Below the pieces are notes generated by a model. That model was given only the letters and a program-made list of their open reading frames with translations, was not told where the DNA came from and searched no databases. A stretch of 63,722 nt of DNA, the filler included, from Candidatus Rokuibacteriota bacterium (GTDB taxonomy: Bacteria; JAUVQV01; DATDCY01): assembly GCA_031406795.1 (NCBI GenBank). It is 5 parts of 5 records of this genome, joined end to end, with 100 filler letters (N's around TTAATTAATTAA, not from the genome) between each part and the next. Parts side by side here need not be neighbours in the genome. Positions count along the whole stretch, not along the records: positions 27,594 to 43,381 come from JANOHV010000066.1; 4 more parts are not named here. The stretch is one strand, 5' to 3'. Of the stretch, positions 1 through 63,722 are shown one piece after another. The translations under genes and the position numbers were made by a program. Each line of letters starts with the position of its first letter. The stretch's first letter is position 1.

Positions 1-19
1 AGGGCGTCAACCGGCCGAG

Positions 20-1174
20 GTGACCCGCTCCCTGGAGCGGTACTGCCTGGTGTACCGCGACCCCGCATTCCCCATCCTGGCTGACCCGGCGTTCCGGGCC
101 GGGCGCACCTACGGTGTGGAGCAGATCCCCGTGGCTTTCGTCATGGAGTCGCACGGGGTGATTCTCGACCGGATCGAAGGGTACGACTTCGACGATGCCG
201 TCGTGATCGCGCGGAGGGTCGAGCAACTTCTGCGGCGGGAGCGGGGGTTCTTCTCCCCGGTGTTGCGCGAGTCGGGCATCACCGCGGCCGAGGAGCAGGA
301 GGCTGAGGCCCGGCTCGCCGCCGCCGTCGCTGCCCGCGCGAACCCTCCGGCGCCGCGGGCGCTCGGGGTGGGGGATCGCGCTCCGGAGGTCGAGTTCACC
401 GACCTCGCCGGCCGCGCGGGCCGCTGGGGCTGGTCCGGCGAGTCGGCGCCCCCCATGCGCATCGTGGCCTTCTTCGGCGGGCTCACGCTCGACTCCGTCG
501 CGGAGCTGAGCTGGCTCGACGCGCTCGCGCGTCGCGGGCGCGAGGCCGGGCTGGAGGTTCTGGCAGTGGAAGCCGGCGGCATGGAGGCGGCCGAATTGCA
601 GGCGGCCATGCAGAAGTACCGACGCTACAATCCGGATCCCGTCTTTCCGGTGTTCCCCGACCCCGGCGGGAATCTCGCTCGGGCGTTCGGTCCCTGGGAA
701 AAGCTGCCGCAGACCTACCTGCTGGGGGCGAACGGCACGGTCGTCTACCACGCCGAAGGCTACAGTGTCGGCGAGTCCGAAATCATGGCCGGCAAGGTCG
801 AGCGGGCCTTTCTGCTCGCGAGACGCCCGCTCCCCCTCGTGCGTTCGGACGGTCCCGCCGCGGCGCCGGTGGCCGTCGAGGAGGAGGCCCCGAGCATCCG
901 CAAGCGGCAGGACCTGGACGATCGCTACCGCTCGGCCATCGTGCAGGGGGATGCGGCGTTCATGGCCTGGGAGTTCGACCGCGCGCTGTCGCAGTACCAG
1001 GCGGCCCTCGGGGTGCAGCCGAAGGACTTGCACGCCCTGGTGCGCGCGGCCCAGATCTGCGAGCGCCGCGGCGAGCCCGCCCCGGCCCTCGAGTACTGGC
1101 AGCGCGTGCTCGCGGTGCGGCCGGATCACGCCGAGGCGACGAGCCGGGTCAGGGAGTTGCGGCAATCGCGCTGA
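20..1174 (+). CDS. Redoxin/AhpC-TSA-fold protein with C-terminal TPR repeats (probably 5'-partial)
   Basis: VGDRAPEVEFTDL...FPVFPDPGGNLARAFG...PQTYLLG thioredoxin-like scaffold; C-terminal TPR-like helices (ALSQYQAAL, ALEYWQRVLAVRPDHAEA). Confidence 0.6.
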   Translation: MTRSLERYCLVYRDPAFPILADPAFRAGRTYGVEQIPVAFVMESHGVILDRIEGYDFDDAVVIARRVEQLLRRERGFFSPVLRESGITAAEEQEAEARLAAAVAARANPPAPRALGVGDRAPEVEFTDLAGRAGRWGWSGESAPPMRIVAFFGGLTLDSVAELSWLDALARRGREAGLEVLAVEAGGMEAAELQAAMQKYRRYNPDPVFPVFPDPGGNLARAFGPWEKLPQTYLLGANGTVVYHAEGYSVGESEIMAGKVERAFLLARRPLPLVRSDGPAAAPVAVEEEAPSIRKRQDLDDRYRSAIVQGDAAFMAWEFDRALSQYQAALGVQPKDLHALVRAAQICERRGEPAPALEYWQRVLAVRPDHAEATSRVRELRQSR

Positions 1175-1231
1175 TGCCTGCTGTTCTGCTGGATCCGCGC
1201 GTACGCGCGGATCCAGGCCGACGTTGGCCGA

Positions 1232-1260
1232 TTGACAGCCCTTTGCGCTTGGAGTATTAC
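1232..1260 (+). promoter_or_regulatory. Putative sigma70 promoter
   Basis: TTGACA-17 bp-TATTAC upstream of GGAGG RBS and ATG at 1302. Confidence 0.5.
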
Positions 1261-1301
1261 CAAATCGTCAGGGTGGTCGAGCCAAACCAAAGGAGGTCTG
1301 C

Positions 1302-2078
1302 ATGAAGCTGTCCAAGTGCTCTGCGGTGTTGCTCCTCCCGGTGCTCATTGCCGGAGTTCTGCCGGCGTTTGCCGACGCGCCGGCGGTGAATGCGCCGCCG
1401 AAGTTCTTCGGAGAATTTTCCACGACGGTCGGCGGCTGGTCGGAGTACGCGGTGACCGAGACCGAGGGCGGCAAGAAATCGACGATGCGCAATTCCGTCG
1501 TCGGCAAGGAGGGCGACTCCTTCTGGTACGAGGTCGCCATTACCGAGGGGGGAGTTCGCAACATCATCAAGATGTCTCTCAAGGGTGACCCGAACAACCC
1601 CGAGAACATTCAGCGGCTCATCATGAAGAACGGCGACCAGCCCGCGCAGGAGATGCCGCGAGAGTTCGTCGTGATGGGCCGGCGCATGGCGACGAACATG
1701 TTTCAGACCCGCAGCGGCTCGACCGTGGTGAACCAGCCGAATCTCAATACCGAGGTGATGGGTAACGAGCAGGTGACCGTTCCGGCGGGAACGTACAGCG
1801 TGACGCGCAACCGCATTGTCGACGCCACGGGAAAAGTGCTCGCCAGGTACGATTTCAACAAGGATGTCCATCCGTTCGGCGTGGTGCGCTCGACAACCGA
1901 CAATGTCTCGATGGAGTTGCTGGCTTCAGGTACCGACGCTGTTTCCCTGATCACCGAGAAGCCGGAGATGATGAAGCGGCCGCCGGGGATGCCTGATGCG
2001 AATCCGCGCGGCACTCCCCCCGGCATGGAAGCGCCCGGGAGCGTTCCGCCCCCCGCGAGCGGCGGATACGGCCAGTAG
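1302..2078 (+). CDS. Exported hypothetical protein
   Basis: Strong RBS (AAGGAGG), N-terminal signal peptide (AFA-DA), Pro-rich tail, followed by terminator. Confidence 0.75.
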   Translation: MKLSKCSAVLLLPVLIAGVLPAFADAPAVNAPPKFFGEFSTTVGGWSEYAVTETEGGKKSTMRNSVVGKEGDSFWYEVAITEGGVRNIIKMSLKGDPNNPENIQRLIMKNGDQPAQEMPREFVVMGRRMATNMFQTRSGSTVVNQPNLNTEVMGNEQVTVPAGTYSVTRNRIVDATGKVLARYDFNKDVHPFGVVRSTTDNVSMELLASGTDAVSLITEKPEMMKRPPGMPDANPRGTPPGMEAPGSVPPPASGGYGQ

Positions 2079-2099
2079 GCACCCCCTGGAATTCGGACG

Positions 2100-2139
2100 A
2101 AGAGACCCTCCCGGCTGACTGCCGGGAGGGTCTCTTGTT
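2100..2139 (+). terminator. Rho-independent terminator hairpin
   Basis: AAGAGACCCTCCCGGC-TGACT-GCCGGGAGGGTCTCTT perfect stem followed by GTT. Confidence 0.75.
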
Positions 2140-2164
2140 AATGCCTAGGCGGGATGCTTGCACG

Positions 2165-2289
2165 GCCGGTCGCCGAGAAGGGTCCAGGTGCAAGGCGGGC
2201 GAGTCCTGAGGAGTGAGGCGTGCTCGTGCACGCCGCAGCGACGAAGGGCGAAGCCCAACGCCGCAGATGGGCCCTTCTCGGCGACCGGC
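2165..2289. repeat. Palindromic repeat family A, copy 1
   Basis: Terminal inverted repeats GCCGGTCGCCGAGAAGGG/CCCTTCTCGGCGACCGGC; core GCAAGGC...GAGGCGTGCTCGTGCACGCC...CAACGCCG shared with 11398, 11539, 53997, 55408. Confidence 0.85.
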
Positions 2290-4037
2290 TACGGGAGGAT
2301 CACCCGGTCGCCGGGATGCAGGTCGTGTCCCGCCCCAAATCCATTCAGACGCCGGAGTTCCTCCACCGGGGCGTCGAACTTGCGCGAGATCTGCCAGAGA
2401 TTGTCGCCCCGGCGCACCTCATAGGTCCGTCCGCCGCGCGCCGCGCGCGCGGTGCCGACCCCGGCGTTGGCCGACTCGCGCAGCGCAACGGTCTGGCCGA
2501 CATTCAGCACGGCGTCGGAGTTGAAATCATTCCACGCCAGCAGGTCCTGCAACGGAATGTTGAAGCGGCGGGCAATCGACCACGGGTTGTCGCCGGGGCG
2601 CACCCGGTAGGACTGCGGCAGCGTCGAGGAGACCATCACCCGCCCCGGGGCCCGTGGGATCGGGGCCTCCGCGAGACGCAATCCGGGGATGATCAATTCC
2701 TGTCCGGTCTTGAGGTCGCTGCCTTTCAGGCGGCTGGCCTCCCGGATGGCTTCCGAAGACGTCCCGAACCGCTGGGCGATCGAGAAAAGCGTGTCGCCCG
2801 GCGTGACGCGGTAGGTGCTCAGGCCCGCAGTGGTCCTTCCCGCCGGAACCTTTGCGAGACCCGCCACCAGCGCCTCCGTCTTCCCCGCCGGGATCTTCAA
2901 AGCGTACTTCCCCCCGGGGGGCACGGAGGTCTTGCGCAGCTCCGGATTGAGGTCCTGGATGGTGTCGACGCTGGTGCGACAGAGCGCGGCAACCAGGGAG
3001 AGCCGCGTCCCGCCGCCGACCTCCATGATCTCGGTCGGATCGAGCTGCTCATACTCCAGCTGGAAGCCGTAGCGTTCGGGGTCCTTCGCGATGATCAGCG
3101 CCGCGAAGTAGGCCGGCACGTAGTTGCGGGTCTCCCCCGGCAATTCGAGCGACCAGAAGTCGTTGGTCCCGGCTTTGGCTATCGCCCTCTGGACCCTGCC
3201 TCTGCCGGCGTTGTAGGCGGCGAATGCGAGGGGCCAGGAGCCGAACTCGTCGAAGAGGTCCCTGAGGTGACGCGCGGCGGCGCGCGTGGACTTCTCGGGG
3301 TCGCGGCGTTCGTCCAGCCAGTCCGTCCGGCGCAGTCCGTAGAGCTTGCCGGTCGAGGAGATAAACTGCCAGACCCCCATGGCCTTGGCGCTCGAATAGG
3401 CCTTCGGGTTGAAGCCGCTCTCGATCAGCGCGAGATAGTAGAGATCGGTCGGAATGCCGAGCTCCGCGAAGATCGGCTTCATCAGCGCCTCGAACTTGCG
3501 CGCGCGGATCAGGCCGGCCTCGAAGCCGCGGCGGCGGGTAGTCTGGAAGATCTCTACATAATCAAGCACTTTTGTGTTGAGATCCAGCGGGATGTCGTAC
3601 GCCGGCTCGGCGATCTTGATGGCTGGCTCCGCGGGGACGATGACGACGTGCTTTTCGACCTCCTTCAGGAGCTTGTCGTCGTCCGGACCGACGAGCACCG
3701 GGGCGGTCTCGACGCGCTCGGGGATAGCTTCGGTGGCAGCCGCCCCAGCATCCGGCGAAGCCGCGTTCGTCGGGACGGCGACCGGCCGTGTTGCCTCGGG
3801 CTGGGACTCAACCGCCGAATTCGACGGCGCAACCGGGATGTCGGGCTGGCCCTCGGCGGCGGCTGCCGCCGTGGCGGCGGTGTCGACCCCCTCGGAACGG
3901 GCGGGCACCGCATTGGCGAAAGTCTGCGCGGGCGCCTCCTCGGCCCCCCGGGCAGGCACGCCGACCAACACCAGCGCCACCACCATACCCGCGAGCAAGA
4001 GAGAGGTGCTGCCTCTCCGTCTTTTCGCATGCTTCAT
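2289..4037 (-). CDS. mltD: Membrane-bound lytic murein transglycosylase D-like protein (SLT + LysM repeats)
   Basis: [33 protein letters not shown] motifs; LysM repeats ([26 protein letters not shown]). Confidence 0.85.
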
Positions 4038-4225
4038 GTTCGTTCCTCCTCGCTTCTGTCGGGAGCCGGGTCCTGCCGTCGGCCCTGCTCCCGTGCGTCG
4101 TCTGGTACAGGAAGATGAGGTCGAGGTGATACGGGATGAAGTTGTGGTCCTGGAATATCTGTCATGCTAACCTTCGTTGTCGGTGATGGCAAGCGTTTTT
4201 TCATTCTCCGGCTGAGGTGATTATA

Positions 4226-5128
4226 ATGACTGGCGGAAGGTCGGCGGACCTGGTCGGGGCCCACATCAGCACGGCCGGCGGCGTATCGCTGGCGTTCGAG
4301 CGTGGCGTCGATACCGGCTGCACGGTGATGCAGATCTTCACGAAGAACGCGACCCGGTGGAAGAGCGCCCCGCTCGCCCCCGAGGAGGTGGCCCGCTTTC
4401 GCTCGGAACAGGTCAGGACGGGGATCGCGCCGGTGGTCTCCCACGGCTCCTACCTGATCAATCTCGCCTCACCGGACCCGACGCTTCTGGAACGCTCGCG
4501 CCAGGCGTTCCTCGATGAACTTCGCCGGGCCGGCGCGCTGGGCCTGGCCTGCGTCATCATCCACCCCGGGGCGCACATGGGCGCCGGGGTCGAGGCCGGG
4601 CTGGCACGCGTCGCGGAGTCGCTCGACTGGATCGAGGAGCGGGTCGAGGACGGGGCGCCCAAGGTCTGCCTCGAGAATACCGCCGGCGCGGGGACGGTCC
4701 TGGCGGGGGACTTCGCGCACCTCGGCGCCATCTTCGGGCAGGTTCGAAACCGCGGCCGCCTCGGCGTCTGCCTCGACACCTGTCACGCCTCTGCAGCCGG
4801 GTACGATCTCGCGACGCCGGCCGCGTACCGCCGTTCGCTGTCGGAACTCGAGGCGGCGGTCGGGCCCGGCCGGGTCCTGGCGATCCATCTCAACGACGCC
4901 AAGGGCGAGCGGGGCAGCCGCCTCGACCGTCACGAACAGCTCGGGCAAGGCCGGATCGGCCTGGAGTGCTTTCGCCTCTTCATGAACGACCCGCGTTTCG
5001 CCAGGGTCCCGAAGATCATCGAAACCCCGAAGGAGCAGAACGGGCGTCAGATGGATCCGGTCAACCTCGAACTGCTCCGCAGACTTGTCGGCCGGAAGCG
5101 GGTCCCGCCCGCACTGGTTTCCCGCTAG
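4226..5128 (+). CDS. nfo: Endonuclease IV (AP endonuclease 2)
   Basis: GAHISTAGG, HGSYLINLAS, HPG, CLENTAG, CLDTCH, HLND, DRHE, IIETP metal-binding motifs. Confidence 0.95.
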   Translation: MTGGRSADLVGAHISTAGGVSLAFERGVDTGCTVMQIFTKNATRWKSAPLAPEEVARFRSEQVRTGIAPVVSHGSYLINLASPDPTLLERSRQAFLDELRRAGALGLACVIIHPGAHMGAGVEAGLARVAESLDWIEERVEDGAPKVCLENTAGAGTVLAGDFAHLGAIFGQVRNRGRLGVCLDTCHASAAGYDLATPAAYRRSLSELEAAVGPGRVLAIHLNDAKGERGSRLDRHEQLGQGRIGLECFRLFMNDPRFARVPKIIETPKEQNGRQMDPVNLELLRRLVGRKRVPPALVSR

Positions 5129-6114
5129 GTTCCTTCCGCCGCCGGGCGTTTCCTGCTGCGCGGGTGAGCGCTTTCGTAGACGCGGGTCAGCTGCTCGGTG
5201 TCCAGCCGCGTGTAGCGCGTCGTCGTCGAGAGGCTGCGGTGTCCGAGCATCTCCTGGATGGCGCGCAGATCGGCCCCTCCCGCCAGCAGGTGCGTGGCGA
5301 AACTGTGGCGCAACGCGTGCGGCGAGATCCGCCTCGGCCACCCCTGCCGCAAGGCGCGGGCGCCGAGCAGACGGTGGACGCTGCGCGAGGTCAGACGGCC
5401 GCCGTCGCGCACATTGAGGAAGATGGCCGCCTCCTCGCCGGCGTTGCCGCGACGCTCCCGCGCGAGGTAAGCCTGCACCGCCTCGACGGCCTTGCGGCCG
5501 ACCGGCACGATCCGCTCCTTGCGCCCCTTGCCGCGCACCCGCACCGAGCCCCCCGGCAGATCGAGGTCCTCGAGGTTGAGCCCGCTCAACTCGCTGACGC
5601 GCAGGCCGCTCGAATAGAGAAGTTCGAGCAGGGCGCGATCGCGCAGCGGGCTGCGCGGCGGGCCGCCCGGGGTTTCGAGCAGCCGCGCGGCCTCGTCGAC
5701 CGTGAGCACCGGCGGCAGCGACTTCGACTTCGCGGGCGCGCGGATCGGCCGCGCCGGGTTGCCCTGCAGCAGACCCTCCCGATTGAGGAAGCGGAAGAAG
5801 CTGCGCAGCGCGGCGAGCTTGCGGCCGAGCGAGGAGGTCTTGAGCCCCTGGGTGCTCAGCGCGCCAAGGAAGCCGCGGACGGTGCGCAGGGTGATCAGCG
5901 CCGGGTCGATCGTGGGAGGCGGTCTTCGGGCGGCCTCCGGGGCGGCCGGTTCCACACCGGCGCAGAACCGGGCGAACTGACCCAGGTCGGCGGTGTACGC
6001 CCTGATGGTCGCGGGAGAGAAGTTCTTCTCGACGCGCAGCCAGCTCAGGAAGGCGGCGACCGGGTCGGCGGCGGCGCCGGCCGCCGCCGCGCTGTCACTT
6101 GAGGATCCGTTCAA
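5125..6114 (-). CDS. xerC: Tyrosine recombinase XerC
   Basis: LYSSGLRVSEL, GKGRKERIVP, HALRHSFATHLL, LGH, TTTRY catalytic residues; start uncertain. Confidence 0.85.
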   Translation of the reverse strand: MNGSSSDSAAAAGAAADPVAAFLSWLRVEKNFSPATIRAYTADLGQFARFCAGVEPAAPEAARRPPPTIDPALITLRTVRGFLGALSTQGLKTSSLGRKLAALRSFFRFLNREGLLQGNPARPIRAPAKSKSLPPVLTVDEAARLLETPGGPPRSPLRDRALLELLYSSGLRVSELSGLNLEDLDLPGGSVRVRGKGRKERIVPVGRKAVEAVQAYLARERRGNAGEEAAIFLNVRDGGRLTSRSVHRLLGARALRQGWPRRISPHALRHSFATHLLAGGADLRAIQEMLGHRSLSTTTRYTRLDTEQLTRVYESAHPRSRKRPAAEGT

Positions 6115-6583
6115 TGTCGGCGAGGACTTTCGCGTTGTCCGGCATCCCCTCGATGACCAGCCGGATCACCCCCCGGGTGTCGATGAAGAACGCGATCCGC
6201 CCCGTTCCATACAGGGCCTGGATCTTGCCGCCCGGGTCGCTCACGAGCGGGAAGCTCAGCTTGAGGGATTCGGCGAAACGCTGGTGGGTCGCGACGTCGT
6301 CGGGGCTCACACCCAGGACCTGGGTGTTGAGGCGTTCGAAGGCTTGGATGTCCGCCTGGAACGCCGTCATCTCGGCCGTTCAGCCGCTGGTGAAGTCCTT
6401 GAAGTAGAACGCCAGCAGGACGTTCTTCTTCCCCCGGAAGTCCGCGAGCGCGATCTTTCCGGTCGAGGAGTCGGCCTCGAAGAGCGGGGCTGCCGCGCTG
6501 ACCTGCGCGGCCCGGGTGGGCAGCGCGGCGGCGCAGCCGACGATGAAGACTGCGGTGATCAGGAGTGCTGTCGGATAGATCAT
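6095..6583 (-). CDS. Peroxiredoxin (Bcp/AhpC-TSA), probable selenoprotein (in-frame TGA at 6380-6382)
   Basis: ORFs 6380..6583 and 6095..6370 share a frame; read-through gives AFYFKDFTSG-U-TAEM at the peroxidatic Cys position. Confidence 0.8.
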
Positions 6584-6740
6584 GGATTACCTCCCTGCGC
6601 TGTTGGGGCGCACCCCAGTTTGTAGTGCCGGCGAGCGGGCAAGTCAAGACGCGCGCGGCGGGTGGCACTCGGGGGACGAGCTCTGCGGTCGGGCTCTGGT
6701 AGAATCGCCCGCGGCTGTCCGGATCAGCAGGGGAGGGGAG

Positions 6741-7385
6741 ATGACTGCATTGAAACTCGTCGTCCTGGATTGCGACGGCGTCATGTTCGACTCGCGCGAG
6801 GCCAATCGGGCGTACTACGGTCACTTGCGCGAACGCTTCGGCCGCCCGCCGCTGACCGAGGACGAGGTGGCGTTCGTCCACGCGCACCCGGCGCCGGAAT
6901 CGGTGCCGTTTCTGTTCCGGGCGTGGCCGCAGGATGTCGACGGTGTCAACGACTACCGCCACACGCTCGACTACACGCCGTTCCTGCGGCAGATGGCAAT
7001 CGAGCCGGACCTGCGGGAGTTCCTCGAGACGGTGCGCCCGCCGCTGTTGACGGCGATCAGCACGAACCGCACGTCGACGATGGCGGCGGTGCTCGACACC
7101 TTCGACCTGCGCCGCCATTTCGACCTGGTGGTGACGGCGCTCGACGTGGAGCGTCCGAAGCCGCACCCCGAGGCGTTGCTTCGGATCATCTCCCGTTTCG
7201 GCGTGCTCCCTGAAGAGGGTGTCTTCGTCGGCGATACGCAGGTCGATGTCGATCACGCCGCGGCGGTCGGGATGCCGCTGATCGCGTTTCGCAGCCCAGA
7301 GCTGAAGGCCGCGTACCACGTCGCGAGCTTCGGCGAGGTGCTGAAGCTGCCGCCGTTCGCCGCGGTCCGCGGTCAGGCCGGGTAG
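6741..7385 (+). CDS. HAD-family phosphatase
   Basis: LDCDG motif I, KPHPE, VGDT..D motifs; RBS GGAGGGGAG. Confidence 0.85.
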   Translation: MTALKLVVLDCDGVMFDSREANRAYYGHLRERFGRPPLTEDEVAFVHAHPAPESVPFLFRAWPQDVDGVNDYRHTLDYTPFLRQMAIEPDLREFLETVRPPLLTAISTNRTSTMAAVLDTFDLRRHFDLVVTALDVERPKPHPEALLRIISRFGVLPEEGVFVGDTQVDVDHAAAVGMPLIAFRSPELKAAYHVASFGEVLKLPPFAAVRGQAG

Positions 7386-7888
7386 GTGCCGCTGATGTAG
7401 GCTTCGATCCGCCCGAGGCGCTCCTCCTGGTCCGCGAGCAGGGCCTTCACGAGGTCGCCGATGGAGACCATCCCGACCAGCAGTCCCTCGTCGACCACCG
7501 GCAGGTGCCGCAGGAAGCGTTCGGTCATCAGCGCCAGGCACTCGCCGACGGTCGTCGTGGTGGTCACGGTCACCGGCGGCGTCCCCATGATCTCCGCGAC
7601 GGTAGTCTCGTGGGAGTTCTTGCCGATCAGGATCACTTTGCGGGCGTAGTCACGTTCGCTGACGACCCCGACCACCCGCCCGCCCTCCATGACGATCAGG
7701 GCGCCGATGTTCCGTCTGGCCATCTCGCTGAGCGCGTCGTACACCGAACTCTTGGGCTCGATCGTGGAGACCTCGCGGGAGGCCTTTTGCTGGAGCACGA
7801 CTCGGATCGGGGTTACCCCCTTACCGGATTTCGGGAGGATCTCCGCGATATTGTCGAAATGCCCATTCTGCTTCCCTGCCTGTCCCAT
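7373..7888 (-). CDS. CBS-domain protein
   Basis: IGALIV..GVVSERDY and RHLPVVD..GMVSIGDLVK CBS pair. Confidence 0.85.
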   Translation of the reverse strand: MGQAGKQNGHFDNIAEILPKSGKGVTPIRVVLQQKASREVSTIEPKSSVYDALSEMARRNIGALIVMEGGRVVGVVSERDYARKVILIGKNSHETTVAEIMGTPPVTVTTTTTVGECLALMTERFLRHLPVVDEGLLVGMVSIGDLVKALLADQEERLGRIEAYISGTYPA

Positions 7889-8133
7889 GATCCACCTCCC
7901 CGCTTCCCTGGTTTCCCGACCCGATCTTTAAGGTAAAGATAACTCAAGGGGAAAAATGGGCAAGTGAAAAATTCACATGCCACCGGCACAGCATGTCGAA
8001 ATATTCATCTTCACCCCGGATTGCGCTGCAAGCCGAAAGAGACCGGTTGAATCGGGGATCATCATACCATGCAGTCACAAACATGCATGGTAATCTCCTT
8101 GACGGCGCCACCTGCCGACATTACCATACAGAC

Positions 8134-9177
8134 ATGGATCCGCATGGTAAGAATGTTCCCGCCCTTTTTCCCTTGCAGGTACGTACTGCCTATGCCCAGG
8201 TTCTGGAAAGGCTCCTGGACCTGGAAACGGGGGATCGGTTCGCCGCCCTGTCGTCCTTCAGCCTCCTGATAAAGGAGATCGGCGCGCGGAAGTATGCCTA
8301 CGCCCAGGGGCGGACTTCTGACGGCGTCAACCGGCAGATCTACCTCGGTCCCTTTGACCAGCACATGCAGGGGGTGATGGAGCGCTTCAGCCGGTCAAAG
8401 AAGGAGACCGCCTCCCAGCGGGAAGACATCGACGCCACTGCCATGATGCTGCGCGGCACCGAACTGCCCCGGCTTGACCCCGTGGAATGGCGGGTTCTCG
8501 CAGCCCTGGTAGCCGACGGGATCTTCCGCGTGGGTGGCGTGCTGGTGGGTACCGTCGCCTACCGCTGCATCGCCGGGCTGCTGGGAGTGAAACTGCCGTC
8601 GGCTTCGGCCATCACCGCCGATCTCGACATTGCGGGCCAAACCCTGCCCATAGCCGTTGTCCCCGAGGTGGTCCGCCCCGAAACCGCCCTCGGACGTCTG
8701 GAGATGGGATTCTCTCCGATGGCCGAGGCCGATCCCGCCTTGCACGGTTCGCGCTTCCAATCTCGCCGTGGGGAGTTCAAGGTCGAGTTTCTCACCCCGC
8801 TCGTCGGCCGGGACTACAGCAAGCGTGTGATGCTGCGGCAATTCGCTGTCCCCGCCATCCCCTTGCGGTTCCTCGACTACCTGATTGAAGGCCCGCAACC
8901 AGCACTGGCACTGGGCAGAAAAGCGTTGCTCGTGCGCGTACCGGCACCGGCTCGATTTGCTGTACACAAACTGATCGTCTCTCAGGAGCGCCGGGGCGTC
9001 CCCCTGAAGACGCAGAAGGACTTGGAACAATCGTACGATCTCCAAAGGGCACTCGCTGCTCTCGATCCCGAGGGGCTGGAAGAAGCGTTCAAGGATGCCC
9101 GGAACCGAGGCCCGGGCTGGGCGCGGCGGGTGGATGCCGGCATGCGGGCGATGACCAGAATCTTCGGTTCGCCATAA
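8134..9177 (+). CDS. GSU2403-like nucleotidyltransferase-fold protein
   Basis: LVGTVAY, TADLDI, LRFLDYLI, VPAPARFAVHKLIVSQER; start supported by TTGACG-17-TACCAT promoter 6 nt upstream. Confidence 0.65.
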   Translation: MDPHGKNVPALFPLQVRTAYAQVLERLLDLETGDRFAALSSFSLLIKEIGARKYAYAQGRTSDGVNRQIYLGPFDQHMQGVMERFSRSKKETASQREDIDATAMMLRGTELPRLDPVEWRVLAALVADGIFRVGGVLVGTVAYRCIAGLLGVKLPSASAITADLDIAGQTLPIAVVPEVVRPETALGRLEMGFSPMAEADPALHGSRFQSRRGEFKVEFLTPLVGRDYSKRVMLRQFAVPAIPLRFLDYLIEGPQPALALGRKALLVRVPAPARFAVHKLIVSQERRGVPLKTQKDLEQSYDLQRALAALDPEGLEEAFKDARNRGPGWARRVDAGMRAMTRIFGSP

Positions 9178-9188
9178 CAGAAGAACCG

Positions 9189-9410
9189 TCAGATTCCAGA
9201 GAGACCCTGACTGCGGCATGCGCGATTGGTGCGTCCTGCCGGGTCTTGGCGGTAGTAGGCGCTGAGAACGCGATAGAGCTCGGAGCTGTGCTTCTGCAGC
9301 GCCAGGGGGCGGTCGAAGAACTCCTCGGTCGCCACCGCGAAGAACTCGGCCTCGCTTGTCGCCCCGTAGGCGTCGAGGAAGGTCTTGTGCCCTTTCTCGG
9401 CGAGGCGGTG
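9189..9410 (-). pseudogene. C-terminal fragment of MtfA/M90 zinc peptidase
   Basis: LDAYGATSEAEFFAVATEEFFDRP...YYRQDP; N-terminal part incl. HExxH absent. Confidence 0.7.
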
Positions 9411-9593
9411 GTCGCGGAACCAGTGCAACATGGGATGGTAGTGTACGTCCCGATCGCAGGCATCACAACAACGCCGGGATGCGGGCGATGGGCAGGGTCT
9501 TCGGCCTACCACAACAGGAGTATCAGATTTATTGCGAAGACGGATCTGGAATATATCTCCAACACGCCACTGCCCATGCCGAAATATGTGTCT

Positions 9594-10058
9594 TCACCTT
9601 TGGGGTAAAGACGCAGTGGCGTCCTGGATGTCGGCCCCGGGAAGAGTAATGAAACCCGACTCACGCGCCGCGCTCCGGATGCGCTCGTCGAGCGACAGGA
9701 GAGCGACCCCGGGGACCGCGGCGCGTGCCGCAATCGCCGTCGCAAGGTGGATCGCGTCAAGGGACCGTATGGGCTCCTTCGGAAAGGGGTGGCGTGCCCG
9801 CTCGACTATCTCTTCGTCGACGTGGAACACGATCCAATGCTCCGCCAGTTGTCGTAGCGTGGCCCTGCGATCGGCAGCGACGGCCTCGGTCAGCAGACCG
9901 AGCGTCGTCGCCCGGATGATGACACGATCGCATTCGATCAAGGTGAGATCGGAGGTGAAGATGAGCTCTGCGCCGGCGAGCGCATCCCGGGAATCCGCTG
10001 AGCCATTCTCGCCAAGCAACCAGGCGAGGATGGCGCTCGATTCCGCGTAAAGGATCAA
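9594..10058 (-). CDS. PIN-domain (VapC) toxin
   Basis: ILYAESSA, IRSLDAIHLATA, LSLDERI. Confidence 0.85.
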   Translation of the reverse strand: MILYAESSAILAWLLGENGSADSRDALAGAELIFTSDLTLIECDRVIIRATTLGLLTEAVAADRRATLRQLAEHWIVFHVDEEIVERARHPFPKEPIRSLDAIHLATAIAARAAVPGVALLSLDERIRSAARESGFITLPGADIQDATASLPQR

Positions 10059-10345
10059 CGCGGGCCCCGCTCCTCATCAAGCAGCTTGAGTACTTCGCCC
10101 TTCGGCATGAAGGGGACGTACCGTGGATACAAGTCCGGGCGGTTTTCCGAACCCTGCCGCACCCGTCCCTGACGGACAAGTATCATTAAGCCGGGATAGG
10201 GAGATTCCAACGTGGACGGACCCGGCTCACGAAGCGTGGCGACGACGGCACCTCGGTCGGTGACGAGAATCTCCTCGCCCTGTCGTACAAGACGTAGGTA
10301 CTCACTCAGTCGGTTCTTGAGTTCCCGGACGCCAACAACTTTCAT
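10055..10345 (-). CDS. Phd/YefM-family antitoxin
   Basis: MKVVGVRELKNRLSEYLRLV..GEEILVTDRG; overlaps toxin start. Confidence 0.85.
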   Translation of the reverse strand: MKVVGVRELKNRLSEYLRLVRQGEEILVTDRGAVVATLREPGPSTLESPYPGLMILVRQGRVRQGSENRPDLYPRYVPFMPKGEVLKLLDEERGPR

Positions 10346-10351
10346 AACACC

Positions 10352-10380
10352 AATGTAGCTACGCGAGGCTACATAGTCAA
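10352..10380 (-). promoter_or_regulatory. TA promoter with overlapping palindromic operator
   Basis: TTGACT-17-TACATT 6 nt before ATG; ATGTAGC-N8-GCTACAT inverted repeat. Confidence 0.65.
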
Positions 10381-10414
10381 TACTTGTTGTCGTTGTGGAG
10401 GGCCCCGGCAGCAA

Positions 10415-10654
10415 TCATGACTGCTCGTAGGCCTTCAAGAAATCATCCCTGCTGATACCGGCCGGGGTGCAGATCGTTCGCAGAGTGGAACTTCTTAACG
10501 TGAGATGGTTGGGCAAGGTCAGGGGAGTCCGACTTCAATCGGCGTTGGCACGAACCAGAGAGATATGCGACCCCTCCCTCACGGGATTGAACCTAAGTGC
10601 CGCCAGCGCCCTCAATACCCTTGCCTTCGGGGCATCGACCGGGAACTTGGTCAT
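10415..10654 (-). pseudogene. hicA: HicA toxin with in-frame TGA at codon 40
   Basis: MTKFPVDAPKARVLRAL..REGSHISL..D*SRTPLTLPNH..STLRTIC..GISRDDFL; stop at 10535-10537. Confidence 0.75.
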
Positions 10655-10881
10655 CAAACCGCTACCTGGGTCTCCGCGACGAAAGCTTCGAGAACCGGCA
10701 TGTCGGCATCAAAGGCGTCGGCCCCAAACGATTCGATGTGGAAGCGTATGGCCGATTCCACGTCCGAAACCGCCGTCTCATAGGTATCGCCTTCGCCCAC
10801 AACGACGCCCTTCATGCCGATGGGATAGGCGACATAGCCATCCGCATGCTTTTCGACGATGATCTTGAACTGGTGGGTCAT
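10654..10881 (-). CDS. hicB: HicB-family antitoxin
   Basis: FKIIVEKHADGYVAY..GEGDTYETAVSDVESAI; TGATG coupling to hicA. Confidence 0.8.
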   Translation of the reverse strand: MTHQFKIIVEKHADGYVAYPIGMKGVVVGEGDTYETAVSDVESAIRFHIESFGADAFDADMPVLEAFVAETQVAV

Positions 10882-10974
10882 TTCTAATCCCCCTTCAGGA
10901 CAAACTGTAGCAGCGTGATCAGTCTCTTTCCACCAGCTCACAGCACCATGCAGAAGTTCTTGTCCGTCGCCCTG

Positions 10975-11169
10975 CCCCGGTTGTGGAAGCCGCGCGTGAA
11001 ACGCTTGCTCTGCGGTCGCCGCACCGCGTTGACGGTTTGCCACGCGATGATCATCGCCATCACCGTAGTCTTGCCGGCGCCGGTGGCTAGTTTCAGTGCC
11101 AGCCGCATCAGCTGCGGGTTGGCATCGTGGAGAGTTCAGGATGGGGTGATCGAAGAACGGATTTGCCAT
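10975..11169 (-). pseudogene. Internally deleted type III restriction (Res) helicase relic
   Basis: N-terminus MANPFFDHPILNSP joined out of frame to LMRLALKLATGAGKTTVMAMIIAWQTVNAVRRP (Walker A region). Confidence 0.65.
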
Positions 11170-11397
11170 CCTCACGGAATCCTTTGCTTCATCGCGCGAC
11201 TCCCCATCCGATGGGTAACCACAACAGAATGGAATTTCAGCATTTTCTGCTGATAGCGGAGTGAAAGTCAATTGCAGGCGGGGACCGAAAGGCACGGAGT
11301 ATCCGGGCTCACGTCCAGTGGGTCGTCTTGTTGAACTCTCCTCAGGGAAGCCGGCAGATTCTCTGAGTGCGAATTGTTATCGGAACGCTCCGCGCCG

Positions 11398-11677
11398 GAA
11401 CGGTTTAGTGTTTGGTGCGGGCGCGATTTTTCGTCCTGGCAAGGCGCGCGACGAAGCGCATGCCGAGACGTACGAGTTGTACGTCGCAGGCAGGCGCGAG
11501 GAGCGCAACGCCGCCAGGGCGGCAAAGCGCCCCGCGCAGAATGGTTTGGTGTTTGGTGCGGGCGCGATTTGTCGTCCTGGCAAGGCGTCCGAGGAATCCC
11601 CCGCGGAGGCGTACGAGTTGTACGCCGCACAAGGGGGTGACGAGGCAACGCCGCCAGGGCGGCAAAGCGCCCCGCGC
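11398..11677. repeat. Tandem dimer (~141-bp period) of palindromic repeat family A (copies 2 and 3)
   Basis: Units 11398-11538 and 11539-11677 share GTGTTTGGTGCGGGCGCGATTT..CCTGGCAAGGCG...CAACGCCGCCAGGGCGGCAAAGCGCCCCGCGC. Confidence 0.9.
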
Positions 11678-13012
11678 CTACAGCCGGACCAGGTGCGTGG
11701 AGCAGGAGATGCAGGGGTCGTAGGAGCGCACCAGCATCTCCAGCCCGAGCGTGACCTCCGCGTCGCTCTTGTGCAGGATGCCGGGCACGAAGGCGCGCAT
11801 GTCCTGCTCGATGCTCGCGAGATTCTGGTTCGTCGGGATCACGCAGTCGGCATCCGTGATGATTCCCGCCGCGTCGATCCGGTAGCGGTGGAAGAGGATC
11901 CCGCGCGGCGCCTCGATCGCGCCGACGCCCTCGCCGGCGTGCACCGGGATCCGGTTGGACTCGTTGATGCCGACGACCAGCGCCTCGCCGGCGTCGATCC
12001 CATGCTCGAGCAGGCCGCCGACCAGCCCGATCGCCTCCTCGAGGCAGTGCGCCGCCTCGACCGTCTGCGCCACGGTGTTCAAGAAGGGGTTGTGGCAGGG
12101 GGCCTTGAGCCCGAGCACCCGCGCCGCCTCCTTGCCGCGCGGCAGCAACTTGTCGTGGTTCAGGTTAAAGCGCGCCAGCGCGCCGACCGTGTAGGACTCG
12201 CGCGAGAGGTGCGTGTGCTTGGCGCTCGAGTGCGGCACGACCTTCTCGTTGGTCGCGCGCCGGTACTCCTTCTTCGCGAGGCGCACGCCGTCGGTCGAGC
12301 CGATGTCCCCCGAGAGCAGCGGGTAGGTGCCGTCGTCGGTGGTCAGCGCGACGTACTCGGTCGGGCGCTCGAAATCCGGGAAGCTCAGCGAGGCGATCAG
12401 CGCCACCGTCGCCTCCATGTCGGGGCGCAGCGCGATCAGCGACTCGTGCATCTGCTCGAGATCGCGCTCGGAGGGGATCTTCGTGAAACCGCCGATGATC
12501 GCCGAGATCGGGTGGACGTGGCGCCCGACCAGCACGTCGGAGAGCTGGTTGACGGTCTTCTTCATCCGCAGCGCGCGGCGGACGACCTTCTCGTGGGAGG
12601 CGACCAGCGGCAGGAAACTCTTCGCGCCGACGAGATCGGGCAACGCGAGCAGGTAGATGTGCAGCACGTGCGAGTCGATGAATTCCAGATCCAGCAGCAG
12701 GCGGCGCAGCGCGATCGTCTGCGCCGACGGGATGACGCCGAGCGCCTCCTCGGCGCCCTGGATCGAGGTCAGCGAGTGCGCGCAGGCGCAGATGCCGCAG
12801 ATGCGGCTGGTGATGTGCTGCGCCTCGAAGATCGAGCGGCCGCGCAGCAGCGCCTCGAAGAAGCGCGGGGACTCCACGATGTCGAAGCGGCAGGCCGCGA
12901 GCACGCCGTCCTTGACCTCGACCACGATGTTCCCGTGGCCCTCGACGCGCGTGAGGTACTCGACCTTCACGCCGAGGTTCCGGGGCGGGGTTGATTCGCC
13001 GCTCGCGTTCAT
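11678..13012 (-). CDS. hydA: [NiFe]-hydrogenase group 3b (sulfhydrogenase) large subunit alpha
   Basis: TRVEGHG, SRICGIC (L1), DPCISCSTH (L2) with short C-terminal extension. Confidence 0.9.
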   Translation of the reverse strand: MNASGESTPPRNLGVKVEYLTRVEGHGNIVVEVKDGVLAACRFDIVESPRFFEALLRGRSIFEAQHITSRICGICACAHSLTSIQGAEEALGVIPSAQTIALRRLLLDLEFIDSHVLHIYLLALPDLVGAKSFLPLVASHEKVVRRALRMKKTVNQLSDVLVGRHVHPISAIIGGFTKIPSERDLEQMHESLIALRPDMEATVALIASLSFPDFERPTEYVALTTDDGTYPLLSGDIGSTDGVRLAKKEYRRATNEKVVPHSSAKHTHLSRESYTVGALARFNLNHDKLLPRGKEAARVLGLKAPCHNPFLNTVAQTVEAAHCLEEAIGLVGGLLEHGIDAGEALVVGINESNRIPVHAGEGVGAIEAPRGILFHRYRIDAAGIITDADCVIPTNQNLASIEQDMRAFVPGILHKSDAEVTLGLEMLVRSYDPCISCSTHLVRL

Positions 13013-13755
13013 GACCGGCCCTCCTCCCGGCAGCGGTTGTACATCTCCATCTTCTTGACGACGTGCTCCAGGCTGATGCCGTGCGCAGTGAGCACCTTGA
13101 GCATCCCCTTCTCGTTCGGGTTGCTGACCAGGCCCCGGCAGCCGTAACAGATGTTGCCGTTGTTGACGCACCAGGAGTTGCAGCCGGCGCGGGTCACCGG
13201 GCCGAGGCAGGTCACCCCCCGGTCGTAGAGGCAGACGTTCTCGTTGCGCTTGCACTCGGTGCAGACCGCCTGGTCGGGCACCGTGTACGGGATCCCCGAG
13301 AGGATGCACTTGAGCACGGTGAGAAACTCGGGGAGGTAGAGCGGACAGCCGTGGATCGAGTATTCCACCGGCACCACCTGGTGCAGCGCGCGGGTCGCCG
13401 TCGTCGGGAAGAGGCGCCGGTCCTCGCCGTAGACGATGCGGCCGACCTCCGTCAGGTCGAGCGCGTTCTTCATGCCGTTGACGCCGCCGGTCGTCGCGCA
13501 CGACCCGAGGGCGACGAGGGTCTTCGTGCGGGCGCGGATCGCCTTGAGCCGCGTGGCCGCGTGCTCGTCGGTGACGCTGCCCTCGACGAAGGCGACATCG
13601 AGAGCGCCGTCCCACTTCTCGGAGATCGCCTCGCGGAACTCGACGATGTCGACCAGGTTCACGATCTCCAGCAGCAGTTCGCCGGCGTTGACCACCTGCA
13701 GCTGGCACCCTTCGCAGCACGACAGATCGAAAAACGCCGTCTTCGGTCGTCTCAT
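13009..13755 (-). CDS. hydD: [NiFe]-hydrogenase group 3b small subunit delta
   Basis: SCCEGC, GSCATTGG, GCP, CTECK, CLGPVTRAGC, CYGCRG. Confidence 0.9.
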   Translation of the reverse strand: MRRPKTAFFDLSCCEGCQLQVVNAGELLLEIVNLVDIVEFREAISEKWDGALDVAFVEGSVTDEHAATRLKAIRARTKTLVALGSCATTGGVNGMKNALDLTEVGRIVYGEDRRLFPTTATRALHQVVPVEYSIHGCPLYLPEFLTVLKCILSGIPYTVPDQAVCTECKRNENVCLYDRGVTCLGPVTRAGCNSWCVNNGNICYGCRGLVSNPNEKGMLKVLTAHGISLEHVVKKMEMYNRCREEGRS

Positions 13756-13792
13756 GCGATTCCTTCCTCCACCATGGAGCGCGTCCGTGAGA

Positions 13793-13989
13793 GAGCGGTG
13801 GCGGGGCGGTGCCGGGCGGCCGCTAGCTGCGCCCTCGACCGGAGCCTGTCCGCCCCTGCGCTCGAAGCGTGCAACTCGCCCTGCGGGCTCAAACAGCACG
13901 CTTCGCCCCTGCGGGGACGCTCCGGTGCGGACGCTCCGGGTCCCTCGGGCTCCGCCATGCGACCACCCAGCACCGCCCCGTCACCGCTC
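13793..13989. repeat. ~197-bp element with 20-bp terminal inverted repeats (family C, MITE-like)
   Basis: GAGCGGTGGCGGGGCGGTGC ... GCACCGCCCCGTCACCGCTC (1 mismatch); internal nested hairpins GAAGCGTG..CACGCTTC. Confidence 0.7.
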
Positions 13990-14007
13990 CTTCCAAAGAC
14001 GGTGATA

Positions 14008-14101
14008 GCGGAGGGGTGACGCGGAGGGGAGGTCTCCATCGGCGGAACGAAGTGAGCACGATGGAGGTCCGCAGCGGCAGGACCCCGAAGCCTGGACGGG
14101 A
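14008..14101. repeat. Repeat family B, copy 1 (~95 bp)
   Basis: GCGGAGGGGT..GGGGAGGTCTCCATCGGCGGA..CGATGGAGGTCCGCAGCG.CAGGACCCCG.AGCC; also at 45396 and 51116. Confidence 0.9.
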
Positions 14102-14113
14102 TACGGGTGCTGT

Positions 14114-14950
14114 TCAAAAGGCCTCCGGCATCCATCTGACGTCGGCGTAGTTGAACACCGGACCATCCTGGCAGCAGTAGAAATTGTGAATCTGGCAGCG
14201 CCCGCACTTGCCCATCCCGCACTTCATATGCCGCTCCAGCGACAGCAGGATCTGCTGCTCCGGGATGTTCTTGGCCAGCAGTTCGCGGATCACGAACTTG
14301 TACATGACCGGCGGGCCGACGACCACCGCGAACGTGCGGTCGGCCTCCATGTCGACGCCGGGGATCAGCGTCGTGATGCGGCCGATCTGGCCGGTCCACT
14401 CCGGGGCGGCCCGGTCGACGGTGCACTCGTAGTGCACGTCCATGCGCCGGCGCCAGCCGTCGATCTCGTCGGCGAACAGGATGTCCTCCGGGGTGCGGCA
14501 GCCGAGCAGGATGTGCGTCTTGCCGAAGTCGCGCCGGTTGTCGAGCACGTAGCGGATCAGGGATCGCAGCGGCGCGATGCCCAGCCCCCCCGCGATGATC
14601 ACCAGGTCGTTGCCCTCGAGGATGCGGATCGGGAAGCCGTGGCCGTAGGGGCCGCGCACGCCGATTTCGTCGCCCGCCTCCAGCCGGTGCAGCGCGCGCG
14701 TGACCTTGCCGACGGCGCGCACGCAGATTTCGAAGGAGGAGCGCACGGTCGGCGAGGAAGCGATCGAGATCGGGATTTCGCCGACCCCGAAAAGCGAGAT
14801 CATGATGAACTGCCCGGGCTCGTAGTCGAGGGTGCGGCCGCCGCCGAGGGCGATCTCGAAGAGTTTCTCGTGCTCGGTCATCTGGCGCGTGCGCAGGATG
14901 CGCGCCGGGCGCGTCTGCCAGTTCGACTCGGGGAGGTGCACGCGATTCAT
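14114..14950 (-). CDS. hydG: Sulfhydrogenase gamma subunit (FAD/NAD(P)-binding, 2Fe-2S)
   Basis: PGQF, RGPYGHGF, AGGLGIAP, ERHMKCGMGKCGRC, CQDGPVF. Confidence 0.9.
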   Translation of the reverse strand: MNRVHLPESNWQTRPARILRTRQMTEHEKLFEIALGGGRTLDYEPGQFIMISLFGVGEIPISIASSPTVRSSFEICVRAVGKVTRALHRLEAGDEIGVRGPYGHGFPIRILEGNDLVIIAGGLGIAPLRSLIRYVLDNRRDFGKTHILLGCRTPEDILFADEIDGWRRRMDVHYECTVDRAAPEWTGQIGRITTLIPGVDMEADRTFAVVVGPPVMYKFVIRELLAKNIPEQQILLSLERHMKCGMGKCGRCQIHNFYCCQDGPVFNYADVRWMPEAF

Positions 14951-16005
14951 GGCCGCTCGCCCTCCTGGCCCCAGGCGAGGGTGTTGAGGGTCTCTTTGAG
15001 CTTGATCCCCGCCATGCAGGTGCGGCTGCAGCGCCCGCAGCCGGTGCAGAAGAAGCGGTGGTACTTCTCGACCGGGTAGGCGAGCTTGCGATAGTAGCGG
15101 TGGCGCTGGCGCGAGCCGCGGCTCTTGCGGAAGTTCTCGCCGCCGGCGACCAGCGCGAACGGCTCGCTCTGGCAGGACTCCCAGGAGCGGATGCGCCGGC
15201 CCGTGGCCAGATCGATGCGGAACTCGTCGCGCACGTCGAAACAGTAGCAGGTCGGGCAGACCATCGTGCAGTTGCCGCAGGCCAGGCAGCGGGCTTCCAG
15301 GTCCTGCCAGACGGGGTGTTCGAGCGCCCGCGCGAAGAGCGCCGGCAGCTTGCGCGGGTCGACGGCGACCTCGTTGCGGAAGATGCCGCGTTTCTTCTCG
15401 CGCAGCGCCCGCAGGGCCTCGAGGTGGCCGGGCGTCGCCGGGGAGAAGTACTTCACGGCGTCGACGATGTCGTCGCCGGCCTGCGTGTTCACGTGCACGA
15501 CGAAGTGGTCCCCGAGGTCGGTCAGGAACAGGTCGTACCCGCCGTTGGGCAGGCTCGCCCCCACGAGCGCGCAGTTGGCGAACTCGTCGCAGTAGCGGTT
15601 GCACTCCAGGCCGATCACCGTGATCCGGCGCTTGCGCAGCAGGTAGTTGTAGTCGCGCGGCCGCTCGGAGAAGACCATGTTCAGGCACTGGATGCCGGCG
15701 ATGTCGCAGGTGTGAACGCCGAAGAGGGTCAGCGGTTCGTCGTTGCCGACGGTCTCGATGTGCATCCCGCGGCGCACGTCGAAGTTCAGCAGCGTCTCGC
15801 GCGCCGGGAGGAAGTACTTCTTCGGCGGCAGGATGGTCGGCACGTACTCCAGCGCGATCTCCCGCGCGGCGTGCACGTGCGCGAAGGCGAAGGTTCCGCT
15901 GCCCTTGGCCACCGGCGCCGCCAGCGGCTGGAGCTTGGCCAGACGGGTGATCAGGCCGTCGAGGTCGTCTTTCCTCAGGACGTGATACTGGAGCATCTCC
16001 TGCAC
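14947..16005 (-). CDS. hydB: Sulfhydrogenase beta subunit (4Fe-4S ferredoxin-like)
   Basis: CLACGNCTMVCPTCYCF and CTGCGRCSRTC motifs. Confidence 0.9.
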   Translation of the reverse strand: MQEMLQYHVLRKDDLDGLITRLAKLQPLAAPVAKGSGTFAFAHVHAAREIALEYVPTILPPKKYFLPARETLLNFDVRRGMHIETVGNDEPLTLFGVHTCDIAGIQCLNMVFSERPRDYNYLLRKRRITVIGLECNRYCDEFANCALVGASLPNGGYDLFLTDLGDHFVVHVNTQAGDDIVDAVKYFSPATPGHLEALRALREKKRGIFRNEVAVDPRKLPALFARALEHPVWQDLEARCLACGNCTMVCPTCYCFDVRDEFRIDLATGRRIRSWESCQSEPFALVAGGENFRKSRGSRQRHRYYRKLAYPVEKYHRFFCTGCGRCSRTCMAGIKLKETLNTLAWGQEGERP

Positions 16006-16129
16006 GCTGCCCTCCCTGCATTCGGCCGCCCCGGGTGTTTAACCGCCGAATTCAGTCTGTATTTACCGTCATCCGCGCTGAAACTTACCGCGGCGTCCCG
16101 GAAAGATCAACGGAGCGGAGCGGTCAGGT

Positions 16130-17956
16130 TTAGGCGGGTTTCGACCCGACCGCGAGCGCCTCGTGCACGATCCTGGCGAGCTGGTCGATTCGGTAGGGCT
16201 TCTTGACGTAGGGGCCGGCCCCCAGCGCCAGCGCCTCCCGCACGCGGTGCGTTTCGGAGAAGCCGCTCGTGATGATCACCCGCAGCTGCGGGCGCAGCGC
16301 CCGGACGAGGCGGTACGTGTCCAGCCCGTCCAGGCCCGGGTCCATGATCATGTCCAGGATCATCAGGTCGGCCGCGCCGGTTTTCAGGTACTCGACCGCG
16401 GCCTCCCCGCTCTGCACCGCGTGGACGCAGTAGCCGAGGCGCTCGAGCATGCGCGCGAGCAGCGTCGTCTGCTCGGGCAGGTCGTCGACGACCAGTATCG
16501 ACTCGCCGTGGCCGCCGGGGTACCCCCCGCCCGGGGCCGGCTCGCGCGCGGCGGACTCCCGTCGGCTCGCGGGGAAATAGAGCACCATCGAACTGCCCTT
16601 GCCGAGCTGACTCTCGACGAGGATGTAGCCCTGGTGGTCCTTCACCGTGCCCCAGACGACGGCAATGCCCAGCCCCGTGCCGCTGCGCCCCATGACTTTC
16701 TTGGTGTAGAACGGTTCGAAGATCCGCTCGCGGTCCTCCGGGGAAATCCCGGCGCCGGTGTCGGCGACCGTGAGGGTGACGTATTCCCCGGGTTTCACGT
16801 GGTCGTAGCCGCGCAGCGGCAGGTCCAGGTACCGGTTTTCGGTCGTCAGGGAAACCGCCCCCGGGGGGGTGATCGCCTCGAACGAGTTGAGCACGAGGTT
16901 CATGACCGACTTGTACAGCGGGAGCGCCCCCCCCTCGATGTTCAGCAGGTCCGGGTCGAAGGCCGTCGTGACCGCGATGCCGGGAAAGCTCAGGTTGAGC
17001 TGGGCGAATTCCGGGCTCCGCAGGTACTCGGCGACGATGTCGTTCAGATTCACCACGTCGGTCACCAGGACGCCCCGGCGGGAGAGGGTCAGCAGGTCCT
17101 GGACGACGGTCGCCGCTTTTTCGCCGGACTTCTTGATCTCCAGCAGCGAGGTCCTGAGGACGCCCTCCTCGGCGCAGTCGAGCAGCAGCAGGTCCGGGTA
17201 CATCACGATGCCGCACAGGATGTTGTTCAGGTCGTGCGCCACGCCGCCCGCCAGGATGCCGAGCGACTCCATCCGCCGCGCCCGCGCCAGCTGGTTCTCG
17301 ATCGCCCGCTTTTCACGCTCCGCGACGATCTTCTCCGTGACGTCGAACAGCACGGCGTGGAAGCCGCACCACCGGTTCTGCTCGTCGTGCAACTGGGAGA
17401 ACGAAATGTCCAGGTGGCGGGTCGCGCCGTCCCTGGCGGTGATCGGGAAATCGTAGACGGTACCGATCGCTTCCTCGCTGGTCGTCCGCCCGGCGCGGAC
17501 GACCAGCTTTCGGAAGTCGCGGCTTCCGGTGAACTCCGCGATTCGTCGCCGCTCCAACTCGTCGCGGCTGTAGCCGGAAATCCGGCACAACGAGTCGTTG
17601 AAGAAGGTCAGCGCGCCGCCCCGGTCGACCTCGACGTAGGCTTCATTCATCTTTTCGAGGATGGAGCGGTACTTCCCCTCGCTCTTGCGCAGCAGGATTT
17701 CCGTGGCGGAGAGCTGCTCGGAGACGCGGGAGAAGGGGTACCAGTGCAGCGGGACCAGGACCAGCGGAATGGCGCCTGAGATGAAGACCCCCATCCATGA
17801 CAGCCGATGAAAGGCCAGCATGATGACGACGGCGAAACCCAGCGAAATAAGTCCCATGGCGAGGGTGGCCACCATCGTGCTCTTGATCGCGCCAAGCCCG
17901 ATGATCCGGCGGAAGATGTCGGAATGACGCCTGGTGGTTCCCGGTGCATGTTGCAT
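16130..17956 (-). CDS. Membrane PAS hybrid sensor histidine kinase with receiver domain
   Basis: Two TM helices, PAS, H-box AHDLNNIL, EPFYTKK..GTGLG, receiver LDMIM. Confidence 0.9.
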   Translation of the reverse strand: MQHAPGTTRRHSDIFRRIIGLGAIKSTMVATLAMGLISLGFAVVIMLAFHRLSWMGVFISGAIPLVLVPLHWYPFSRVSEQLSATEILLRKSEGKYRSILEKMNEAYVEVDRGGALTFFNDSLCRISGYSRDELERRRIAEFTGSRDFRKLVVRAGRTTSEEAIGTVYDFPITARDGATRHLDISFSQLHDEQNRWCGFHAVLFDVTEKIVAEREKRAIENQLARARRMESLGILAGGVAHDLNNILCGIVMYPDLLLLDCAEEGVLRTSLLEIKKSGEKAATVVQDLLTLSRRGVLVTDVVNLNDIVAEYLRSPEFAQLNLSFPGIAVTTAFDPDLLNIEGGALPLYKSVMNLVLNSFEAITPPGAVSLTTENRYLDLPLRGYDHVKPGEYVTLTVADTGAGISPEDRERIFEPFYTKKVMGRSGTGLGIAVVWGTVKDHQGYILVESQLGKGSSMVLYFPASRRESAAREPAPGGGYPGGHGESILVVDDLPEQTTLLARMLERLGYCVHAVQSGEAAVEYLKTGAADLMILDMIMDPGLDGLDTYRLVRALRPQLRVIITSGFSETHRVREALALGAGPYVKKPYRIDQLARIVHEALAVGSKPA

Positions 17957-18153
17957 GGTTTCGAGTATGCCCGCTCTCGGACGCCGCGACAATCGATCTT
18001 TCCGGCCCGAGCCCGAGCCTGATCGCGAAGCTCCGGCTGGAATTGACACGATGCCTCAAGGTCGGGAGAATACGCCACCGCTACGCCACCCGGGCACGGT
18101 TGGACAATCAGGATTTCAAGAGGGGGCACGGCTGCTTGGACAGGAACGAAGCG

Positions 18154-20304
18154 ATGAACCCGGCACCCGCCGCCGCCGCGAAGCGCCACCTGGCCCGCCT
18201 GGCCCGGGAGCTGAGCCTGCGTCCGGACCAGGTGGCGGCGACGGCCGCCTTGCTCGACGAGGGAGCGACGGTGCCGTTCATCGCCCGCTACCGCAAGGAG
18301 GCCACCGGCACGCTCGATGAAGTCGCCGTGGAGGCGATCCGCGAGGGACTCGAGCGGCTGCGCGAACTCGACAAGCGCCGCGAGGCGATCCGGGCCTCGC
18401 TCGAGGAGCGCGGGCTGCTGAGCGATGAGTTGCGCGCGCAGATCGACGCCGCGGAGACCCTCGGGTTGCTCGAGGACATCTATCTGCCGCATCGCCCCAA
18501 GCGGCGCACGCGGGCCACTATCGCGCGGGAGCGGGGGCTCGAACCGCTGGCGGACCTGCTGTTCGCCCAGGGATCGATCGACCCCGCCCGTGAGGCCGCG
18601 GCCTTCATCGACGCCGAAAAGGGCGTGACTTCGGCCGCGGAGGCCCTCGCCGGCGCCCGCGACATCATTGCCGAGCGCATCAGCGAGGACCCGGCGGCCC
18701 GGGCGCGGATGCGCGAGCTTTACGCCCGCGGCGGCGTGCTGCGGGCCCGGGTGACGGCCGGCAAGGAGGAGGAGGGCGCCAAGTTTCGCGACTACTTCGC
18801 GTGGCAGGAGCCGGCCCCGAGCGCGCCGTCGCACCGCATTCTCGCGATCCGGCGCGGCGAAAAAGCGGGTTTTCTGACGCTGCGGATCGTCGCCCCCGAG
18901 GAGGAGGCGCTCGCGCTGCTGCACGGACTCTTCGTGAAGGGGGAGGGCGCCGCGGCGCAGCAGGTGCGGCTCGCCGCCGAGGACGGCTACAAGCGGCTGC
19001 TCTCGCTGGCGATGGAGACCGAAAGCCGCCTGGCCCTCAAGGAGCGCGCGGACCGCGAGGCGATCCGGGTTTTCGCCGCGAACCTGCGCGAGCTGCTGCT
19101 GGCCGCGCCGCTGGGCGGCCGGGCCGTGCTGGCGATCGACCCGGGTTTTCGCACCGGCTGCAAGGTCGTCTGCCTCGACCGCCAGGGCAAGCTGCTGGAG
19201 ACCGGCGTCGTCTACCCGCACTTCGAGACGGCGCGCGCCGCGGAGGAGGCGGCCGCGAAGATCCGCGGCTGGTGCGAACGCCACAACGTCGAGGCGATCG
19301 CGATCGGCAACGGCACGGCCGGGCGCGAGACCGAAGCGTTCGTGCGCGGGCTCGGGCTGCCCGCCGCCGTGCCGGTGGTGATGGTCAACGAAAGCGGCGC
19401 CTCGATCTATTCCGCCTCCGAGATCGCCCGCGAGGAGTTCCCCGATCAGGACCTCACGGTGCGCGGCGCGGTCTCGATCGGCCGGCGCCTGATGGACCCG
19501 CTCGCCGAGCTGGTCAAGATCGACCCCAAGTCCATCGGCGTCGGGCAGTACCAGCACGACGTCGAACAGCACGCGCTCAAGCAGACGCTGGACACCGTGG
19601 TCGCCAGTTGCGTGAACCAGGTCGGCGTGGAACTCAACACCGCGAGCGCGCGGCTGCTCTCCTTCGTCTCCGGTCTCGGCCCGTCGCTCGCCCGGAGCAT
19701 CGTGGCCCATCGGGACGCGCACGGCCCGTTCACCGCGCGCGCCGACCTGCTGGGCGTGCCGCGTCTCGGGCCCAAGGCCTTCGAGCAGGCGGCGGGGTTC
19801 CTGCGGCTGCGCGAGGGGGCGAACCCGCTGGATGCCAGCGCCGTGCACCCCGAGAGCTACCCGGTGGTGGAGCGGATGGCGGCAGACCTCGGGTGCGCGG
19901 TGGCCGATCTGCTGCGCGACGACGGGCTGCGCAAGCGGATAACCCCGGCCCGGTACGTCGACGAACGGGTCGGCCTGCCGACGCTCACCGATATCCTCGC
20001 CGAGCTGGAGCGCCCCGGCCGCGACCCGCGCGAGCGGTTCGAGGTCTTCTCCTTCACGGAGGGCATCGACAAGATCGAGGACCTGGCCCCGGGCATGAAA
20101 CTTCCCGGGATCGTCACCAACGTCACGGCGTTCGGCGCCTTCGTGGACATCGGCGTGCACCAGGACGGGCTGGTCCACGTCAGCCAGCTGGCGAACCGGT
20201 TCGTGAAGGATCCGGCGCAGGTGGTCAAAGTGCAGCAGCGGGTGCAGGTGACGGTGCTGCAGGTCGACCTGCAGCGCAGGCGCATATCGCTGTCGATGCG
20301 CTGA
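18154..20304 (+). CDS. tex: Tex-family RNA-binding transcription accessory protein
   Basis: ATVPFIARYRKEATG, DPGFRTGCK, ESGASIYSAS, IGVGQYQHD, C-terminal S1 domain. Confidence 0.95.
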   Translation: MNPAPAAAAKRHLARLARELSLRPDQVAATAALLDEGATVPFIARYRKEATGTLDEVAVEAIREGLERLRELDKRREAIRASLEERGLLSDELRAQIDAAETLGLLEDIYLPHRPKRRTRATIARERGLEPLADLLFAQGSIDPAREAAAFIDAEKGVTSAAEALAGARDIIAERISEDPAARARMRELYARGGVLRARVTAGKEEEGAKFRDYFAWQEPAPSAPSHRILAIRRGEKAGFLTLRIVAPEEEALALLHGLFVKGEGAAAQQVRLAAEDGYKRLLSLAMETESRLALKERADREAIRVFAANLRELLLAAPLGGRAVLAIDPGFRTGCKVVCLDRQGKLLETGVVYPHFETARAAEEAAAKIRGWCERHNVEAIAIGNGTAGRETEAFVRGLGLPAAVPVVMVNESGASIYSASEIAREEFPDQDLTVRGAVSIGRRLMDPLAELVKIDPKSIGVGQYQHDVEQHALKQTLDTVVASCVNQVGVELNTASARLLSFVSGLGPSLARSIVAHRDAHGPFTARADLLGVPRLGPKAFEQAAGFLRLREGANPLDASAVHPESYPVVERMAADLGCAVADLLRDDGLRKRITPARYVDERVGLPTLTDILAELERPGRDPRERFEVFSFTEGIDKIEDLAPGMKLPGIVTNVTAFGAFVDIGVHQDGLVHVSQLANRFVKDPAQVVKVQQRVQVTVLQVDLQRRRISLSMR

Positions 20305-20431
20305 GGCGCCGCGCCGCAGGCTTGCGTTTTCCGACCGGTCGGCGTTTACTAGGCCGAACCGGCGCACCGGGATTCAGGCCGTGGAAGAACCTTTTTCAGC
20401 AGCCTGCCGGTGGCAACAGGAGAGGGCGATC

Positions 20432-21619
20432 ATGACGACGACGGCATCCGAAGCCACGATCATGGTGGTCGACGATGTCCCGGCCAACGTGCGGCTGCTG
20501 GTGGGGATCCTGCGGGGACAGGGGTACCGGGTGCGGGAGTTTCCCGGCGGCCCGGAGGCCCTCGCGGGGGCGGCCGAGCAGCCCCCCGACCTGATCCTGC
20601 TCGACATCATGATGCCGGATCTGAACGGTTATGCGGTCTGCGAGCGCCTGAAGGCCGACGAAACGCTCGCCAAGATCCCCGTCATCTTCCTGAGCTCCCT
20701 GAGCGACGCGGCGGACAAGGTTCAGGCTTTCCGCGCCGGGGGCGTCGACTACATCACCAAGCCCTTTCAGATCGACGAAGTGCTGGCGCGGGTCGCGACT
20801 CACCTCGAGATCCGGCGGCTGCAGGTTGAACTGGAAGCGAGGAACCGGACCCTGCTCGAGAGCAACGAGCGGCTGCGGGAGCTCGAAGCGCTCCGCGACA
20901 ACCTGGTGCACATGATCGTGCACGACCTGCGGAATCCGCTGACGGCGATCTCGTCGTTCGCCATCCTGCTCGAACGCTCCGAGAAGAACACCCTTTCCGA
21001 CAAAGGCCGGGATTACGTCGGGCTCATCATCAAATCCACCGATCTGCTGGTCGAGATGAGCAGCGCGGTGCTCGACGTCAGCAAGATGGAATCCGGACAG
21101 ATGCAGCTGAACATCGCGCCGTGCGATCTCGGCACGATCGCCCGCGAGGTGGTCTCCCGGCTCGAAGCGCTGCGGGGCGAGCGACAGATCGCGCTCGCCC
21201 TGCCCGGGCAGCCGGCTGCCGTCAGGGGCGACGCGCAGTTGCTGACGCGGCTGGTGCAGAATCTGGTTGGGAACGCGCTCAAGTTCGTGCCCGCCGCCAC
21301 CGGGAAGGTCGATATCACGCTGACGGTGCGCGAGGGCTGGGTCCGCTGCAGCGTCCGTGACAACGGCTTCGGCATCCTGCCCGAACACCGGGGAAAGGTC
21401 TTCGACAAATTCTGGCAGGGGACGGCCCGGCAGCAGGGGATCGTGTACTCCAGCGGCCTGGGACTGACCTTCTGCAAGATGGTCGTGGAGGCCCACGGCG
21501 GCAAGATCGGCGTCGAGAGCGAGGTCGGCGTGGGAAGCGATTTCTGGTTCGAACTGCCGCAGGACGGCCCGCCGCAGCCGGCGGGACCGAGCGCCGGGAA
21601 CGATGGAAAACCCGCCTGA
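20432..21619 (+). CDS. Hybrid response regulator/histidine kinase (REC-HisKA-HATPase)
   Basis: VVDD, LLDIMMP, HDLRNPL, SGLGL. Confidence 0.9.
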   Translation: MTTTASEATIMVVDDVPANVRLLVGILRGQGYRVREFPGGPEALAGAAEQPPDLILLDIMMPDLNGYAVCERLKADETLAKIPVIFLSSLSDAADKVQAFRAGGVDYITKPFQIDEVLARVATHLEIRRLQVELEARNRTLLESNERLRELEALRDNLVHMIVHDLRNPLTAISSFAILLERSEKNTLSDKGRDYVGLIIKSTDLLVEMSSAVLDVSKMESGQMQLNIAPCDLGTIAREVVSRLEALRGERQIALALPGQPAAVRGDAQLLTRLVQNLVGNALKFVPAATGKVDITLTVREGWVRCSVRDNGFGILPEHRGKVFDKFWQGTARQQGIVYSSGLGLTFCKMVVEAHGGKIGVESEVGVGSDFWFELPQDGPPQPAGPSAGNDGKPA

Positions 21620-24600
21620 GAACGCCCTGAACACGGCCGGCCCGCCACGGCAGACCGTCCTGATCATCGACGACGACCGCGGGTATTCCGGCGTGGTCGC
21701 CGAGATCCTGGGGATGCAGGGCCTGGCCGCGCTGACCGCCCATTCGGGCGAGGAGGGCCTGGCAACCGCCCGGCTTGTCCGGCCGGATCTGATCCTGCTC
21801 GACGTGCAGATGCCGGGGATCGACGGGTACGAGACCTGCCGCCGCCTGAAAGCCGAGGGTGCCACCCGCGAGATCCCGGTGCTGTTCATGAGCGGTCAGG
21901 CGGAGATCGAGGACAAGATCCAGGGATTCAACGCCGGGGGCCTGGATTATATCCCGAAGCCGTTCCAGAGCCGGGAGTTGCTGGCGCGGGTCAAGACCCA
22001 GCTGAGGATTCAGGAGCAGGCCCGGCTGCTGCAGGAGCAGACGCTCGAATTGAGCCGGGCGCACGATCAGCTGGAGCAACGGGTCGAGGAGCGCACTGCC
22101 GCGCTGCAGGAGAGCCAGTCGGAACTGACGGCCAGGATCCAGGAGTTGAGCACGCTCAACGCGATTGCGCACATCATCGCGAACACGGCCGACCCGGGCG
22201 AGATGCTGCAGCGGGTGCTCGAAACGACGCTCTCGCTGGGTTTTCTCGAGTTCAAGAAGATCGGGGTCATCTTCCTGAGAGACGAGAAGGACCCCGCAAT
22301 ACTGAACCGGGCGGCGTACATCGGCATCTCGCCGACGCTCGTGGACTCGGAGCAACAGATCGGCCTCGGCCATTGTCTGTGCGGCAGATGCGCCGAAACC
22401 GGCAGGGTCATCGTGACCACCGGGTGCAGCGGCGTGGAGCACACGGTCCAATACCCGGGCATGGTCAGCCATGGCCACGTGGTGATCCCCATCAAGAGCC
22501 ACGAAGACGTCCTCGGCGTGATGACCATGTACCTGGAGCCCGGCGTGCACCCGGGCGAATCGGAAGTGCGCCTGCTCGAGGCCATCGCCAGCCAGGTCGG
22601 GCTGGCCTTGGAAAACCGCAGGCTCTTCCGGGGGGTCGCCGCGGGCAAGAAGGAGTGGGAAGAGACGTTCGACGCGATCACCGACCTAGTCACCATCAAC
22701 GCGTTCGACCACACGGTGCTGCGCCTGAACAGCGCGGCCGCCCGGGCTTTCGGGGGCTATCGGGCGAGCATCGGGCGGAAATTCTACGAATTGCCGAACG
22801 ACGAAGGATTTGCGCGGCGCGCCGGGGCAGTTGGCGATATCAGCGCCATGCCCGGAACGGCGACCTTCCAGGGACGGCAGTACGATACGAGCGTCTACCC
22901 GCTCGACGATCAGGGCGTGCGCCGGGGCTCCGTGTTCGTCGCAAAGGACGTGACCGAACGAAATCTGGCGGAAAAATCGTTGTTGGAACAAAGAACCTTC
23001 ACCGACAATCTGATCCAAAGTACCAGCGTCGCCATGTTCGTCATCGATACCCGGCACGAGGTCATCGTCTGGAACAAGGCCTGCGAAGAACTGACGGGCT
23101 TTCCCGCGGCGGCGATGATCGGCACCACCGGGCAGTGGCGGCCGTTTTATCCGCAGCAGCGCCCGGCTCTTGCCGACATCGTCCTCGACCAGGGCAAAGT
23201 CCCTTTCGCCGGGCTCTATGCCAAGGTCTCCAAGTCCGTGCTGACGCCCGAAGGGCTCCAAGGCGAGGGGTGGTACGGCAACCTCAACGGCAGGGACCGC
23301 TATATCGTCTTTGATGCGGCACCCATCCGCGGGAGCGATGGTGCGGTCATCGCCGCGATCGAAACCATCCAGGACATCACCGGCCGCAAGCACGCGGAAG
23401 AGGAGTTGGTTGAACGCGAGGCGCGCTACAGCGGCCAATTGACTGCGCTCAATGCTGCGTCCAACACGCTGCTGCTCGCCGCGAACACCCGGCAGGTCTA
23501 TCAGGAGATCTGCGACATCGCGATCGCCGTTTTCGACCTCAGGATGTGCTGGCTCGGCCTGGTCGAAGCAGACTCGTTCGAGATCAGGCCGGCCGCGCAT
23601 GCCGGCTTCGAGGACGGCTTTCTGACGGGCATCCGGGTGACGTGGGACGATTCGCCTTTCGGCCAGGGGCCGACCGGGATCGCGATCCGGAGCCACGCCC
23701 CCGTCCAGGCGAGCCTTGTCGACCCTCTCGTCGGTCCGTGGCGTGAGGAAGCCGAGAAACGCGGGTATGCCGCGGTTCTCTCGGTGCCGCTGATCTCCGG
23801 TCGCGACCGGTGCATCGGGGTCTTGAATTTCTATGGCGGCCAGGATGACCATTTCACCGAGGACCGGGTGAAGCTCTGCCAGATCTTCGCCAACCAGGCG
23901 GCCGGCGCCATCGAAAATGCCCGGCTCATCGAGGGGCTCGAGGAGAGTGTTCTCGAAAGAACCCGGAAACTGAAGGACGCCAACCGGGAACTGCGCCACC
24001 TGAACCAGGAGCTTGAACTGCGCCGGCAGGAAGCCGAGGCCGCGAACCGGACGAAGTCCGACTTTCTGGCGAACATGTCCCACGAGTTGCGCACCCCGTT
24101 GAACGCGATCATCGGCTTCTCCGACCTGATGGCGCGGGGCATGGCCGGGCCGTTGGCGGGGGACCAGAAGGAGTACGTCGGCGATATCCTGAGCAGCGGG
24201 CAGCACCTGCTGAGCCTGATCAACGACATCCTCGATCTCTCCAAGGTCGAGGCCGGGCAGATGGAGTTCGAGCCCGCCGAGTTCGACCTGTCGGATCTCG
24301 TCGTCGGCAGCCTTTCCCTGTTCCGCGAAAAGGCGCTCAAACACGGAATCCGGCTCGAGGCGCAATCGGCGGCGGGCTCGATCCGGGTGTACGGGGATGA
24401 GCGGAAGATCAAGCAGGTCGTCTTCAATCTGCTGTCGAACGCGATGAAGTTCACCCCGGACGGGGGGGCGGTCAGCATCCGGACCGCGGAGCTCCGGGGC
24501 GCCGGCGACGATCATGTCGAAATGGCGGTTTCCGACACCGGCATCGGCATGACGCCCGAGGAGCAGCAGCAACTCTTCCAGCCTTTCAAGCAGCTGGGCC

Positions 24601-24809
24601 ACCACCTGACGAAGCGGCACGAGGGCACCGGGCTCGGGTTGGCGCTCTGCAAGAAGTTCGTGGAGTTGCACAAAGGCAGCATCACCGTGCAGAGCGCGCC
24701 CGGGCAGGGGAGCACGTTCACCCTCAGAGTGCCCCTGCGTCCGCCGGGGGCCGAATTCGGCTCCGGCGGGAATCAGCCGGGGGCGGATCCCGCAGCCGTC
24801 CCCGCGTGA
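21603..24809 (+). CDS. Multidomain hybrid kinase (REC-GAF-PAS-PAS-GAF-HisKA-HATPase)
   Basis: LLDVQMP, GAF with CLCGRC, FLANMSHELRTPLNAIIG, GTGLGL. Confidence 0.9.
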   Translation: MENPPENALNTAGPPRQTVLIIDDDRGYSGVVAEILGMQGLAALTAHSGEEGLATARLVRPDLILLDVQMPGIDGYETCRRLKAEGATREIPVLFMSGQAEIEDKIQGFNAGGLDYIPKPFQSRELLARVKTQLRIQEQARLLQEQTLELSRAHDQLEQRVEERTAALQESQSELTARIQELSTLNAIAHIIANTADPGEMLQRVLETTLSLGFLEFKKIGVIFLRDEKDPAILNRAAYIGISPTLVDSEQQIGLGHCLCGRCAETGRVIVTTGCSGVEHTVQYPGMVSHGHVVIPIKSHEDVLGVMTMYLEPGVHPGESEVRLLEAIASQVGLALENRRLFRGVAAGKKEWEETFDAITDLVTINAFDHTVLRLNSAAARAFGGYRASIGRKFYELPNDEGFARRAGAVGDISAMPGTATFQGRQYDTSVYPLDDQGVRRGSVFVAKDVTERNLAEKSLLEQRTFTDNLIQSTSVAMFVIDTRHEVIVWNKACEELTGFPAAAMIGTTGQWRPFYPQQRPALADIVLDQGKVPFAGLYAKVSKSVLTPEGLQGEGWYGNLNGRDRYIVFDAAPIRGSDGAVIAAIETIQDITGRKHAEEELVEREARYSGQLTALNAASNTLLLAANTRQVYQEICDIAIAVFDLRMCWLGLVEADSFEIRPAAHAGFEDGFLTGIRVTWDDSPFGQGPTGIAIRSHAPVQASLVDPLVGPWREEAEKRGYAAVLSVPLISGRDRCIGVLNFYGGQDDHFTEDRVKLCQIFANQAAGAIENARLIEGLEESVLERTRKLKDANRELRHLNQELELRRQEAEAANRTKSDFLANMSHELRTPLNAIIGFSDLMARGMAGPLAGDQKEYVGDILSSGQHLLSLINDILDLSKVEAGQMEFEPAEFDLSDLVVGSLSLFREKALKHGIRLEAQSAAGSIRVYGDERKIKQVVFNLLSNAMKFTPDGGAVSIRTAELRGAGDDHVEMAVSDTGIGMTPEEQQQLFQPFKQLGHHLTKRHEGTGLGLALCKKFVELHKGSITVQSAPGQGSTFTLRVPLRPPGAEFGSGGNQPGADPAAVPA

Positions 24810-24816
24810 GCGACCG

Positions 24817-25218
24817 ATGAGAATCCTGATCGTCGACGACAACGCCACCAACAGAAGGGTCTGCCGCGCCATACTCGCGGGGGAGGGCTGCCAGGTCGAG
24901 GAGGCGGCGAACGGGGCGGAAGGCCTGGAGGCGGCCCGCCGGGGATTGCCGGCGCTGATCCTGATGGACGTCCAGATGCCGGTGATGGACGGTCTGGAGG
25001 CGCTGAAGCATCTTCAGGCCGACCCCGCCACCCGCGGGATTCCGGTGGTGGCCCTGACCGCCTACGCGATGGTCGGGGACCGGGAGCGGCTGCTGAGGGC
25101 CGGATTCGTGGAGTACGTCTCAAAGCCGTTGGACATCGACACGTTTCTGGGGGTGGTGCGGCGGCTGCTTGCCGGCGGGGCGGGGGAACGCCTGGGGGGG
25201 GAGAGCGGTCATGTCTGA
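24817..25218 (+). CDS. Single-domain response regulator (DivK-like)
   Basis: ILIVDD, LMDVQMP, VALTAYAM, SKP. Confidence 0.9.
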   Translation: MRILIVDDNATNRRVCRAILAGEGCQVEEAANGAEGLEAARRGLPALILMDVQMPVMDGLEALKHLQADPATRGIPVVALTAYAMVGDRERLLRAGFVEYVSKPLDIDTFLGVVRRLLAGGAGERLGGESGHV

Positions 25219-25594
25219 TGCGGTCATCCTGGTGGTCGACGACGATCCGAAAAACGCGAGGATCGTCGGGGCATATCTCAAGGCCGGCGGCTACACCGTG
25301 GAATTCGCGGCCGATGGTGAGGAAGCGCTGGAGAGTGTGCGGGATTTTCTCCCTGAACTGATCCTGATGGACGTTTTCATGCCGGCGATGAGCGGGCTCG
25401 AACTCAGCGAGGCGTTGAAGAGCGATGCCCGAACGCGCGGCATCCCGATCCTGGCGATGAGTGCCTATCACGAGTACGCTGCCGGTGCGCCGCGCCGGGA
25501 TCTGGCAGCCGACGATTTCATTAAAAAACCGGTCCGGATGGAGCAGTTGCTCGAGAAGGTGGCGCTCCTGCTCAAATCGCGGCAACAGGGTTGA
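25211..25594 (+). CDS. Single-domain response regulator
   Basis: ILVVDDD, LMDVFMP, KKP. Confidence 0.85.
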   Translation: MSDAVILVVDDDPKNARIVGAYLKAGGYTVEFAADGEEALESVRDFLPELILMDVFMPAMSGLELSEALKSDARTRGIPILAMSAYHEYAAGAPRRDLAADDFIKKPVRMEQLLEKVALLLKSRQQG

Positions 25595-25777
25595 AGCCGT
25601 CGGGCGTTTCGCATCGCCGCACCCCGCGGGGTGGCCGCGTTCACGGTAGCAGTTTCTGGACGCTCCTCAGGATCGAGGACAGGGGAGCACGTTCACGGTC
25701 AGACTGCCTCCGGGGACAAATGTTAAGACTCCCGGGGACAGAATATAATTCAGTCCCTTTTGTGTCCGGTACGCCGC

Positions 25778-26146
25778 TCAACGTCTTCGCAGGGGCGCCA
25801 GACGCCGCACCACTTCGAGGAAGATATCGATGTCGAGCGGTTTGGAGATGTAACCCGAAAACCCCTCTGCCAGAAATCGCTCCCGGTCGCCTTTCATAGC
25901 ATAGGAAGTCAGTGCCACGACGGGGATGCCCCGGGTGGCCGGGTCGGCCTTGAGGCGTTTCAGGGTCTCCACCCCGTCCATCACGGGCATCTGCAGATCG
26001 AGCAGAATCAGTTCCGGCAGCTCCATCCGAACCGACTGCAGTCCTTCTATTCCGTTGTCGGCTTCCCGGGTCTGGTAGCCGATCTGTTCAAGAATGGCGC
26101 GACAAAGCCTGCGATTCGTGTCGTTGTCGTCGACGATCAAGATCAT
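25778..26146 (-). CDS. Single-domain response regulator (paralog of 24817..25218)
   Basis: MILIVDDNDTNRR..LQMPVMDG..ADPATRGIPVVALT..SKPLDID. Confidence 0.9.
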   Translation of the reverse strand: MILIVDDNDTNRRLCRAILEQIGYQTREADNGIEGLQSVRMELPELILLDLQMPVMDGVETLKRLKADPATRGIPVVALTSYAMKGDRERFLAEGFSGYISKPLDIDIFLEVVRRLAPLRRR

Positions 26147-26148
26147 CG

Positions 26149-27493
26149 TCAGCTGCCCTTCTCGTAGCGGACCGGAATTCTGAAGGTGAAGGTGCTCCCC
26201 CGCCCCGGCGAGCTCTCCACCCGGATGTGACCGCCGTGCATCTCCACGAAGCTCTTGCACAGCGTCAGACCGAGTCCGGTCCCCTCGTGTTCCTTGGTCA
26301 GGTGGTGGCTCAGCTGGCCGAAAGGCTGAAAAAGCCGCTTCTGGTCTGCGGACGAAATGCCGATACCGGTGTCGGAGACAGAGATCTCCGCGTAATCCCG
26401 GTTATCCTCGCGCACCGTTCTCGCACGGACGATGACGGAGCCCCCATCCGGGGTGAACTTCACCGCGTTCGAGATGAGGTTGTACAACACCTGCCGGATC
26501 TTCCGCTCGTCCCCGAAAATGGGCTCGCTCGCGCCATCGATCTCCGCCCGGAGATCGAGCCGGTGTTTCAGGGCCTTTTCACGGAACAAGACCAGGCTGC
26601 GGTCGATGAGTTCCGCCGGGTCGTACTCGGCCGGGTCGATATCCATCTTGCCGGCCTCGACCTTGGAGAGATCGAGGATGTCGTTGATCAGGCTCAACAG
26701 GTGCTTGCCGCTGGCGAGGATGTCGCCCAGGTACTCTTTCGGCGCGTCCGCCAGCGGCCCCGCCATGCCGCGGACCATGAGATCGGAGAAGCCGATGATC
26801 GCGTTCAAGGGGGTTCTCAGCTCGTGGGACATGTTGGCGAGGAAATCGGACTTCGTCCGGCTGGCGGACTCGGCCTCGAGCCGGCGCTGATCCAGCTCCT
26901 TGTTGAGGTGTTGGAGCTCGACATTGGCGGATTCAACCTCGAACGTCCGCGCGAAGATCTTTTCTTCAAGCCCGGCGATGAGCAGGACATTCTCAACGGC
27001 GATCGCGGACTGATTCGCGAAGATCCGGCAGAGCCGCTCTTTGTCCGGGGTGAAATAATCGGGGTCGTCGCTGTAGAAAGTCAACACCCCGACGCATTCG
27101 CCGTGCGTCTGGATCAACGGTACCGCCATGACTGCGACGTAGCCGCGCTTTTTGGCTGCCTCCCGCCACGGCGCGAAGGAAGGATCGCCGCTATTCGCCT
27201 TGACGGTAGTCTTGGTTCTGACGGCCATTCCCGTCGGGCCCATCCCGAGTGGGGAATCGTCCCGCCGGACCTGGATTGCCCTGAGGTAGCCGTCGTCGCG
27301 GCCGGCGTGAGCCACCGGCCGGACGGCGCAATCTTTCTCTTCGACGGCGCCGAACCAGACCAGCTTCAGATCGAACACGGAGAAGATGATGTTGCAGATC
27401 TCCTGATAGATGCCGTCGAGGCTCGTGATGAGCATCAGGGTGTTGGATGCCGTGTTCAGCGCCGCGAGATCACGGTCGTACCGCTCGAGCGTT
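26149..27493 (-). CDS. GAF-histidine kinase, 5'-truncated by contig end (paralog of C-half of 21603..24809)
   Basis: FLANMSHELRTPLNAIIGFSDLM, HEGTGLGL. Confidence 0.9.
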
Positions 27494-27593
27494 NNNNNNN
27501 NNNNNNNNNNNNNNNNNNNNNNNNNNNNNNNNNNNNNTTAATTAATTAANNNNNNNNNNNNNNNNNNNNNNNNNNNNNNNNNNNNNNNNNNNN
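27494..27593. other. Artificial contig linker
   Basis: N-run-TTAATTAATTAA-N-run (six-frame stop spacer). Confidence 0.98.
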
Positions 27594-28755
27594 CCTCGGC
27601 CGGGGCCTCTCGGCGGCGCTCGTGCGCGGCGGCCAGACCGAGAGCGCCCGCGACGCCGGCGCCGGCCTGCTCGAGGAGACGGTGGACACCGCCGCCGAGG
27701 CGCTGATGATCGTCAACGCCGGCGCCGCCGCGGCGCCCTGGTCGATCGAGATGCTGCCGCTCGGGCCGGGCGAACGCTCCGCGGCGATCACTCCCGCCGC
27801 GCCGCGCATCGGCACCTTCGCCGCCGCCGGGACCGCGAGAATCGCGATCGCCCCCGATGCCGGCGGCACTGCCCCGCTGCGCCTGCGGGCCGTGGGCGCC
27901 GAAGGGGTTCCCGCCTTCCTCGGCAACGACGGCCGGATCGTCGCCGGCGACGCCATCGTGGTCGGTTCCGGGGGAGAACTGCTGCTGCCCCACGGGCGCG
28001 GCCTGGCCGCCGTCTGGGTCGAGCGCGCCGGTGAGAACGTCTCCGGCCTCTGGGGCGCTGCCCCGCCCCCGCGCGAGCAGCCGATCGGCGCCGCCGGGAT
28101 CCTGCCCCTCACCGGGCCCTCGGCCGGTCTCGCTGCGAAGGTCGACCTCCCCTCCGTCCTGCACCTGAGCGCAGCCGACCCGCTCGTCGTCGTGATCCGC
28201 CGCCCCGCGGGGCCGCTCGAGGACTTCGTCCATCTCCCGGGAGCCCCCCTCGATGTCTACCTCGCCCCGGGCACCACCGCGCTCTGGCTGCGCACCGCCG
28301 CGGGCGGCGAGCTGCGCGGCAGCGCCGAAGTCCTGCTCTCCCCGGTCACCCCGATCGGCGAGGGCCCCGGCCCCGAAGTGCTGCTCGCGCCCGGGGCGGC
28401 CCGCTACTTCTCGTTCAACATCGAGCGCAAGGGCCCGCTCGGCATCGGAGTGCGCGCCGCCCCCGACACCGTCTCCTGCCGTCTCCTCGACGCCGCCGGA
28501 CGGACGATCGGCGAGGGGATCGTCCAGATGCCGAACCTCGCTCCCGGCTCCTATCTGCTCGCGGTGCGCGCGCCAGCAGACGGCGGCCCCGTCTCGGTGC
28601 GTCCGGCCCTCGCGGGGCTCGTCCCGCCGGGATCCGACCCACCAGCAGACATCGTGCGCCGCTATCTGGGCCTGAGCCGGGACGAACCCGAGAACGGAGG
28701 TCTAGCCGCGCCGGCATCCGCGCCGCAATGGCCCGGGACCGAAGAAGGGGATTGA
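27594..28755 (+). CDS. C-terminal part of a large hypothetical protein (beta-rich)
   Basis: Open frame from contig edge to stop at 28755 with coding-like codon usage; no recognised motif. Confidence 0.6.
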
Positions 28756-28764
28756 ACGGAAACC

Positions 28765-31023
28765 TCAATTCCCTCCGAAGAGCACGGGCGACTTGGCCGT
28801 CGATCGGTAGCGGCCAATCACCTCGCGCACCTCGTCGAGTCCCGCTCGGCCCGCCCCGCCCTTGATAACCGACTGGATCGATGCCTGCCTCGCGACGAAA
28901 TCAATCTCCTCAACGTGCATCGGCCAGCGCTCGACAAGCGTGACGAGTTCATCTTCGCGGATCCCATCGTTCCCCAGGCGCTCCTCCCAGCGACGAATTT
29001 GCACGTGCTCCGGCGGGTGCTCGAGCTTGAAGTGCAGGTTGAATTCGACGGGAAGCGGCTGCGGCTTGAGGGGATGCGTCACCATGCAGAAGAGCCCGGT
29101 GTGCGTGCGCAGTCTGGCTTTCAGGTCGTCGAGTTCAAAGTTCTTTTTGCCGTCGGATTCACCTTCGAGAAAGCGCCCGAGGTCGCCGCTGAAATCCATG
29201 AGCAGGGTCATGGCGTTCGCGCCGAGCGTCCTGGAGAACGCGTACTCCATCGGGGAGAGCTTCCGCTGTGTCAGCGGGTCAATCAGCCGGTCCGCCTCGG
29301 TTGACGACTGGAGCCGAGCGTAGATGAACGAGCGCACCTCGAGGCCGCACTCCCGTGCCAAAGCCTTTGCCGCAAGTTGTCCGGTGCCGAAGAACGGGGT
29401 GCTGATCAGAACGGTGAGGCCGAATCCTTCCCCCTTGAGTTGCTTCCAGGCGCGCGCTGCGCCCTGGAGGCCGTCCCGCTCCCGGTTACGAAGAAATAGA
29501 TCCGCGATGGTTCCTTGCGGTGCCGCGTATCGTTCGCAGATTCTCTCTTCGTCCGACGGCACGGGTTGCTGCAGGTCGACCGCCCGCACGAGTTGCTCCC
29601 GCGTAACACAGATTTTCCCATCCTCCCGCCTTGGCGACCGCGTCATCGCGAGCAGCATGCAGTTCTTGATCAGGCCGCCGGAGAGCTGGTAGCGGTCGGC
29701 GATCTTCGCGAGGTCGAGATCCGGGGCCAGTTCGAGCCTCTCAGGGAGAAGCGACTGCCACATGCGCAGCCGCGTGTCTGCATCCGGGATCGGGAATGCG
29801 ACCTTCATCGCGAAGCGCCGCTCCATCGCCGGGTCCAGGTCGACGGGCTTGTTGGTGGCCATGATGACGACGCATCGTGACTTCTCCAGCTCAATCAGCA
29901 GCGCCCTCCCCAGTCGCGAGTCGTTCGTGAACAGGTCGTCGCACTCGTCGAAGAGCACGATACCGCCCAGGGACTCCGCCTCGCGGAAGACCCTTGCCAG
30001 GACATCCTCCGGGTTGCCCCACTTGTCGAAGACGCTCACGGCGAGAGAGACGATCCGCCGGTCGAAGCGCAAGGCGAGCGCGCGAGCCATCATCGTCTTG
30101 CCGGTCCCCGGCGGCCCGTGGAAGAGCAGCGCCAGCCCGGTGCCGTAGCCGAAGAAGTCGTCCAGCTCGACGAGCCGCCCTGCGGCGCGATCCTCGAGAA
30201 AATTGCCAACGCAGGCGGCAACCTCCTCTTTCAGCCCATCCGGCAGGACGACCTGATCAAGGCTCACGGAACTGCGCTCCCACCGGATGAACCGCATCGA
30301 CGAACGATAGAGGTACCGGTCCCCGAGGATCTGGCGCACGAACCGCTCCTGCAATCTGATCTTCGTCCCCAGCAGATTCGTCGACTCCCCCACCCCGTCG
30401 ATCTGGAGGATCTCCTCCCCGATCAACGGCCTTTCCGTGCTGAAGTGGCGACGCGCCTCGACTTGTTCAAGGAAATCACGGCAGGCGAGCGACAGGATCG
30501 TCCCGATCAGCATGCCGTTGTGCAGGTCGTTCGTGTGCACGCCGACCTGCTCTGGCTCGAGGCGGCACCGCCTGAACGTCTCCATGAACCGCGGCGACGT
30601 GAACTGCATGAGCAGAAGCAGGAGCACCGCGCGCTCGACGGGACCGAGCCGCCGTTGTTGGCAAAATGCCTGAAAGAGCAGGTCGACGCCGTCCCGCTCT
30701 GAAGCCGCTTCCCGCAGGCGGTTCACGGCGGCCGTTTCCTCGAGCAGGACCTGCACACGTGCGACATCATTTCCGGCCGCCAGGAACGGAAAGAGCGCAC
30801 GAAATTCCGGCGACGACTCGTGACCGCCCGCAACCTCCCGCGGCAGATTCCGCAAATACCCGACGGCGAGCATCAGCGTGGCCTCTCGTTCCAGCGCCTC
30901 AAGGTGGTCGAGATTGTCGCGGAATGGTGCGTTTGACTCGCTACCCACCCACTCCAGATGTCCGAGCACGCCTTCGTCCTCGACACCTACTGCAACCCGC
31001 TGTTGCGCTGGCGCGGCGCTCAT
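28765..31023 (-). CDS. Tandem AAA+ ATPase (one intact, one degenerate module)
   Basis: GPPGTGKT, LFDECD, IMATN, AMERRF; second module lacks Walker A Lys; ATGA overlap with clpP stop. Confidence 0.85.
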   Translation of the reverse strand: MSAAPAQQRVAVGVEDEGVLGHLEWVGSESNAPFRDNLDHLEALEREATLMLAVGYLRNLPREVAGGHESSPEFRALFPFLAAGNDVARVQVLLEETAAVNRLREAASERDGVDLLFQAFCQQRRLGPVERAVLLLLLMQFTSPRFMETFRRCRLEPEQVGVHTNDLHNGMLIGTILSLACRDFLEQVEARRHFSTERPLIGEEILQIDGVGESTNLLGTKIRLQERFVRQILGDRYLYRSSMRFIRWERSSVSLDQVVLPDGLKEEVAACVGNFLEDRAAGRLVELDDFFGYGTGLALLFHGPPGTGKTMMARALALRFDRRIVSLAVSVFDKWGNPEDVLARVFREAESLGGIVLFDECDDLFTNDSRLGRALLIELEKSRCVVIMATNKPVDLDPAMERRFAMKVAFPIPDADTRLRMWQSLLPERLELAPDLDLAKIADRYQLSGGLIKNCMLLAMTRSPRREDGKICVTREQLVRAVDLQQPVPSDEERICERYAAPQGTIADLFLRNRERDGLQGAARAWKQLKGEGFGLTVLISTPFFGTGQLAAKALARECGLEVRSFIYARLQSSTEADRLIDPLTQRKLSPMEYAFSRTLGANAMTLLMDFSGDLGRFLEGESDGKKNFELDDLKARLRTHTGLFCMVTHPLKPQPLPVEFNLHFKLEHPPEHVQIRRWEERLGNDGIREDELVTLVERWPMHVEEIDFVARQASIQSVIKGGAGRAGLDEVREVIGRYRSTAKSPVLFGGN

Positions 31024-31598
31024 GCCCCACCCCGCTTCCGCACCGGCTCAACGCGGTCCGCGATGCCATGCTGGATCGCCTCCTCGGGCGTCAGCCAGGT
31101 GTCCACGTCGCGCAGCAGATACTTCTCCAGTTCGGCCTTGTCCTTGATGTTCGAGTACGCCAGGTAGTGCTGCAGGATGCGCTCGTGCTCCATATCCTCC
31201 GCCTTGCGGCCGGCAATCAACTGGCTGTGACTGCCGACGCTGAACGCCGAGAAACGGTGCGACAGGATCGAGGTGCGCGGCGTGATCACCCGACGGCCTT
31301 TCTCGCCGGTCATGAAGACCAGCAGCGCCATCGACGCAATCATTCCGATGCCGGTGGTGTATATCGGGATCCGCGACCACTCCATGATGTCGATGATCGA
31401 AAACCCCGCCGGGCAGGAACCGCCCGGGGAGTTGATCACCATCTGGATCTGGTTGACCTCCGCCTTGATGTTGTACTCGATGATCTCCTTGCAGACACTC
31501 TCCGCCATCCCGCCGTCGATCGCGCCGGAGATGTAGATGATCCCGAAGTCCTTCAGCCCCTGCTCTTTGCCCTTCTCCCGCTTCTCGCTCTCTGCCAT
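31020..31598 (-). CDS. clpP: ClpP-family serine protease paralog
   Basis: INSPGG, IASMA (Ser), SHRF (His), DTWLTPEEAIQHGIAD (Asp). Confidence 0.85.
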   Translation of the reverse strand: MAESEKREKGKEQGLKDFGIIYISGAIDGGMAESVCKEIIEYNIKAEVNQIQMVINSPGGSCPAGFSIIDIMEWSRIPIYTTGIGMIASMALLVFMTGEKGRRVITPRTSILSHRFSAFSVGSHSQLIAGRKAEDMEHERILQHYLAYSNIKDKAELEKYLLRDVDTWLTPEEAIQHGIADRVEPVRKRGGA

Positions 31599-31626
31599 GG
31601 CCCCTCCCTGGGTTGGTGAGTGACGC

Positions 31627-31660
31627 ATCATTCACTGGAGGGGTGACAAAACTGGACAAA
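31627..31660 (-). promoter_or_regulatory. Island promoter motif 1 (clpP-AAA)
   Basis: TGTCCAGTTTTGTCAC-N10-AATGAT. Confidence 0.65.
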
Positions 31661-31705
31661 GAAAGATCACCTGGATCATCGGCGATCCCGGGATCGGAAA
31701 CGGCC

Positions 31706-31800
31706 TTAGTCCTCGGCCCGTGCAAAGAAAGCAGACAGCCTGCGGTTCATTTCTGCCTTCATCTGCCGGATCGTCCCCTCCCTGGTTTGGTTCCTGGCAA
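31706..31800 (-). pseudogene. Deleted relic of the 34768..35370 gene
   Basis: Leader CCAAACCAGGGGAGG fused to GTIRQMKAEMNRRL.. C-terminus. Confidence 0.8.
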
Positions 31801-31801
31801 C

Positions 31802-31835
31802 CAGATACCGCGGAGGTGTGACAGATTTGGACAAA
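31802..31835 (-). promoter_or_regulatory. Island promoter motif 2
   Basis: TGTCCAAATCTGTCAC-N10-TATCTG. Confidence 0.65.
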
Positions 31836-31869
31836 GTTAGGCCATGGTTCGCGGCAAAATTTGCATTCA

Positions 31870-31894
31870 TATTATGACCATAGTATTATGACCA
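31870..31894 (+). promoter_or_regulatory. TA operator, direct repeat
   Basis: TATTATGACCA twice upstream of the antitoxin. Confidence 0.55.
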
Positions 31895-31915
31895 CAGACA
31901 GAACAGGAGGAAGCA

Positions 31916-32146
31916 ATGGTTCAGACGGTATCTAAATCCAAATTCAAGCCCCGTGCGCTGGAGTATTTCCGGAAGATCCAGGAAACCGGCGAGGAACTCG
32001 TCCTTACCGACCATGGCAAGCCGGTGTTGAAGATCACCGCCTTCAAGCCCGACCCCGCCGCATCGCTGAAATCGCTCAGGAACACCGTGGTGAAGTTCAC
32101 AGATCCCCTGCGGCCGACCGGTGAAGACTGGGATGCGTTGAAATGA
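31916..32146 (+). CDS. Phd/YefM-family antitoxin
   Basis: VSKSKFKPRALEYFR..GEELVLTDHGKPV. Confidence 0.85.
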   Translation: MVQTVSKSKFKPRALEYFRKIQETGEELVLTDHGKPVLKITAFKPDPAASLKSLRNTVVKFTDPLRPTGEDWDALK

Positions 32147-32538
32147 TCGTTCTGGATACGCACGTCTGGCTCTGGTGGGTCAGCAACCCGGAGCTTCTCT
32201 CCGCCGCGGCGCGGAAGACGATCGACCACGAGATGGTGGACGGAGAGATCGGTATTTCGTCCATCAGCGCCTGGGAAGTTGCGATCCTGGTGAAGAAGGG
32301 GCGTCTCGACCTCACGATGTCCGCCGGGGATTGGATCGCACGGTCCGAGGCGCTCCCCTTCCTCCGGTTCATCCCCGTGGATAACCGGATCGCCCTCAAG
32401 TCCGCGAACCTCCCCGGCCAGCTGCACGACGACCCCGCCGATCGCATCATCATCGCGACGACGATCACGCTCGGCGGCATTCTGGTCACGAAGGACGATA
32501 AGATCAGGAAATACCCTCACGTGCGTACGACCTGGTAG
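32143..32538 (+). CDS. PIN-domain (VapC) toxin
   Basis: IVLDTHVWLW, SAWEV, HDDPADRIIIATT, LVTKD. Confidence 0.9.
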   Translation: MIVLDTHVWLWWVSNPELLSAAARKTIDHEMVDGEIGISSISAWEVAILVKKGRLDLTMSAGDWIARSEALPFLRFIPVDNRIALKSANLPGQLHDDPADRIIIATTITLGGILVTKDDKIRKYPHVRTTW

Positions 32539-32609
32539 CTGCAGGTAGCTGATACCTGAGTTGGATGATACGTCCAGACACAACCGGCAAGAACAAATGG
32601 TCGTGATAG

Positions 32610-32641
32610 TGTCCGGAATTGTCACGACCTGGAATTACCTT
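32610..32641 (+). promoter_or_regulatory. Island promoter motif 3
   Basis: TGTCCGGAATTGTCAC-N10-TACCTT. Confidence 0.7.
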
Positions 32642-32754
32642 CCTTACCACACGCGGTTGGAATGCAGGGTGCGGCCTGGGGTAGCAGGGGCAATCTTGGC
32701 AACGATGATCTCGGGGCGAGAGCGGATAATCGACTTTTCGGAGGGGCACGGAAG

Positions 32755-33813
32755 ATGCTATACCAACTCGACCTCACCAGCGCAGCCGCAAGCAAAAAGG
32801 TCAAGCTAGAGCAACCTGCAGACTTGGGAATCCTTGAGAAGTATGTCGAGGATTTCTTTGCCACGCACATCCACGAGTTGATTCCCGAGGATCAGCTCAT
32901 GATAATCGCTCAAGAACGCAGCAGACAGGAAGAAGCCGACCTGCTTGCTCTCGACCGTAAAGGCGTGCTTTTCATTTTCGAACTCAAGCGATGGCAATCC
33001 AATCCAGAGAATCTCCTTCAGGTTATGCGATATGGACAGATCTTTGGCCGTTATAGCTATGAGGACCTTCAGGACCTGGCGCAGCGTCATAATAGACTGG
33101 AAGGCAGTTTGGCCAAAAAACACCGGGAGTATTTTGAATTAGACGAAGTTTTGCCGCAAACAGCATTCAATGCTGACCAAGTCTTTGTCGTAGTCACAAA
33201 CGGCGTCGACAAGGATACCTTAGGGGCGATTCAGTATTGGAAGAAGAAGAACGTCCGTATCGACTTCCTCACGTACAAGCTCTATTCCCTGGCTGGGAAA
33301 CCTCATTTGTACTACGACACCTATAACCCTGAGTTTGATGTCATCCAGGAGACAAATCCTGGCGTCTGCGTCGTCAATACGAACGTGAGTTATATGGAAG
33401 ATGCATGGCGGGATATGATGACTGCGCAGAAGGCGGCAGCCTATTACGACCGAAAGTATGCCGTTACCGGCATTCAGAAGGGCTTTACGGTGTATCTTTA
33501 TCACACGGGCGTCGGGGTCATAGCCAAAGGGAAGGCCAAAGGCCCCTATCGCAAAACAGATTTCGATGGCGACAAGGACGCTGAGTATTTCGTCCCGCTT
33601 ACTCTCGATTGGGCACTGAGCGATCCAGATAATTGGAAATACGCCATCACCGCGCGCGAAATCAACAAGAGAATGAATAGCGGTTACCGATTCAGGCAAA
33701 CTGTTTTCGGCATCGCGCCAGAAATGGCTGAAGCTATTGACTCTCTTTGGGAGCAGCACCAGAAGGAACTGGAATCCGCCTCTCACTCGAAGGCCATCCT
33801 CACTGAAATCTAA
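32755..33813 (+). CDS. NucS/Mrr-like PD-(D/E)xK endonuclease with PUA/EVE-like C-terminal domain
   Basis: LEKYVED, ADLLALD..IFELKR, QVMRY; C-terminal IQKGFTVYLYHTGVGVIAKG; AT-richer than flanks. Confidence 0.65.
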   Translation: MLYQLDLTSAAASKKVKLEQPADLGILEKYVEDFFATHIHELIPEDQLMIIAQERSRQEEADLLALDRKGVLFIFELKRWQSNPENLLQVMRYGQIFGRYSYEDLQDLAQRHNRLEGSLAKKHREYFELDEVLPQTAFNADQVFVVVTNGVDKDTLGAIQYWKKKNVRIDFLTYKLYSLAGKPHLYYDTYNPEFDVIQETNPGVCVVNTNVSYMEDAWRDMMTAQKAAAYYDRKYAVTGIQKGFTVYLYHTGVGVIAKGKAKGPYRKTDFDGDKDAEYFVPLTLDWALSDPDNWKYAITAREINKRMNSGYRFRQTVFGIAPEMAEAIDSLWEQHQKELESASHSKAILTEI

Positions 33814-33863
33814 TTGCCCTGCTGATGCGAATCCCAGCAGAGCGGTGCGCTATCGAGGGCAGA

Positions 33864-34107
33864 TCACCAGGTCGTGGAAACGGGGTAGCGCGAGATCTCC
33901 GGATCGGGTATCAGAATGGTGAGACCGTGCGCCGCCGCCTGACAGACCAGCATGCGGCCGAACGGATCCCGGTGGTAGTCCGGCAGCTTCGAGAGCTGAA
34001 GCACCGCCACTCTCCGCCATCCCGCCGTCGATGGCGCCGGAGATGTAGAGGATCCCGAAGTTCTTCAGCCCCTGCTCTTTGCCCTTCTGCTTCTCGCTCT
34101 CTGCCAT
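33864..34107 (-). pseudogene. Chimeric relic: clpP 5' end (34008-34107) fused to PIN toxin 3' end (33864-34007)
   Basis: Near-identical to 31496-31598 and 38082-38226 respectively. Confidence 0.85.
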
Positions 34108-34135
34108 GGCCCCGCCCTGGGTTGTTGTGTGCCTC

Positions 34136-34169
34136 ATCATTCACCCGGGACATGACAGAATCGGACAAA
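34136..34169 (-). promoter_or_regulatory. Island promoter motif 4
   Basis: TGTCCGATTCTGTCAT-N10-AATGAT. Confidence 0.6.
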
Positions 34170-34207
34170 CGAAGATCCCGCAGCCCTTCGTTCCCGTGGC
34201 GGTGACG

Positions 34208-34759
34208 TCAGTCTTCTTCGGGGAATACAAGATACCGCGGCGGGACCATTCGAGTGAGCCAGACACCGTTTTCGGATCTACAGAACATGTGCCCATCCTT
34301 ATTCATGGCCAACGCATCGATGGCAAGAACTACCGGCTTCCCGTGACGCTTGCCGACTTCGACCGCGGTTGATTCCGACGTAGAAAGATGGACGTACTGA
34401 CGAGAACCAGGAATCAGCCCCTTGGATCGAATCGAGCGAACGAAGCGCGTGGCCGTCCCGTGGAACAGAACTGCGGGCGGATCAGCCGGTGGTAGATGCA
34501 GATCCACCTCGATGGAGTGACCCTGATTCGCCCGGATGAAGCTGCCATCACCCTTCAATGCAAATCGCTGCTTTTCGCTCGTGCGTGCCACTTCAGCGAT
34601 GAGTCCCCTTGAAAGTGATCGGCCGTGGGCAGCCGCGAGGCGCACCAAATCATCAATATTCGCCCATCCTTCGTTGTCGAGCTGCAGGCCGATGACATCC
34701 GGGCGGTGCCGCAGAACGTGGCTCAGAAACTTGCTGATCGACTTGAGACGACTTGGCAT
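34208..34759 (-). CDS. kptA: RNA 2'-phosphotransferase (Tpt1/KptA)
   Basis: SKFLSHVLRHRP, KQRF, IRANQGHS, LFHGT, RQYVHLS, SENGVWL. Confidence 0.92.
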   Translation of the reverse strand: MPSRLKSISKFLSHVLRHRPDVIGLQLDNEGWANIDDLVRLAAAHGRSLSRGLIAEVARTSEKQRFALKGDGSFIRANQGHSIEVDLHLPPADPPAVLFHGTATRFVRSIRSKGLIPGSRQYVHLSTSESTAVEVGKRHGKPVVLAIDALAMNKDGHMFCRSENGVWLTRMVPPRYLVFPEED

Positions 34760-34767
34760 TACTTTGA

Positions 34768-35370
34768 CTATTTCTGCCCTGCCTGGACGAAGTAGGCCGG
34801 CAGTCTGCGGTTCATCTCTGCTTTCATCTGCCGAATCGTCCCCACGATCGCGGTGACCGCTGACGGCTCGCGCATGTCGATCTGCCTGGCGAATTTCCAA
34901 CTCGGCAGCGGAAGGTCCGTGCGGTCGTCGATGATGAAGCACGGCGTGATGTCGCCGGCATCCTTGTAGGCGGCCGCATAGTCCCGCCACATCTCCTCCC
35001 CGACCGAGTTCCGATCGAGAATCTGGATGAAGCACCCGTAAGCAAAGATGTCCGGATCGCCATCCGCACCCAAAATGATCTCGCAGTCGGTCTCCCGGCC
35101 GCACGCCGCCAGGGCTGCAAAGAGACCGCGGTACTTCTCCTCGCCATCGAACTGGCAGAAGATCGTCCGCCGCCACGGCAACTCGGAGATCGGCAGCGGA
35201 ACCCCATTCCCGGATGGGACGGCTGGATGCGCTTCAGCGGGTCCCGCTGCTGCGAGCGTTGCCATCCCGGCGGCCGCCACCGCCAGGTTCTTGATGAACG
35301 TTCGTCTCAGCTCTGTTCCCGATTCATCCCTGCCGCCTTTTCCATCAAGATGTTTCACTCTCACTGTCAT
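34768..35370 (-). CDS. Hypothetical protein with twin-arginine-like signal
   Basis: LRRTFIKNLAVAAAGMATLAAAGPAEA; RBS GGAGGAG. Confidence 0.7.
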   Translation of the reverse strand: MTVRVKHLDGKGGRDESGTELRRTFIKNLAVAAAGMATLAAAGPAEAHPAVPSGNGVPLPISELPWRRTIFCQFDGEEKYRGLFAALAACGRETDCEIILGADGDPDIFAYGCFIQILDRNSVGEEMWRDYAAAYKDAGDITPCFIIDDRTDLPLPSWKFARQIDMREPSAVTAIVGTIRQMKAEMNRRLPAYFVQAGQK

Positions 35371-35399
35371 AGCTCCTCCCTGGTTTGGTGCCTGGCATC

Positions 35400-35433
35400 C
35401 TGATACCGCTGATGTGTGACAGATTCAGACAAA
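35400..35433 (-). promoter_or_regulatory. Island promoter motif 5
   Basis: TGTCTGAATCTGTCAC-N10-TATCAG. Confidence 0.65.
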
Positions 35434-35469
35434 GTGGAGATCACAGCGAAGCCGATGCAGGTTCCCGAT

Positions 35470-35501
35470 TGTCTAAATATGTCACAGGTCGCCGCTACCC
35501 T
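35470..35501 (+). promoter_or_regulatory. Island promoter motif 6 (ftsZ-like)
   Basis: TGTCTAAATATGTCAC-N10-TACCCT. Confidence 0.7.
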
Positions 35502-35529
35502 CCATCGCAACTCCTTGGGAGGGGAAAGC

Positions 35530-36603
35530 ATGGATAACCTTCTGGACCGAAGGAAGTTCCTTCACCGTTCACTAACATATTGTTCGGGGCTGGCTGTTCT
35601 CATGGCCATGCCGTCCTTGGCAGGGGGACGAAAGATCTCTGCCTTTGGAGAAGTTCCAGTCGCAGTCAACGAATTCGAGATTACCGGCGCAGACATACGG
35701 GTCATCGGAGTCGGTTGCGGCGGATGCATTGCCCTGAATTCGATGATCGGCACCGGGATACCTGGGGTGAAGTACATCGCCGTCAACAGAGATGAGCAGG
35801 CGCTCGGTTCTTGCCTGGCAACAAACAAGCTCAATATCGGTTCAATCGCCAACGATGCCACCAACGCCGCTACCCAGCACGAATTCGGGCGTAAGGCAGC
35901 CGAAGCTCACTCCACGGTTATCGCCAAGGCAATACATGGGACTGACCTCCTCTTCATCGTCGCTGGGCTTGGTGGAAGCACCGGGACAGGGGCTGCACCG
36001 GTAATAGCCAAGATCGCCAAGGATCAGGGCATCCTCACCGCAGGCGTCGTGACGACGCCATTTCCTTTCGAAGGCGGTCGCCGGGCGAAGCAAGCGGCAG
36101 ATAGTCTTCGTATACTTGAAGATACCGCGAATTCGACAATCGTTGTGCCCAACACGGATCTTCTCACGATGATTGACCGCAAAGCGACGCTTCTTGATGC
36201 GTTCCGAATGGCGGATGACTCATTGTGCCAGGCGGTTGCCGGCATCTCCACGCTCTACACAATACCTGGTCTTTCCGATCCTGATTTCTACGACGTTCGA
36301 GCGGTGATAAATTTAATGCGGAGCGCCAGAGTGCGCCACGGCGTCGGCCAAGGCGTGAACCGTGCTGTGGCGGCCATGCAGCAGGCCATTAACTCTCCCC
36401 TCCTTGGCGCTGAAACCGTCGAAAGCGCAGCCGGTGTGATCCTCAATATCTCGTGCGGGCCGGATATCGGCCAGAACGAGGCCTTGAACGGAATTAGGCA
36501 CATCCAAGAGTTTGTCAGGGACTTTCTTCCGATTGTGTATGGGTTCAAGATATTTCCCGAACAGGCTGGCACAGTTGTGGCAACCATTATCGCTGGCCGA
36601 TAA
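35530..36603 (+). CDS. ftsZ: Divergent FtsZ paralog with Tat-like leader and no C-terminal tail
   Basis: IRVIGVGCGG, AGLGGSTGTGAAPVIA, TTPFPFEGGRR, DAFRMAD, PGLSDPDFYDV; leader DRRKFLH. Confidence 0.85.
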   Translation: MDNLLDRRKFLHRSLTYCSGLAVLMAMPSLAGGRKISAFGEVPVAVNEFEITGADIRVIGVGCGGCIALNSMIGTGIPGVKYIAVNRDEQALGSCLATNKLNIGSIANDATNAATQHEFGRKAAEAHSTVIAKAIHGTDLLFIVAGLGGSTGTGAAPVIAKIAKDQGILTAGVVTTPFPFEGGRRAKQAADSLRILEDTANSTIVVPNTDLLTMIDRKATLLDAFRMADDSLCQAVAGISTLYTIPGLSDPDFYDVRAVINLMRSARVRHGVGQGVNRAVAAMQQAINSPLLGAETVESAAGVILNISCGPDIGQNEALNGIRHIQEFVRDFLPIVYGFKIFPEQAGTVVATIIAGR

Positions 36604-36694
36604 TGGAGCATCGAGGTGTGGCACGGCAGGAATTTATCCTTTCACCTGAGACCGCTGGGGCGGCCGTCCTCAGCAACGGATGGAGGTGCTTTGC

Positions 36695-36985
36695 GTGGCG
36701 AGGTTCGAAAACCACTGCGCCGAGAGTTCGAGGATGTTCGGCAGCCCTTTTGCCGAAGTCCATCGCTGGCTCGACGAGTTCGCCGGATCGCCCGAACACG
36801 GCATGCGCCACCGCAGGAAGCGCCACCACCTGGCGGGCATCGAGGAAGTGGCAAAGCGCTTCGGTGAAGATGCGCGCGCCGCAGCGAGGCAGCACGTGAT
36901 CACGGATCTGCAGGAAGAGGGTTGGACGGAGCGAGACCGGTTCCCGGTCGACGAGCGCGACTACGTGAAGATGGGGTTCTTTTAG
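36695..36985 (+). CDS. Small His-rich hypothetical protein (DUF6915-like)
   Basis: VHRWLDE..HRRKRHHLAGIEE..QHVITDL; GGAGG before GTG at 36695. Confidence 0.6.
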   Translation: MARFENHCAESSRMFGSPFAEVHRWLDEFAGSPEHGMRHRRKRHHLAGIEEVAKRFGEDARAAARQHVITDLQEEGWTERDRFPVDERDYVKMGFF

Positions 36986-37014
36986 AAACACGGGAAATGA
37001 CGGCCGAGGCCTCG

Positions 37015-37046
37015 TGTCAGGAAATGTCACAGGTCGGCGCTATTCT
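37015..37046 (+). promoter_or_regulatory. Island promoter motif 7 (dnaA-like)
   Basis: TGTCAGGAAATGTCAC-N10-TATTCT. Confidence 0.7.
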
Positions 37047-37074
37047 TGTCGCTCCAATTAGGGAGGGTTAGAGC

Positions 37075-37974
37075 ATGAGCTGCACCTTTGATCGGCGGAT
37101 GTTCCTGAAGAGGTTCGGGGCGCTTGGGGCCGGACTCGGCGCTTTCATTGCCGAGCCATCCCACGCGTGGAGTCGAATTACTGGCTTGGCGCAGAGTGCA
37201 CCGGACACCTGCGATACCGCGCGCATCTCAACATCGGCGGGAGGCAGTATCCGATCGTCGAATTTGATGAGGAACATGACATTCGACAGCTTCGTTCCTG
37301 GCGAGAGTAATCGACTCGCATTTGAGGCAGCAATGGCCGTTGCCGACCGCCCGGCGCCCCGCTGGAACCCGTTGGTCATCTATGGTGGAGTTGGGCTCGG
37401 CAAGACGCACCTGCTTCATGCCATTGGAAACCGCTTCCTCGAGCGCAATCCCGGTTCGGGAGTCATGTACTTCTCCTCTGAAACCTTTATTAACGATTTG
37501 ATCAACTCGATCCGCTATGATCGCATGGGCTCGTTCCGAAGCCGGTACCGGCAATTAGACCTGCTCCTCGTCGACGACATCCAGTTCATCGCGGGTAAAG
37601 AGAAGACCCAGGAGGAGTTCTTCCACACCTTCAACTCAGTCCACGAGTTGCACAAGCAACTCGTGCTCACCAGCAGCAAGATGCCGCGTAAGATCCCCGA
37701 TCTCGACGAATGCCTTCGCTCCCGGTTTCATGGCGGCCTCACCGTTTCAATCAACGCTCCTGAAAATGATCTACGGCTGGCCATCGTCCACCAAAAGGCA
37801 GAATATTGTGGCGCCAGATTTCCAGAGAATGTTAAGCGCTATATTGCGGCGCGGCCGAAAGCACAATGCATTAGGTCCTTGGAAGGGGATGTCATACGTC
37901 TAAACGCATATTCATGTCTGGACGAGAAGAAAATCGACCTGGCATATGCGCGAGAAATCCTCGAGAGAATGTAA
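37075..37974 (+). CDS. DnaA domain-III-only paralog with Tat-like leader
   Basis: TFDSFVPGESN, NPLVIYGGVGLGKTHLLHAIGN, LLVDDIQFIAGKEKTQEEFFHTFN, LRSRF, IRSLEG; no domain I or IV; leader DRRMFLK. Confidence 0.85.
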   Translation: MSCTFDRRMFLKRFGALGAGLGAFIAEPSHAWSRITGLAQSAPDTCDTARISTSAGGSIRSSNLMRNMTFDSFVPGESNRLAFEAAMAVADRPAPRWNPLVIYGGVGLGKTHLLHAIGNRFLERNPGSGVMYFSSETFINDLINSIRYDRMGSFRSRYRQLDLLLVDDIQFIAGKEKTQEEFFHTFNSVHELHKQLVLTSSKMPRKIPDLDECLRSRFHGGLTVSINAPENDLRLAIVHQKAEYCGARFPENVKRYIAARPKAQCIRSLEGDVIRLNAYSCLDEKKIDLAYAREILERM

Positions 37975-38081
37975 CACCCGGCGGGTCACGAACCCGAGGG
38001 GAGGAGCAAAGAAAATGCTTTATCAACTCGACCCACAGTTGACGCGAATCCCCAGCAGGACGGAACTCTATCTGGGTCAGC

Positions 38082-38468
38082 TCACCAGGCCGTGGCAACG
38101 GGGTAGCGAGAGATCTCCGGGTCGGGTGTCAGAATGGTGAGACCGTGGGCCGCCGCCTGGCAGACCAGCATGCGGTCGAACGGGTCCCGGTGGTAGTCCG
38201 GCAACTTCGAGAGCTGAAGCACCGCGGTCTCGTCGAGGGCGAGCGCCTCGATGCGGTGCCGCCGGCGCTGCTCCGGCACGAACTCATGCGGAGGCCGGGG
38301 AAGCGGCAGGCGCCCGAGCGCGTGCTTGACGATGATCTCCCAGGTGGAGACGGAACTCAGAAAGACCTCGTTCGACGCATCGGAGAACAGATCTCTCGCA
38401 ACCCCCGAGAGCGCCGCATCCCCGGAGGCGATCCAGAGGAAGGCGCAGGTGTCGAGCAGCAGCCTCAC
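38082..38468 (-). CDS. PIN-domain (VapC) toxin
   Basis: LLLDTCAFLW, STWEI, HRDPFDRMLVCQA. Confidence 0.9.
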   Translation of the reverse strand: MRLLLDTCAFLWIASGDAALSGVARDLFSDASNEVFLSSVSTWEIIVKHALGRLPLPRPPHEFVPEQRRRHRIEALALDETAVLQLSKLPDYHRDPFDRMLVCQAAAHGLTILTPDPEISRYPVATAW

Positions 38469-38710
38469 CCGCGCTCCCCGCGGAAACCGGCGAGCGTCTC
38501 TTCCGGCAACGGCTCGAAGAAACTCGCCGGAACCGTGAAGGTGCCCGCGGCAAGCCCGATCGGGCGCCGCTTGGCGTTATGCCGGGGAAGCAGCCGTATC
38601 TCGGCGATCGGCGCATTGCGTTTGCACAGGATGATGCGCTCGTCGCCCTTCAATCGCGCAAGGTACGCGGAGAGGTGCGTCTTTGCGTCGTGCATATTTA
38701 CCTTAATCAT
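38465..38710 (-). CDS. Phd/YefM-family antitoxin
   Basis: MIKVNMHDAKTHLS..RPIGLA..FFEPLP; TTGACA-17-CACTAT promoter just upstream. Confidence 0.85.
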   Translation of the reverse strand: MIKVNMHDAKTHLSAYLARLKGDERIILCKRNAPIAEIRLLPRHNAKRRPIGLAAGTFTVPASFFEPLPEETLAGFRGERG

Positions 38711-38813
38711 GGTTCGATAGTGAACTAACAACATGGTCGTGTCAACCACCAGTGACGGGTTTCTGCCTGACGGCCCGGCAGCGTGAGATGCTTGACCGGG
38801 TATAATCCCGGCG

Positions 38814-39527
38814 ATGCTCACCCTGCAGAAACCGACAATCAGCACTCCGCGCGACTGCGAGTACCTTCCCGGCCGCCTAGCGCGCACGGAATACTTTCTC
38901 GCGCAGGAAGTGCTCCCAGCGGAACTCGACATGCTGCTGGAGTCGGGATGGCGCAAGTTCGGGTATCTCTTCTTCAGGCCGGCGTGCGGCGACTGCAGGG
39001 CGTGCGTGCCGCTGCGCATACCAGTCGCGAATTTCTTGCCCTCCAAGAGCCAGCGCCGCACCATCCGCAAGGGCGCCGCCATGGCAGTGACCTTCAAACG
39101 ACTCGAATTGAACGCGGAGGTCTTCGCTGTCTTCAGCGACCACGCGAAATCACGATTCAACCAGACCCTCGCGGCGAACGAATTCGTCCAGAGTTTTTAC
39201 CTCACCGCCTGCCCGGGTCTCCAGTCGGAGTATCGGCTCGACGATGCGTTGGTGGCGGCCGGATTCCTCGACCGATCGGAACGCGGGCTGAGCAGCGTCT
39301 ATTTCGCCTTCCGAGCCACTGCAGCCAGCTACCGCCCAGGCGTGCTCAGTGTGCTTGCCGAGATCGAATACGCCGGCAGCTGGGGACTGGAATACTGCTA
39401 CCTGGGTTATTGGATAGCCGCGAACCCGCGCATGGCCTACAAGGCCGCGTTCCGCCCGCACCAGCTGTACGACTGGGAGAGCAGGGTCTGGCGCGATGCG
39501 GCTTCCTGCTGCGGCCCGCCGGCTTGA
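38814..39527 (+). CDS. Arginyl-tRNA-protein transferase family (Ate/Bpt)
   Basis: CEYLP, GWRKFG, RPACGDCRAC, SKSQRR, LSSVY, YLGYWI, MAYK. Confidence 0.85.
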   Translation: MLTLQKPTISTPRDCEYLPGRLARTEYFLAQEVLPAELDMLLESGWRKFGYLFFRPACGDCRACVPLRIPVANFLPSKSQRRTIRKGAAMAVTFKRLELNAEVFAVFSDHAKSRFNQTLAANEFVQSFYLTACPGLQSEYRLDDALVAAGFLDRSERGLSSVYFAFRATAASYRPGVLSVLAEIEYAGSWGLEYCYLGYWIAANPRMAYKAAFRPHQLYDWESRVWRDAASCCGPPA

Positions 39528-39617
39528 CGGCCCGCTTCGATCAGGGGCGCCCGCGGTGTGACGGATCCTGAGGATGGGGTTCTTCCGGCGCTACGGATGG
39601 TGGCGGCCCCAACCGAG

Positions 39618-39649
39618 TGACAGGAAATGTCACGATGCTGCGTTAGCCT
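39618..39649 (+). promoter_or_regulatory. Island promoter motif 8 (upstream of Mre11/Rad50-like genes)
   Basis: TGACAGGAAATGTCAC-N10-TAGCCT. Confidence 0.65.
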
Positions 39650-39779
39650 CTCCTCGATTAGCTCACGCCATCGGACCTGGACTCCCGCGACGACGCGGAG
39701 CTTTCCCACGACTTGCCGCGCAATTCGTTGTATCGTCTTGGTTGGCGACACTGCATGAGTCACCCGAAATGAGGGAACC

Positions 39780-40916
39780 ATGAACAAAGTCCGCTTCCTG
39801 CACACCTCCGACTGGCAGCTCGGCATGCGCCGTCACTTCCTGGGCGACGAGGCGCTCCCGCGGTACATGCAGGCGCGCGTCGACGCGGTCCGCGCACTGG
39901 CCCGCATCGCCGCCGAGGAGCGCTGCGAGCTGGTCGTCGTGGCCGGCGACGGGTTCGAGTCGAATCATGTCGACCGGCTGACGGTCGGCCGCGCTCTCGG
40001 TGCGCTCAAGGAGATCCCCTGTCCCGTCTACGTGCTCCCCGGGAACCACGACGCGTTCGACGCCGCCGGAGTCTACCGCTCCCCGGAGTTTCGCCACGGG
40101 AGGGCGGGGCACATCCACATCCTGGAGTCGAACACTCCCGTGCCAGTACGTCCCGGTCTCGAGATCGTCGGGGTGCCGTGGATGACCAAGCACCCGCGTC
40201 GCGACCTCGTGGCGGAGGCCCTGAAGAACTTGGAGCCCTTCCCGGGGGGCCACCGACTCTGCGTGGCGCACGGGATCATCGAGGGGCTCTCCCCCGACCA
40301 GACTGACCCCGCCGTCATCTCCCGGCGGCAGGCCGAGGCGGCGCTGGCCGACGGGAGGATCCACTTCCTCGCCCTCGGCGACCGCCACTCGACGACCGAA
40401 GTCGCGCCGCGCATCTGGTACTCGGGCACGCCGGAGACCACCGACTTCGGCGAACTCGATCCCGGGAACGTTCTCGTCGTCGAACTCGACGGCGACACGT
40501 GCCGAGTCGAGCGGCGCCGCACCGGCACCTGGCGCTTCCTGGACATCGCCCACGACGTGACGTCGGCCGAGGAGGTCCAGGCGCTGGCAGCGAAGCTGGA
40601 CGCTCTCCCCGACAAGGACCGCACCATCGTCAAGCTCAGCCTGCGCGGCACGCTGAATCTGCGCGCGAAGGGGATGCTCGACGATAGCCTCGAGCGATTC
40701 CGGCACCTCTTCGCCGCGGTCGAGCTCTGGGAGCGGCACACCGACATCCGCGTCCTTCCCGACGGCTTCGATTTTGGCGACCTCGGGCTCTCGGGGTTCG
40801 CGAAGCAGGCCCTGGACACCCTCTCCGTCGAAGCCGGCGGCTCCAGCCCCGACACCGGCACGGCACGCGACGCCCTCGCGCTCCTCTACCGGCTCTCCGG
40901 GGGAGGCCGCCAATGA
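39780..40916 (+). CDS. Mre11/SbcD-like metallophosphoesterase nuclease
   Basis: HTSDWQLG, AGDGFE, PGNHD, AHG, ALGDRH, YSGTPE. Confidence 0.9.
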   Translation: MNKVRFLHTSDWQLGMRRHFLGDEALPRYMQARVDAVRALARIAAEERCELVVVAGDGFESNHVDRLTVGRALGALKEIPCPVYVLPGNHDAFDAAGVYRSPEFRHGRAGHIHILESNTPVPVRPGLEIVGVPWMTKHPRRDLVAEALKNLEPFPGGHRLCVAHGIIEGLSPDQTDPAVISRRQAEAALADGRIHFLALGDRHSTTEVAPRIWYSGTPETTDFGELDPGNVLVVELDGDTCRVERRRTGTWRFLDIAHDVTSAEEVQALAAKLDALPDKDRTIVKLSLRGTLNLRAKGMLDDSLERFRHLFAAVELWERHTDIRVLPDGFDFGDLGLSGFAKQALDTLSVEAGGSSPDTGTARDALALLYRLSGGGRQ

Positions 40917-43381
40917 GAATCCTCCGGCTCCGGATCAAGGATTACCGCGGAGTCGCCGACCGCACGCTCGATTTCGATCCCGCCGGGGTCACCGTCGTTG
41001 AGGGGCCGAACGAGAGCGGGAAGTCCTCCCTCGCCGAGGCGATCGACCTGCTCTTCGAGCACCCCGACTCCAGCCGCAAGCAGGCGGTGCTGCAGACCAA
41101 GCCCGTCGACAGGGACGCGGGGCCTGAAATCGAGGCCGAGATCACCGCCGGCCCCTACCATTTCGTCTATCGGAAGCGCTTCATCCGCAAGCCGGAGACG
41201 ATCCTCGAGGTGAAGTCTCCACGAAAGGAGCACGCCACGGGCCGGGAAGCGCACGACCGCGTGCGCGCCATCCTCGCGGAGACGGTCGACGGCGACCTCT
41301 GGAAGGCGCTGCGCGTCAACCAGGGCGACCTCCTGGGCCGGGTTCCCGTCGGCAAGATCGCCTCCCTGGGTAACGCCCTGGACCGCGCCGCCGGCAAGGA
41401 GACTGCCGGGGAGCGGGAGCAGACGCTCTTCGAGGCGGTGGTGGCGGAGTACCGCAGGTATTTCACCGAGAGCGGGCTGGAAAACAAGGAGCTGCGGGCG
41501 TCCGCCGAGCGGATCGCTGAACTCGAAGACCTCGTCGCGAAGACCAGCGCCGATCTCAAGACCATGCAGCAGGACGTGGACAGGAGCGAAGCCATCGCCA
41601 TTGCGATTCCCGAGCTGAAGCGCGTGTCCGCCGAGGCGGGCGAGCTCGCCGTCCGACGCGAAGCGGAGCGCCTCGAGGTCGACAAGCGGGAGGCCGAGGT
41701 CCAGCGGCTGGAACTCGCGGAACAGAATGCCCGCATGGCCGAAACCGCCGCCGTCCAGCACGCGGCCGACCGTGAGTCGCTCGTCCGAAAGGTGGAGGAG
41801 GTACAGCAGCAGCGGCGCCGGCTCGAGGCGGAAGCCGCCACGGAGCAACCCGCGCTAGTTGATGCGAAAGCGCGATGCGAAGCTGCCACCGGGAGCCTGG
41901 CGACAGGCGAAGCGGCGGTCGGCGAGGCCGAGGCCGCGCTTGCGCTGCGCGAGCGGGACTTCGAGTACCAGCGTGCCAGGCTCGATCTCGAACAGCTCCG
42001 CGAACGGCGGGCACGGATCGAGGAGGCCCGGCAGCGCGCCGCGTCGGCCAGGGAGTTCCTCGATCGCACCCGGATCACGGACGAGATCGTGCGGCGCATC
42101 CGCGAGTGCCACCTCGACCTGGAGAAGGCCCAGGCGCTCCTGGATGCCGGCGGCCCCCGCCTGCGCGTGACGGCTCTCTCGCCCTTCGCGGCCGAGATCG
42201 ACGGGGTCCCCGAGAGCCTGGAGGAGCACCAGGTCCTCGAGCGCACCGTGCCCGGCCAGACGGTCCTGCGGATACCCGGCACGGCCGAGATCGTCGTGTC
42301 GGCGGGCACGAGCGTCGAGAACCTCCTCGCCGCGCGAGACAAGGCCGGCCGCGCGCAGGAGGAAGCGCTCGGCCGCGCCGGCGTGAGGGACATGGAGGCC
42401 GCCGAGCGCGAGAACGAGCGCCGCCGGGAGTCCGAGCGGGTGGCCGAGGCGAGCGAAGTCTCCGTCAGGGTGGACCTCCGCGACCTCACCCTGGACGCGA
42501 TGACGGAGAAGATCATCAGCCTCGCCTGGGCGGAAGACTACCCAGCCCAGCGCCCGGCATCCCCCCCACTCATGCCGGACCTCGACTCGGCGGAAGTTGC
42601 GCGCAGGGAGGCCAAGGAGACCCTCGGCCGAACCCAGGCGGACCGTGACTGCGCGCGGGAGGAAGTCCTGGCCGCCGAGAAGCGGGGCAACCACCTGGCG
42701 AGCCGCCTGCAGGAGAAGACGCTCGAACTTCGGCTCTCCGCGCTATCGGAGAAGCAGGCGACCGCCGAACTCGCTGCGACGCGGGAACAGAAGCCCGACG
42801 ATGATCTCGCGACGGCCTTGAACCTGGCCCGGGAGCGCGCACGGACCTCGGCAACCAGCCTCCAGGAGGCCAGGGCCGCGTTGAAGTCCGCGAACCCGGA
42901 GCTGGTGCGCCAGCTGGCGTCCAACGCGAAGAAGGCGGAGCAGGCGGCCGCGCAGCGCCTGCGCGCAGCCGAGGACGAGTTGCGCGACGTCGCCGCCCGC
43001 CTCGAGCTGCAAGGTGAACGCGGCCTTTTCGATGCCCTCGAGGACGCGCAGTCGCGCCTGGAGCACGCTCGACGGGACCACCGCAGCCTCACGGCGCGCG
43101 CGGCAGCGGCGCGTCTGCTCTTCGTGAGCTTTCGGGATGCGCGGGATGCATCCCGCCGCGCCTACCAGGCGCCGCTGCGAGACAAGATCGTCTCCCTGGG
43201 GCGTTTTGTCTTCGACGAAACGTTCGGGGTCGAACTCGACGAGGACCTCGCCATCGGCACACGGACCCTGCAGGGGGTGACCCTTCCCTTCGACAGCCTC
43301 AGCGTCGGTGCCCAAGAGCAGCTCTCCCTCATCGCCCGCCTCGCCTGCGCCCTCCTCGTCAGTCAGGACGACGGCGTCCCC
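40913..43381 (+). CDS. Rad50/SbcC-like coiled-coil ATPase (3'-truncated by contig end)
   Basis: GPNESGKSS Walker A, long coiled coil, LSVGAQEQL signature. Confidence 0.88.
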
Positions 43382-43481
43382 NNNNNNNNNNNNNNNNNNN
43401 NNNNNNNNNNNNNNNNNNNNNNNNNTTAATTAATTAANNNNNNNNNNNNNNNNNNNNNNNNNNNNNNNNNNNNNNNNNNNN
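43382..43481. other. Artificial contig linker
   Basis: N-run-TTAATTAATTAA-N-run. Confidence 0.98.
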
Positions 43482-43851
43482 AGTTGCCCGCTATCTGGCG
43501 CCGCCGGGGGTGACTGTCTCGTCGGCTGGATCGTCCCCGGCCTTTGTGCGGCCGCAGGCGATCCAGGTGCTCAAAGAAATAGGCATCGACATCTCAGGGC
43601 ATCGTTCGAAGTCGATCGAGGAGATCGATGCCGCCTCGGTGGACGCCGTCGTCACCCTGTGCGCCGAGGAGGTCTGCCCCGTCTTCCTCGGCAATGCGGT
43701 AAGACTGCTTTGGGGGTTGTCCGATCCGGCGAAGGCGCCGGGGGACGAGGATGCGCGTTTGAACGCCTTTCGAGGGACGCGTGACGAGCTCTTCCGTCGC
43801 ATGAAGCTGCTCTTCGATGGCTGGGCGCCCGAAGAGAAAGAGAGAGCCTGA
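43482..43851 (+). CDS. arsC: Arsenate reductase (LMW-PTP family), 5'-partial
   Basis: SAGS, EIGIDISGHRSKSI, VTLC..CP, WGLSDP. Confidence 0.85.
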
Positions 43852-43869
43852 GCCGAAAGGGAGGATGAC

Positions 43870-44103
43870 GTGAAGATCACGGTCTACGGTCCGGGGTGCA
43901 AGAAGTGCCACGAGGCGGAGGATCTGGTGAAGAAGGTGGTCGCCGAGAGCGGCTCCGACGCGGTCGTCGAGAAGGTCAGCGACCTGCAGGCGATGATGAA
44001 GATGGGCATCATCAGCACGCCGGGCGTCGCCGTGGATGGCGTGCTCAAGGTCGCCGGGCGCGTCCCGAAGCCGGAAGAGATCAAGGGCTGGCTCGGGAAG
44101 TAG
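43870..44103 (+). CDS. Small redox-active disulfide protein (thioredoxin-like)
   Basis: GPGCKKC, STPGVAVDG. Confidence 0.9.
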   Translation: MKITVYGPGCKKCHEAEDLVKKVVAESGSDAVVEKVSDLQAMMKMGIISTPGVAVDGVLKVAGRVPKPEEIKGWLGK

Positions 44104-44119
44104 GCGGTAAGGTGCTGTC

Positions 44120-44656
44120 ATGAAGAATGGAGCGAAGATCGCGATCGTCGCCCTCCTCGCGGTGGCGGTGGCTGCCACGTTTGCCCTGCGGGGAGGCAAG
44201 CGGGCCGAGTATGTAGCGCCGCCTGAACCACCCGCAGCGGTAGCACCAGCGGCCCAAGTAGCCTCGGACTCTGTAAGACAGACGGCTGCTCCAGCGGTCC
44301 CGGGCGCGGCAAAGCCGGCGCCCACACCGGCGGCGGGACTGGAAGCCGCGGCGAGGCCCGCAGCCTATCCCGCGTCCGCAAAGCCCCGTCTCCTCGAACT
44401 CGGTTCGATGCGCTGCCAGGCCTGCCTGGAGATGGCGAAGGTGCTCGATGCCCTGCGCGCCAGCCAGGGAGAAAGACTACAGGTCGATTTTATTGATGTC
44501 TTCGAGCAACCCGAGGCCGCCGACCGCTACAAGGTCTCTCTGATCCCGACACAGATCCTTTTCGACGCCGCCGGGAAGGAGATCTTCCGGCACACCGGGT
44601 ACTTCGCCCACAACGACATCCTCGCCAAGTTTCGCGATCTGGGTGTGAGAATCTAG
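44120..44656 (+). CDS. Membrane-anchored thioredoxin-family protein
   Basis: N-terminal TM, CQAC, IPTQILFD. Confidence 0.85.
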   Translation: MKNGAKIAIVALLAVAVAATFALRGGKRAEYVAPPEPPAAVAPAAQVASDSVRQTAAPAVPGAAKPAPTPAAGLEAAARPAAYPASAKPRLLELGSMRCQACLEMAKVLDALRASQGERLQVDFIDVFEQPEAADRYKVSLIPTQILFDAAGKEIFRHTGYFAHNDILAKFRDLGVRI

Positions 44657-44664
44657 GGCTGCTG

Positions 44665-45363
44665 ATGGAAACCCTATTCGCAGCACTCAATAGAGCCGTC
44701 GAGGGCGCGCCGTTCATCGCGCTCAGCGCCGCCTTTGCCTGGGGTCTCATTAGCGTGCTGCTCTCCCCTTGCCACCTCGCGAGCATCCCGCTCATCGTCG
44801 GCATCATCGGCGAGCAGAAAGGAATGACAGTCGGTCGCGCCTTCCGCACCGCGCTGCTGTTCTCCCTCGGGGTGCTGGCCTCGATTGCGCTGATCGGCGC
44901 GATCACGGCGGCGCTCGGGCAGATGCTCGGCAATGTGGGCGGCTGGGTCAACTATCTCGTGGCGGCGGTTTTCTTCATGATGGGGTTGCACCTGCTCGAT
45001 GTGATTCCGCTGCCGATGGGCGGCCCCGCCGGGATGCCGACGGCCCGCCGCGGCTATCTCGCCGCACTCATTATCGGATTCGTCTACGGAGTCGCTCTCG
45101 GCCCCTGCACCTTCGCCTACATGGCACCGGTGCTCGCCGTGGCATTTAAGGCTGGAGCGAGTGCGCCATTTTTCGCAGCTGGGCTTTTCACGGCGTTCGG
45201 ACTCGGACACTGTACGGTGATCACCGCGGCCGGAACCTCGGTCCGGCGGGTGCAGGAGTACCTGCGGTGGAGCGAAGACTCACGGGCGATGCTGATTGGG
45301 CGACGCGTCTGTGGCGTGCTCGTGCTCGCCGGCGGGCTCTATTTCCTGTACACGGCCCGGTGA
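44665..45363 (+). CDS. CcdA/DsbD-family membrane protein
   Basis: LLSPCHL and LGPCT motifs, multi-TM. Confidence 0.85.
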   Translation: METLFAALNRAVEGAPFIALSAAFAWGLISVLLSPCHLASIPLIVGIIGEQKGMTVGRAFRTALLFSLGVLASIALIGAITAALGQMLGNVGGWVNYLVAAVFFMMGLHLLDVIPLPMGGPAGMPTARRGYLAALIIGFVYGVALGPCTFAYMAPVLAVAFKAGASAPFFAAGLFTAFGLGHCTVITAAGTSVRRVQEYLRWSEDSRAMLIGRRVCGVLVLAGGLYFLYTAR

Positions 45364-45395
45364 TAATGGAACAAACTGCTATGAGGACGCGCTGG

Positions 45396-45492
45396 GCGGA
45401 GGGGTGGCGCGAAGGGGAGGTCTCCAGCGGCGGAACGAAGTGAGGCCGATGGAGGTCCGCAGCGACAGGACCCCGCAGCCCGCACGGGAACG
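45396..45492. repeat. Repeat family B, copy 2
   Basis: Highly similar to 14008-14101 and 51116-51212. Confidence 0.9.
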
Positions 45493-45524
45493 AAAGCGTT
45501 CATTCAAGGAGGCATGATCTATCC

Positions 45525-46580
45525 ATGACCCCCCACGTCTCGAAGAAACTCTCGTTCCTCGACCGTTACCTGACGCTCTGGATCTTCGTCGCCATGGCGG
45601 CCGGTATCTGCGCCGGCTGGCTGATCCCCGGAACGAAGGCTTTCGTCAATTATTTCACCGTCGGGACGACCAACGTTCCCATTGCGATCGGCCTGATCCT
45701 GATGATGTATCCCCCGTTCGCCAAGGTGAAGTACGAGGAGCTGGGGGACGTCTTTCGCAACAAGAAGATCCTCGCGCTCTCACTGGTGCAGAACTGGGTC
45801 ATCGGCCCGGTGCTGATGTTCGTCATCGCCGTGGTCTTCTTGCACGGTTACCCGGAGTACATGGCGGGACTGATCATGATCGGGCTGGCGCGCTGCATTG
45901 CGATGGTCATCGTCTGGAACGAGTTGGCCAAGGGCGACAGCGAGTACGCCGCCGGATTGGTCGCCTTCAACAGCATCTTCCAGGTGCTGTTCTACAGCGT
46001 GTTCGCCTGGTTCTTCCTGACTGTCCTGCCGCCCCTATTCGGGCTGCAGGCCACGGTGGTCGATATCACCATCGGTCAGATCGCAGAGAGCGTTTTCATT
46101 TATCTCGGCATCCCCTTCATCGCCGGGGCGCTGACCCGCTTCGTGGGGATCAGGCTGATGGGCCGCGACCGCTATCAGTCCGTGGTGGTGCCCCGGATCA
46201 GCCCCCTGACGCTGATCGCGCTGCTGTTCACCATCGTCGTCATGTTCAGCCTCAAGGGCGATCTCATCGTTTCGATACCGATGGACGTGGTGCGCATCGC
46301 CATCCCGCTGCTGGTCTACTTCGTGGTGATGTTCCTGGTATCCTTCTGGATGGGCCGGAAAATTGGCGCTGACTATTCAAAGACCACCACGCTGGCCTTC
46401 ACCGCCGCGAGTAACAACTTCGAACTGGCAATCGCCGTGGCGGTGGCGGTCTTCGGCATCAACTCCGGGGCCGCATTCGCCGCAGTCATCGGACCGCTCG
46501 TCGAGGTGCCGGTGATGATCGGGTTGGTCAACGTGGCCTTTTGGTTCCAGCGGCGGTGGTTCGTGCCGGCGCGCGGTTGA
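45525..46580 (+). CDS. acr3: ACR3 arsenite efflux transporter
   Basis: [40 protein letters not shown]. Confidence 0.95.
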
Positions 46581-46638
46581 GCTGAGTGCCTTTCGGTGCT
46601 GACACAGGAGAATTCGAGTGAGACACAGGAGGCCATGA

Positions 46639-47232
46639 GTGGAAGACATCTTCGTTCTCCCTGACGCAGTTGTGGCCGGTCCCGGACAGGTCTCCGTCAA
46701 GTTTCTGGAGCTGGGAGTGACTTCCTTCCGGATGGCGTGCACGTTTGTCCACGAACTCCCCTATGGATACAACTCCGACCGCGAGGACCTGATGGTTCTC
46801 TTCCGGGAGAAGAGGGGGAGCTGTACAACAAAGCATGCGGTGATCGCCACATTGGCTGAGGAATTGGGTCTGTCCGTGAGGAAGAACGTCGGAATCTACA
46901 AAATGACGGAGACCCTGGTAACCGGCACCGACAAGATTCTGGAACGACACCGCCTGCCCTATCTGCCGATGATTCACTGCTTCCTTGCTTCGGGGCCACA
47001 TCGGGTTGACCTGACAGAAGGGAATCGCAACGGGAAGAACGGGCCGGTCAACACCTTCCTATTCACGAAGGAAGTCGCGCCGACGTTCAGCGAGAAGGAG
47101 GAGTACCTGCTCTATCGTCGCGTGCTGACTGATCAAATCCTTCTTCAGGAGGAGTTCCGCGGCGTCGATCTCAAGACCGTCCTGCTCGCGAGGGGTGAGG
47201 GCCTTTCACTGCTCCGAGACCACATCTCCTGA
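46639..47232 (+). CDS. Hypothetical protein, possible transglutaminase-like fold
   Basis: LPYGYNS, GSCTTKH, HCFL, DLT pattern (Cys-His-Asp). Confidence 0.55.
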   Translation: MEDIFVLPDAVVAGPGQVSVKFLELGVTSFRMACTFVHELPYGYNSDREDLMVLFREKRGSCTTKHAVIATLAEELGLSVRKNVGIYKMTETLVTGTDKILERHRLPYLPMIHCFLASGPHRVDLTEGNRNGKNGPVNTFLFTKEVAPTFSEKEEYLLYRRVLTDQILLQEEFRGVDLKTVLLARGEGLSLLRDHIS

Positions 47233-47570
47233 CCTCGGCACTGAAAAGGGGGCTGGACCCGATCTACACCTCCCGGCCATATCCCGCCTGCATCGACGCT
47301 TCGAGGCGATCAGCGAGGGCAGAGCCGACGATGCGGCTGCCGGCCGGCCGCCGGAGGCGGGGGCATCCCCGTCGCTGGAGGATATCCGGGATCGCTTCAG
47401 GGCCTCGTATGTCCTGGTGCTGAACGACCACCCGGGCCTGTACCGGCAGCTCATGCGCCGCGGGGATCTGTTCACCCTGATCTACCCCGCATGGCGGGGG
47501 ACGGGCCTCGCCGATCGGAAGCAGCCCGCCGTCGCGCTTTTCGGGGTAACGGGCCAGGACTGAGCCGGCG

Positions 47571-48080
47571 CTACAGATCGCCGGCGCCGCGCATCAGCGA
47601 CTGCACGCGCACGGCATCGGCGGCGTCGGGAGCGAAGGGCATTGCCGAGCCCAGCAGCAGGTGCGCGATCAGGTCAATGACCGCGGTCTCGGCGGCGGCA
47701 TCCAGTCCACAGAACTCGATCCCGATCTGGACCGGCGCGTCCGGCTTGACGGGGCAGCGCAGCCATTCGACGCGGCCCTGGATCGACGAGAGGACCGTTC
47801 TTCCCTGGCTGTCCGCGGCGGTGCGCGGAATGTCGATGAGGATGTTCAGCAGCGGCCGGCGGGCGAGCCTCTCGGCGAGCTGCTCGGGGCAGTCGGCGAC
47901 CGCGAGGCACGCCCCACCGTGGCTGATATCGTGAGTGACGGCGCCGGTGAGCGTTCCTGGCTCCTCGCCGGCGATCGAGAAGCCGACCTCGAGCCGCACC
48001 TCGACGCGGACGTGCCGGCGTCGATCCGCGAGGGATTTCCCCCCCTCGCCCGGGGCGCCGACGTGCAACGCGGCGGCCAT
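47571..48080 (-). CDS. PilZ-domain protein
   Basis: DRRRHVR and DISHGG c-di-GMP motifs; start uncertain. Confidence 0.75.
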   Translation of the reverse strand: MAAALHVGAPGEGGKSLADRRRHVRVEVRLEVGFSIAGEEPGTLTGAVTHDISHGGACLAVADCPEQLAERLARRPLLNILIDIPRTAADSQGRTVLSSIQGRVEWLRCPVKPDAPVQIGIEFCGLDAAAETAVIDLIAHLLLGSAMPFAPDAADAVRVQSLMRGAGDL

Positions 48081-48205
48081 CGCGCGGGTCCTCTGCAGCA
48101 TCACGGTAGGGATTCTCGTGGCGGGGCCGGACTTTGTCAAGGCGGCCCGGGCCCGGCCCCCGTCGGGCGTGGCGCAATGATATAGTTGCCCGGGAGAACC
48201 GGGCG

Positions 48206-51200
48206 ATGCGCAGACCAGGAAAGGCCATTCTCGTCGAGGGGGCGCGGCAGAACACCCTCAAGAACGTCACGGTGCGTTTGCCGATCGGGGAGTTCACCGT
48301 CGTCACCGGGGTGAGCGGGTCGGGCAAGTCCTCATTCGCATTCGACACCGTCTATGCCGAAGGGCAGCGGCGGTATGTCGAGACATTCTCCCCCTACGCC
48401 CGCCAGTTCCTCGAGCGCATGGACCGCCCGCGGGTCGACCGCGTCGACGGCATCCCCCCGGCGATCGCGATCGACCAGACCAACCCGGTGCGTACCTCCC
48501 GCTCGACGGTCGGGACGATGACCGAACTCGCTGATCACCTCAAGCTGCTCTATGCGCGCGCCGCCCGGCTCTTCTGCGGGGGATGCGGGCGCGAGGTGCA
48601 CCGGGACTCGCCGGAGTCGATCGCGGACGCCGTCCTGGCGGCGCGGGCGCCGGGCACGCTGCGGGGTTCCGCCGCTCCACAGCCCGCTCCGTCCGCACCG
48701 GCGAGCGGCGCGGGGGCCGCGTCGCTCGCCGCCCGTTCGCTGACCCTCGTGACTTTTCCCGTGCCGATCCCCGCCAACTTCACCCGCGAGGAGATCGAAG
48801 GGCACCTGGCGCGCCAGGGCTACACGCGGGTGCGGCCGGTGGGGGAGGGCGCGCTCGAAGTCGTCCAGGACCGGGTGCCGCTGACCCCGGAGAATCGCGG
48901 TCGCCTCGTCGATGCGCTCGAGGCCGCGCTGCGCGTCGGCGGCGGGCGGGTGGCGCTCGTCCCGGTGGACGGCGACGGCCGCGAGGGCGCGCCGCGGCGT
49001 TTCTCGGCGGATTTGCATTGCCCGGATTGCGACCGGCACTACGCGGACCCGGCGCCGCACGTCTTCTCCTTCAACTCGCCGGTCGGCGCCTGTCCGGTCT
49101 GCCGGGGCTTCGGCCGGACGATCGGCATCGACGCACGACTGGTGGTGCCCGACGAGTCGCTGACGCTGCGCGGCGGCGCGATCCGGCCCTGGCAGAGCGG
49201 CATCTCGCGCGAGTGCCAGGCCGACCTCGTGCGCCTCGGCAAGAAGCGCGGCGTCCCGCTCGACGTTCCGTGGCGCGACCTCACGGCCGCGCAGCGCGGC
49301 TGGGTGCTGGAGGGCGAGGGCGAGTGGGCGAAGGATGTCTGGTACGGGGTGCGCCGCTACTTCGCGTGGCTCGAGTCCAAGGCCTACAAGATGCACATCC
49401 GCGTTCTGCTCTCGAAGTACCGCTCGTACAGCACCTGCGCGAGCTGCGGCGGCGCGCGCTTGAAGCCGGAGGCCCTGAACTGGCGCCTCGGCGACGGGAA
49501 GCTCAACTTGCACGAGCTGACGTTGCTGCCGATCTCGGGCTGCCTGGCGTTCTTCGGCGCGCTCTCGCTGCCCAGGCCCCTCGACGAGGCTGCGGACCTG
49601 CTGCTGCGCGAGATCCGCACCCGACTCGGGTATCTGGTCGACGTCGGCCTCGGCTACCTGACGCTCGATCGGCAGTCGCGCACGCTCTCGGGCGGGGAGG
49701 TCCAGCGCATCAACCTGACGACGGCGCTCGGCACTTCGCTCGTGAATACCCTCTTCGTCCTCGACGAGCCGAGCGTGGGGCTCCACGCCCGCGACATCCG
49801 GCGCGTGATCGGGGTCCTGCAGCGCCTGCGCGACGCGGGGAACACGCTGCTGGTGGTGGAGCACGACGCCGGGATCATGCGCGCGGCGGACCGCATCCTC
49901 GATTTCGGCCCGGGACCCGGCGAGCGTGGCGGCGAAGTGGTCTTCTTCGGGCCGCCCGCGGATCTGCGCAAGGCGCGCCGCTCGCTGACGGCGGACTACC
50001 TGCTGGGTAGACGCCGGGTCGGCGCCGGCGGGGTCCCGCGCCCGCCGGATGCCGCGACCTCCTGGCTGGAGGTGATCGGCGCCGCCGAGCACAATCTCAA
50101 GGGGATCGACGTCCGGGTGCCGCTCAACCGCCTCGTCTGCGTGACCGGGGTTAGCGGCTCGGGCAAATCGACACTCGTCGAGGACATCCTGCACCGCGGG
50201 CTCAGGGCGGCACGCGGGCTTCCCGTCGATGCCCCGGGCCGGCATGCGGGGCTGCGCGGCCACGAGCATCTCGGCGAAGTGATGCTGGTCGATCAGTCGG
50301 CGATCGGCAAGACGACGCGCTCGAACCCCGCCAGCTACGTTGGCGCCCTCGACGGCGTGCGGGCGCTCTTCGCCGCCGAGCCGCTGTCGAAGGAGCGCGG
50401 CTACACGGCCGGGACCTTCAGCTTCAATGCGGGAACCGGTCGCTGCCCGACCTGCAGCGGCACCGGCTTCGAGCACGTCGAGATGCAGTTCCTCTCCGAC
50501 GTCTACCTGCGCTGTCCCGATTGCGACGGGCGCCGCTACCGGCCCGAGGTCCTCGAGGTGAAGCTGCGCGGGACGACTTCGGTCGCGGACGTCCTCGACC
50601 TGAGCGTCACCGAGGCCATGGCGTTCTTTGCCGACAGGGCCGACATCACGGCGGCGCTCGAGCCGTTGCTGGGCGTCGGGCTCGGCTATCTGAAGCTCGG
50701 TCAGCCGGTCCCGACGCTCAGCGGCGGGGAGGCGCAGCGCCTCAAGCTCGCCGGCCACCTCGCCTGGGCGCGCAGGAAGAAAGGCGGCGCGGGACGGCTC
50801 CTGCTCTTCGACGAGCCGACGACAGGACTGCATTTCGAGGACATCGCGGTGCTGCTCGGCGCCTTCAGACGGCTGATCGCCGAAGGGCACTCGCTCGTGG
50901 TCATCGAGCATAATCTCGACGTGATCCGCGCCGCCGACTGGGTGATCGACCTCGGCCCCGAGGGAGGCGACGAGGGCGGGCACCTGGTCTGCGCCGGCAC
51001 CCCGGCGGACGTGACGGCCTGCGAGGAGAGCCGCACGGGAGCCGCGTTACGAGAAACCGGCACTTTCCCAACGGATCCTCCGCACTCGGACGGCGAAACG
51101 GATTTCATGCGCACAGCGGAGGGGTGGCGCGGAGGGGAGGTCTCCATCGGCGGACCGGAGGGAGCACGATGGAGGTCCGCAGCGTCAGGACCCCGCAGCC

Positions 51201-53893
51201 TGCACGGGAACGTCGCGCAACGTCAGGACCCCGCAGCCCGAACGGGAACGATGGGTCCCCTCGTCCCGCCCCGGAACGAGATCGTGATCCGCCACGCGAG
51301 AGAGCACAACCTCAAGGGCATCGACGTCACCATTCCCCGCGACCGCTTCACCGTCATCACCGGCGTCAGCGGCAGCGGCAAGAGCACCGTCGCGTTCGAC
51401 ATCCTCTTCAACGAAGGGCAGCGGCGCTACCTCGAATCCCTCAACGCCTACGCGCGGCAGTTCGTGCAGCCCGCCGCGCGCGCCGAGGTCGACGCCGTCT
51501 CGGGGGTGCCGCCGACCGTCGCCATCGAGCAGCGCACCAGCCGCGGCGGACGCAAGAGCACCGTCGCCACGCAGACCGAGATCGCCCACTTCCTGCGCCT
51601 GCTCTATGCGCGCCTCGGCACGCAGTACTGCCCGGACTGTGACATGCCGATCACCCCGCAGAGTCTCGACGCGATCGCCGCCGCCGTGCTGAAACGCCAC
51701 CGCGGACGCCGTGTGGCGCTGCTCGCGCCTCTGGTGACCGCGCGCAAGGGCTATTACACCGACCTGGCGGCCTGGGCGGCCAAGCAGGGGTTCGCGCATC
51801 TGCGCGTCGACGGCGCGCCGACGCCGGTTGTCCCCTGGCCGCGCCTGGACCGATTCCGGGAGCACACGATCGAGTTGCCGGTCGCCGAGATTGCGGTTTC
51901 GCCGCGAGGGGAGGGAGATCTGCGAGCCGGTCTTTCATCCGCGCTCGGGTACGGCAAGGGGGTGGTTCACGTCCTTTCCGCCGGCACGGAGACACCGGAA
52001 ATATTCTCGTCGATCCGGGCCTGCCCCAGTTGCGGCCGGGGTTTCCCCGAACCGGACCCCCGGCTGTTTTCGCACAGCACCAAGCACGGCTGGTGCCCCG
52101 CCTGCTACGGGACGGGACTCGCGATCGAGGGCTTCGACGCCGACCAGTCCGGCGAGGAGATCTGGTGGAACGAGTGGTACGAGGGCTCCGAGCGCGCGTG
52201 CACGGTCTGTGCCGGCCGGAGGCTGCGCCCGGAGGCGCTGGCGGTGCGCTTCGCCGGGCGTTCCATCGCGGCGGTCCTCGGTCTCCCGGTCGAAGCGGTC
52301 GAAGCGTTCGTCGGCTCGCTGAAGCTCGATGCGCGTGAGGCCGCGATCGCCCGCGACCTGCTGGCAGAGGTCGGCTCCCGCCTCGCCTTCCTGCGCCGCG
52401 TCGGACTCGGGTACCTCCAGCTCGACCGCGCCGCCCCGACCCTCAGCGGCGGCGAGGCCCAGCGCATTCGACTCGCCGCTCAGCTCGGATCGAGCCTGCG
52501 TGGCGTCTGCTACATCCTCGACGAGCCGACGATCGGCCTGCATGCGCGGGACAACCGCCTGCTCCTCTCGACCCTCAAGGAACTCGGGAAGGCCGGGAAC
52601 ACCGTGGTCGTGGTCGAGCACGACGAGGAGACGATCCGCGCCGCCGAGCACCTCATCGACCTGGGTCCGGGAGCCGGCGTCAACGGCGGCCGCGTCGTCG
52701 CCGCCGGGTCGCTGCGGGACCTGCTGCGCTCGAAGGAGTCGGTGACTGCGAGATTTCTGCGCCAACCGCTGGTTCACCCGCTGCTACCGCCGCGGACCGG
52801 CGAGCCGCCGGGGGCGATCGAGGTCCGCGGCGCGCGCCTGCACAACCTGCGCGATCTCACGGTGGCGGTCCCGCTCGGGCGGCTGGTCTGCGTCACCGGC
52901 GTCAGCGGCAGCGGCAAGAGCACGCTGGTCGGCGATGTGCTCCACGGGAACCTGCGGCGTCTGGTCATCGAGCGCCGCCGCCCGGCGGTCCGGCGCGACG
53001 CCCGTCCCCCCGCGAAACCGGCGCGAACCCGCCGTGAGAGCGCAGACGCGCTGCGCGGGTGCGATGCGATCACCGGTTGGGAGTCGCTCCGGCGGGTGCT
53101 CGAAGTCGACCAGACGCCGATCGGCAAGACGCCGCGCTCCTGCCCGGCAACCTACGTCGGCTTCTGGGACGCCGTTCGCCGCCTCTTCGCGGCCACCCCG
53201 GAGGCCAAGATGCGAGGTTGGGGGCCGGGCCGTTTCTCCTTCAACGTCGCGGGCGGGCGCTGCGAGGCCTGCGAGGGGCAGGGAGTGCGGCGGATCGAGA
53301 TGAGTTTCCTCCCCGACGTGACCGTGCCCTGCGACGCCTGCCGCGGCGCGCGCTTCGCCCCCGAGACGCTGGCGGCGCGCTACCGCGGGCGCACGGTGGC
53401 CGAGGTGCTGGCGATGAGCGTCGACGAGGCGGTGGGTTTCTTCGAAGTCCACCCGCCGGTCTACAACGCGCTGCGCCTGCTCCAGGACGTCGGTCTCGGC
53501 TACCTGACCCTCGGCCAGCGCTCGCCATCGCTGAGCGGAGGCGAGGCCCAGCGCATCAAGCTCGTGACCGAACTGGCGCAGGCCTCCGGCGCCGTTCTCT
53601 ACCTCCTCGACGAGCCGACGGTCGGGCTGCACATGGCCGACGTGGAAAAGCTCATTCGCGTGCTGCACCGTCTCGTGGACGCGGGCAACACCGTCGTCGT
53701 CATCGAACACAATCTCGACGTCATCGCGGAAGCGGACTGGATCATCGACCTCGGCCCGGAAGGGGGGGCGGCGGGCGGGCGGGTCGTCGCGTCAGGAACG
53801 CCGGCCGCCGTGGCCCGCAAGACGAGACGCTCGCACACCGCGGCGTACCTCGCCCCGTTCCTCAAGGCCAGGAAAGGCGGCAGCAAGAAGTGA
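48206..53893 (+). CDS. uvrA: Double-length excinuclease ABC subunit A (two fused UvrA units)
   Basis: Four GVSGSGKS Walker A, four LSGGE signatures, zinc fingers. Confidence 0.92.
51116..51250. repeat. Repeat family B, copy 3, in frame inside the uvrA linker, with partial 3' duplication
   Basis: Matches 14008 and 45396; CGTCAGGACCCCGCAGCC..ACGGGAACG repeated at 51221-51250. Confidence 0.9.
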
Positions 53894-53996
53894 TCAACCG
53901 GACTTCTGCCGCACGCTTTTGAGACATCATTTTCCGTAGCCCAGCGAGGTGAGGGCAACGTACACGTAACGCGCTTCGTCTTTCCGTGCACGTGCC

Positions 53997-54138
53997 GCCC
54001 GAGTCGATCGGGAGCGGATTTTTTCGTCTCGGCAAGGCAGCGGGGGAGGGTGCGCGGAGGCGGGCTCGTGCCCGCCGCACAAGCAGCCCGACCCGCAACG
54101 CAGCCGGGGCGAAAAAAGCCCTCCCCAGCGACCCGGGC
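53997..54138. repeat. Palindromic repeat family A, copy 4
   Basis: Imperfect TIR GCCCGAGTCGATCGGGAG/CTCCCCAGCGACCCGGGC; core GCAAGGC..GAGGCGGGCTCGTGCCCGCCGCA..CAACGCAG. Confidence 0.8.
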
Positions 54139-55395
54139 CTATTCTCTTGTCTGGCCGTCGCCGAAAACGACGAACTTGCTGCAGGTCAATTCCTCGAGTC
54201 CCATCGGACCCCGGGCGTGGAGTTTCTGCGTGGAGATCCCCATTTCGGCGCCGAGGCCGTACTGGAATCCGTCGGAGAACCGCGTCGAGGCGTTGACGAT
54301 GACCGACGAGGAGTCGACTTCGGCGACGAAGCGCAGCGCCCGGGCGTAGTCCCTGGTGACGATGGCGTCGGTGTGCATCGAGCCGTAACGCGCGATGTGC
54401 TCCATCGCTTCCTCCAGCGAGCCGACGACCTTCACGGCGAGGATCAGCTCGAGGAACTCCTTGCCGAAATCCTCGGGTATTGCGGCTTTCACCCACGGGG
54501 CAAGTTTCTTCGTCCGCGCGCAGCCGCGGATCTCGACGCCGGCCTTGCGGTACGCCGGGAGCATCTTCTTGAAGAACGCCGGGGCGATCTTCTCGTGCAC
54601 GAGCAGCGTCTCCATCGCGTTGCAGACCCCCGGGCGCTGCACCTTGGCGTTGAAGCAGACCTTGACCGCCATCGGGATGTCGGCCGCCTCGTCGACAAAG
54701 GTGTGGCAGACCCCCTCGTAGTGGAAGATCACCGGGATCGTCGAGCCCTCGACGACGGCGCGGATCAGCTCCTTGCCGCCGCGCGGGATGACCAGGTCGA
54801 TCACGGAGTCGAGCTTGAGCAGCTGGGCCACCGCTTTTCTGTCGGTGGTCGGCAGCATCGTCACGGCGGCCGCCGGCAGACCCGCCTCCTCCAGCGAGTG
54901 GGCGGCGAGGCGGGCGAGCGCCATGCTCGAGTGGAAGGCCTCCGAGCCGCCGCGCAGAATTACGGCGTTGCCGGACTTGATGCACAGCCCCGCCGCGTCG
55001 CACGTCACGTTCGGGCGCGCCTCGTAGATGATTGCGATGACGCCGAGCGGCACGCGCATCCGGCCGACGCGCAGTCCGTTCGGACGCACGGTCATCCGGG
55101 TGATCTCGCCGACGGGGTCGGGCAGCGCGGCGATCTCGCGCAGGCCCTGGGCGATGGCCGCGAGTCGTTTCGCGTCGAGCAGCAGCCGATCCTGCATGGC
55201 CGGCGGGAGTCCGCGCCGCCTGGCCTCGGCGAGGTCCCGGGCGTTCGCTTCGAGCACCGGGCCGCCTTCGTTTTCCAGCCGGCGCGCGTAGGCGAGCAGC
55301 GCCGCGTTCTTCTCGCCGGTCGACGCCCCGGCAATGCGCCGGGCGGCCGCCTTTGCGGTTGATGCCAGTTCGAGCACGCTCTGCGCCTTCGCCAT
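54139..55395 (-). CDS. proA: Gamma-glutamyl phosphate reductase
   Basis: PLGVIAIIYEARPNVT, CNAMETLL, HTDAI, ISTQKLHARGP. Confidence 0.97.
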   Translation of the reverse strand: MAKAQSVLELASTAKAAARRIAGASTGEKNAALLAYARRLENEGGPVLEANARDLAEARRRGLPPAMQDRLLLDAKRLAAIAQGLREIAALPDPVGEITRMTVRPNGLRVGRMRVPLGVIAIIYEARPNVTCDAAGLCIKSGNAVILRGGSEAFHSSMALARLAAHSLEEAGLPAAAVTMLPTTDRKAVAQLLKLDSVIDLVIPRGGKELIRAVVEGSTIPVIFHYEGVCHTFVDEAADIPMAVKVCFNAKVQRPGVCNAMETLLVHEKIAPAFFKKMLPAYRKAGVEIRGCARTKKLAPWVKAAIPEDFGKEFLELILAVKVVGSLEEAMEHIARYGSMHTDAIVTRDYARALRFVAEVDSSSVIVNASTRFSDGFQYGLGAEMGISTQKLHARGPMGLEELTCSKFVVFGDGQTRE

Positions 55396-55407
55396 GTCCG
55401 CCTCCCT

Positions 55408-55534
55408 GGCAGGGCGCTGAAAAAGGCCCATCTGTTGCGTTGCGCTCACCCCGGCTCACTGCGGCGTGCACGAGCACGCCTCATTCGCCGGGTTTTCGCC
55501 CGCCTTGCAGCTGGACCTTTCTGAGCACCCTGCC
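55408..55534. repeat. Palindromic repeat family A, copy 5 (reverse orientation)
   Basis: TIR GGCAGGGCGCTGAAAAAGG/CCTTTCTGAGCACCCTGCC; core is the reverse complement of copy 1. Confidence 0.85.
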
Positions 55535-55559
55535 CATCGTATGGGTTTCCAGCAACCTG

Positions 55560-56726
55560 TTATTGATGTTCGTCGGCACCGATCGTCTCCGTCACGACCA
55601 GCTCGTTTCGGTGTACCACCTCGTCCTCGCGGTGACAACCGAGGCAGCGCACGCGCTCGGTCGTCAGACCCTTGATGCCGCCGATTTCGGCCGCGCTGTA
55701 GCGCGTCAGGCCGCGCGCGATCTCCCGTCCGTCGGCGCCGACGATCCGCACCGGGTCGCCGGCCGCGAACTCGCCGCGCGTGCCGGTCACGCCGGCGGGC
55801 AACAGGCTCTTGCCGCCGCGCAGCAGCGCCTTGGCCGCACCCGCATCGACGAGGATGTCGCCGGCGGCGGCGAGGGTGTGCCGGATCCAGTGCTTCTTGC
55901 CCGCGAGTCGTCGCCCCGCCGGGAGGAAGACGGTGCCGAGCGCCTCGCCGGCGAGCAGACGCCCGATGTTCCCCGCGTCCTGCCCCGAAGCGATCGCCAT
56001 CGGAATGCCGTAGTCGTTCACGCGGCGCGCGGCGATGAGCTTGGTGCGCATGCCGCCGGTGCCGACGCTCGAGGAGGTGCCGCCGGCGCTCGCCAGCAAC
56101 GCGGCGGTCACGCCGCGCACCGTCGGGATGAGCTCGGAGTCCGGGTCGTTGCGCGGGTCCCCGGTGTAGAGGCCCTCGACGTCCGAGAGGAGCACCAGCA
56201 GGTCCGCGCCGACGAGCACGGCAACGGTCGCCGAGAGCGTGTCGTTGTCGCCCACGCGCAGTTCATCGACCGCGACCGTGTCGTTCTCGTTGATCACCGG
56301 GACCACCCGGTACTCCAGCAGGGTAGCCAGCGTATTCTGAGCGTTGATGAAGCGCCGCCGGTCGGCGAGGTCGCCGCCGGTGAGCAGTACCTGGGCGACC
56401 TGCAGCCCGTGGCGGCGGAAAGCCTGTTCCCAGGCGGCCATCAGGTAACCCTGGCCGACGGCGGCCGCGGCCTGCTTCTCGGGTATGGAGCGGGGGCGCC
56501 GCGGCAGCTTCAGCCGCGCCGACCCGGCCGCGACGGCCCCGGAGGTGACGACGACCGGCTGGCCGCCTCGCGCCGCGAAGCCCGCGATCCCGTCGGCGAG
56601 CGCGTCGATCTTGCCGAGGCTGAGGGTTCGCTCCTCGGTGACCAGGCTCGAACCGACCTTGAAGACGACCCGGCCGACGGGCCCGACTTCGCGGACACGG
56701 GAACGGGCCACGGTCGATCGCTTCAC
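55560..56726 (-). CDS. proB: Glutamate 5-kinase
   Basis: KVGSS, TSGAVAAG, INENDTV, GDNDTL, GTGGMRTK, PUA domain. Confidence 0.97.
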   Translation of the reverse strand: MKRSTVARSRVREVGPVGRVVFKVGSSLVTEERTLSLGKIDALADGIAGFAARGGQPVVVTSGAVAAGSARLKLPRRPRSIPEKQAAAAVGQGYLMAAWEQAFRRHGLQVAQVLLTGGDLADRRRFINAQNTLATLLEYRVVPVINENDTVAVDELRVGDNDTLSATVAVLVGADLLVLLSDVEGLYTGDPRNDPDSELIPTVRGVTAALLASAGGTSSSVGTGGMRTKLIAARRVNDYGIPMAIASGQDAGNIGRLLAGEALGTVFLPAGRRLAGKKHWIRHTLAAAGDILVDAGAAKALLRGGKSLLPAGVTGTRGEFAAGDPVRIVGADGREIARGLTRYSAAEIGGIKGLTTERVRCLGCHREDEVVHRNELVVTETIGADEHQ

Positions 56727-57784
56727 GCCTTCTTCGGCCCGCGTCGGACCGGACGCGCGGCCGCCTCCTTTTCGCGCTCGGCGCGCTCGATCGCGTCGAG
56801 TGTCTGCTTCGTGGTGTAGACCAGTTCCTTGAGCCCCTGGCGCGTCGCCGCCGAAATGACGTGGCAGGGGATGCGCCGGCGTTTCGCGAAGGCCAGCAGT
56901 TTCTTGAGGTTTTGCGCCGCCTCGGGGATGTCCGCCTTGTTCGCCACCAGCAGCTGCGGCTTCTTTTCGAGTCCTCCCCCGAAGCCGGCGAGTTCGGCGT
57001 TGATCGCGCGATACTCCTCGACCGGGTCGCGGCCGGTGTCCGGCGAGAGGTCCACGAGGTGCAGCAGCAGCTTCGTGCGCGCCAGGTGGCGGAGAAAGCG
57101 GGTACCGAGCCCGGCGCCGTGCGAAGCCCCCGGGATCAGGCCGGGAACGTCGGCGACGACGAAGCTCTCCCCCTCCTCGAGGCGCACGACGCCCAGGTGC
57201 GGCGTCAGGGTTGTGAAGGGATAGTCGGCGATCTTCGGTTTGGCCGAGGAGATCGTCGAGATCAGCGTGCTCTTGCCCGCATTGGGGAAGCCGACGATGC
57301 CGACATCCGCGAGCAGTTTGAGCTCGAAGACGAGTTCGAACTCCTCCCCTTCCTCCCCCGGCTGCGTCTTGCGCGGCGCCTGGTTGGTCGCCGAGACGAA
57401 GTGCGCGTTGCCCAGGCCGCCGCGGCCGCCCTTCGCGACGATCACCCGCTGGCCGGGCTCGACGAGGTCGGCGATCACCTCCCCGGTGGCCTTGATGCGC
57501 ACCAGGGTGCCTTGCGGGACCGGCAGGACAATGTCCTCCTCAGCCGCGCCGGAGGACCTGCTGCCGCGGCCGTGCCCGCCGTGCTTGGCGAAGGCGTGAG
57601 GCCGGAAGCGATAATCCACCAGCGTCCTGATGTGGGGATTGGCTTCGACGATGATGTCCGCTCCCTTGCCGCCGTTGCCGCCGTCGGGTCCCCCCAGCGG
57701 GATGTACTTCTCCCGGCGGAAGCTGCAGCAGCCTTTGCCGCCATGGCCGGCCCGGACGTGTATGGTGACCTCATCGACAAACAT
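56723..57784 (-). CDS. obgE: GTPase ObgE/CgtA
   Basis: SFRREKYIPLGGPDGGNGG, GFPNAGKST, YPFTT, NKAD. Confidence 0.97.
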   Translation of the reverse strand: MFVDEVTIHVRAGHGGKGCCSFRREKYIPLGGPDGGNGGKGADIIVEANPHIRTLVDYRFRPHAFAKHGGHGRGSRSSGAAEEDIVLPVPQGTLVRIKATGEVIADLVEPGQRVIVAKGGRGGLGNAHFVSATNQAPRKTQPGEEGEEFELVFELKLLADVGIVGFPNAGKSTLISTISSAKPKIADYPFTTLTPHLGVVRLEEGESFVVADVPGLIPGASHGAGLGTRFLRHLARTKLLLHLVDLSPDTGRDPVEEYRAINAELAGFGGGLEKKPQLLVANKADIPEAAQNLKKLLAFAKRRRIPCHVISAATRQGLKELVYTTKQTLDAIERAEREKEAAARPVRRGPKKA

Positions 57785-57794
57785 CGTTCTCCTT

Positions 57795-57831
57795 AAAAAC
57801 GAACGAGGCGTGCCCTGGTGGACACGCCTCG
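57795..57831 (-). terminator. Terminator-like hairpin between rpmA and obgE
   Basis: CGAGGCGTG-loop-CACGCCTCG followed by TTCGTTTTT on the minus strand. Confidence 0.5.
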
Positions 57832-57868
57832 GTGCGTTCTGTCGGCGGTTGAGCCGCCGGGGCCGGTA

Positions 57869-58123
57869 CTAGACCGCCTCGATACCGATGAGCTTGCGGC
57901 CGCCCGCGATGACGCGGAAGACCACCTTGCCCTGAATCTTGGCGAAAAGCGTGCAGTCACGCCCCATGCCGACATTCGGCCCGGGGTGGTAGACGGTGCC
58001 GTGCTGGCGCACCAGAATGCTCCCCGCGGTGACCGTCTGTCCGCCGTAGCGCTTGATGCCGAGCCGCTGGCCTTCGCTGTCGCGGCCATTGCGGGAGGCG
58101 CCTTGTCCTTTTTTATGAGCCAT
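57869..58123 (-). CDS. rpmA: 50S ribosomal protein L27
   Basis: [21 protein letters not shown]. Confidence 0.97.
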
Positions 58124-58135
58124 GGTCCTCTCCCC

Positions 58136-58257
58136 TTACGCGACGGTGATCCCGCTGATCTTCACGCGGGTGTAGTGCTGACGGTGGCCGGTCTTGCGCC
58201 GCATGTTCTTGCGCTTCTTGAACTTGAAGACGATGATCTTCGGCCCCTTCACCGGGT
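58136..58257 (-). CDS. rplU: 50S ribosomal protein L21 (3' part)
   Basis: [34 protein letters not shown]. Confidence 0.95.
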
Positions 58258-58357
58258 NNNNNNNNNNNNNNNNNNNNNNNNNNNNNNNNNNNNNNNNNNN
58301 NTTAATTAATTAANNNNNNNNNNNNNNNNNNNNNNNNNNNNNNNNNNNNNNNNNNNN
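58258..58357. other. Artificial contig linker
   Basis: N-run-TTAATTAATTAA-N-run. Confidence 0.98.
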
Positions 58358-59014
58358 CAGGTACGGGAGGGCTGTCTCACCCCGGCCGACAACCAGTCGG
58401 GAGAGCAGCCCTTCCCCGAGCAGGTAGTTGAGCAGGACATAGAGGGGGGCGTATTCGCACCAATCGCTGAAGAGCGCCGCCAGGCGGACGATCGTGCAGG
58501 GGAATTGCGCGGAGAAGTCCCGCACCAGTTCCTCGGCCTGCCGCTTGCTGCGCGCGTAGGGGTAGTCGGCGTCGGCAGGCGTCTGTTCGGTGATGACCCG
58601 GCGCGGGTCGTCGAACGCCGACACGGCGAGTGAACTCGAGAAGACAAAGCGTTTGATGCCGAGACGCGCCGCGCCCGCCAGGAGGTGCCGGGTGCCATCG
58701 ACGTTCGTGCGCCGGTACTCTTTGTTGTCCCGGTACGTGAAGTCGTAGTAGCCGGCGAAGTGGAACAGGAAGTCGATCCGCGCGTCGGCCCCGATGAAGT
58801 CGATGAGCCGCGAAACCTGATGCTCGTCCCCGATGTCGCAGCGGTGCCAACGCACGTTTTCGTGTGGCGGCACGTCCGTGTCCGCCTGCCCGCGCCGCGC
58901 AACCGCGTGTACGTTGAAGTGGTCTCTGGCGGCATTGACGAAAGCACCGCCCACGAGCCCCGAGGCCCCGGTTACGATCACGTTCGGTTTGCTCAGGCTC
59001 TCCGCAAGTCCCAT
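58358..59014 (-). CDS. NAD-dependent epimerase/dehydratase (3'-truncated)
   Basis: VTGASGLVG, YARSK SDR motif. Confidence 0.85.
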
Positions 59015-59054
59015 CAGCGCACCTGCCTCGCGATGTACATCCCCTTGGCCATTC

Positions 59055-59273
59055 CTATGCTGCTGGAATCCACTTGACCGCAAGCTTTCGACGCGAAGCG
59101 GCGCAGTCGCGGAGGTACATATTGATCAGCGTCTGATACGGAACGCTAAGGTCCTCCGCGAGCTTCTTGAAGTACGCAATGGTAGTTTCGTCCAGTCTGA
59201 TCGTGACCTGCTTCTTCACGCGCTTGGCATATGGATTCTTGATTGCTTTAGAGAAGTCGTAGCTCTTTCTCAT
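59055..59273 (-). CDS. BrnA-family antitoxin
   Basis: MRKSYDFSKAIKNPY..VTIRLD..PYQTLINMYL. Confidence 0.85.
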   Translation of the reverse strand: MRKSYDFSKAIKNPYAKRVKKQVTIRLDETTIAYFKKLAEDLSVPYQTLINMYLRDCAASRRKLAVKWIPAA

Positions 59274-59566
59274 GACCGTCTCCTGCGAACATATTGGTTT
59301 GTCTCTGATTTGGTAGCTTTCCACGCGGAGAATATGCGAACAGTGTCCGTGCCTTCTCGATAGCAGTGGCACACGACGAGCATTCTTGGGGCAGCACTGA
59401 AACCAAGGAGTAGAAATCGATCCTCGATATCTGAATGGTCTGGATCGTGGATGAGAAGAGCATGCTCATCAGCGAAGACTGTCTGGCTTTCTTCGAACGA
59501 CACCCGGTGCTTCTGTTTGTTTATGGTGTTTTTGCGTTCGTCCCATACGATTCGCAACGGCTTCAT
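59270..59566 (-). CDS. BrnT-family toxin
   Basis: WDERKNTINKQKHRVSFEE..EDRFLLLG..RIFSA. Confidence 0.88.
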   Translation of the reverse strand: MKPLRIVWDERKNTINKQKHRVSFEESQTVFADEHALLIHDPDHSDIEDRFLLLGFSAAPRMLVVCHCYREGTDTVRIFSAWKATKSETNQYVRRRRS

Positions 59567-59572
59567 GCTGAC

Positions 59573-59601
59573 AATGTAGTTATGCTGTAATTATCTGTCA
59601 A
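59573..59601 (-). promoter_or_regulatory. sigma70 promoter of brnTA
   Basis: TTGACA-17-TACATT, 6 nt before ATG. Confidence 0.7.
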
Positions 59602-59618
59602 TCTTTTCTTTCTGGCGA

Positions 59619-60490
59619 GTAGAGTAGAACCTCAGTGCCGGACTGCAGGCGCGGGGAGTAGCTGTTGCCGGCGACTTTAGCGCTTTGCCGGTGCCTCAAT
59701 CCTCGCCATGCCCGTTCCCTTGGCCCCCTCGTCGAACCGGACATCGGGTTTTCCCCGGTACGGCTCTCCGACGACCTTCTCCGCGAGCTTATCAGCAATC
59801 GTTGTCATTGAAGCACCCGATCCGCCGAGCTGGTACAGACCCAGACGGACAAGCACATTGCCGTGGACTCTCCTCGCGCCCCTCGCTTGATCGTTGTACT
59901 TCCGCTTCAGGAATCTCCGGACCCGCTCGCGGATAGAGCTGTTGAGTTTCAAGAAGCGCTTGCGCTCCGGCTGCACCGTCGTGTGGTAGTTGTTCCAGCC
60001 GCGCAGGACGGGGTTCAACTCCTGGATCAACTCTTCCAGCGAGGTGCCATACCGACGCCCAATCTTCTCTTTGACCTTCTGCTTGATCCGCTGCACCGAA
60101 CGGTCGGACGGCCAGATCCGGCATGAGAACTTCACTCGCGGGTTCTGCTTGCGCACCGGTTGCAGTCGGAAATGTACCCCCAGAAAGTCGAACCCCTCCG
60201 CGGCAGCCACTATCCGGGTCTTCTCCGGATGCATCGTCAGCCCGAGGCGGTTCAACATCCAGCGCACCTTCTCCAGCACCTGTTCGCCGTTGCGCCACAG
60301 CATGATCGCGATATCGTCCGCAAACCTCACCAGCGTCCCGGGAATCTTGGCGATCTGGAACATCTTGTCGAATGAGTGCAGGTAGATGTTCGCCAGTAGC
60401 GGCGAGATCACCCCACCTTGCGGCGTCCCCAACTCGCCCGACGGAACAGCTACGCCACCGTCCATCACCCCGGCCTTGAGCCAGCCTTTG
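59619..60490 (-). mobile_element. Group II intron, 3' portion (5' part lost at contig end)
   Basis: Domain V GAGCCGTACCGGGGAAAACCCGATGTCCGGTTC, long domain VI, 3' end CTACTCTAC at 59619. Confidence 0.9.
59677..60490 (-). CDS. ltrA: Group II intron reverse transcriptase/maturase (5'-partial)
   Basis: GTPQGGVISPLLANIYL, RFADD, GFDFLG, LNPVLRGWNNY. Confidence 0.9.
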
Positions 60491-60590
60491 NNNNNNNNNN
60501 NNNNNNNNNNNNNNNNNNNNNNNNNNNNNNNNNNTTAATTAATTAANNNNNNNNNNNNNNNNNNNNNNNNNNNNNNNNNNNNNNNNNNNN
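60491..60590. other. Artificial contig linker
   Basis: N-run-TTAATTAATTAA-N-run. Confidence 0.98.
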
Positions 60591-60777
60591 GCCTGCCGTA
60601 GCGGATGCTCGCGCCGATCACGAGGGTGTCGAACGCCTGCAGGTTCGTCTGGCCCGCCTCGTCGATCGAAACCAGCGTGACCCGGTTCCCCCGCTGCTCG
60701 ATCACGTGCTGCAGATGCTGGCTAATCCGGAGGGTGTGGCCGTCGGTGGTGGAATAGAGAATCAGGATGCTGGCCAT
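60591..60777 (-). CDS. hemG: Flavodoxin-type protoporphyrinogen oxidase (3'-truncated)
   Basis: ILYSTTDGHT..VIGASIRYG. Confidence 0.8.
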
Positions 60778-60791
60778 GGCTTGGCGCCGCT

Positions 60792-61271
60792 TCAGTCGAG
60801 CGGAGAGAGCTCACCCGATGCGTCGATCATCACCCTGAAACTGTAACCGTGCCGCTCGAAACCGAGTGATTCGTAGAAGGCATGTGCGCGCTCGCGCGTG
60901 AGATTGGACGACAGCGCGACCTTGTAGCAGCCTTTCTCGCCGCACAGCCGAAGCGCGTGCTGCATCATCGCCCGGCCGATGCCCTGCCTCTGCCAGTGCG
61001 GGTCGACGGCCACATCCTCGACCACGCCGGAAGGCGTACCCCGGTGTCCGAGGTTGTCCATGATCAGTAGCGACAAGGTGCCCACGATCGTGCCATCGCA
61101 CATCGCGACATAAGTCCGGTAGTCGGGATAGCGCGCCATGCGGTCGAACATGCGTTCGGCTTCAGCCAGCGCCAGCACCTGGCCATCGTCCAGATCAGGC
61201 TGCGCATAGAGGCGGAGAATTTCTGGCAGGTCCGCCCTGGACGCTTCACGGAAAAGGATAGGTGTGCTCAT
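60792..61271 (-). CDS. GNAT acetyltransferase
   Basis: VEDVAVDPHWQRQGIG, CYKVALSS, AHAFYESLGF. Confidence 0.9.
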   Translation of the reverse strand: MSTPILFREASRADLPEILRLYAQPDLDDGQVLALAEAERMFDRMARYPDYRTYVAMCDGTIVGTLSLLIMDNLGHRGTPSGVVEDVAVDPHWQRQGIGRAMMQHALRLCGEKGCYKVALSSNLTRERAHAFYESLGFERHGYSFRVMIDASGELSPLD

Positions 61272-61357
61272 CTGACGTGTGGCCTGGGTTCAAGATGGAT
61301 TGAATCAGCCGGATAACGGTGTCTGACCCCATATATATATCTTAAGAGTTAGGTTGT

Positions 61358-61630
61358 TCAGTCCGCAATTGGCACCAACCCCTGAAAGGCCATTGCGGCT
61401 CGGAAGTTGTCTGCCACACGTTGCTGCTCAGCAGGGTTTGTGTCCCAACCATTAAAAGCAGAACGCGAATAACAAATTGCAGGCTGGGTACCGACTATCC
61501 CGTCCTCAACCTCCACTACGAGGGCGCGACCGCCCTCGCGATACTCTGCAGTGAAACGTCCAGTGAATTGCACAACAAAGCCGGATGCATTCTCAACGCC
61601 TTGCTTGTTTAGCCAGTGAAAGTCAGACAT
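61358..61630 (-). CDS. Small hypothetical cassette gene (possibly immunity-protein-like)
   Basis: Bracketed on the minus strand by GTTAGGT (61646-61640) 9 nt before ATG and ACCTAAC (61354-61348) 3 nt after the stop. Confidence 0.6.
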   Translation of the reverse strand: MSDFHWLNKQGVENASGFVVQFTGRFTAEYREGGRALVVEVEDGIVGTQPAICYSRSAFNGWDTNPAEQQRVADNFRAAMAFQGLVPIAD

Positions 61631-61639
61631 ATCAAAGCG

Positions 61640-61704
61640 ACCTAACGTAGAGCTAACCGGCGGCGCTTTAGCGCCGTCCAGCGACCGAAGGGAGCGAGGT
61701 TGAA
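61640..61704 (-). other. Integron attC site (main part; remainder at 63158-63171 beyond the IS)
   Basis: Reconstituted minus strand AAATAACAATGACG|TTCAACCTCGCTCCCTTCGGTCGCTGGACGGCGCTAAAGCGCCGCCGGTTAGCTCTACGTTAGGT. Confidence 0.75.
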
Positions 61705-63157
61705 TGATGGGATGGACTCCCCCCGCTTTTTATCGCCATAGTTGGCGTCACTGGTCTTCATGGGATGGGGATCAGATGTCTTCAACGAAAGGAGTCCGAC
61801 ATGAAGTCTACTACCGTAGCCGTTGACCTTGCCAAGTCCGTTTTCCAGCTGGCCGTTGCCGATGCTTCCTGGAAAGTCATCGAAACTCACCGTCTCACCC
61901 GCAGCCAGTTCGAGCGCTGGTTTCACAACCGCGACGTCTCGCTCGTCGTCATGGAATCCTGCGGCTCCGCCCACCACTGGGCACGCTGGCTTTCCGGCCT
62001 CGGCATCGAAGTGAAACTGCTGCCGGCCAAATACGTTCGAGCCTACGTCAAGCGCAACAAGACCGATGCCGCCGACGCAGCGGCGCTGCTCGAAGCGCTG
62101 CGCGCATCCGATATCGAGCCCGTCCGGATCAAGTCGCTTGAACAGCAGGCCCTGCAAGGCCTGCACCGCACCCGCTCGCTGTGGATGTCCACCCGCACCA
62201 GCCGCATCAATGCGCTGCGCGGCTTCTGCCGGGAATTCGGCCTCGTTATTCCGCAGGGCGCGCGCACCGGTGTCGAAACGATGGCCCGGGCACTGGCCGA
62301 TCCCCGCAGCGCCATCCCCGAGTTGATCCGGGGTTCGATGAAGCTCTTGATCGAGGAGATCCGTCTTCTGGAACAGCGCATTGCACAGCTGGAGCAGGAA
62401 CTGGCCGCGCTAGTCAAACAAAACCCGGCCTGCCAGGAATTGCTGACTGTGCCCGGCATCGGTCTGTTGACCGCCACCGCCATGGTCGCGGCGACCTCGG
62501 GCGAGGTGAGCCACTACCGCGACGCCCGTCATTTCGCCAGCTGGTTCGGCCTCACGCCCAAGGAATACTCCTCGGGCAGCACGCGCCGTCTGGGGCGCAT
62601 CTCCAAACGTGGAGACCGGTATCTGAGAATGCTGCTCACCCACGGTGCGCGCGCCGTGCTGCGATCGGCCGTCGTAGCGAAACAGGCAGGCCGGCAGGTT
62701 GACGGCCTGAAAGACTGGGCACTCAGGGTGCAGGGCAGAACCAACCACAACAAGGCCGCCTGCGCGCTGGCCAACAAGCTGGCGCGCATCTGCTATGCCG
62801 TGCTGCGGGATCACGAGCCTTACGGCAAGCTCAGTGTCCGGGAGGAAAACAAGAAAACGAACCGCACGGCGTACGCCGTGGCGGGCTGAGGCAAGCTTGA
62901 AATTTGAATGACCACCCTGCGTTTGCGAAGAGACTGATCGCCCATCATGGCTCGAACGATTGCATCATCACGGACTGACGCCGGTAACACTGCCGGCACC
63001 CAAGCTGCCGCTTGTAACGATTGGCGCGCCGTGAGCAGATTCCATGTCGGCACGGGTCACACAGAACCCACTTCAGATGCCGGATATACGACTGCACGCA
63101 ATTCCGAACAGCCACAACTATCGATCTGGTTTCTTGCTATTGGGGGGAGTCCATATA
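61705..63157 (+). mobile_element. IS110-family (IS1111 subgroup) insertion sequence
   Basis: 13-bp subterminal IR ATGGACTCCCCCC (61712-61724)/GGGGGGAGTCCAT (63142-63154); no target duplication; ~250-bp non-coding end downstream of tnp. Confidence 0.88.
61801..62889 (+). CDS. IS110-family transposase
   Basis: VAVDLAK, VMES, KTDAADA (DEDD), GLTPKEYSSG, ISKRGDRYLR, ALANKLAR. Confidence 0.95.
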   Translation: MKSTTVAVDLAKSVFQLAVADASWKVIETHRLTRSQFERWFHNRDVSLVVMESCGSAHHWARWLSGLGIEVKLLPAKYVRAYVKRNKTDAADAAALLEALRASDIEPVRIKSLEQQALQGLHRTRSLWMSTRTSRINALRGFCREFGLVIPQGARTGVETMARALADPRSAIPELIRGSMKLLIEEIRLLEQRIAQLEQELAALVKQNPACQELLTVPGIGLLTATAMVAATSGEVSHYRDARHFASWFGLTPKEYSSGSTRRLGRISKRGDRYLRMLLTHGARAVLRSAVVAKQAGRQVDGLKDWALRVQGRTNHNKAACALANKLARICYAVLRDHEPYGKLSVREENKKTNRTAYAVAG

Positions 63158-63185
63158 CGTCATTGTTATTTTTGCGGAATCCGTC

Positions 63186-63722
63186 ATGCGCGCCTTGTTC
63201 CTCCTGTTGATCGTTCCTGCACTCGCTTTTGCCCAGGCGGGGGGTCCGCCCTTCATTCCGGTCAACATGATGAAAGTCGCTCCCACCCCGGTGTCGAATA
63301 CGGTCAACGCGGTGGGCGCGCTGATTGCCGAAGACAGCGTGATGATGCGCCCGGAAATCGATGGCCGCATCGACAGACTGCTGTTCAAGGAAGGCCAGCC
63401 GGTAAAAAAAGGCGCGGTCCTGGTGGTGCTCGATTCCGCCGAGCAGCGCGCGCGCCTGGCCGCAGCCCAGGCGGAGATGAAGCTGGCGCAAAGCCGTTTC
63501 CGGCGCAGCGAGGAGCTGGTCGCACAGAACTTCATTTCCCGACAGGCACTCGACGAAGCCCGCGCCAACCTCGACATCCTGCGCGCGCGCCTGCGGCAGG
63601 AGCAGGTTGCGCTCGACAAGACCGTGATCCGTGCGCCGTTTGCCGCGGTGGCCGGTTTGCGCCAGGTCAGCCCCGGCGCCTACGTCAACAAGGGCGACGA
63701 CCTGGTGCGGCTGGACGCGCTC
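63186..63722 (+). CDS. RND efflux periplasmic adaptor (MFP), 3'-truncated
   Basis: Signal peptide, PEIDGRI..FKEGQPVKKG, IRAPF. Confidence 0.85.
   Translation, partial: MRALFLLLIVPALAFAQAGGPPFIPVNMMKVAPTPVSNTVNAVGALIAEDSVMMRPEIDGRIDRLLFKEGQPVKKGAVLVVLDSAEQRARLAAAQAEMKLAQSRFRRSEELVAQNFISRQALDEARANLDILRARLRQEQVALDKTVIRAPFAAVAGLRQVSPGAYVNKGDDLVRLDAL

Follow-up and report, generated by a model that had tools for sequence, protein, structure and literature searches.

Textbook examples of cytoplasmic proteins, DnaA and FtsZ are the bacterial cell cycle's two master assemblies. Among the relatives of DnaA, Hda and HdaA are short AAA+ modules that act on DnaA rather than on DNA, and Hda carries an N-terminal beta-clamp-binding motif of the QL[SP]LPL type. 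Tail-less forms of FtsZ exist both as experimentally truncated versions and as natural paralogues. The substrates of the twin-arginine (Tat) translocase are chiefly redox-cofactor enzymes and envelope proteins. Among the points set out in PMC7317946 are the criteria for a Tat signal, namely an S-R-R-x-F-L-K motif, a weakly hydrophobic, Gly-rich h-region of at least 12 residues and an AxA-type site, and the typical Tat cargo, which consists of proteins whose non-covalent cofactor is bound in the cytoplasm. Passages of PMC4245941 deal with the functions of the DnaA residues considered below, those of the ATP site, the Arg finger and the AID, together with R281 and D269. We found neither an AAA+ initiator module nor an FtsZ reported as a Tat passenger in the literature. 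At the locus described here, a Tat-tagged DnaA core is encoded beside a Tat-tagged FtsZ core, a pairing without a described counterpart. Both are nucleotide-binding, polymerising cores that bear conserved twin-arginine signals and lie side by side with a shared upstream element.

The window, which is the whole stretch of DNA analysed (63,722 nt), harbors at 37075..37974 (+) an intact reading frame for a DnaA-like protein of 299 aa, P0001. The source organism is a sediment bacterium. A Shine-Dalgarno sequence, AGGGAGGG, is read from the sequence at 37060..37067 (+), 7 nt before the ATG. Also on the + strand, the reading frame encodes a Tat signal peptide (residues 1-31; 37075..37167), a Ser/Thr-rich linker of 33 aa that is predicted from AF2 pLDDT to be disordered (residues 32-64; 37168..37266), and DnaA AAA+ domain III (residues 65-299; 37267..37974, stop codon included), the last identified through Pfam, NCBIfam and PDB matches, an AF2 model and alignment. 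The Pfam family Bac_DnaA (PF00308) covers residues 65-224 (E 4.6e-63). Residues 54-298 occupy positions 99-337 of the 437-position NCBIfam model TIGR00362, its domain III section and no more, and the score of 307.5 bits lies below the equivalog cut-off of 343.9. The PDB matches are far stronger to DnaA (E 5.9e-73) than to Hda (E 6.7e-16). The AF2 model has the AAA+ fold, with residues 18-60 at pLDDT <50. Weak matches are found to IstB_IS21 (E 9.7e-8) and phrog_50 (E 1.5e-15), and among the PADLOC defence models to mad8 alone, as a weak generic P-loop (E 9.7e-7).

A first-pass annotation, made from the sequence by itself, had described this gene as a DnaA reduced to domain III, ending exactly where domain IV would begin, and the searches bear this out. 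The C-terminus corresponds to E. coli DnaA residue 366, in the linker preceding domain IV, and the next gene lies 107 nt beyond the stop codon. Neither domain IV (PF08299) nor domain I (PF11638) has a Pfam match in the protein, and tblastn of the whole window with these domains from the closest full-length DnaA found no domain IV, past 37974 or anywhere else (best E 0.24), and no domain I (best E 0.051, at another site in the window). The remark that dnaN and a DnaA-box cluster are missing nearby likewise holds, as no dnaN is present among the 37 further window ORFs scanned, and the window has 2 boxes (TTATCCACA, with at most 1 mismatch) where 2.9 are expected. The GC3 of the gene is 0.66, whereas that of the flanking genes is 0.8-0.9, and the donor DnaA may for this reason not resemble the DnaA of the host.

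The N-terminal leader had been described as Tat-like and as taking the place of domain I. This much is correct, but its treatment as incidental is not, because it is a conserved Tat signal of a kind also found on two adjacent genes. Residues 6-30 score 18.0 bits on the Tat-signal model TIGR01409, above its cut-off of 16.7; the leader of an environmental relative, P0002/P0241, scores 16.1 bits, just short of that cut-off. The leader contains D-R-R-M-F-L-K at residues 6-12, a Gly/Ala-rich h-region, FGALGAGLGAFI, of at least 12 residues with a mean Kyte-Doolittle hydropathy of 1.79, and S-H-A at residues 29-31 before the predicted cleavage site, and every Tat motif feature is kept in the leaders of both P0001 and its relative. 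A pattern of RR-x-hydrophobic-hydrophobic followed by an h-region is present in 3 of 51 window ORFs, all three of them adjacent, while tat genes are absent from the window ORFs scanned. On these features P0001 is likely to be a genuine Tat substrate. A conserved, model-passing Tat signal places it, by prediction, outside the cytoplasm, the compartment in which DnaA filaments form.

One of the two other genes with such a leader encodes a paralogue of FtsZ, P0121, of 357 aa (35530..36603, +), which lies 1.5 kb upstream of the DnaA-like gene and begins with the leader MDNLLDRRKFL...PSLA. Its Pfam domains are the tubulin/FtsZ GTPase and FtsZ_C and nothing else; it has no C-terminal linker or tail, and canonical FtsZ relatives run on for a median of 68 residues past its end. 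Two relatives, each about 50% identical to it, retain both the leader (22-23 of 33 residues identical, against 153-154 of 301 in the core) and the truncated end. In each of the FtsZ-like proteins 26-27 of 96 near-invariant FtsZ positions are altered, in the T1/T3 or T7 loops. When metagenome contigs were scanned with the three FtsZ-like N-termini, 80 loci were recovered; every one is a canonical FtsZ, with core identity no higher than 44%, and none has the leader or a DnaA-like gene.

The other encodes a protein of 200 aa with no known family and a Tat signal of 21.8 bits (34768..35370, -), divergent from the FtsZ-like gene. Atlas searches with it gave scores that were all <0.8, to clusters of short Tat-signal fragments, and a single-sequence AF2 model had a pLDDT of 40.7, too low for use. 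Downstream of it on the same strand lies a homologue of the RNA 2'-phosphotransferase KptA/Tpt1 (34208..34720, -; PF01885, E 7.9e-43). Between the FtsZ-like and DnaA-like genes is a small DUF6915 protein (36680..36985, +), for which the nearest Atlas clusters are mostly viral.

The three genes with Tat-type leaders share an upstream element, TGTC-N6-TGTCAC, which is found at 37015..37030 (+; repeat D7), 44 nt before the DnaA-like ATG, at 35470..35485 (+), 44 nt before the FtsZ-like ATG, and at 35416-35431 as the copy belonging to the 200-aa Tat gene. It has 11 matches against 2.4 +/- 1.6 expected, a count reached in none of 100 shuffles, and stands 44-45 nt ahead of four start codons. The -35 element of ECF41 promoters, as given in PMC3426412, resembles TGTCAC(A). 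An ECF41-like CGTC -10 at a spacing of 16 nt matches exactly only before a ClpP-like gene, and no sigma-factor gene was seen; an ECF41-type promoter is a lead only. Scans for sigma-70 promoters and terminators stayed at chance level, and neither Rfam families nor tRNAs are present on the contig.

The surrounding DNA is a repeat-scrambled island of lower GC with toxin-antitoxin and defence-candidate genes, in which neighbours match PDC-S11 and IetA in PADLOC. A cassette junction on the right, at 38000..38225 (+), begins 26 nt past the stop of the DnaA-like gene with the 34-nt repeat D6, comprising the ribosome-binding site and start of the PDC-S11-like gene, and continues with the 175-nt repeat D1, of which the other copy is at 33833-34007. 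That copy, a 3' fragment of vapC, opens the left-hand junction of a 4.2-kb unit (33833..34177), where it is followed by a duplicated 5' fragment of the ClpP-like gene (D3, D2). Clear gene fragments in the island are the ClpP-like 5' end, the 3' end of vapC and the opening 34 nt of the PDC-S11-like gene. It is made up of recombining cassettes, each with the shared upstream element and a strong ribosome-binding site, and the cassettes encode the Tat-tagged, tail-less FtsZ, the Tat-tagged protein of unknown family, KptA, DUF6915, toxin-antitoxin pairs and defence candidates.

Such a setting bears on the suggestion of the first-pass annotation that the protein inhibits DnaA in the manner of Hda. 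In its plainest form, P0001 would be a cytoplasmic regulator that damps DnaA oligomerisation in normal cell-cycle control, with an N-terminus that merely happens to look like a Tat signal. The protein does consist of domain III alone with an intact Arg finger, as does Hda, and its ATP-binding base shares 74% identity with canonical DnaA. The leader, though, passes the Tat cut-off, is conserved and recurs in type on two neighbours, the N-terminal clamp-binding motif is absent, the Hda model is failed (102 vs 195), and the gene is rare, has a foreign GC3 and lies in the island. A housekeeping regulator of the Hda type would be unlikely in a lower-GC, repeat-scrambled island with toxin-antitoxin and defence candidates, and we regard this reading as very improbable.

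The assembled sequence is reproduced in public data. Public-run contigs match it on both sides of 37548-37607 and include the stop codon, and a 345-nt contig from a different study carries the Shine-Dalgarno sequence, the leader and the start of domain III with 1 synonymous change. Among the exact public-run contigs listed, none covers 37548-37607, a stretch within the interval 37340-37673, where DnaA genes from many organisms pile up. A chimera at 37548-37607 was considered and rejected: depth is equal on either side (9.46 and 9.6), P0002 spans the leader through to residue 204, and the 3' part is non-canonical and has no domain IV.

In a phylogenetic tree, P0001 and P0002/P0241 form a long-branched clade (support 0.997, stem 0.38) nested inside a clade of full-length DnaAs. 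An origin of this domain-III-only derivative independent of Hda, as first proposed, is supported by the tree, the PDB matches and the Hda model score. The annotation had looked to homologs for the same truncation. The one relative found is 76% identical to P0001 and keeps the leader; its homology, on the other hand, ends past residue 204 (0 of 17 identical), which could mean decay. Over the 204 codons the two align without gaps, with 24 of 32 identities in the leader, 24 of 32 in the linker and 107 of 140 in the AAA+ base, and they share five derived residues (Y68M, Q80R, Y97W, F101V and D201S). Differences between them fall at 11 of 77 conserved DnaA sites as against 22 of 63 variable ones (Fisher p 0.005), so that conserved sites are avoided, which points to purifying selection after the two lineages split. 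The family is very rare. A phmmer search of 1.84 billion representatives with residues 1-70 matched P0002 alone, and a word-index search with residues 1-66 returned just the query. Scans of viral contigs gave no relatives, and the only plasmid matches in a distant blastn were to the conserved dnaA and ftsZ cores. A locus from the genome-contig scan with residues 1-70 (L001) was discarded as a chance 26-residue match to an unrelated Planctomycetota locus.

It could be argued that the gene is decaying debris, a piece left from duplication or transfer of a dnaA that lies between recombination junctions, is open by chance and has no function. The rarity of the family, the clear gene fragments in the island (ClpP-like, vapC, PDC-S11-like), the loss of homology in P0241 and the strong divergence of the C-terminal third, described below with the alteration of 25 of 114 near-invariant positions, would all fit. 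Debris would hardly be expected to maintain 204 ungapped codons with substitutions that avoid conserved sites, to keep all Tat features in the leaders of both relatives, to possess a strong Shine-Dalgarno sequence and its own copy of the shared element, or to neighbour an FtsZ family that is intact from end to end at about 50% divergence. We judge decay unlikely, and the reading frame very probably a real gene under selection. Were it debris all the same, the locus would show recombining islands sampling fragments of essential genes.

Motif residues were placed by alignment to E. coli K-12 DnaA (45% identity), in which residue i of P0001 corresponds to E. coli residue i+68. The Walker A, Walker B, arginine finger and sensor-2 residues reported as intact are so: K110 (E. 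coli K178), D167/D168 (D235/D236), R217 (R285) and R267 (R334) are unaltered, and the AID equivalents R159 and L222 (R227 and L290) are retained. Two functional residues are replaced, the sensor-1 Asp by Ser (S201, E. coli D269) and the Box VII Arg by Cys (C213, E. coli R281). In total, of the 114 DnaA positions that are near-invariant (conservation of 95% or higher across 111 full-length relatives), 25 are altered. The domain had been called highly canonical, which is true of residues 65-200 (74% identity to the nearest DnaA) but not of residues 201-299, where identity drops to 45%; canonical pairs with equal N-part identity retain 67.6 +/- 6.1% over that region, and the divergence of the C-terminal third is far above that of any canonical DnaA pair. 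Walker A/B and the stretch 160-195 are nearly as in canonical DnaA, the long branch notwithstanding. The residue pattern is that expected of a non-propagating protomer: the protein retains its ATP site and most of the residues between protomers, and has lost the equivalent of R281, the sensor-1 Asp, domain I and domain IV. As the equivalents of the Arg finger, L290 and R227 are intact, the protein might nevertheless be able to extend a filament instead of capping it.

The best explanation, held tentatively and as possible rather than probable when the whole chain including the poison-protomer step is taken together, is that P0001 is a Tat-targeted protein that mimics a DnaA protomer but does not propagate. 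It would be a DnaA-derived AAA+ module that has shed domain I, which interacts with DnaB and with itself, and the DNA-binding domain IV, and has acquired a twin-arginine signal. The intact Walker A/B and sensor-2 residues suggest that the protein would fold and bind nucleotide in the cytoplasm, and the signal peptide suggests that the Tat translocase would then recognise it and normally clear it from that compartment. If it docked on a DnaA-type oligomer as a protomer mimic, a working initiation complex would not be built, since it has neither domain I nor domain IV and carries Cys for the Box VII Arg and Ser for the sensor-1 Asp. Were the Tat signal functional, the protein would be removed from its supposed target, and the model consequently needs a conditional step: export is proposed to decide whether P0001 meets cytoplasmic DnaA, and initiation would be blocked only where and when the two meet, for example if export failed or was saturated. 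The FtsZ paralogue would have the same effect on FtsZ polymers. Proteins acting inside the cell in this way would be natural dominant-negative protomers, with design lessons for the capping of DnaA and FtsZ polymers.

An extension of this scheme, speculative and improbable, is that both Tat-tagged cores are export-gated poison subunits that are constantly made and are harmless as long as Tat, driven by the proton-motive force, exports them. Collapse of membrane energy or of Tat, through phage attack or severe stress, would cause the cores to be retained and to cap DnaA and FtsZ assemblies, and replication initiation and division would stop. This would amount to a new conflict or dormancy switch, in which mimics of the cell's own polymers are the toxins and protein export is the antidote.

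The same leaders can be read as evidence for a function outside the cytoplasm, whereby the DnaA and FtsZ cores together with the 200-aa protein would be Tat-exported, possibly in nucleotide-bound form, and would act jointly, for instance as a scaffold, polymer or binding module in the periplasm, and play no part in replication. Tat-type leaders on three adjacent genes, conserved in relatives, agree with this, as do the carriage by Tat, typical according to PMC7317946, of proteins with non-covalent cofactors, and the loss of cytoplasmic partner domains. The degenerate catalytic and interface residues, in the loops of the FtsZ-like proteins and at Box VII and sensor-1 of the DnaA-like one, would suit a compartment without an NTP supply. 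The near-unchanged Walker A/B motifs and 160-195 stretch on so long a branch would, in turn, be unexpected if nucleotide turnover were irrelevant, the genes lie in a variable, conflict-type cassette island and not among envelope genes, and no precedent was found in the literature. We consider this neofunctionalisation somewhat unlikely. If the proteins are exported, NTP-binding cell-cycle modules would for the first time be known as Tat passengers, and the question would arise of what such a fold does outside the cytoplasm.

Export might also serve antagonism, the poisoned DnaA and FtsZ subunits being secreted as effectors against related competitor cells, which would accord with the poison-subunit residue pattern, the export signals and the conflict-type island. 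Ahead of the AAA+ core there is just the 33-aa linker and no translocation or receptor-binding domain, neither an immunity gene nor a secretion-system gene occurs on the contig, and we know of no route from the periplasm of one cell to the cytoplasm of another. We hold an effector role to be very improbable.

Set against the described systems, P0001 resembles several of them in part. Like Hda and HdaA, P0001 is a short, DnaA-related AAA+ module standing alone with an arginine finger. It matches the Hda model TIGR03420 (E 2.6e-29) but fails its cut-off (102.3 vs 194.8), and by PDB matches and tree it is far closer to DnaA. The clamp-binding motif of Hda is absent from its N-terminus, as originally noted, and a Tat signal is found there instead; the sole QLxLxL-like match, QLDLLL at residue 160, lies inside the Walker B strand. 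Unlike Hda, the protein is rare and island-borne. Compared with DnaA itself, domain III has the same fold, is 61% identical to that of the nearest full-length DnaA (residues 56-299) and has intact ATP-site, Arg-finger and AID residues, whereas domains I, II and IV are missing, substitutions have removed the sensor-1 Asp and the Box VII Arg, and the gene lacks the dnaN and DnaA-box neighbourhood. With Tat substrates the N-terminus shares the motif, the h-region, the small-x-small site and a passing TIGR01409 score. Helicase loaders of the DnaC/IstB type and phage DnaC-like proteins are also stand-alone modules of the initiator AAA+ clade; the match of P0001 to these is much weaker than to DnaA, its ISM and Box motifs are DnaA-type, and the helicase-binding N-domain is absent. 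Finally, the neighbouring P0121 is like tail-less FtsZ in keeping just the GTPase and FtsZ_C domains, and differs in its conserved RR leader and its altered T1/T3 or T7 loops.

The open reading frame at 37075-37974 (+) encodes a DnaA-like protein of 299 residues, P0001, whose ATG lies 7 nt downstream of the end of a Shine-Dalgarno sequence, AGGGAGGG. Its sole Pfam match is Bac_DnaA (residues 65-224, E 4.6e-63), and the NCBIfam DnaA model aligns with residues 54-298 through domain III only (positions 99-337 of its 437). Residues 105-343 of the closest full-length DnaA, P0003, align to 37240-37971 with 61% identity, and neither domain I (best E 0.051) nor domain IV (best E 0.24) of P0003 finds a match anywhere in the window. 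The protein ends at the equivalent of E. coli residue 366, directly before domain IV. The first-pass annotation had described a DnaA reduced to domain III, with its ATPase motifs intact, and this is borne out: relative to E. coli K-12 DnaA, the Walker A lysine (K110, K178 in E. coli), Walker B (D167/D168, D235/D236), the arginine finger (R217, R285) and the sensor-2 arginine (R267, R334) are all present, as are the AID equivalents R159 and L222. Also as annotated, dnaN is absent among the window ORFs scanned, DnaA boxes occur at chance level in the window (2 matches versus 2.9 expected), and the N-terminus of P0001 contains no clamp-binding motif. An AF2 model based on a 53-sequence alignment predicts an AAA+ fold, with pLDDT near 85 across residues 61-200 and between 83 and 92 across 231-299. 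The model is uncertain in the Box VII stretch (206-222) and places a helix at residues 7-22, followed by a disordered linker.

The description of this domain as highly canonical is overstated. In 111 full-length relatives, 114 positions reach a conservation of 95% or more; P0001 is changed at 25 of them, whereas canonical sequences are changed at a mean of 0.77 and a maximum of 16. The sensor-1 aspartate (D269) is replaced by S201, the Box VII arginine (R281) by C213, the subsequent Glu-Trp by H219 and G220, and the glutamate after the sensor-2 arginine by S268. An excerpt of PMC4245941 lists R281, together with R285, R227 and L290, among the surface residues crucial for inter-protomer contacts of DnaA. 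Divergence from P0003 is lopsided, with 74% identity at residues 65-200 and only 45% at 201-299; in 1,057 pairs of canonical DnaAs matched for identity in the N-part, identity over the C-part is 67.6 +/- 6.1% and does not fall under 53% in any pair.

In place of domain I there is a Tat-like leader, as had been annotated. The NCBIfam Tat-signal model TIGR01409 scores 18.0 bits on residues 6-30 (cut-off 16.7), and the leader reads, in order, D-R-R-M-F-L-K, FGALGAGLGAFI (mean hydropathy 1.79) and S-H-A. An excerpt of PMC7317946 describes the Tat signal as an S-R-R-x-F-L-K motif, an h-region of 12 or more residues that is rich in Gly and weakly hydrophobic, and an AxA-type site, a pattern that the leader fits. 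On reading the sequence, no purine-rich ribosome-binding site was found before the internal Met codons 65 and 68, and the leader is therefore taken as translated. P0001 is thus probably a Tat substrate, and it is very unlikely to be a plain cytoplasmic regulator of the Hda type. As a candidate Hda it scores 102 against a model cut-off of 195, and its PDB matches are 7e-16 for Hda versus 6e-73 for DnaA.

A homologue search, as the annotation had proposed, returned the same architecture only once among its best hits. Among the best 120 hits of 8,000 scored, one is P0001 itself, 111 are DnaAs of at least 420 residues (about 44-62% identity), and only P0002, an environmental protein of 217 residues and 76% identity, has the same architecture. 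A full phmmer search with residues 1-70 against 1.84 billion representatives also gave P0002 as the sole match (E 1.8e-22). P0241, which is P0002 with four further residues and belongs to the same 90% cluster, is found on contigs of up to 3,050 bp. Its gap-free alignment with P0001 extends over 204 residues, with 24/32 identities in the signal, 24/32 in the linker and 107/140 in the AAA+ base, after which identity drops to 0/17; this tail may reflect a frameshift, a different end or an assembly effect. Differences between the two tend to spare the sites conserved in canonical DnaA, falling at 11 of 77 conserved versus 22 of 63 variable sites (Fisher p 0.005), and five derived residues are shared, the sensor-1 serine included. 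A FastTree phylogeny of domain III groups them as a clade of their own (support 0.997, stem 0.38) nested within a 26-sequence clade of full-length DnaAs, consistent with the annotated derivation independent of Hda; their root-to-tip distances are 0.82 and 0.75, versus 0.43 +/- 0.15 for the other sequences. On these comparisons, P0001 is an offshoot of DnaA rather than an Hda, and its evolution has been fast but constrained.

The window consists of five pieces separated by runs of N, and the DnaA-like gene is located on the piece at 27594-43381, whose 15,788 bp equal the length given in the protein database for the contig that encodes P0001. Since the pieces are separate contigs, genes on opposite sides of the N marks are not neighbours; the marks (27494-27593, 43382-43481, 58258-58357 and 60491-60590) each consist of two 44-N runs enclosing 12 bases. 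Public runs from one study reproduce 34000-37397 in a 14,667-nt contig and 37608-39000 in a 3,904-nt contig of equal depth, both with zero differences; the latter includes the P0001 stop codon. These runs may include the window's own source. A 167-nt record matches 37381-37547, again with zero differences. Independent support thus comes from a second study only, in which a 345-nt contig covers 37036-37380, from the Shine-Dalgarno sequence through leader and linker into the beginning of domain III, with a single change, a synonymous C to T at 37080 in the third base of codon 2. The gene is real, open and well-equipped, and encodes a DnaA AAA+ module bearing a Tat signal.

Its neighbour at 35530-36603 (+), P0121, comprises Tubulin/FtsZ and FtsZ_C domains. 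It begins with MDNLLDRRKFLHRSLTYCSGLAVLMAMPSLA, an RRKFL leader, and ends without a tail directly after FtsZ_C, where canonical relatives extend further by a median of 68 residues. The best of these are about 53% identical, one of them named Candidatus Methylomirabilia. Two environmental relatives, P0123 and P0137, are just 50-51% identical to P0121, and both keep its C-terminal end and its leader (22-23/33 identical versus 153-154/301 in the core). Of 96 near-invariant positions in FtsZ, 26-27 are changed in each of the three (canonical mean 1.1); the changes affect loops T1 and T3 in P0121, and T3 and T7 in P0123 and P0137. Within the pair, the FtsZ-like protein may be the more solid member. 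A third gene, at 34768-35370 (-), encodes a 200-aa protein that belongs to no known family and bears a Tat signal scoring 21.8 bits. An RR-x-hydrophobic-hydrophobic motif followed by a hydrophobic stretch occurs in three of 51 window ORFs, which are the adjacent DnaA-like, FtsZ-like and 200-aa genes. A true extracytoplasmic role for P0001, exercised together with the other two Tat proteins, is a somewhat unlikely reading.

These genes also share an upstream element, TGTC-N6-TGTCAC. With at most one mismatch, it has 11 matches, versus 2.4 +/- 1.6 in 100 shuffles, none of which reaches 11, and nine of the matches (eight sites) fall within 31643-39633. Its end lies 44-45 nt upstream of the start codons of the ClpP-like, 200-aa, FtsZ-like and DnaA-like genes, and seven upstream regions align in register as far as a GGGAGG ribosome-binding site. 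Upstream of an SbcD-like gene, at 39617-39633, the element occurs in a palindromic variant, TGACAGGAAATGTCAC. TGTCACA resembles the -35 of ECF41 promoters as given in an excerpt of PMC3426412; the ECF41-type -10 is inconsistently present, so the likeness is a lead only.

The locus is a variable island of conflict or mobile type rather than a cell-cycle locus. GC is 0.48-0.60 over about 31.3-38 kb, versus 0.62-0.76 on the flanks, and GC3 is 0.66 in the DnaA-like and 0.61 in the FtsZ-like gene, versus 0.8-0.9 in flanking genes. Direct repeats D1-D6 (81-96% identical) reveal two tandem paralogous units with common junctions and different cargo. In 31496-34007 the cargo is a PDC-S11-like gene together with a Phd/PIN pair; in 34008-38225 it consists of KptA, DUF6915 and the genes of the 200-aa, FtsZ-like and DnaA-like proteins. 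The joints hold fragments of the ClpP-like gene, vapC and the PDC-S11-like gene, and 31496-38225 looks like a cassette-swapping hot spot. The PDC-S11-like protein, P0250 (32755-33813 (+), 352 aa, GC 0.48-0.52), has a match to PDC-S11, a candidate system in PADLOC (E 1.1e-21), and to no Pfam family. The stretch 28765-31631 (-) encodes a protein of 752 aa that combines winged-helix and AAA domains and matches the defence protein IetA (E 1.7e-16), followed by a ClpP-family protease resembling phage prohead proteases (phrog_94, E 1.5e-25); together they may represent a version of the IetAS pair in which IetA is joined by ClpP. Further neighbours are VapBC and an SbcCD-like pair, and the nearest Atlas clusters of the DUF6915 protein are mostly viral. 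In such a setting P0001 might be a secreted anti-competitor effector, which we consider highly improbable. The stop codon of P0001 lies 26 nt before one of the junctions, so the loss of domain IV falls at a cassette boundary. A second lineage has conserved the protein together with its leader, and the gene is paired with that of an FtsZ paralogue of like build. Debris of the recombining island is an unlikely explanation but one with a real chance of being correct, in which case P0001 would be evolutionary flotsam.

Elsewhere in the window, 5125-11295, on another contig, holds a tyrosine integrase and then a lower-GC3 stretch with an NTP_transf_8 nucleotidyltransferase and a PIN/Phd pair, and may be another integrated element. 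A single 1,919-aa ORF at 48134-53893 (+) has UvrA-type ABC ATPase, UvrA interaction and UvrA DNA-binding domains; an ordinary UvrA is about half this length. The last two short contigs (within 59677-62889) carry a fragment of a group II intron reverse transcriptase/maturase (59680-60468 (-)) and an IS110-family transposase (61765-62886 (+)).

We tentatively favor a reading in two steps, which as a whole is possible. The Tat system would recognize P0001 as a substrate, and the protein would act as a protomer mimic, an idea that came with the first-pass annotation, able to dock and unable to build the initiation complex, because the ATP site and inter-protomer residues are kept while domains I and IV, the Box VII arginine and the sensor-1 aspartate are lost. 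Given its signal peptide, action on DnaA would be possible only when or where P0001 is not exported. A full-text literature search found no published case of DnaA or FtsZ modules carrying a Tat tag; the protein would surprise specialists, and it can be tested by simple experiments. DnaA-derived, AAA+-only regulators such as Hda are a known kind, as are Tat substrates, and P0001 joins a Tat signal and a DnaA AAA+ module in a new combination.
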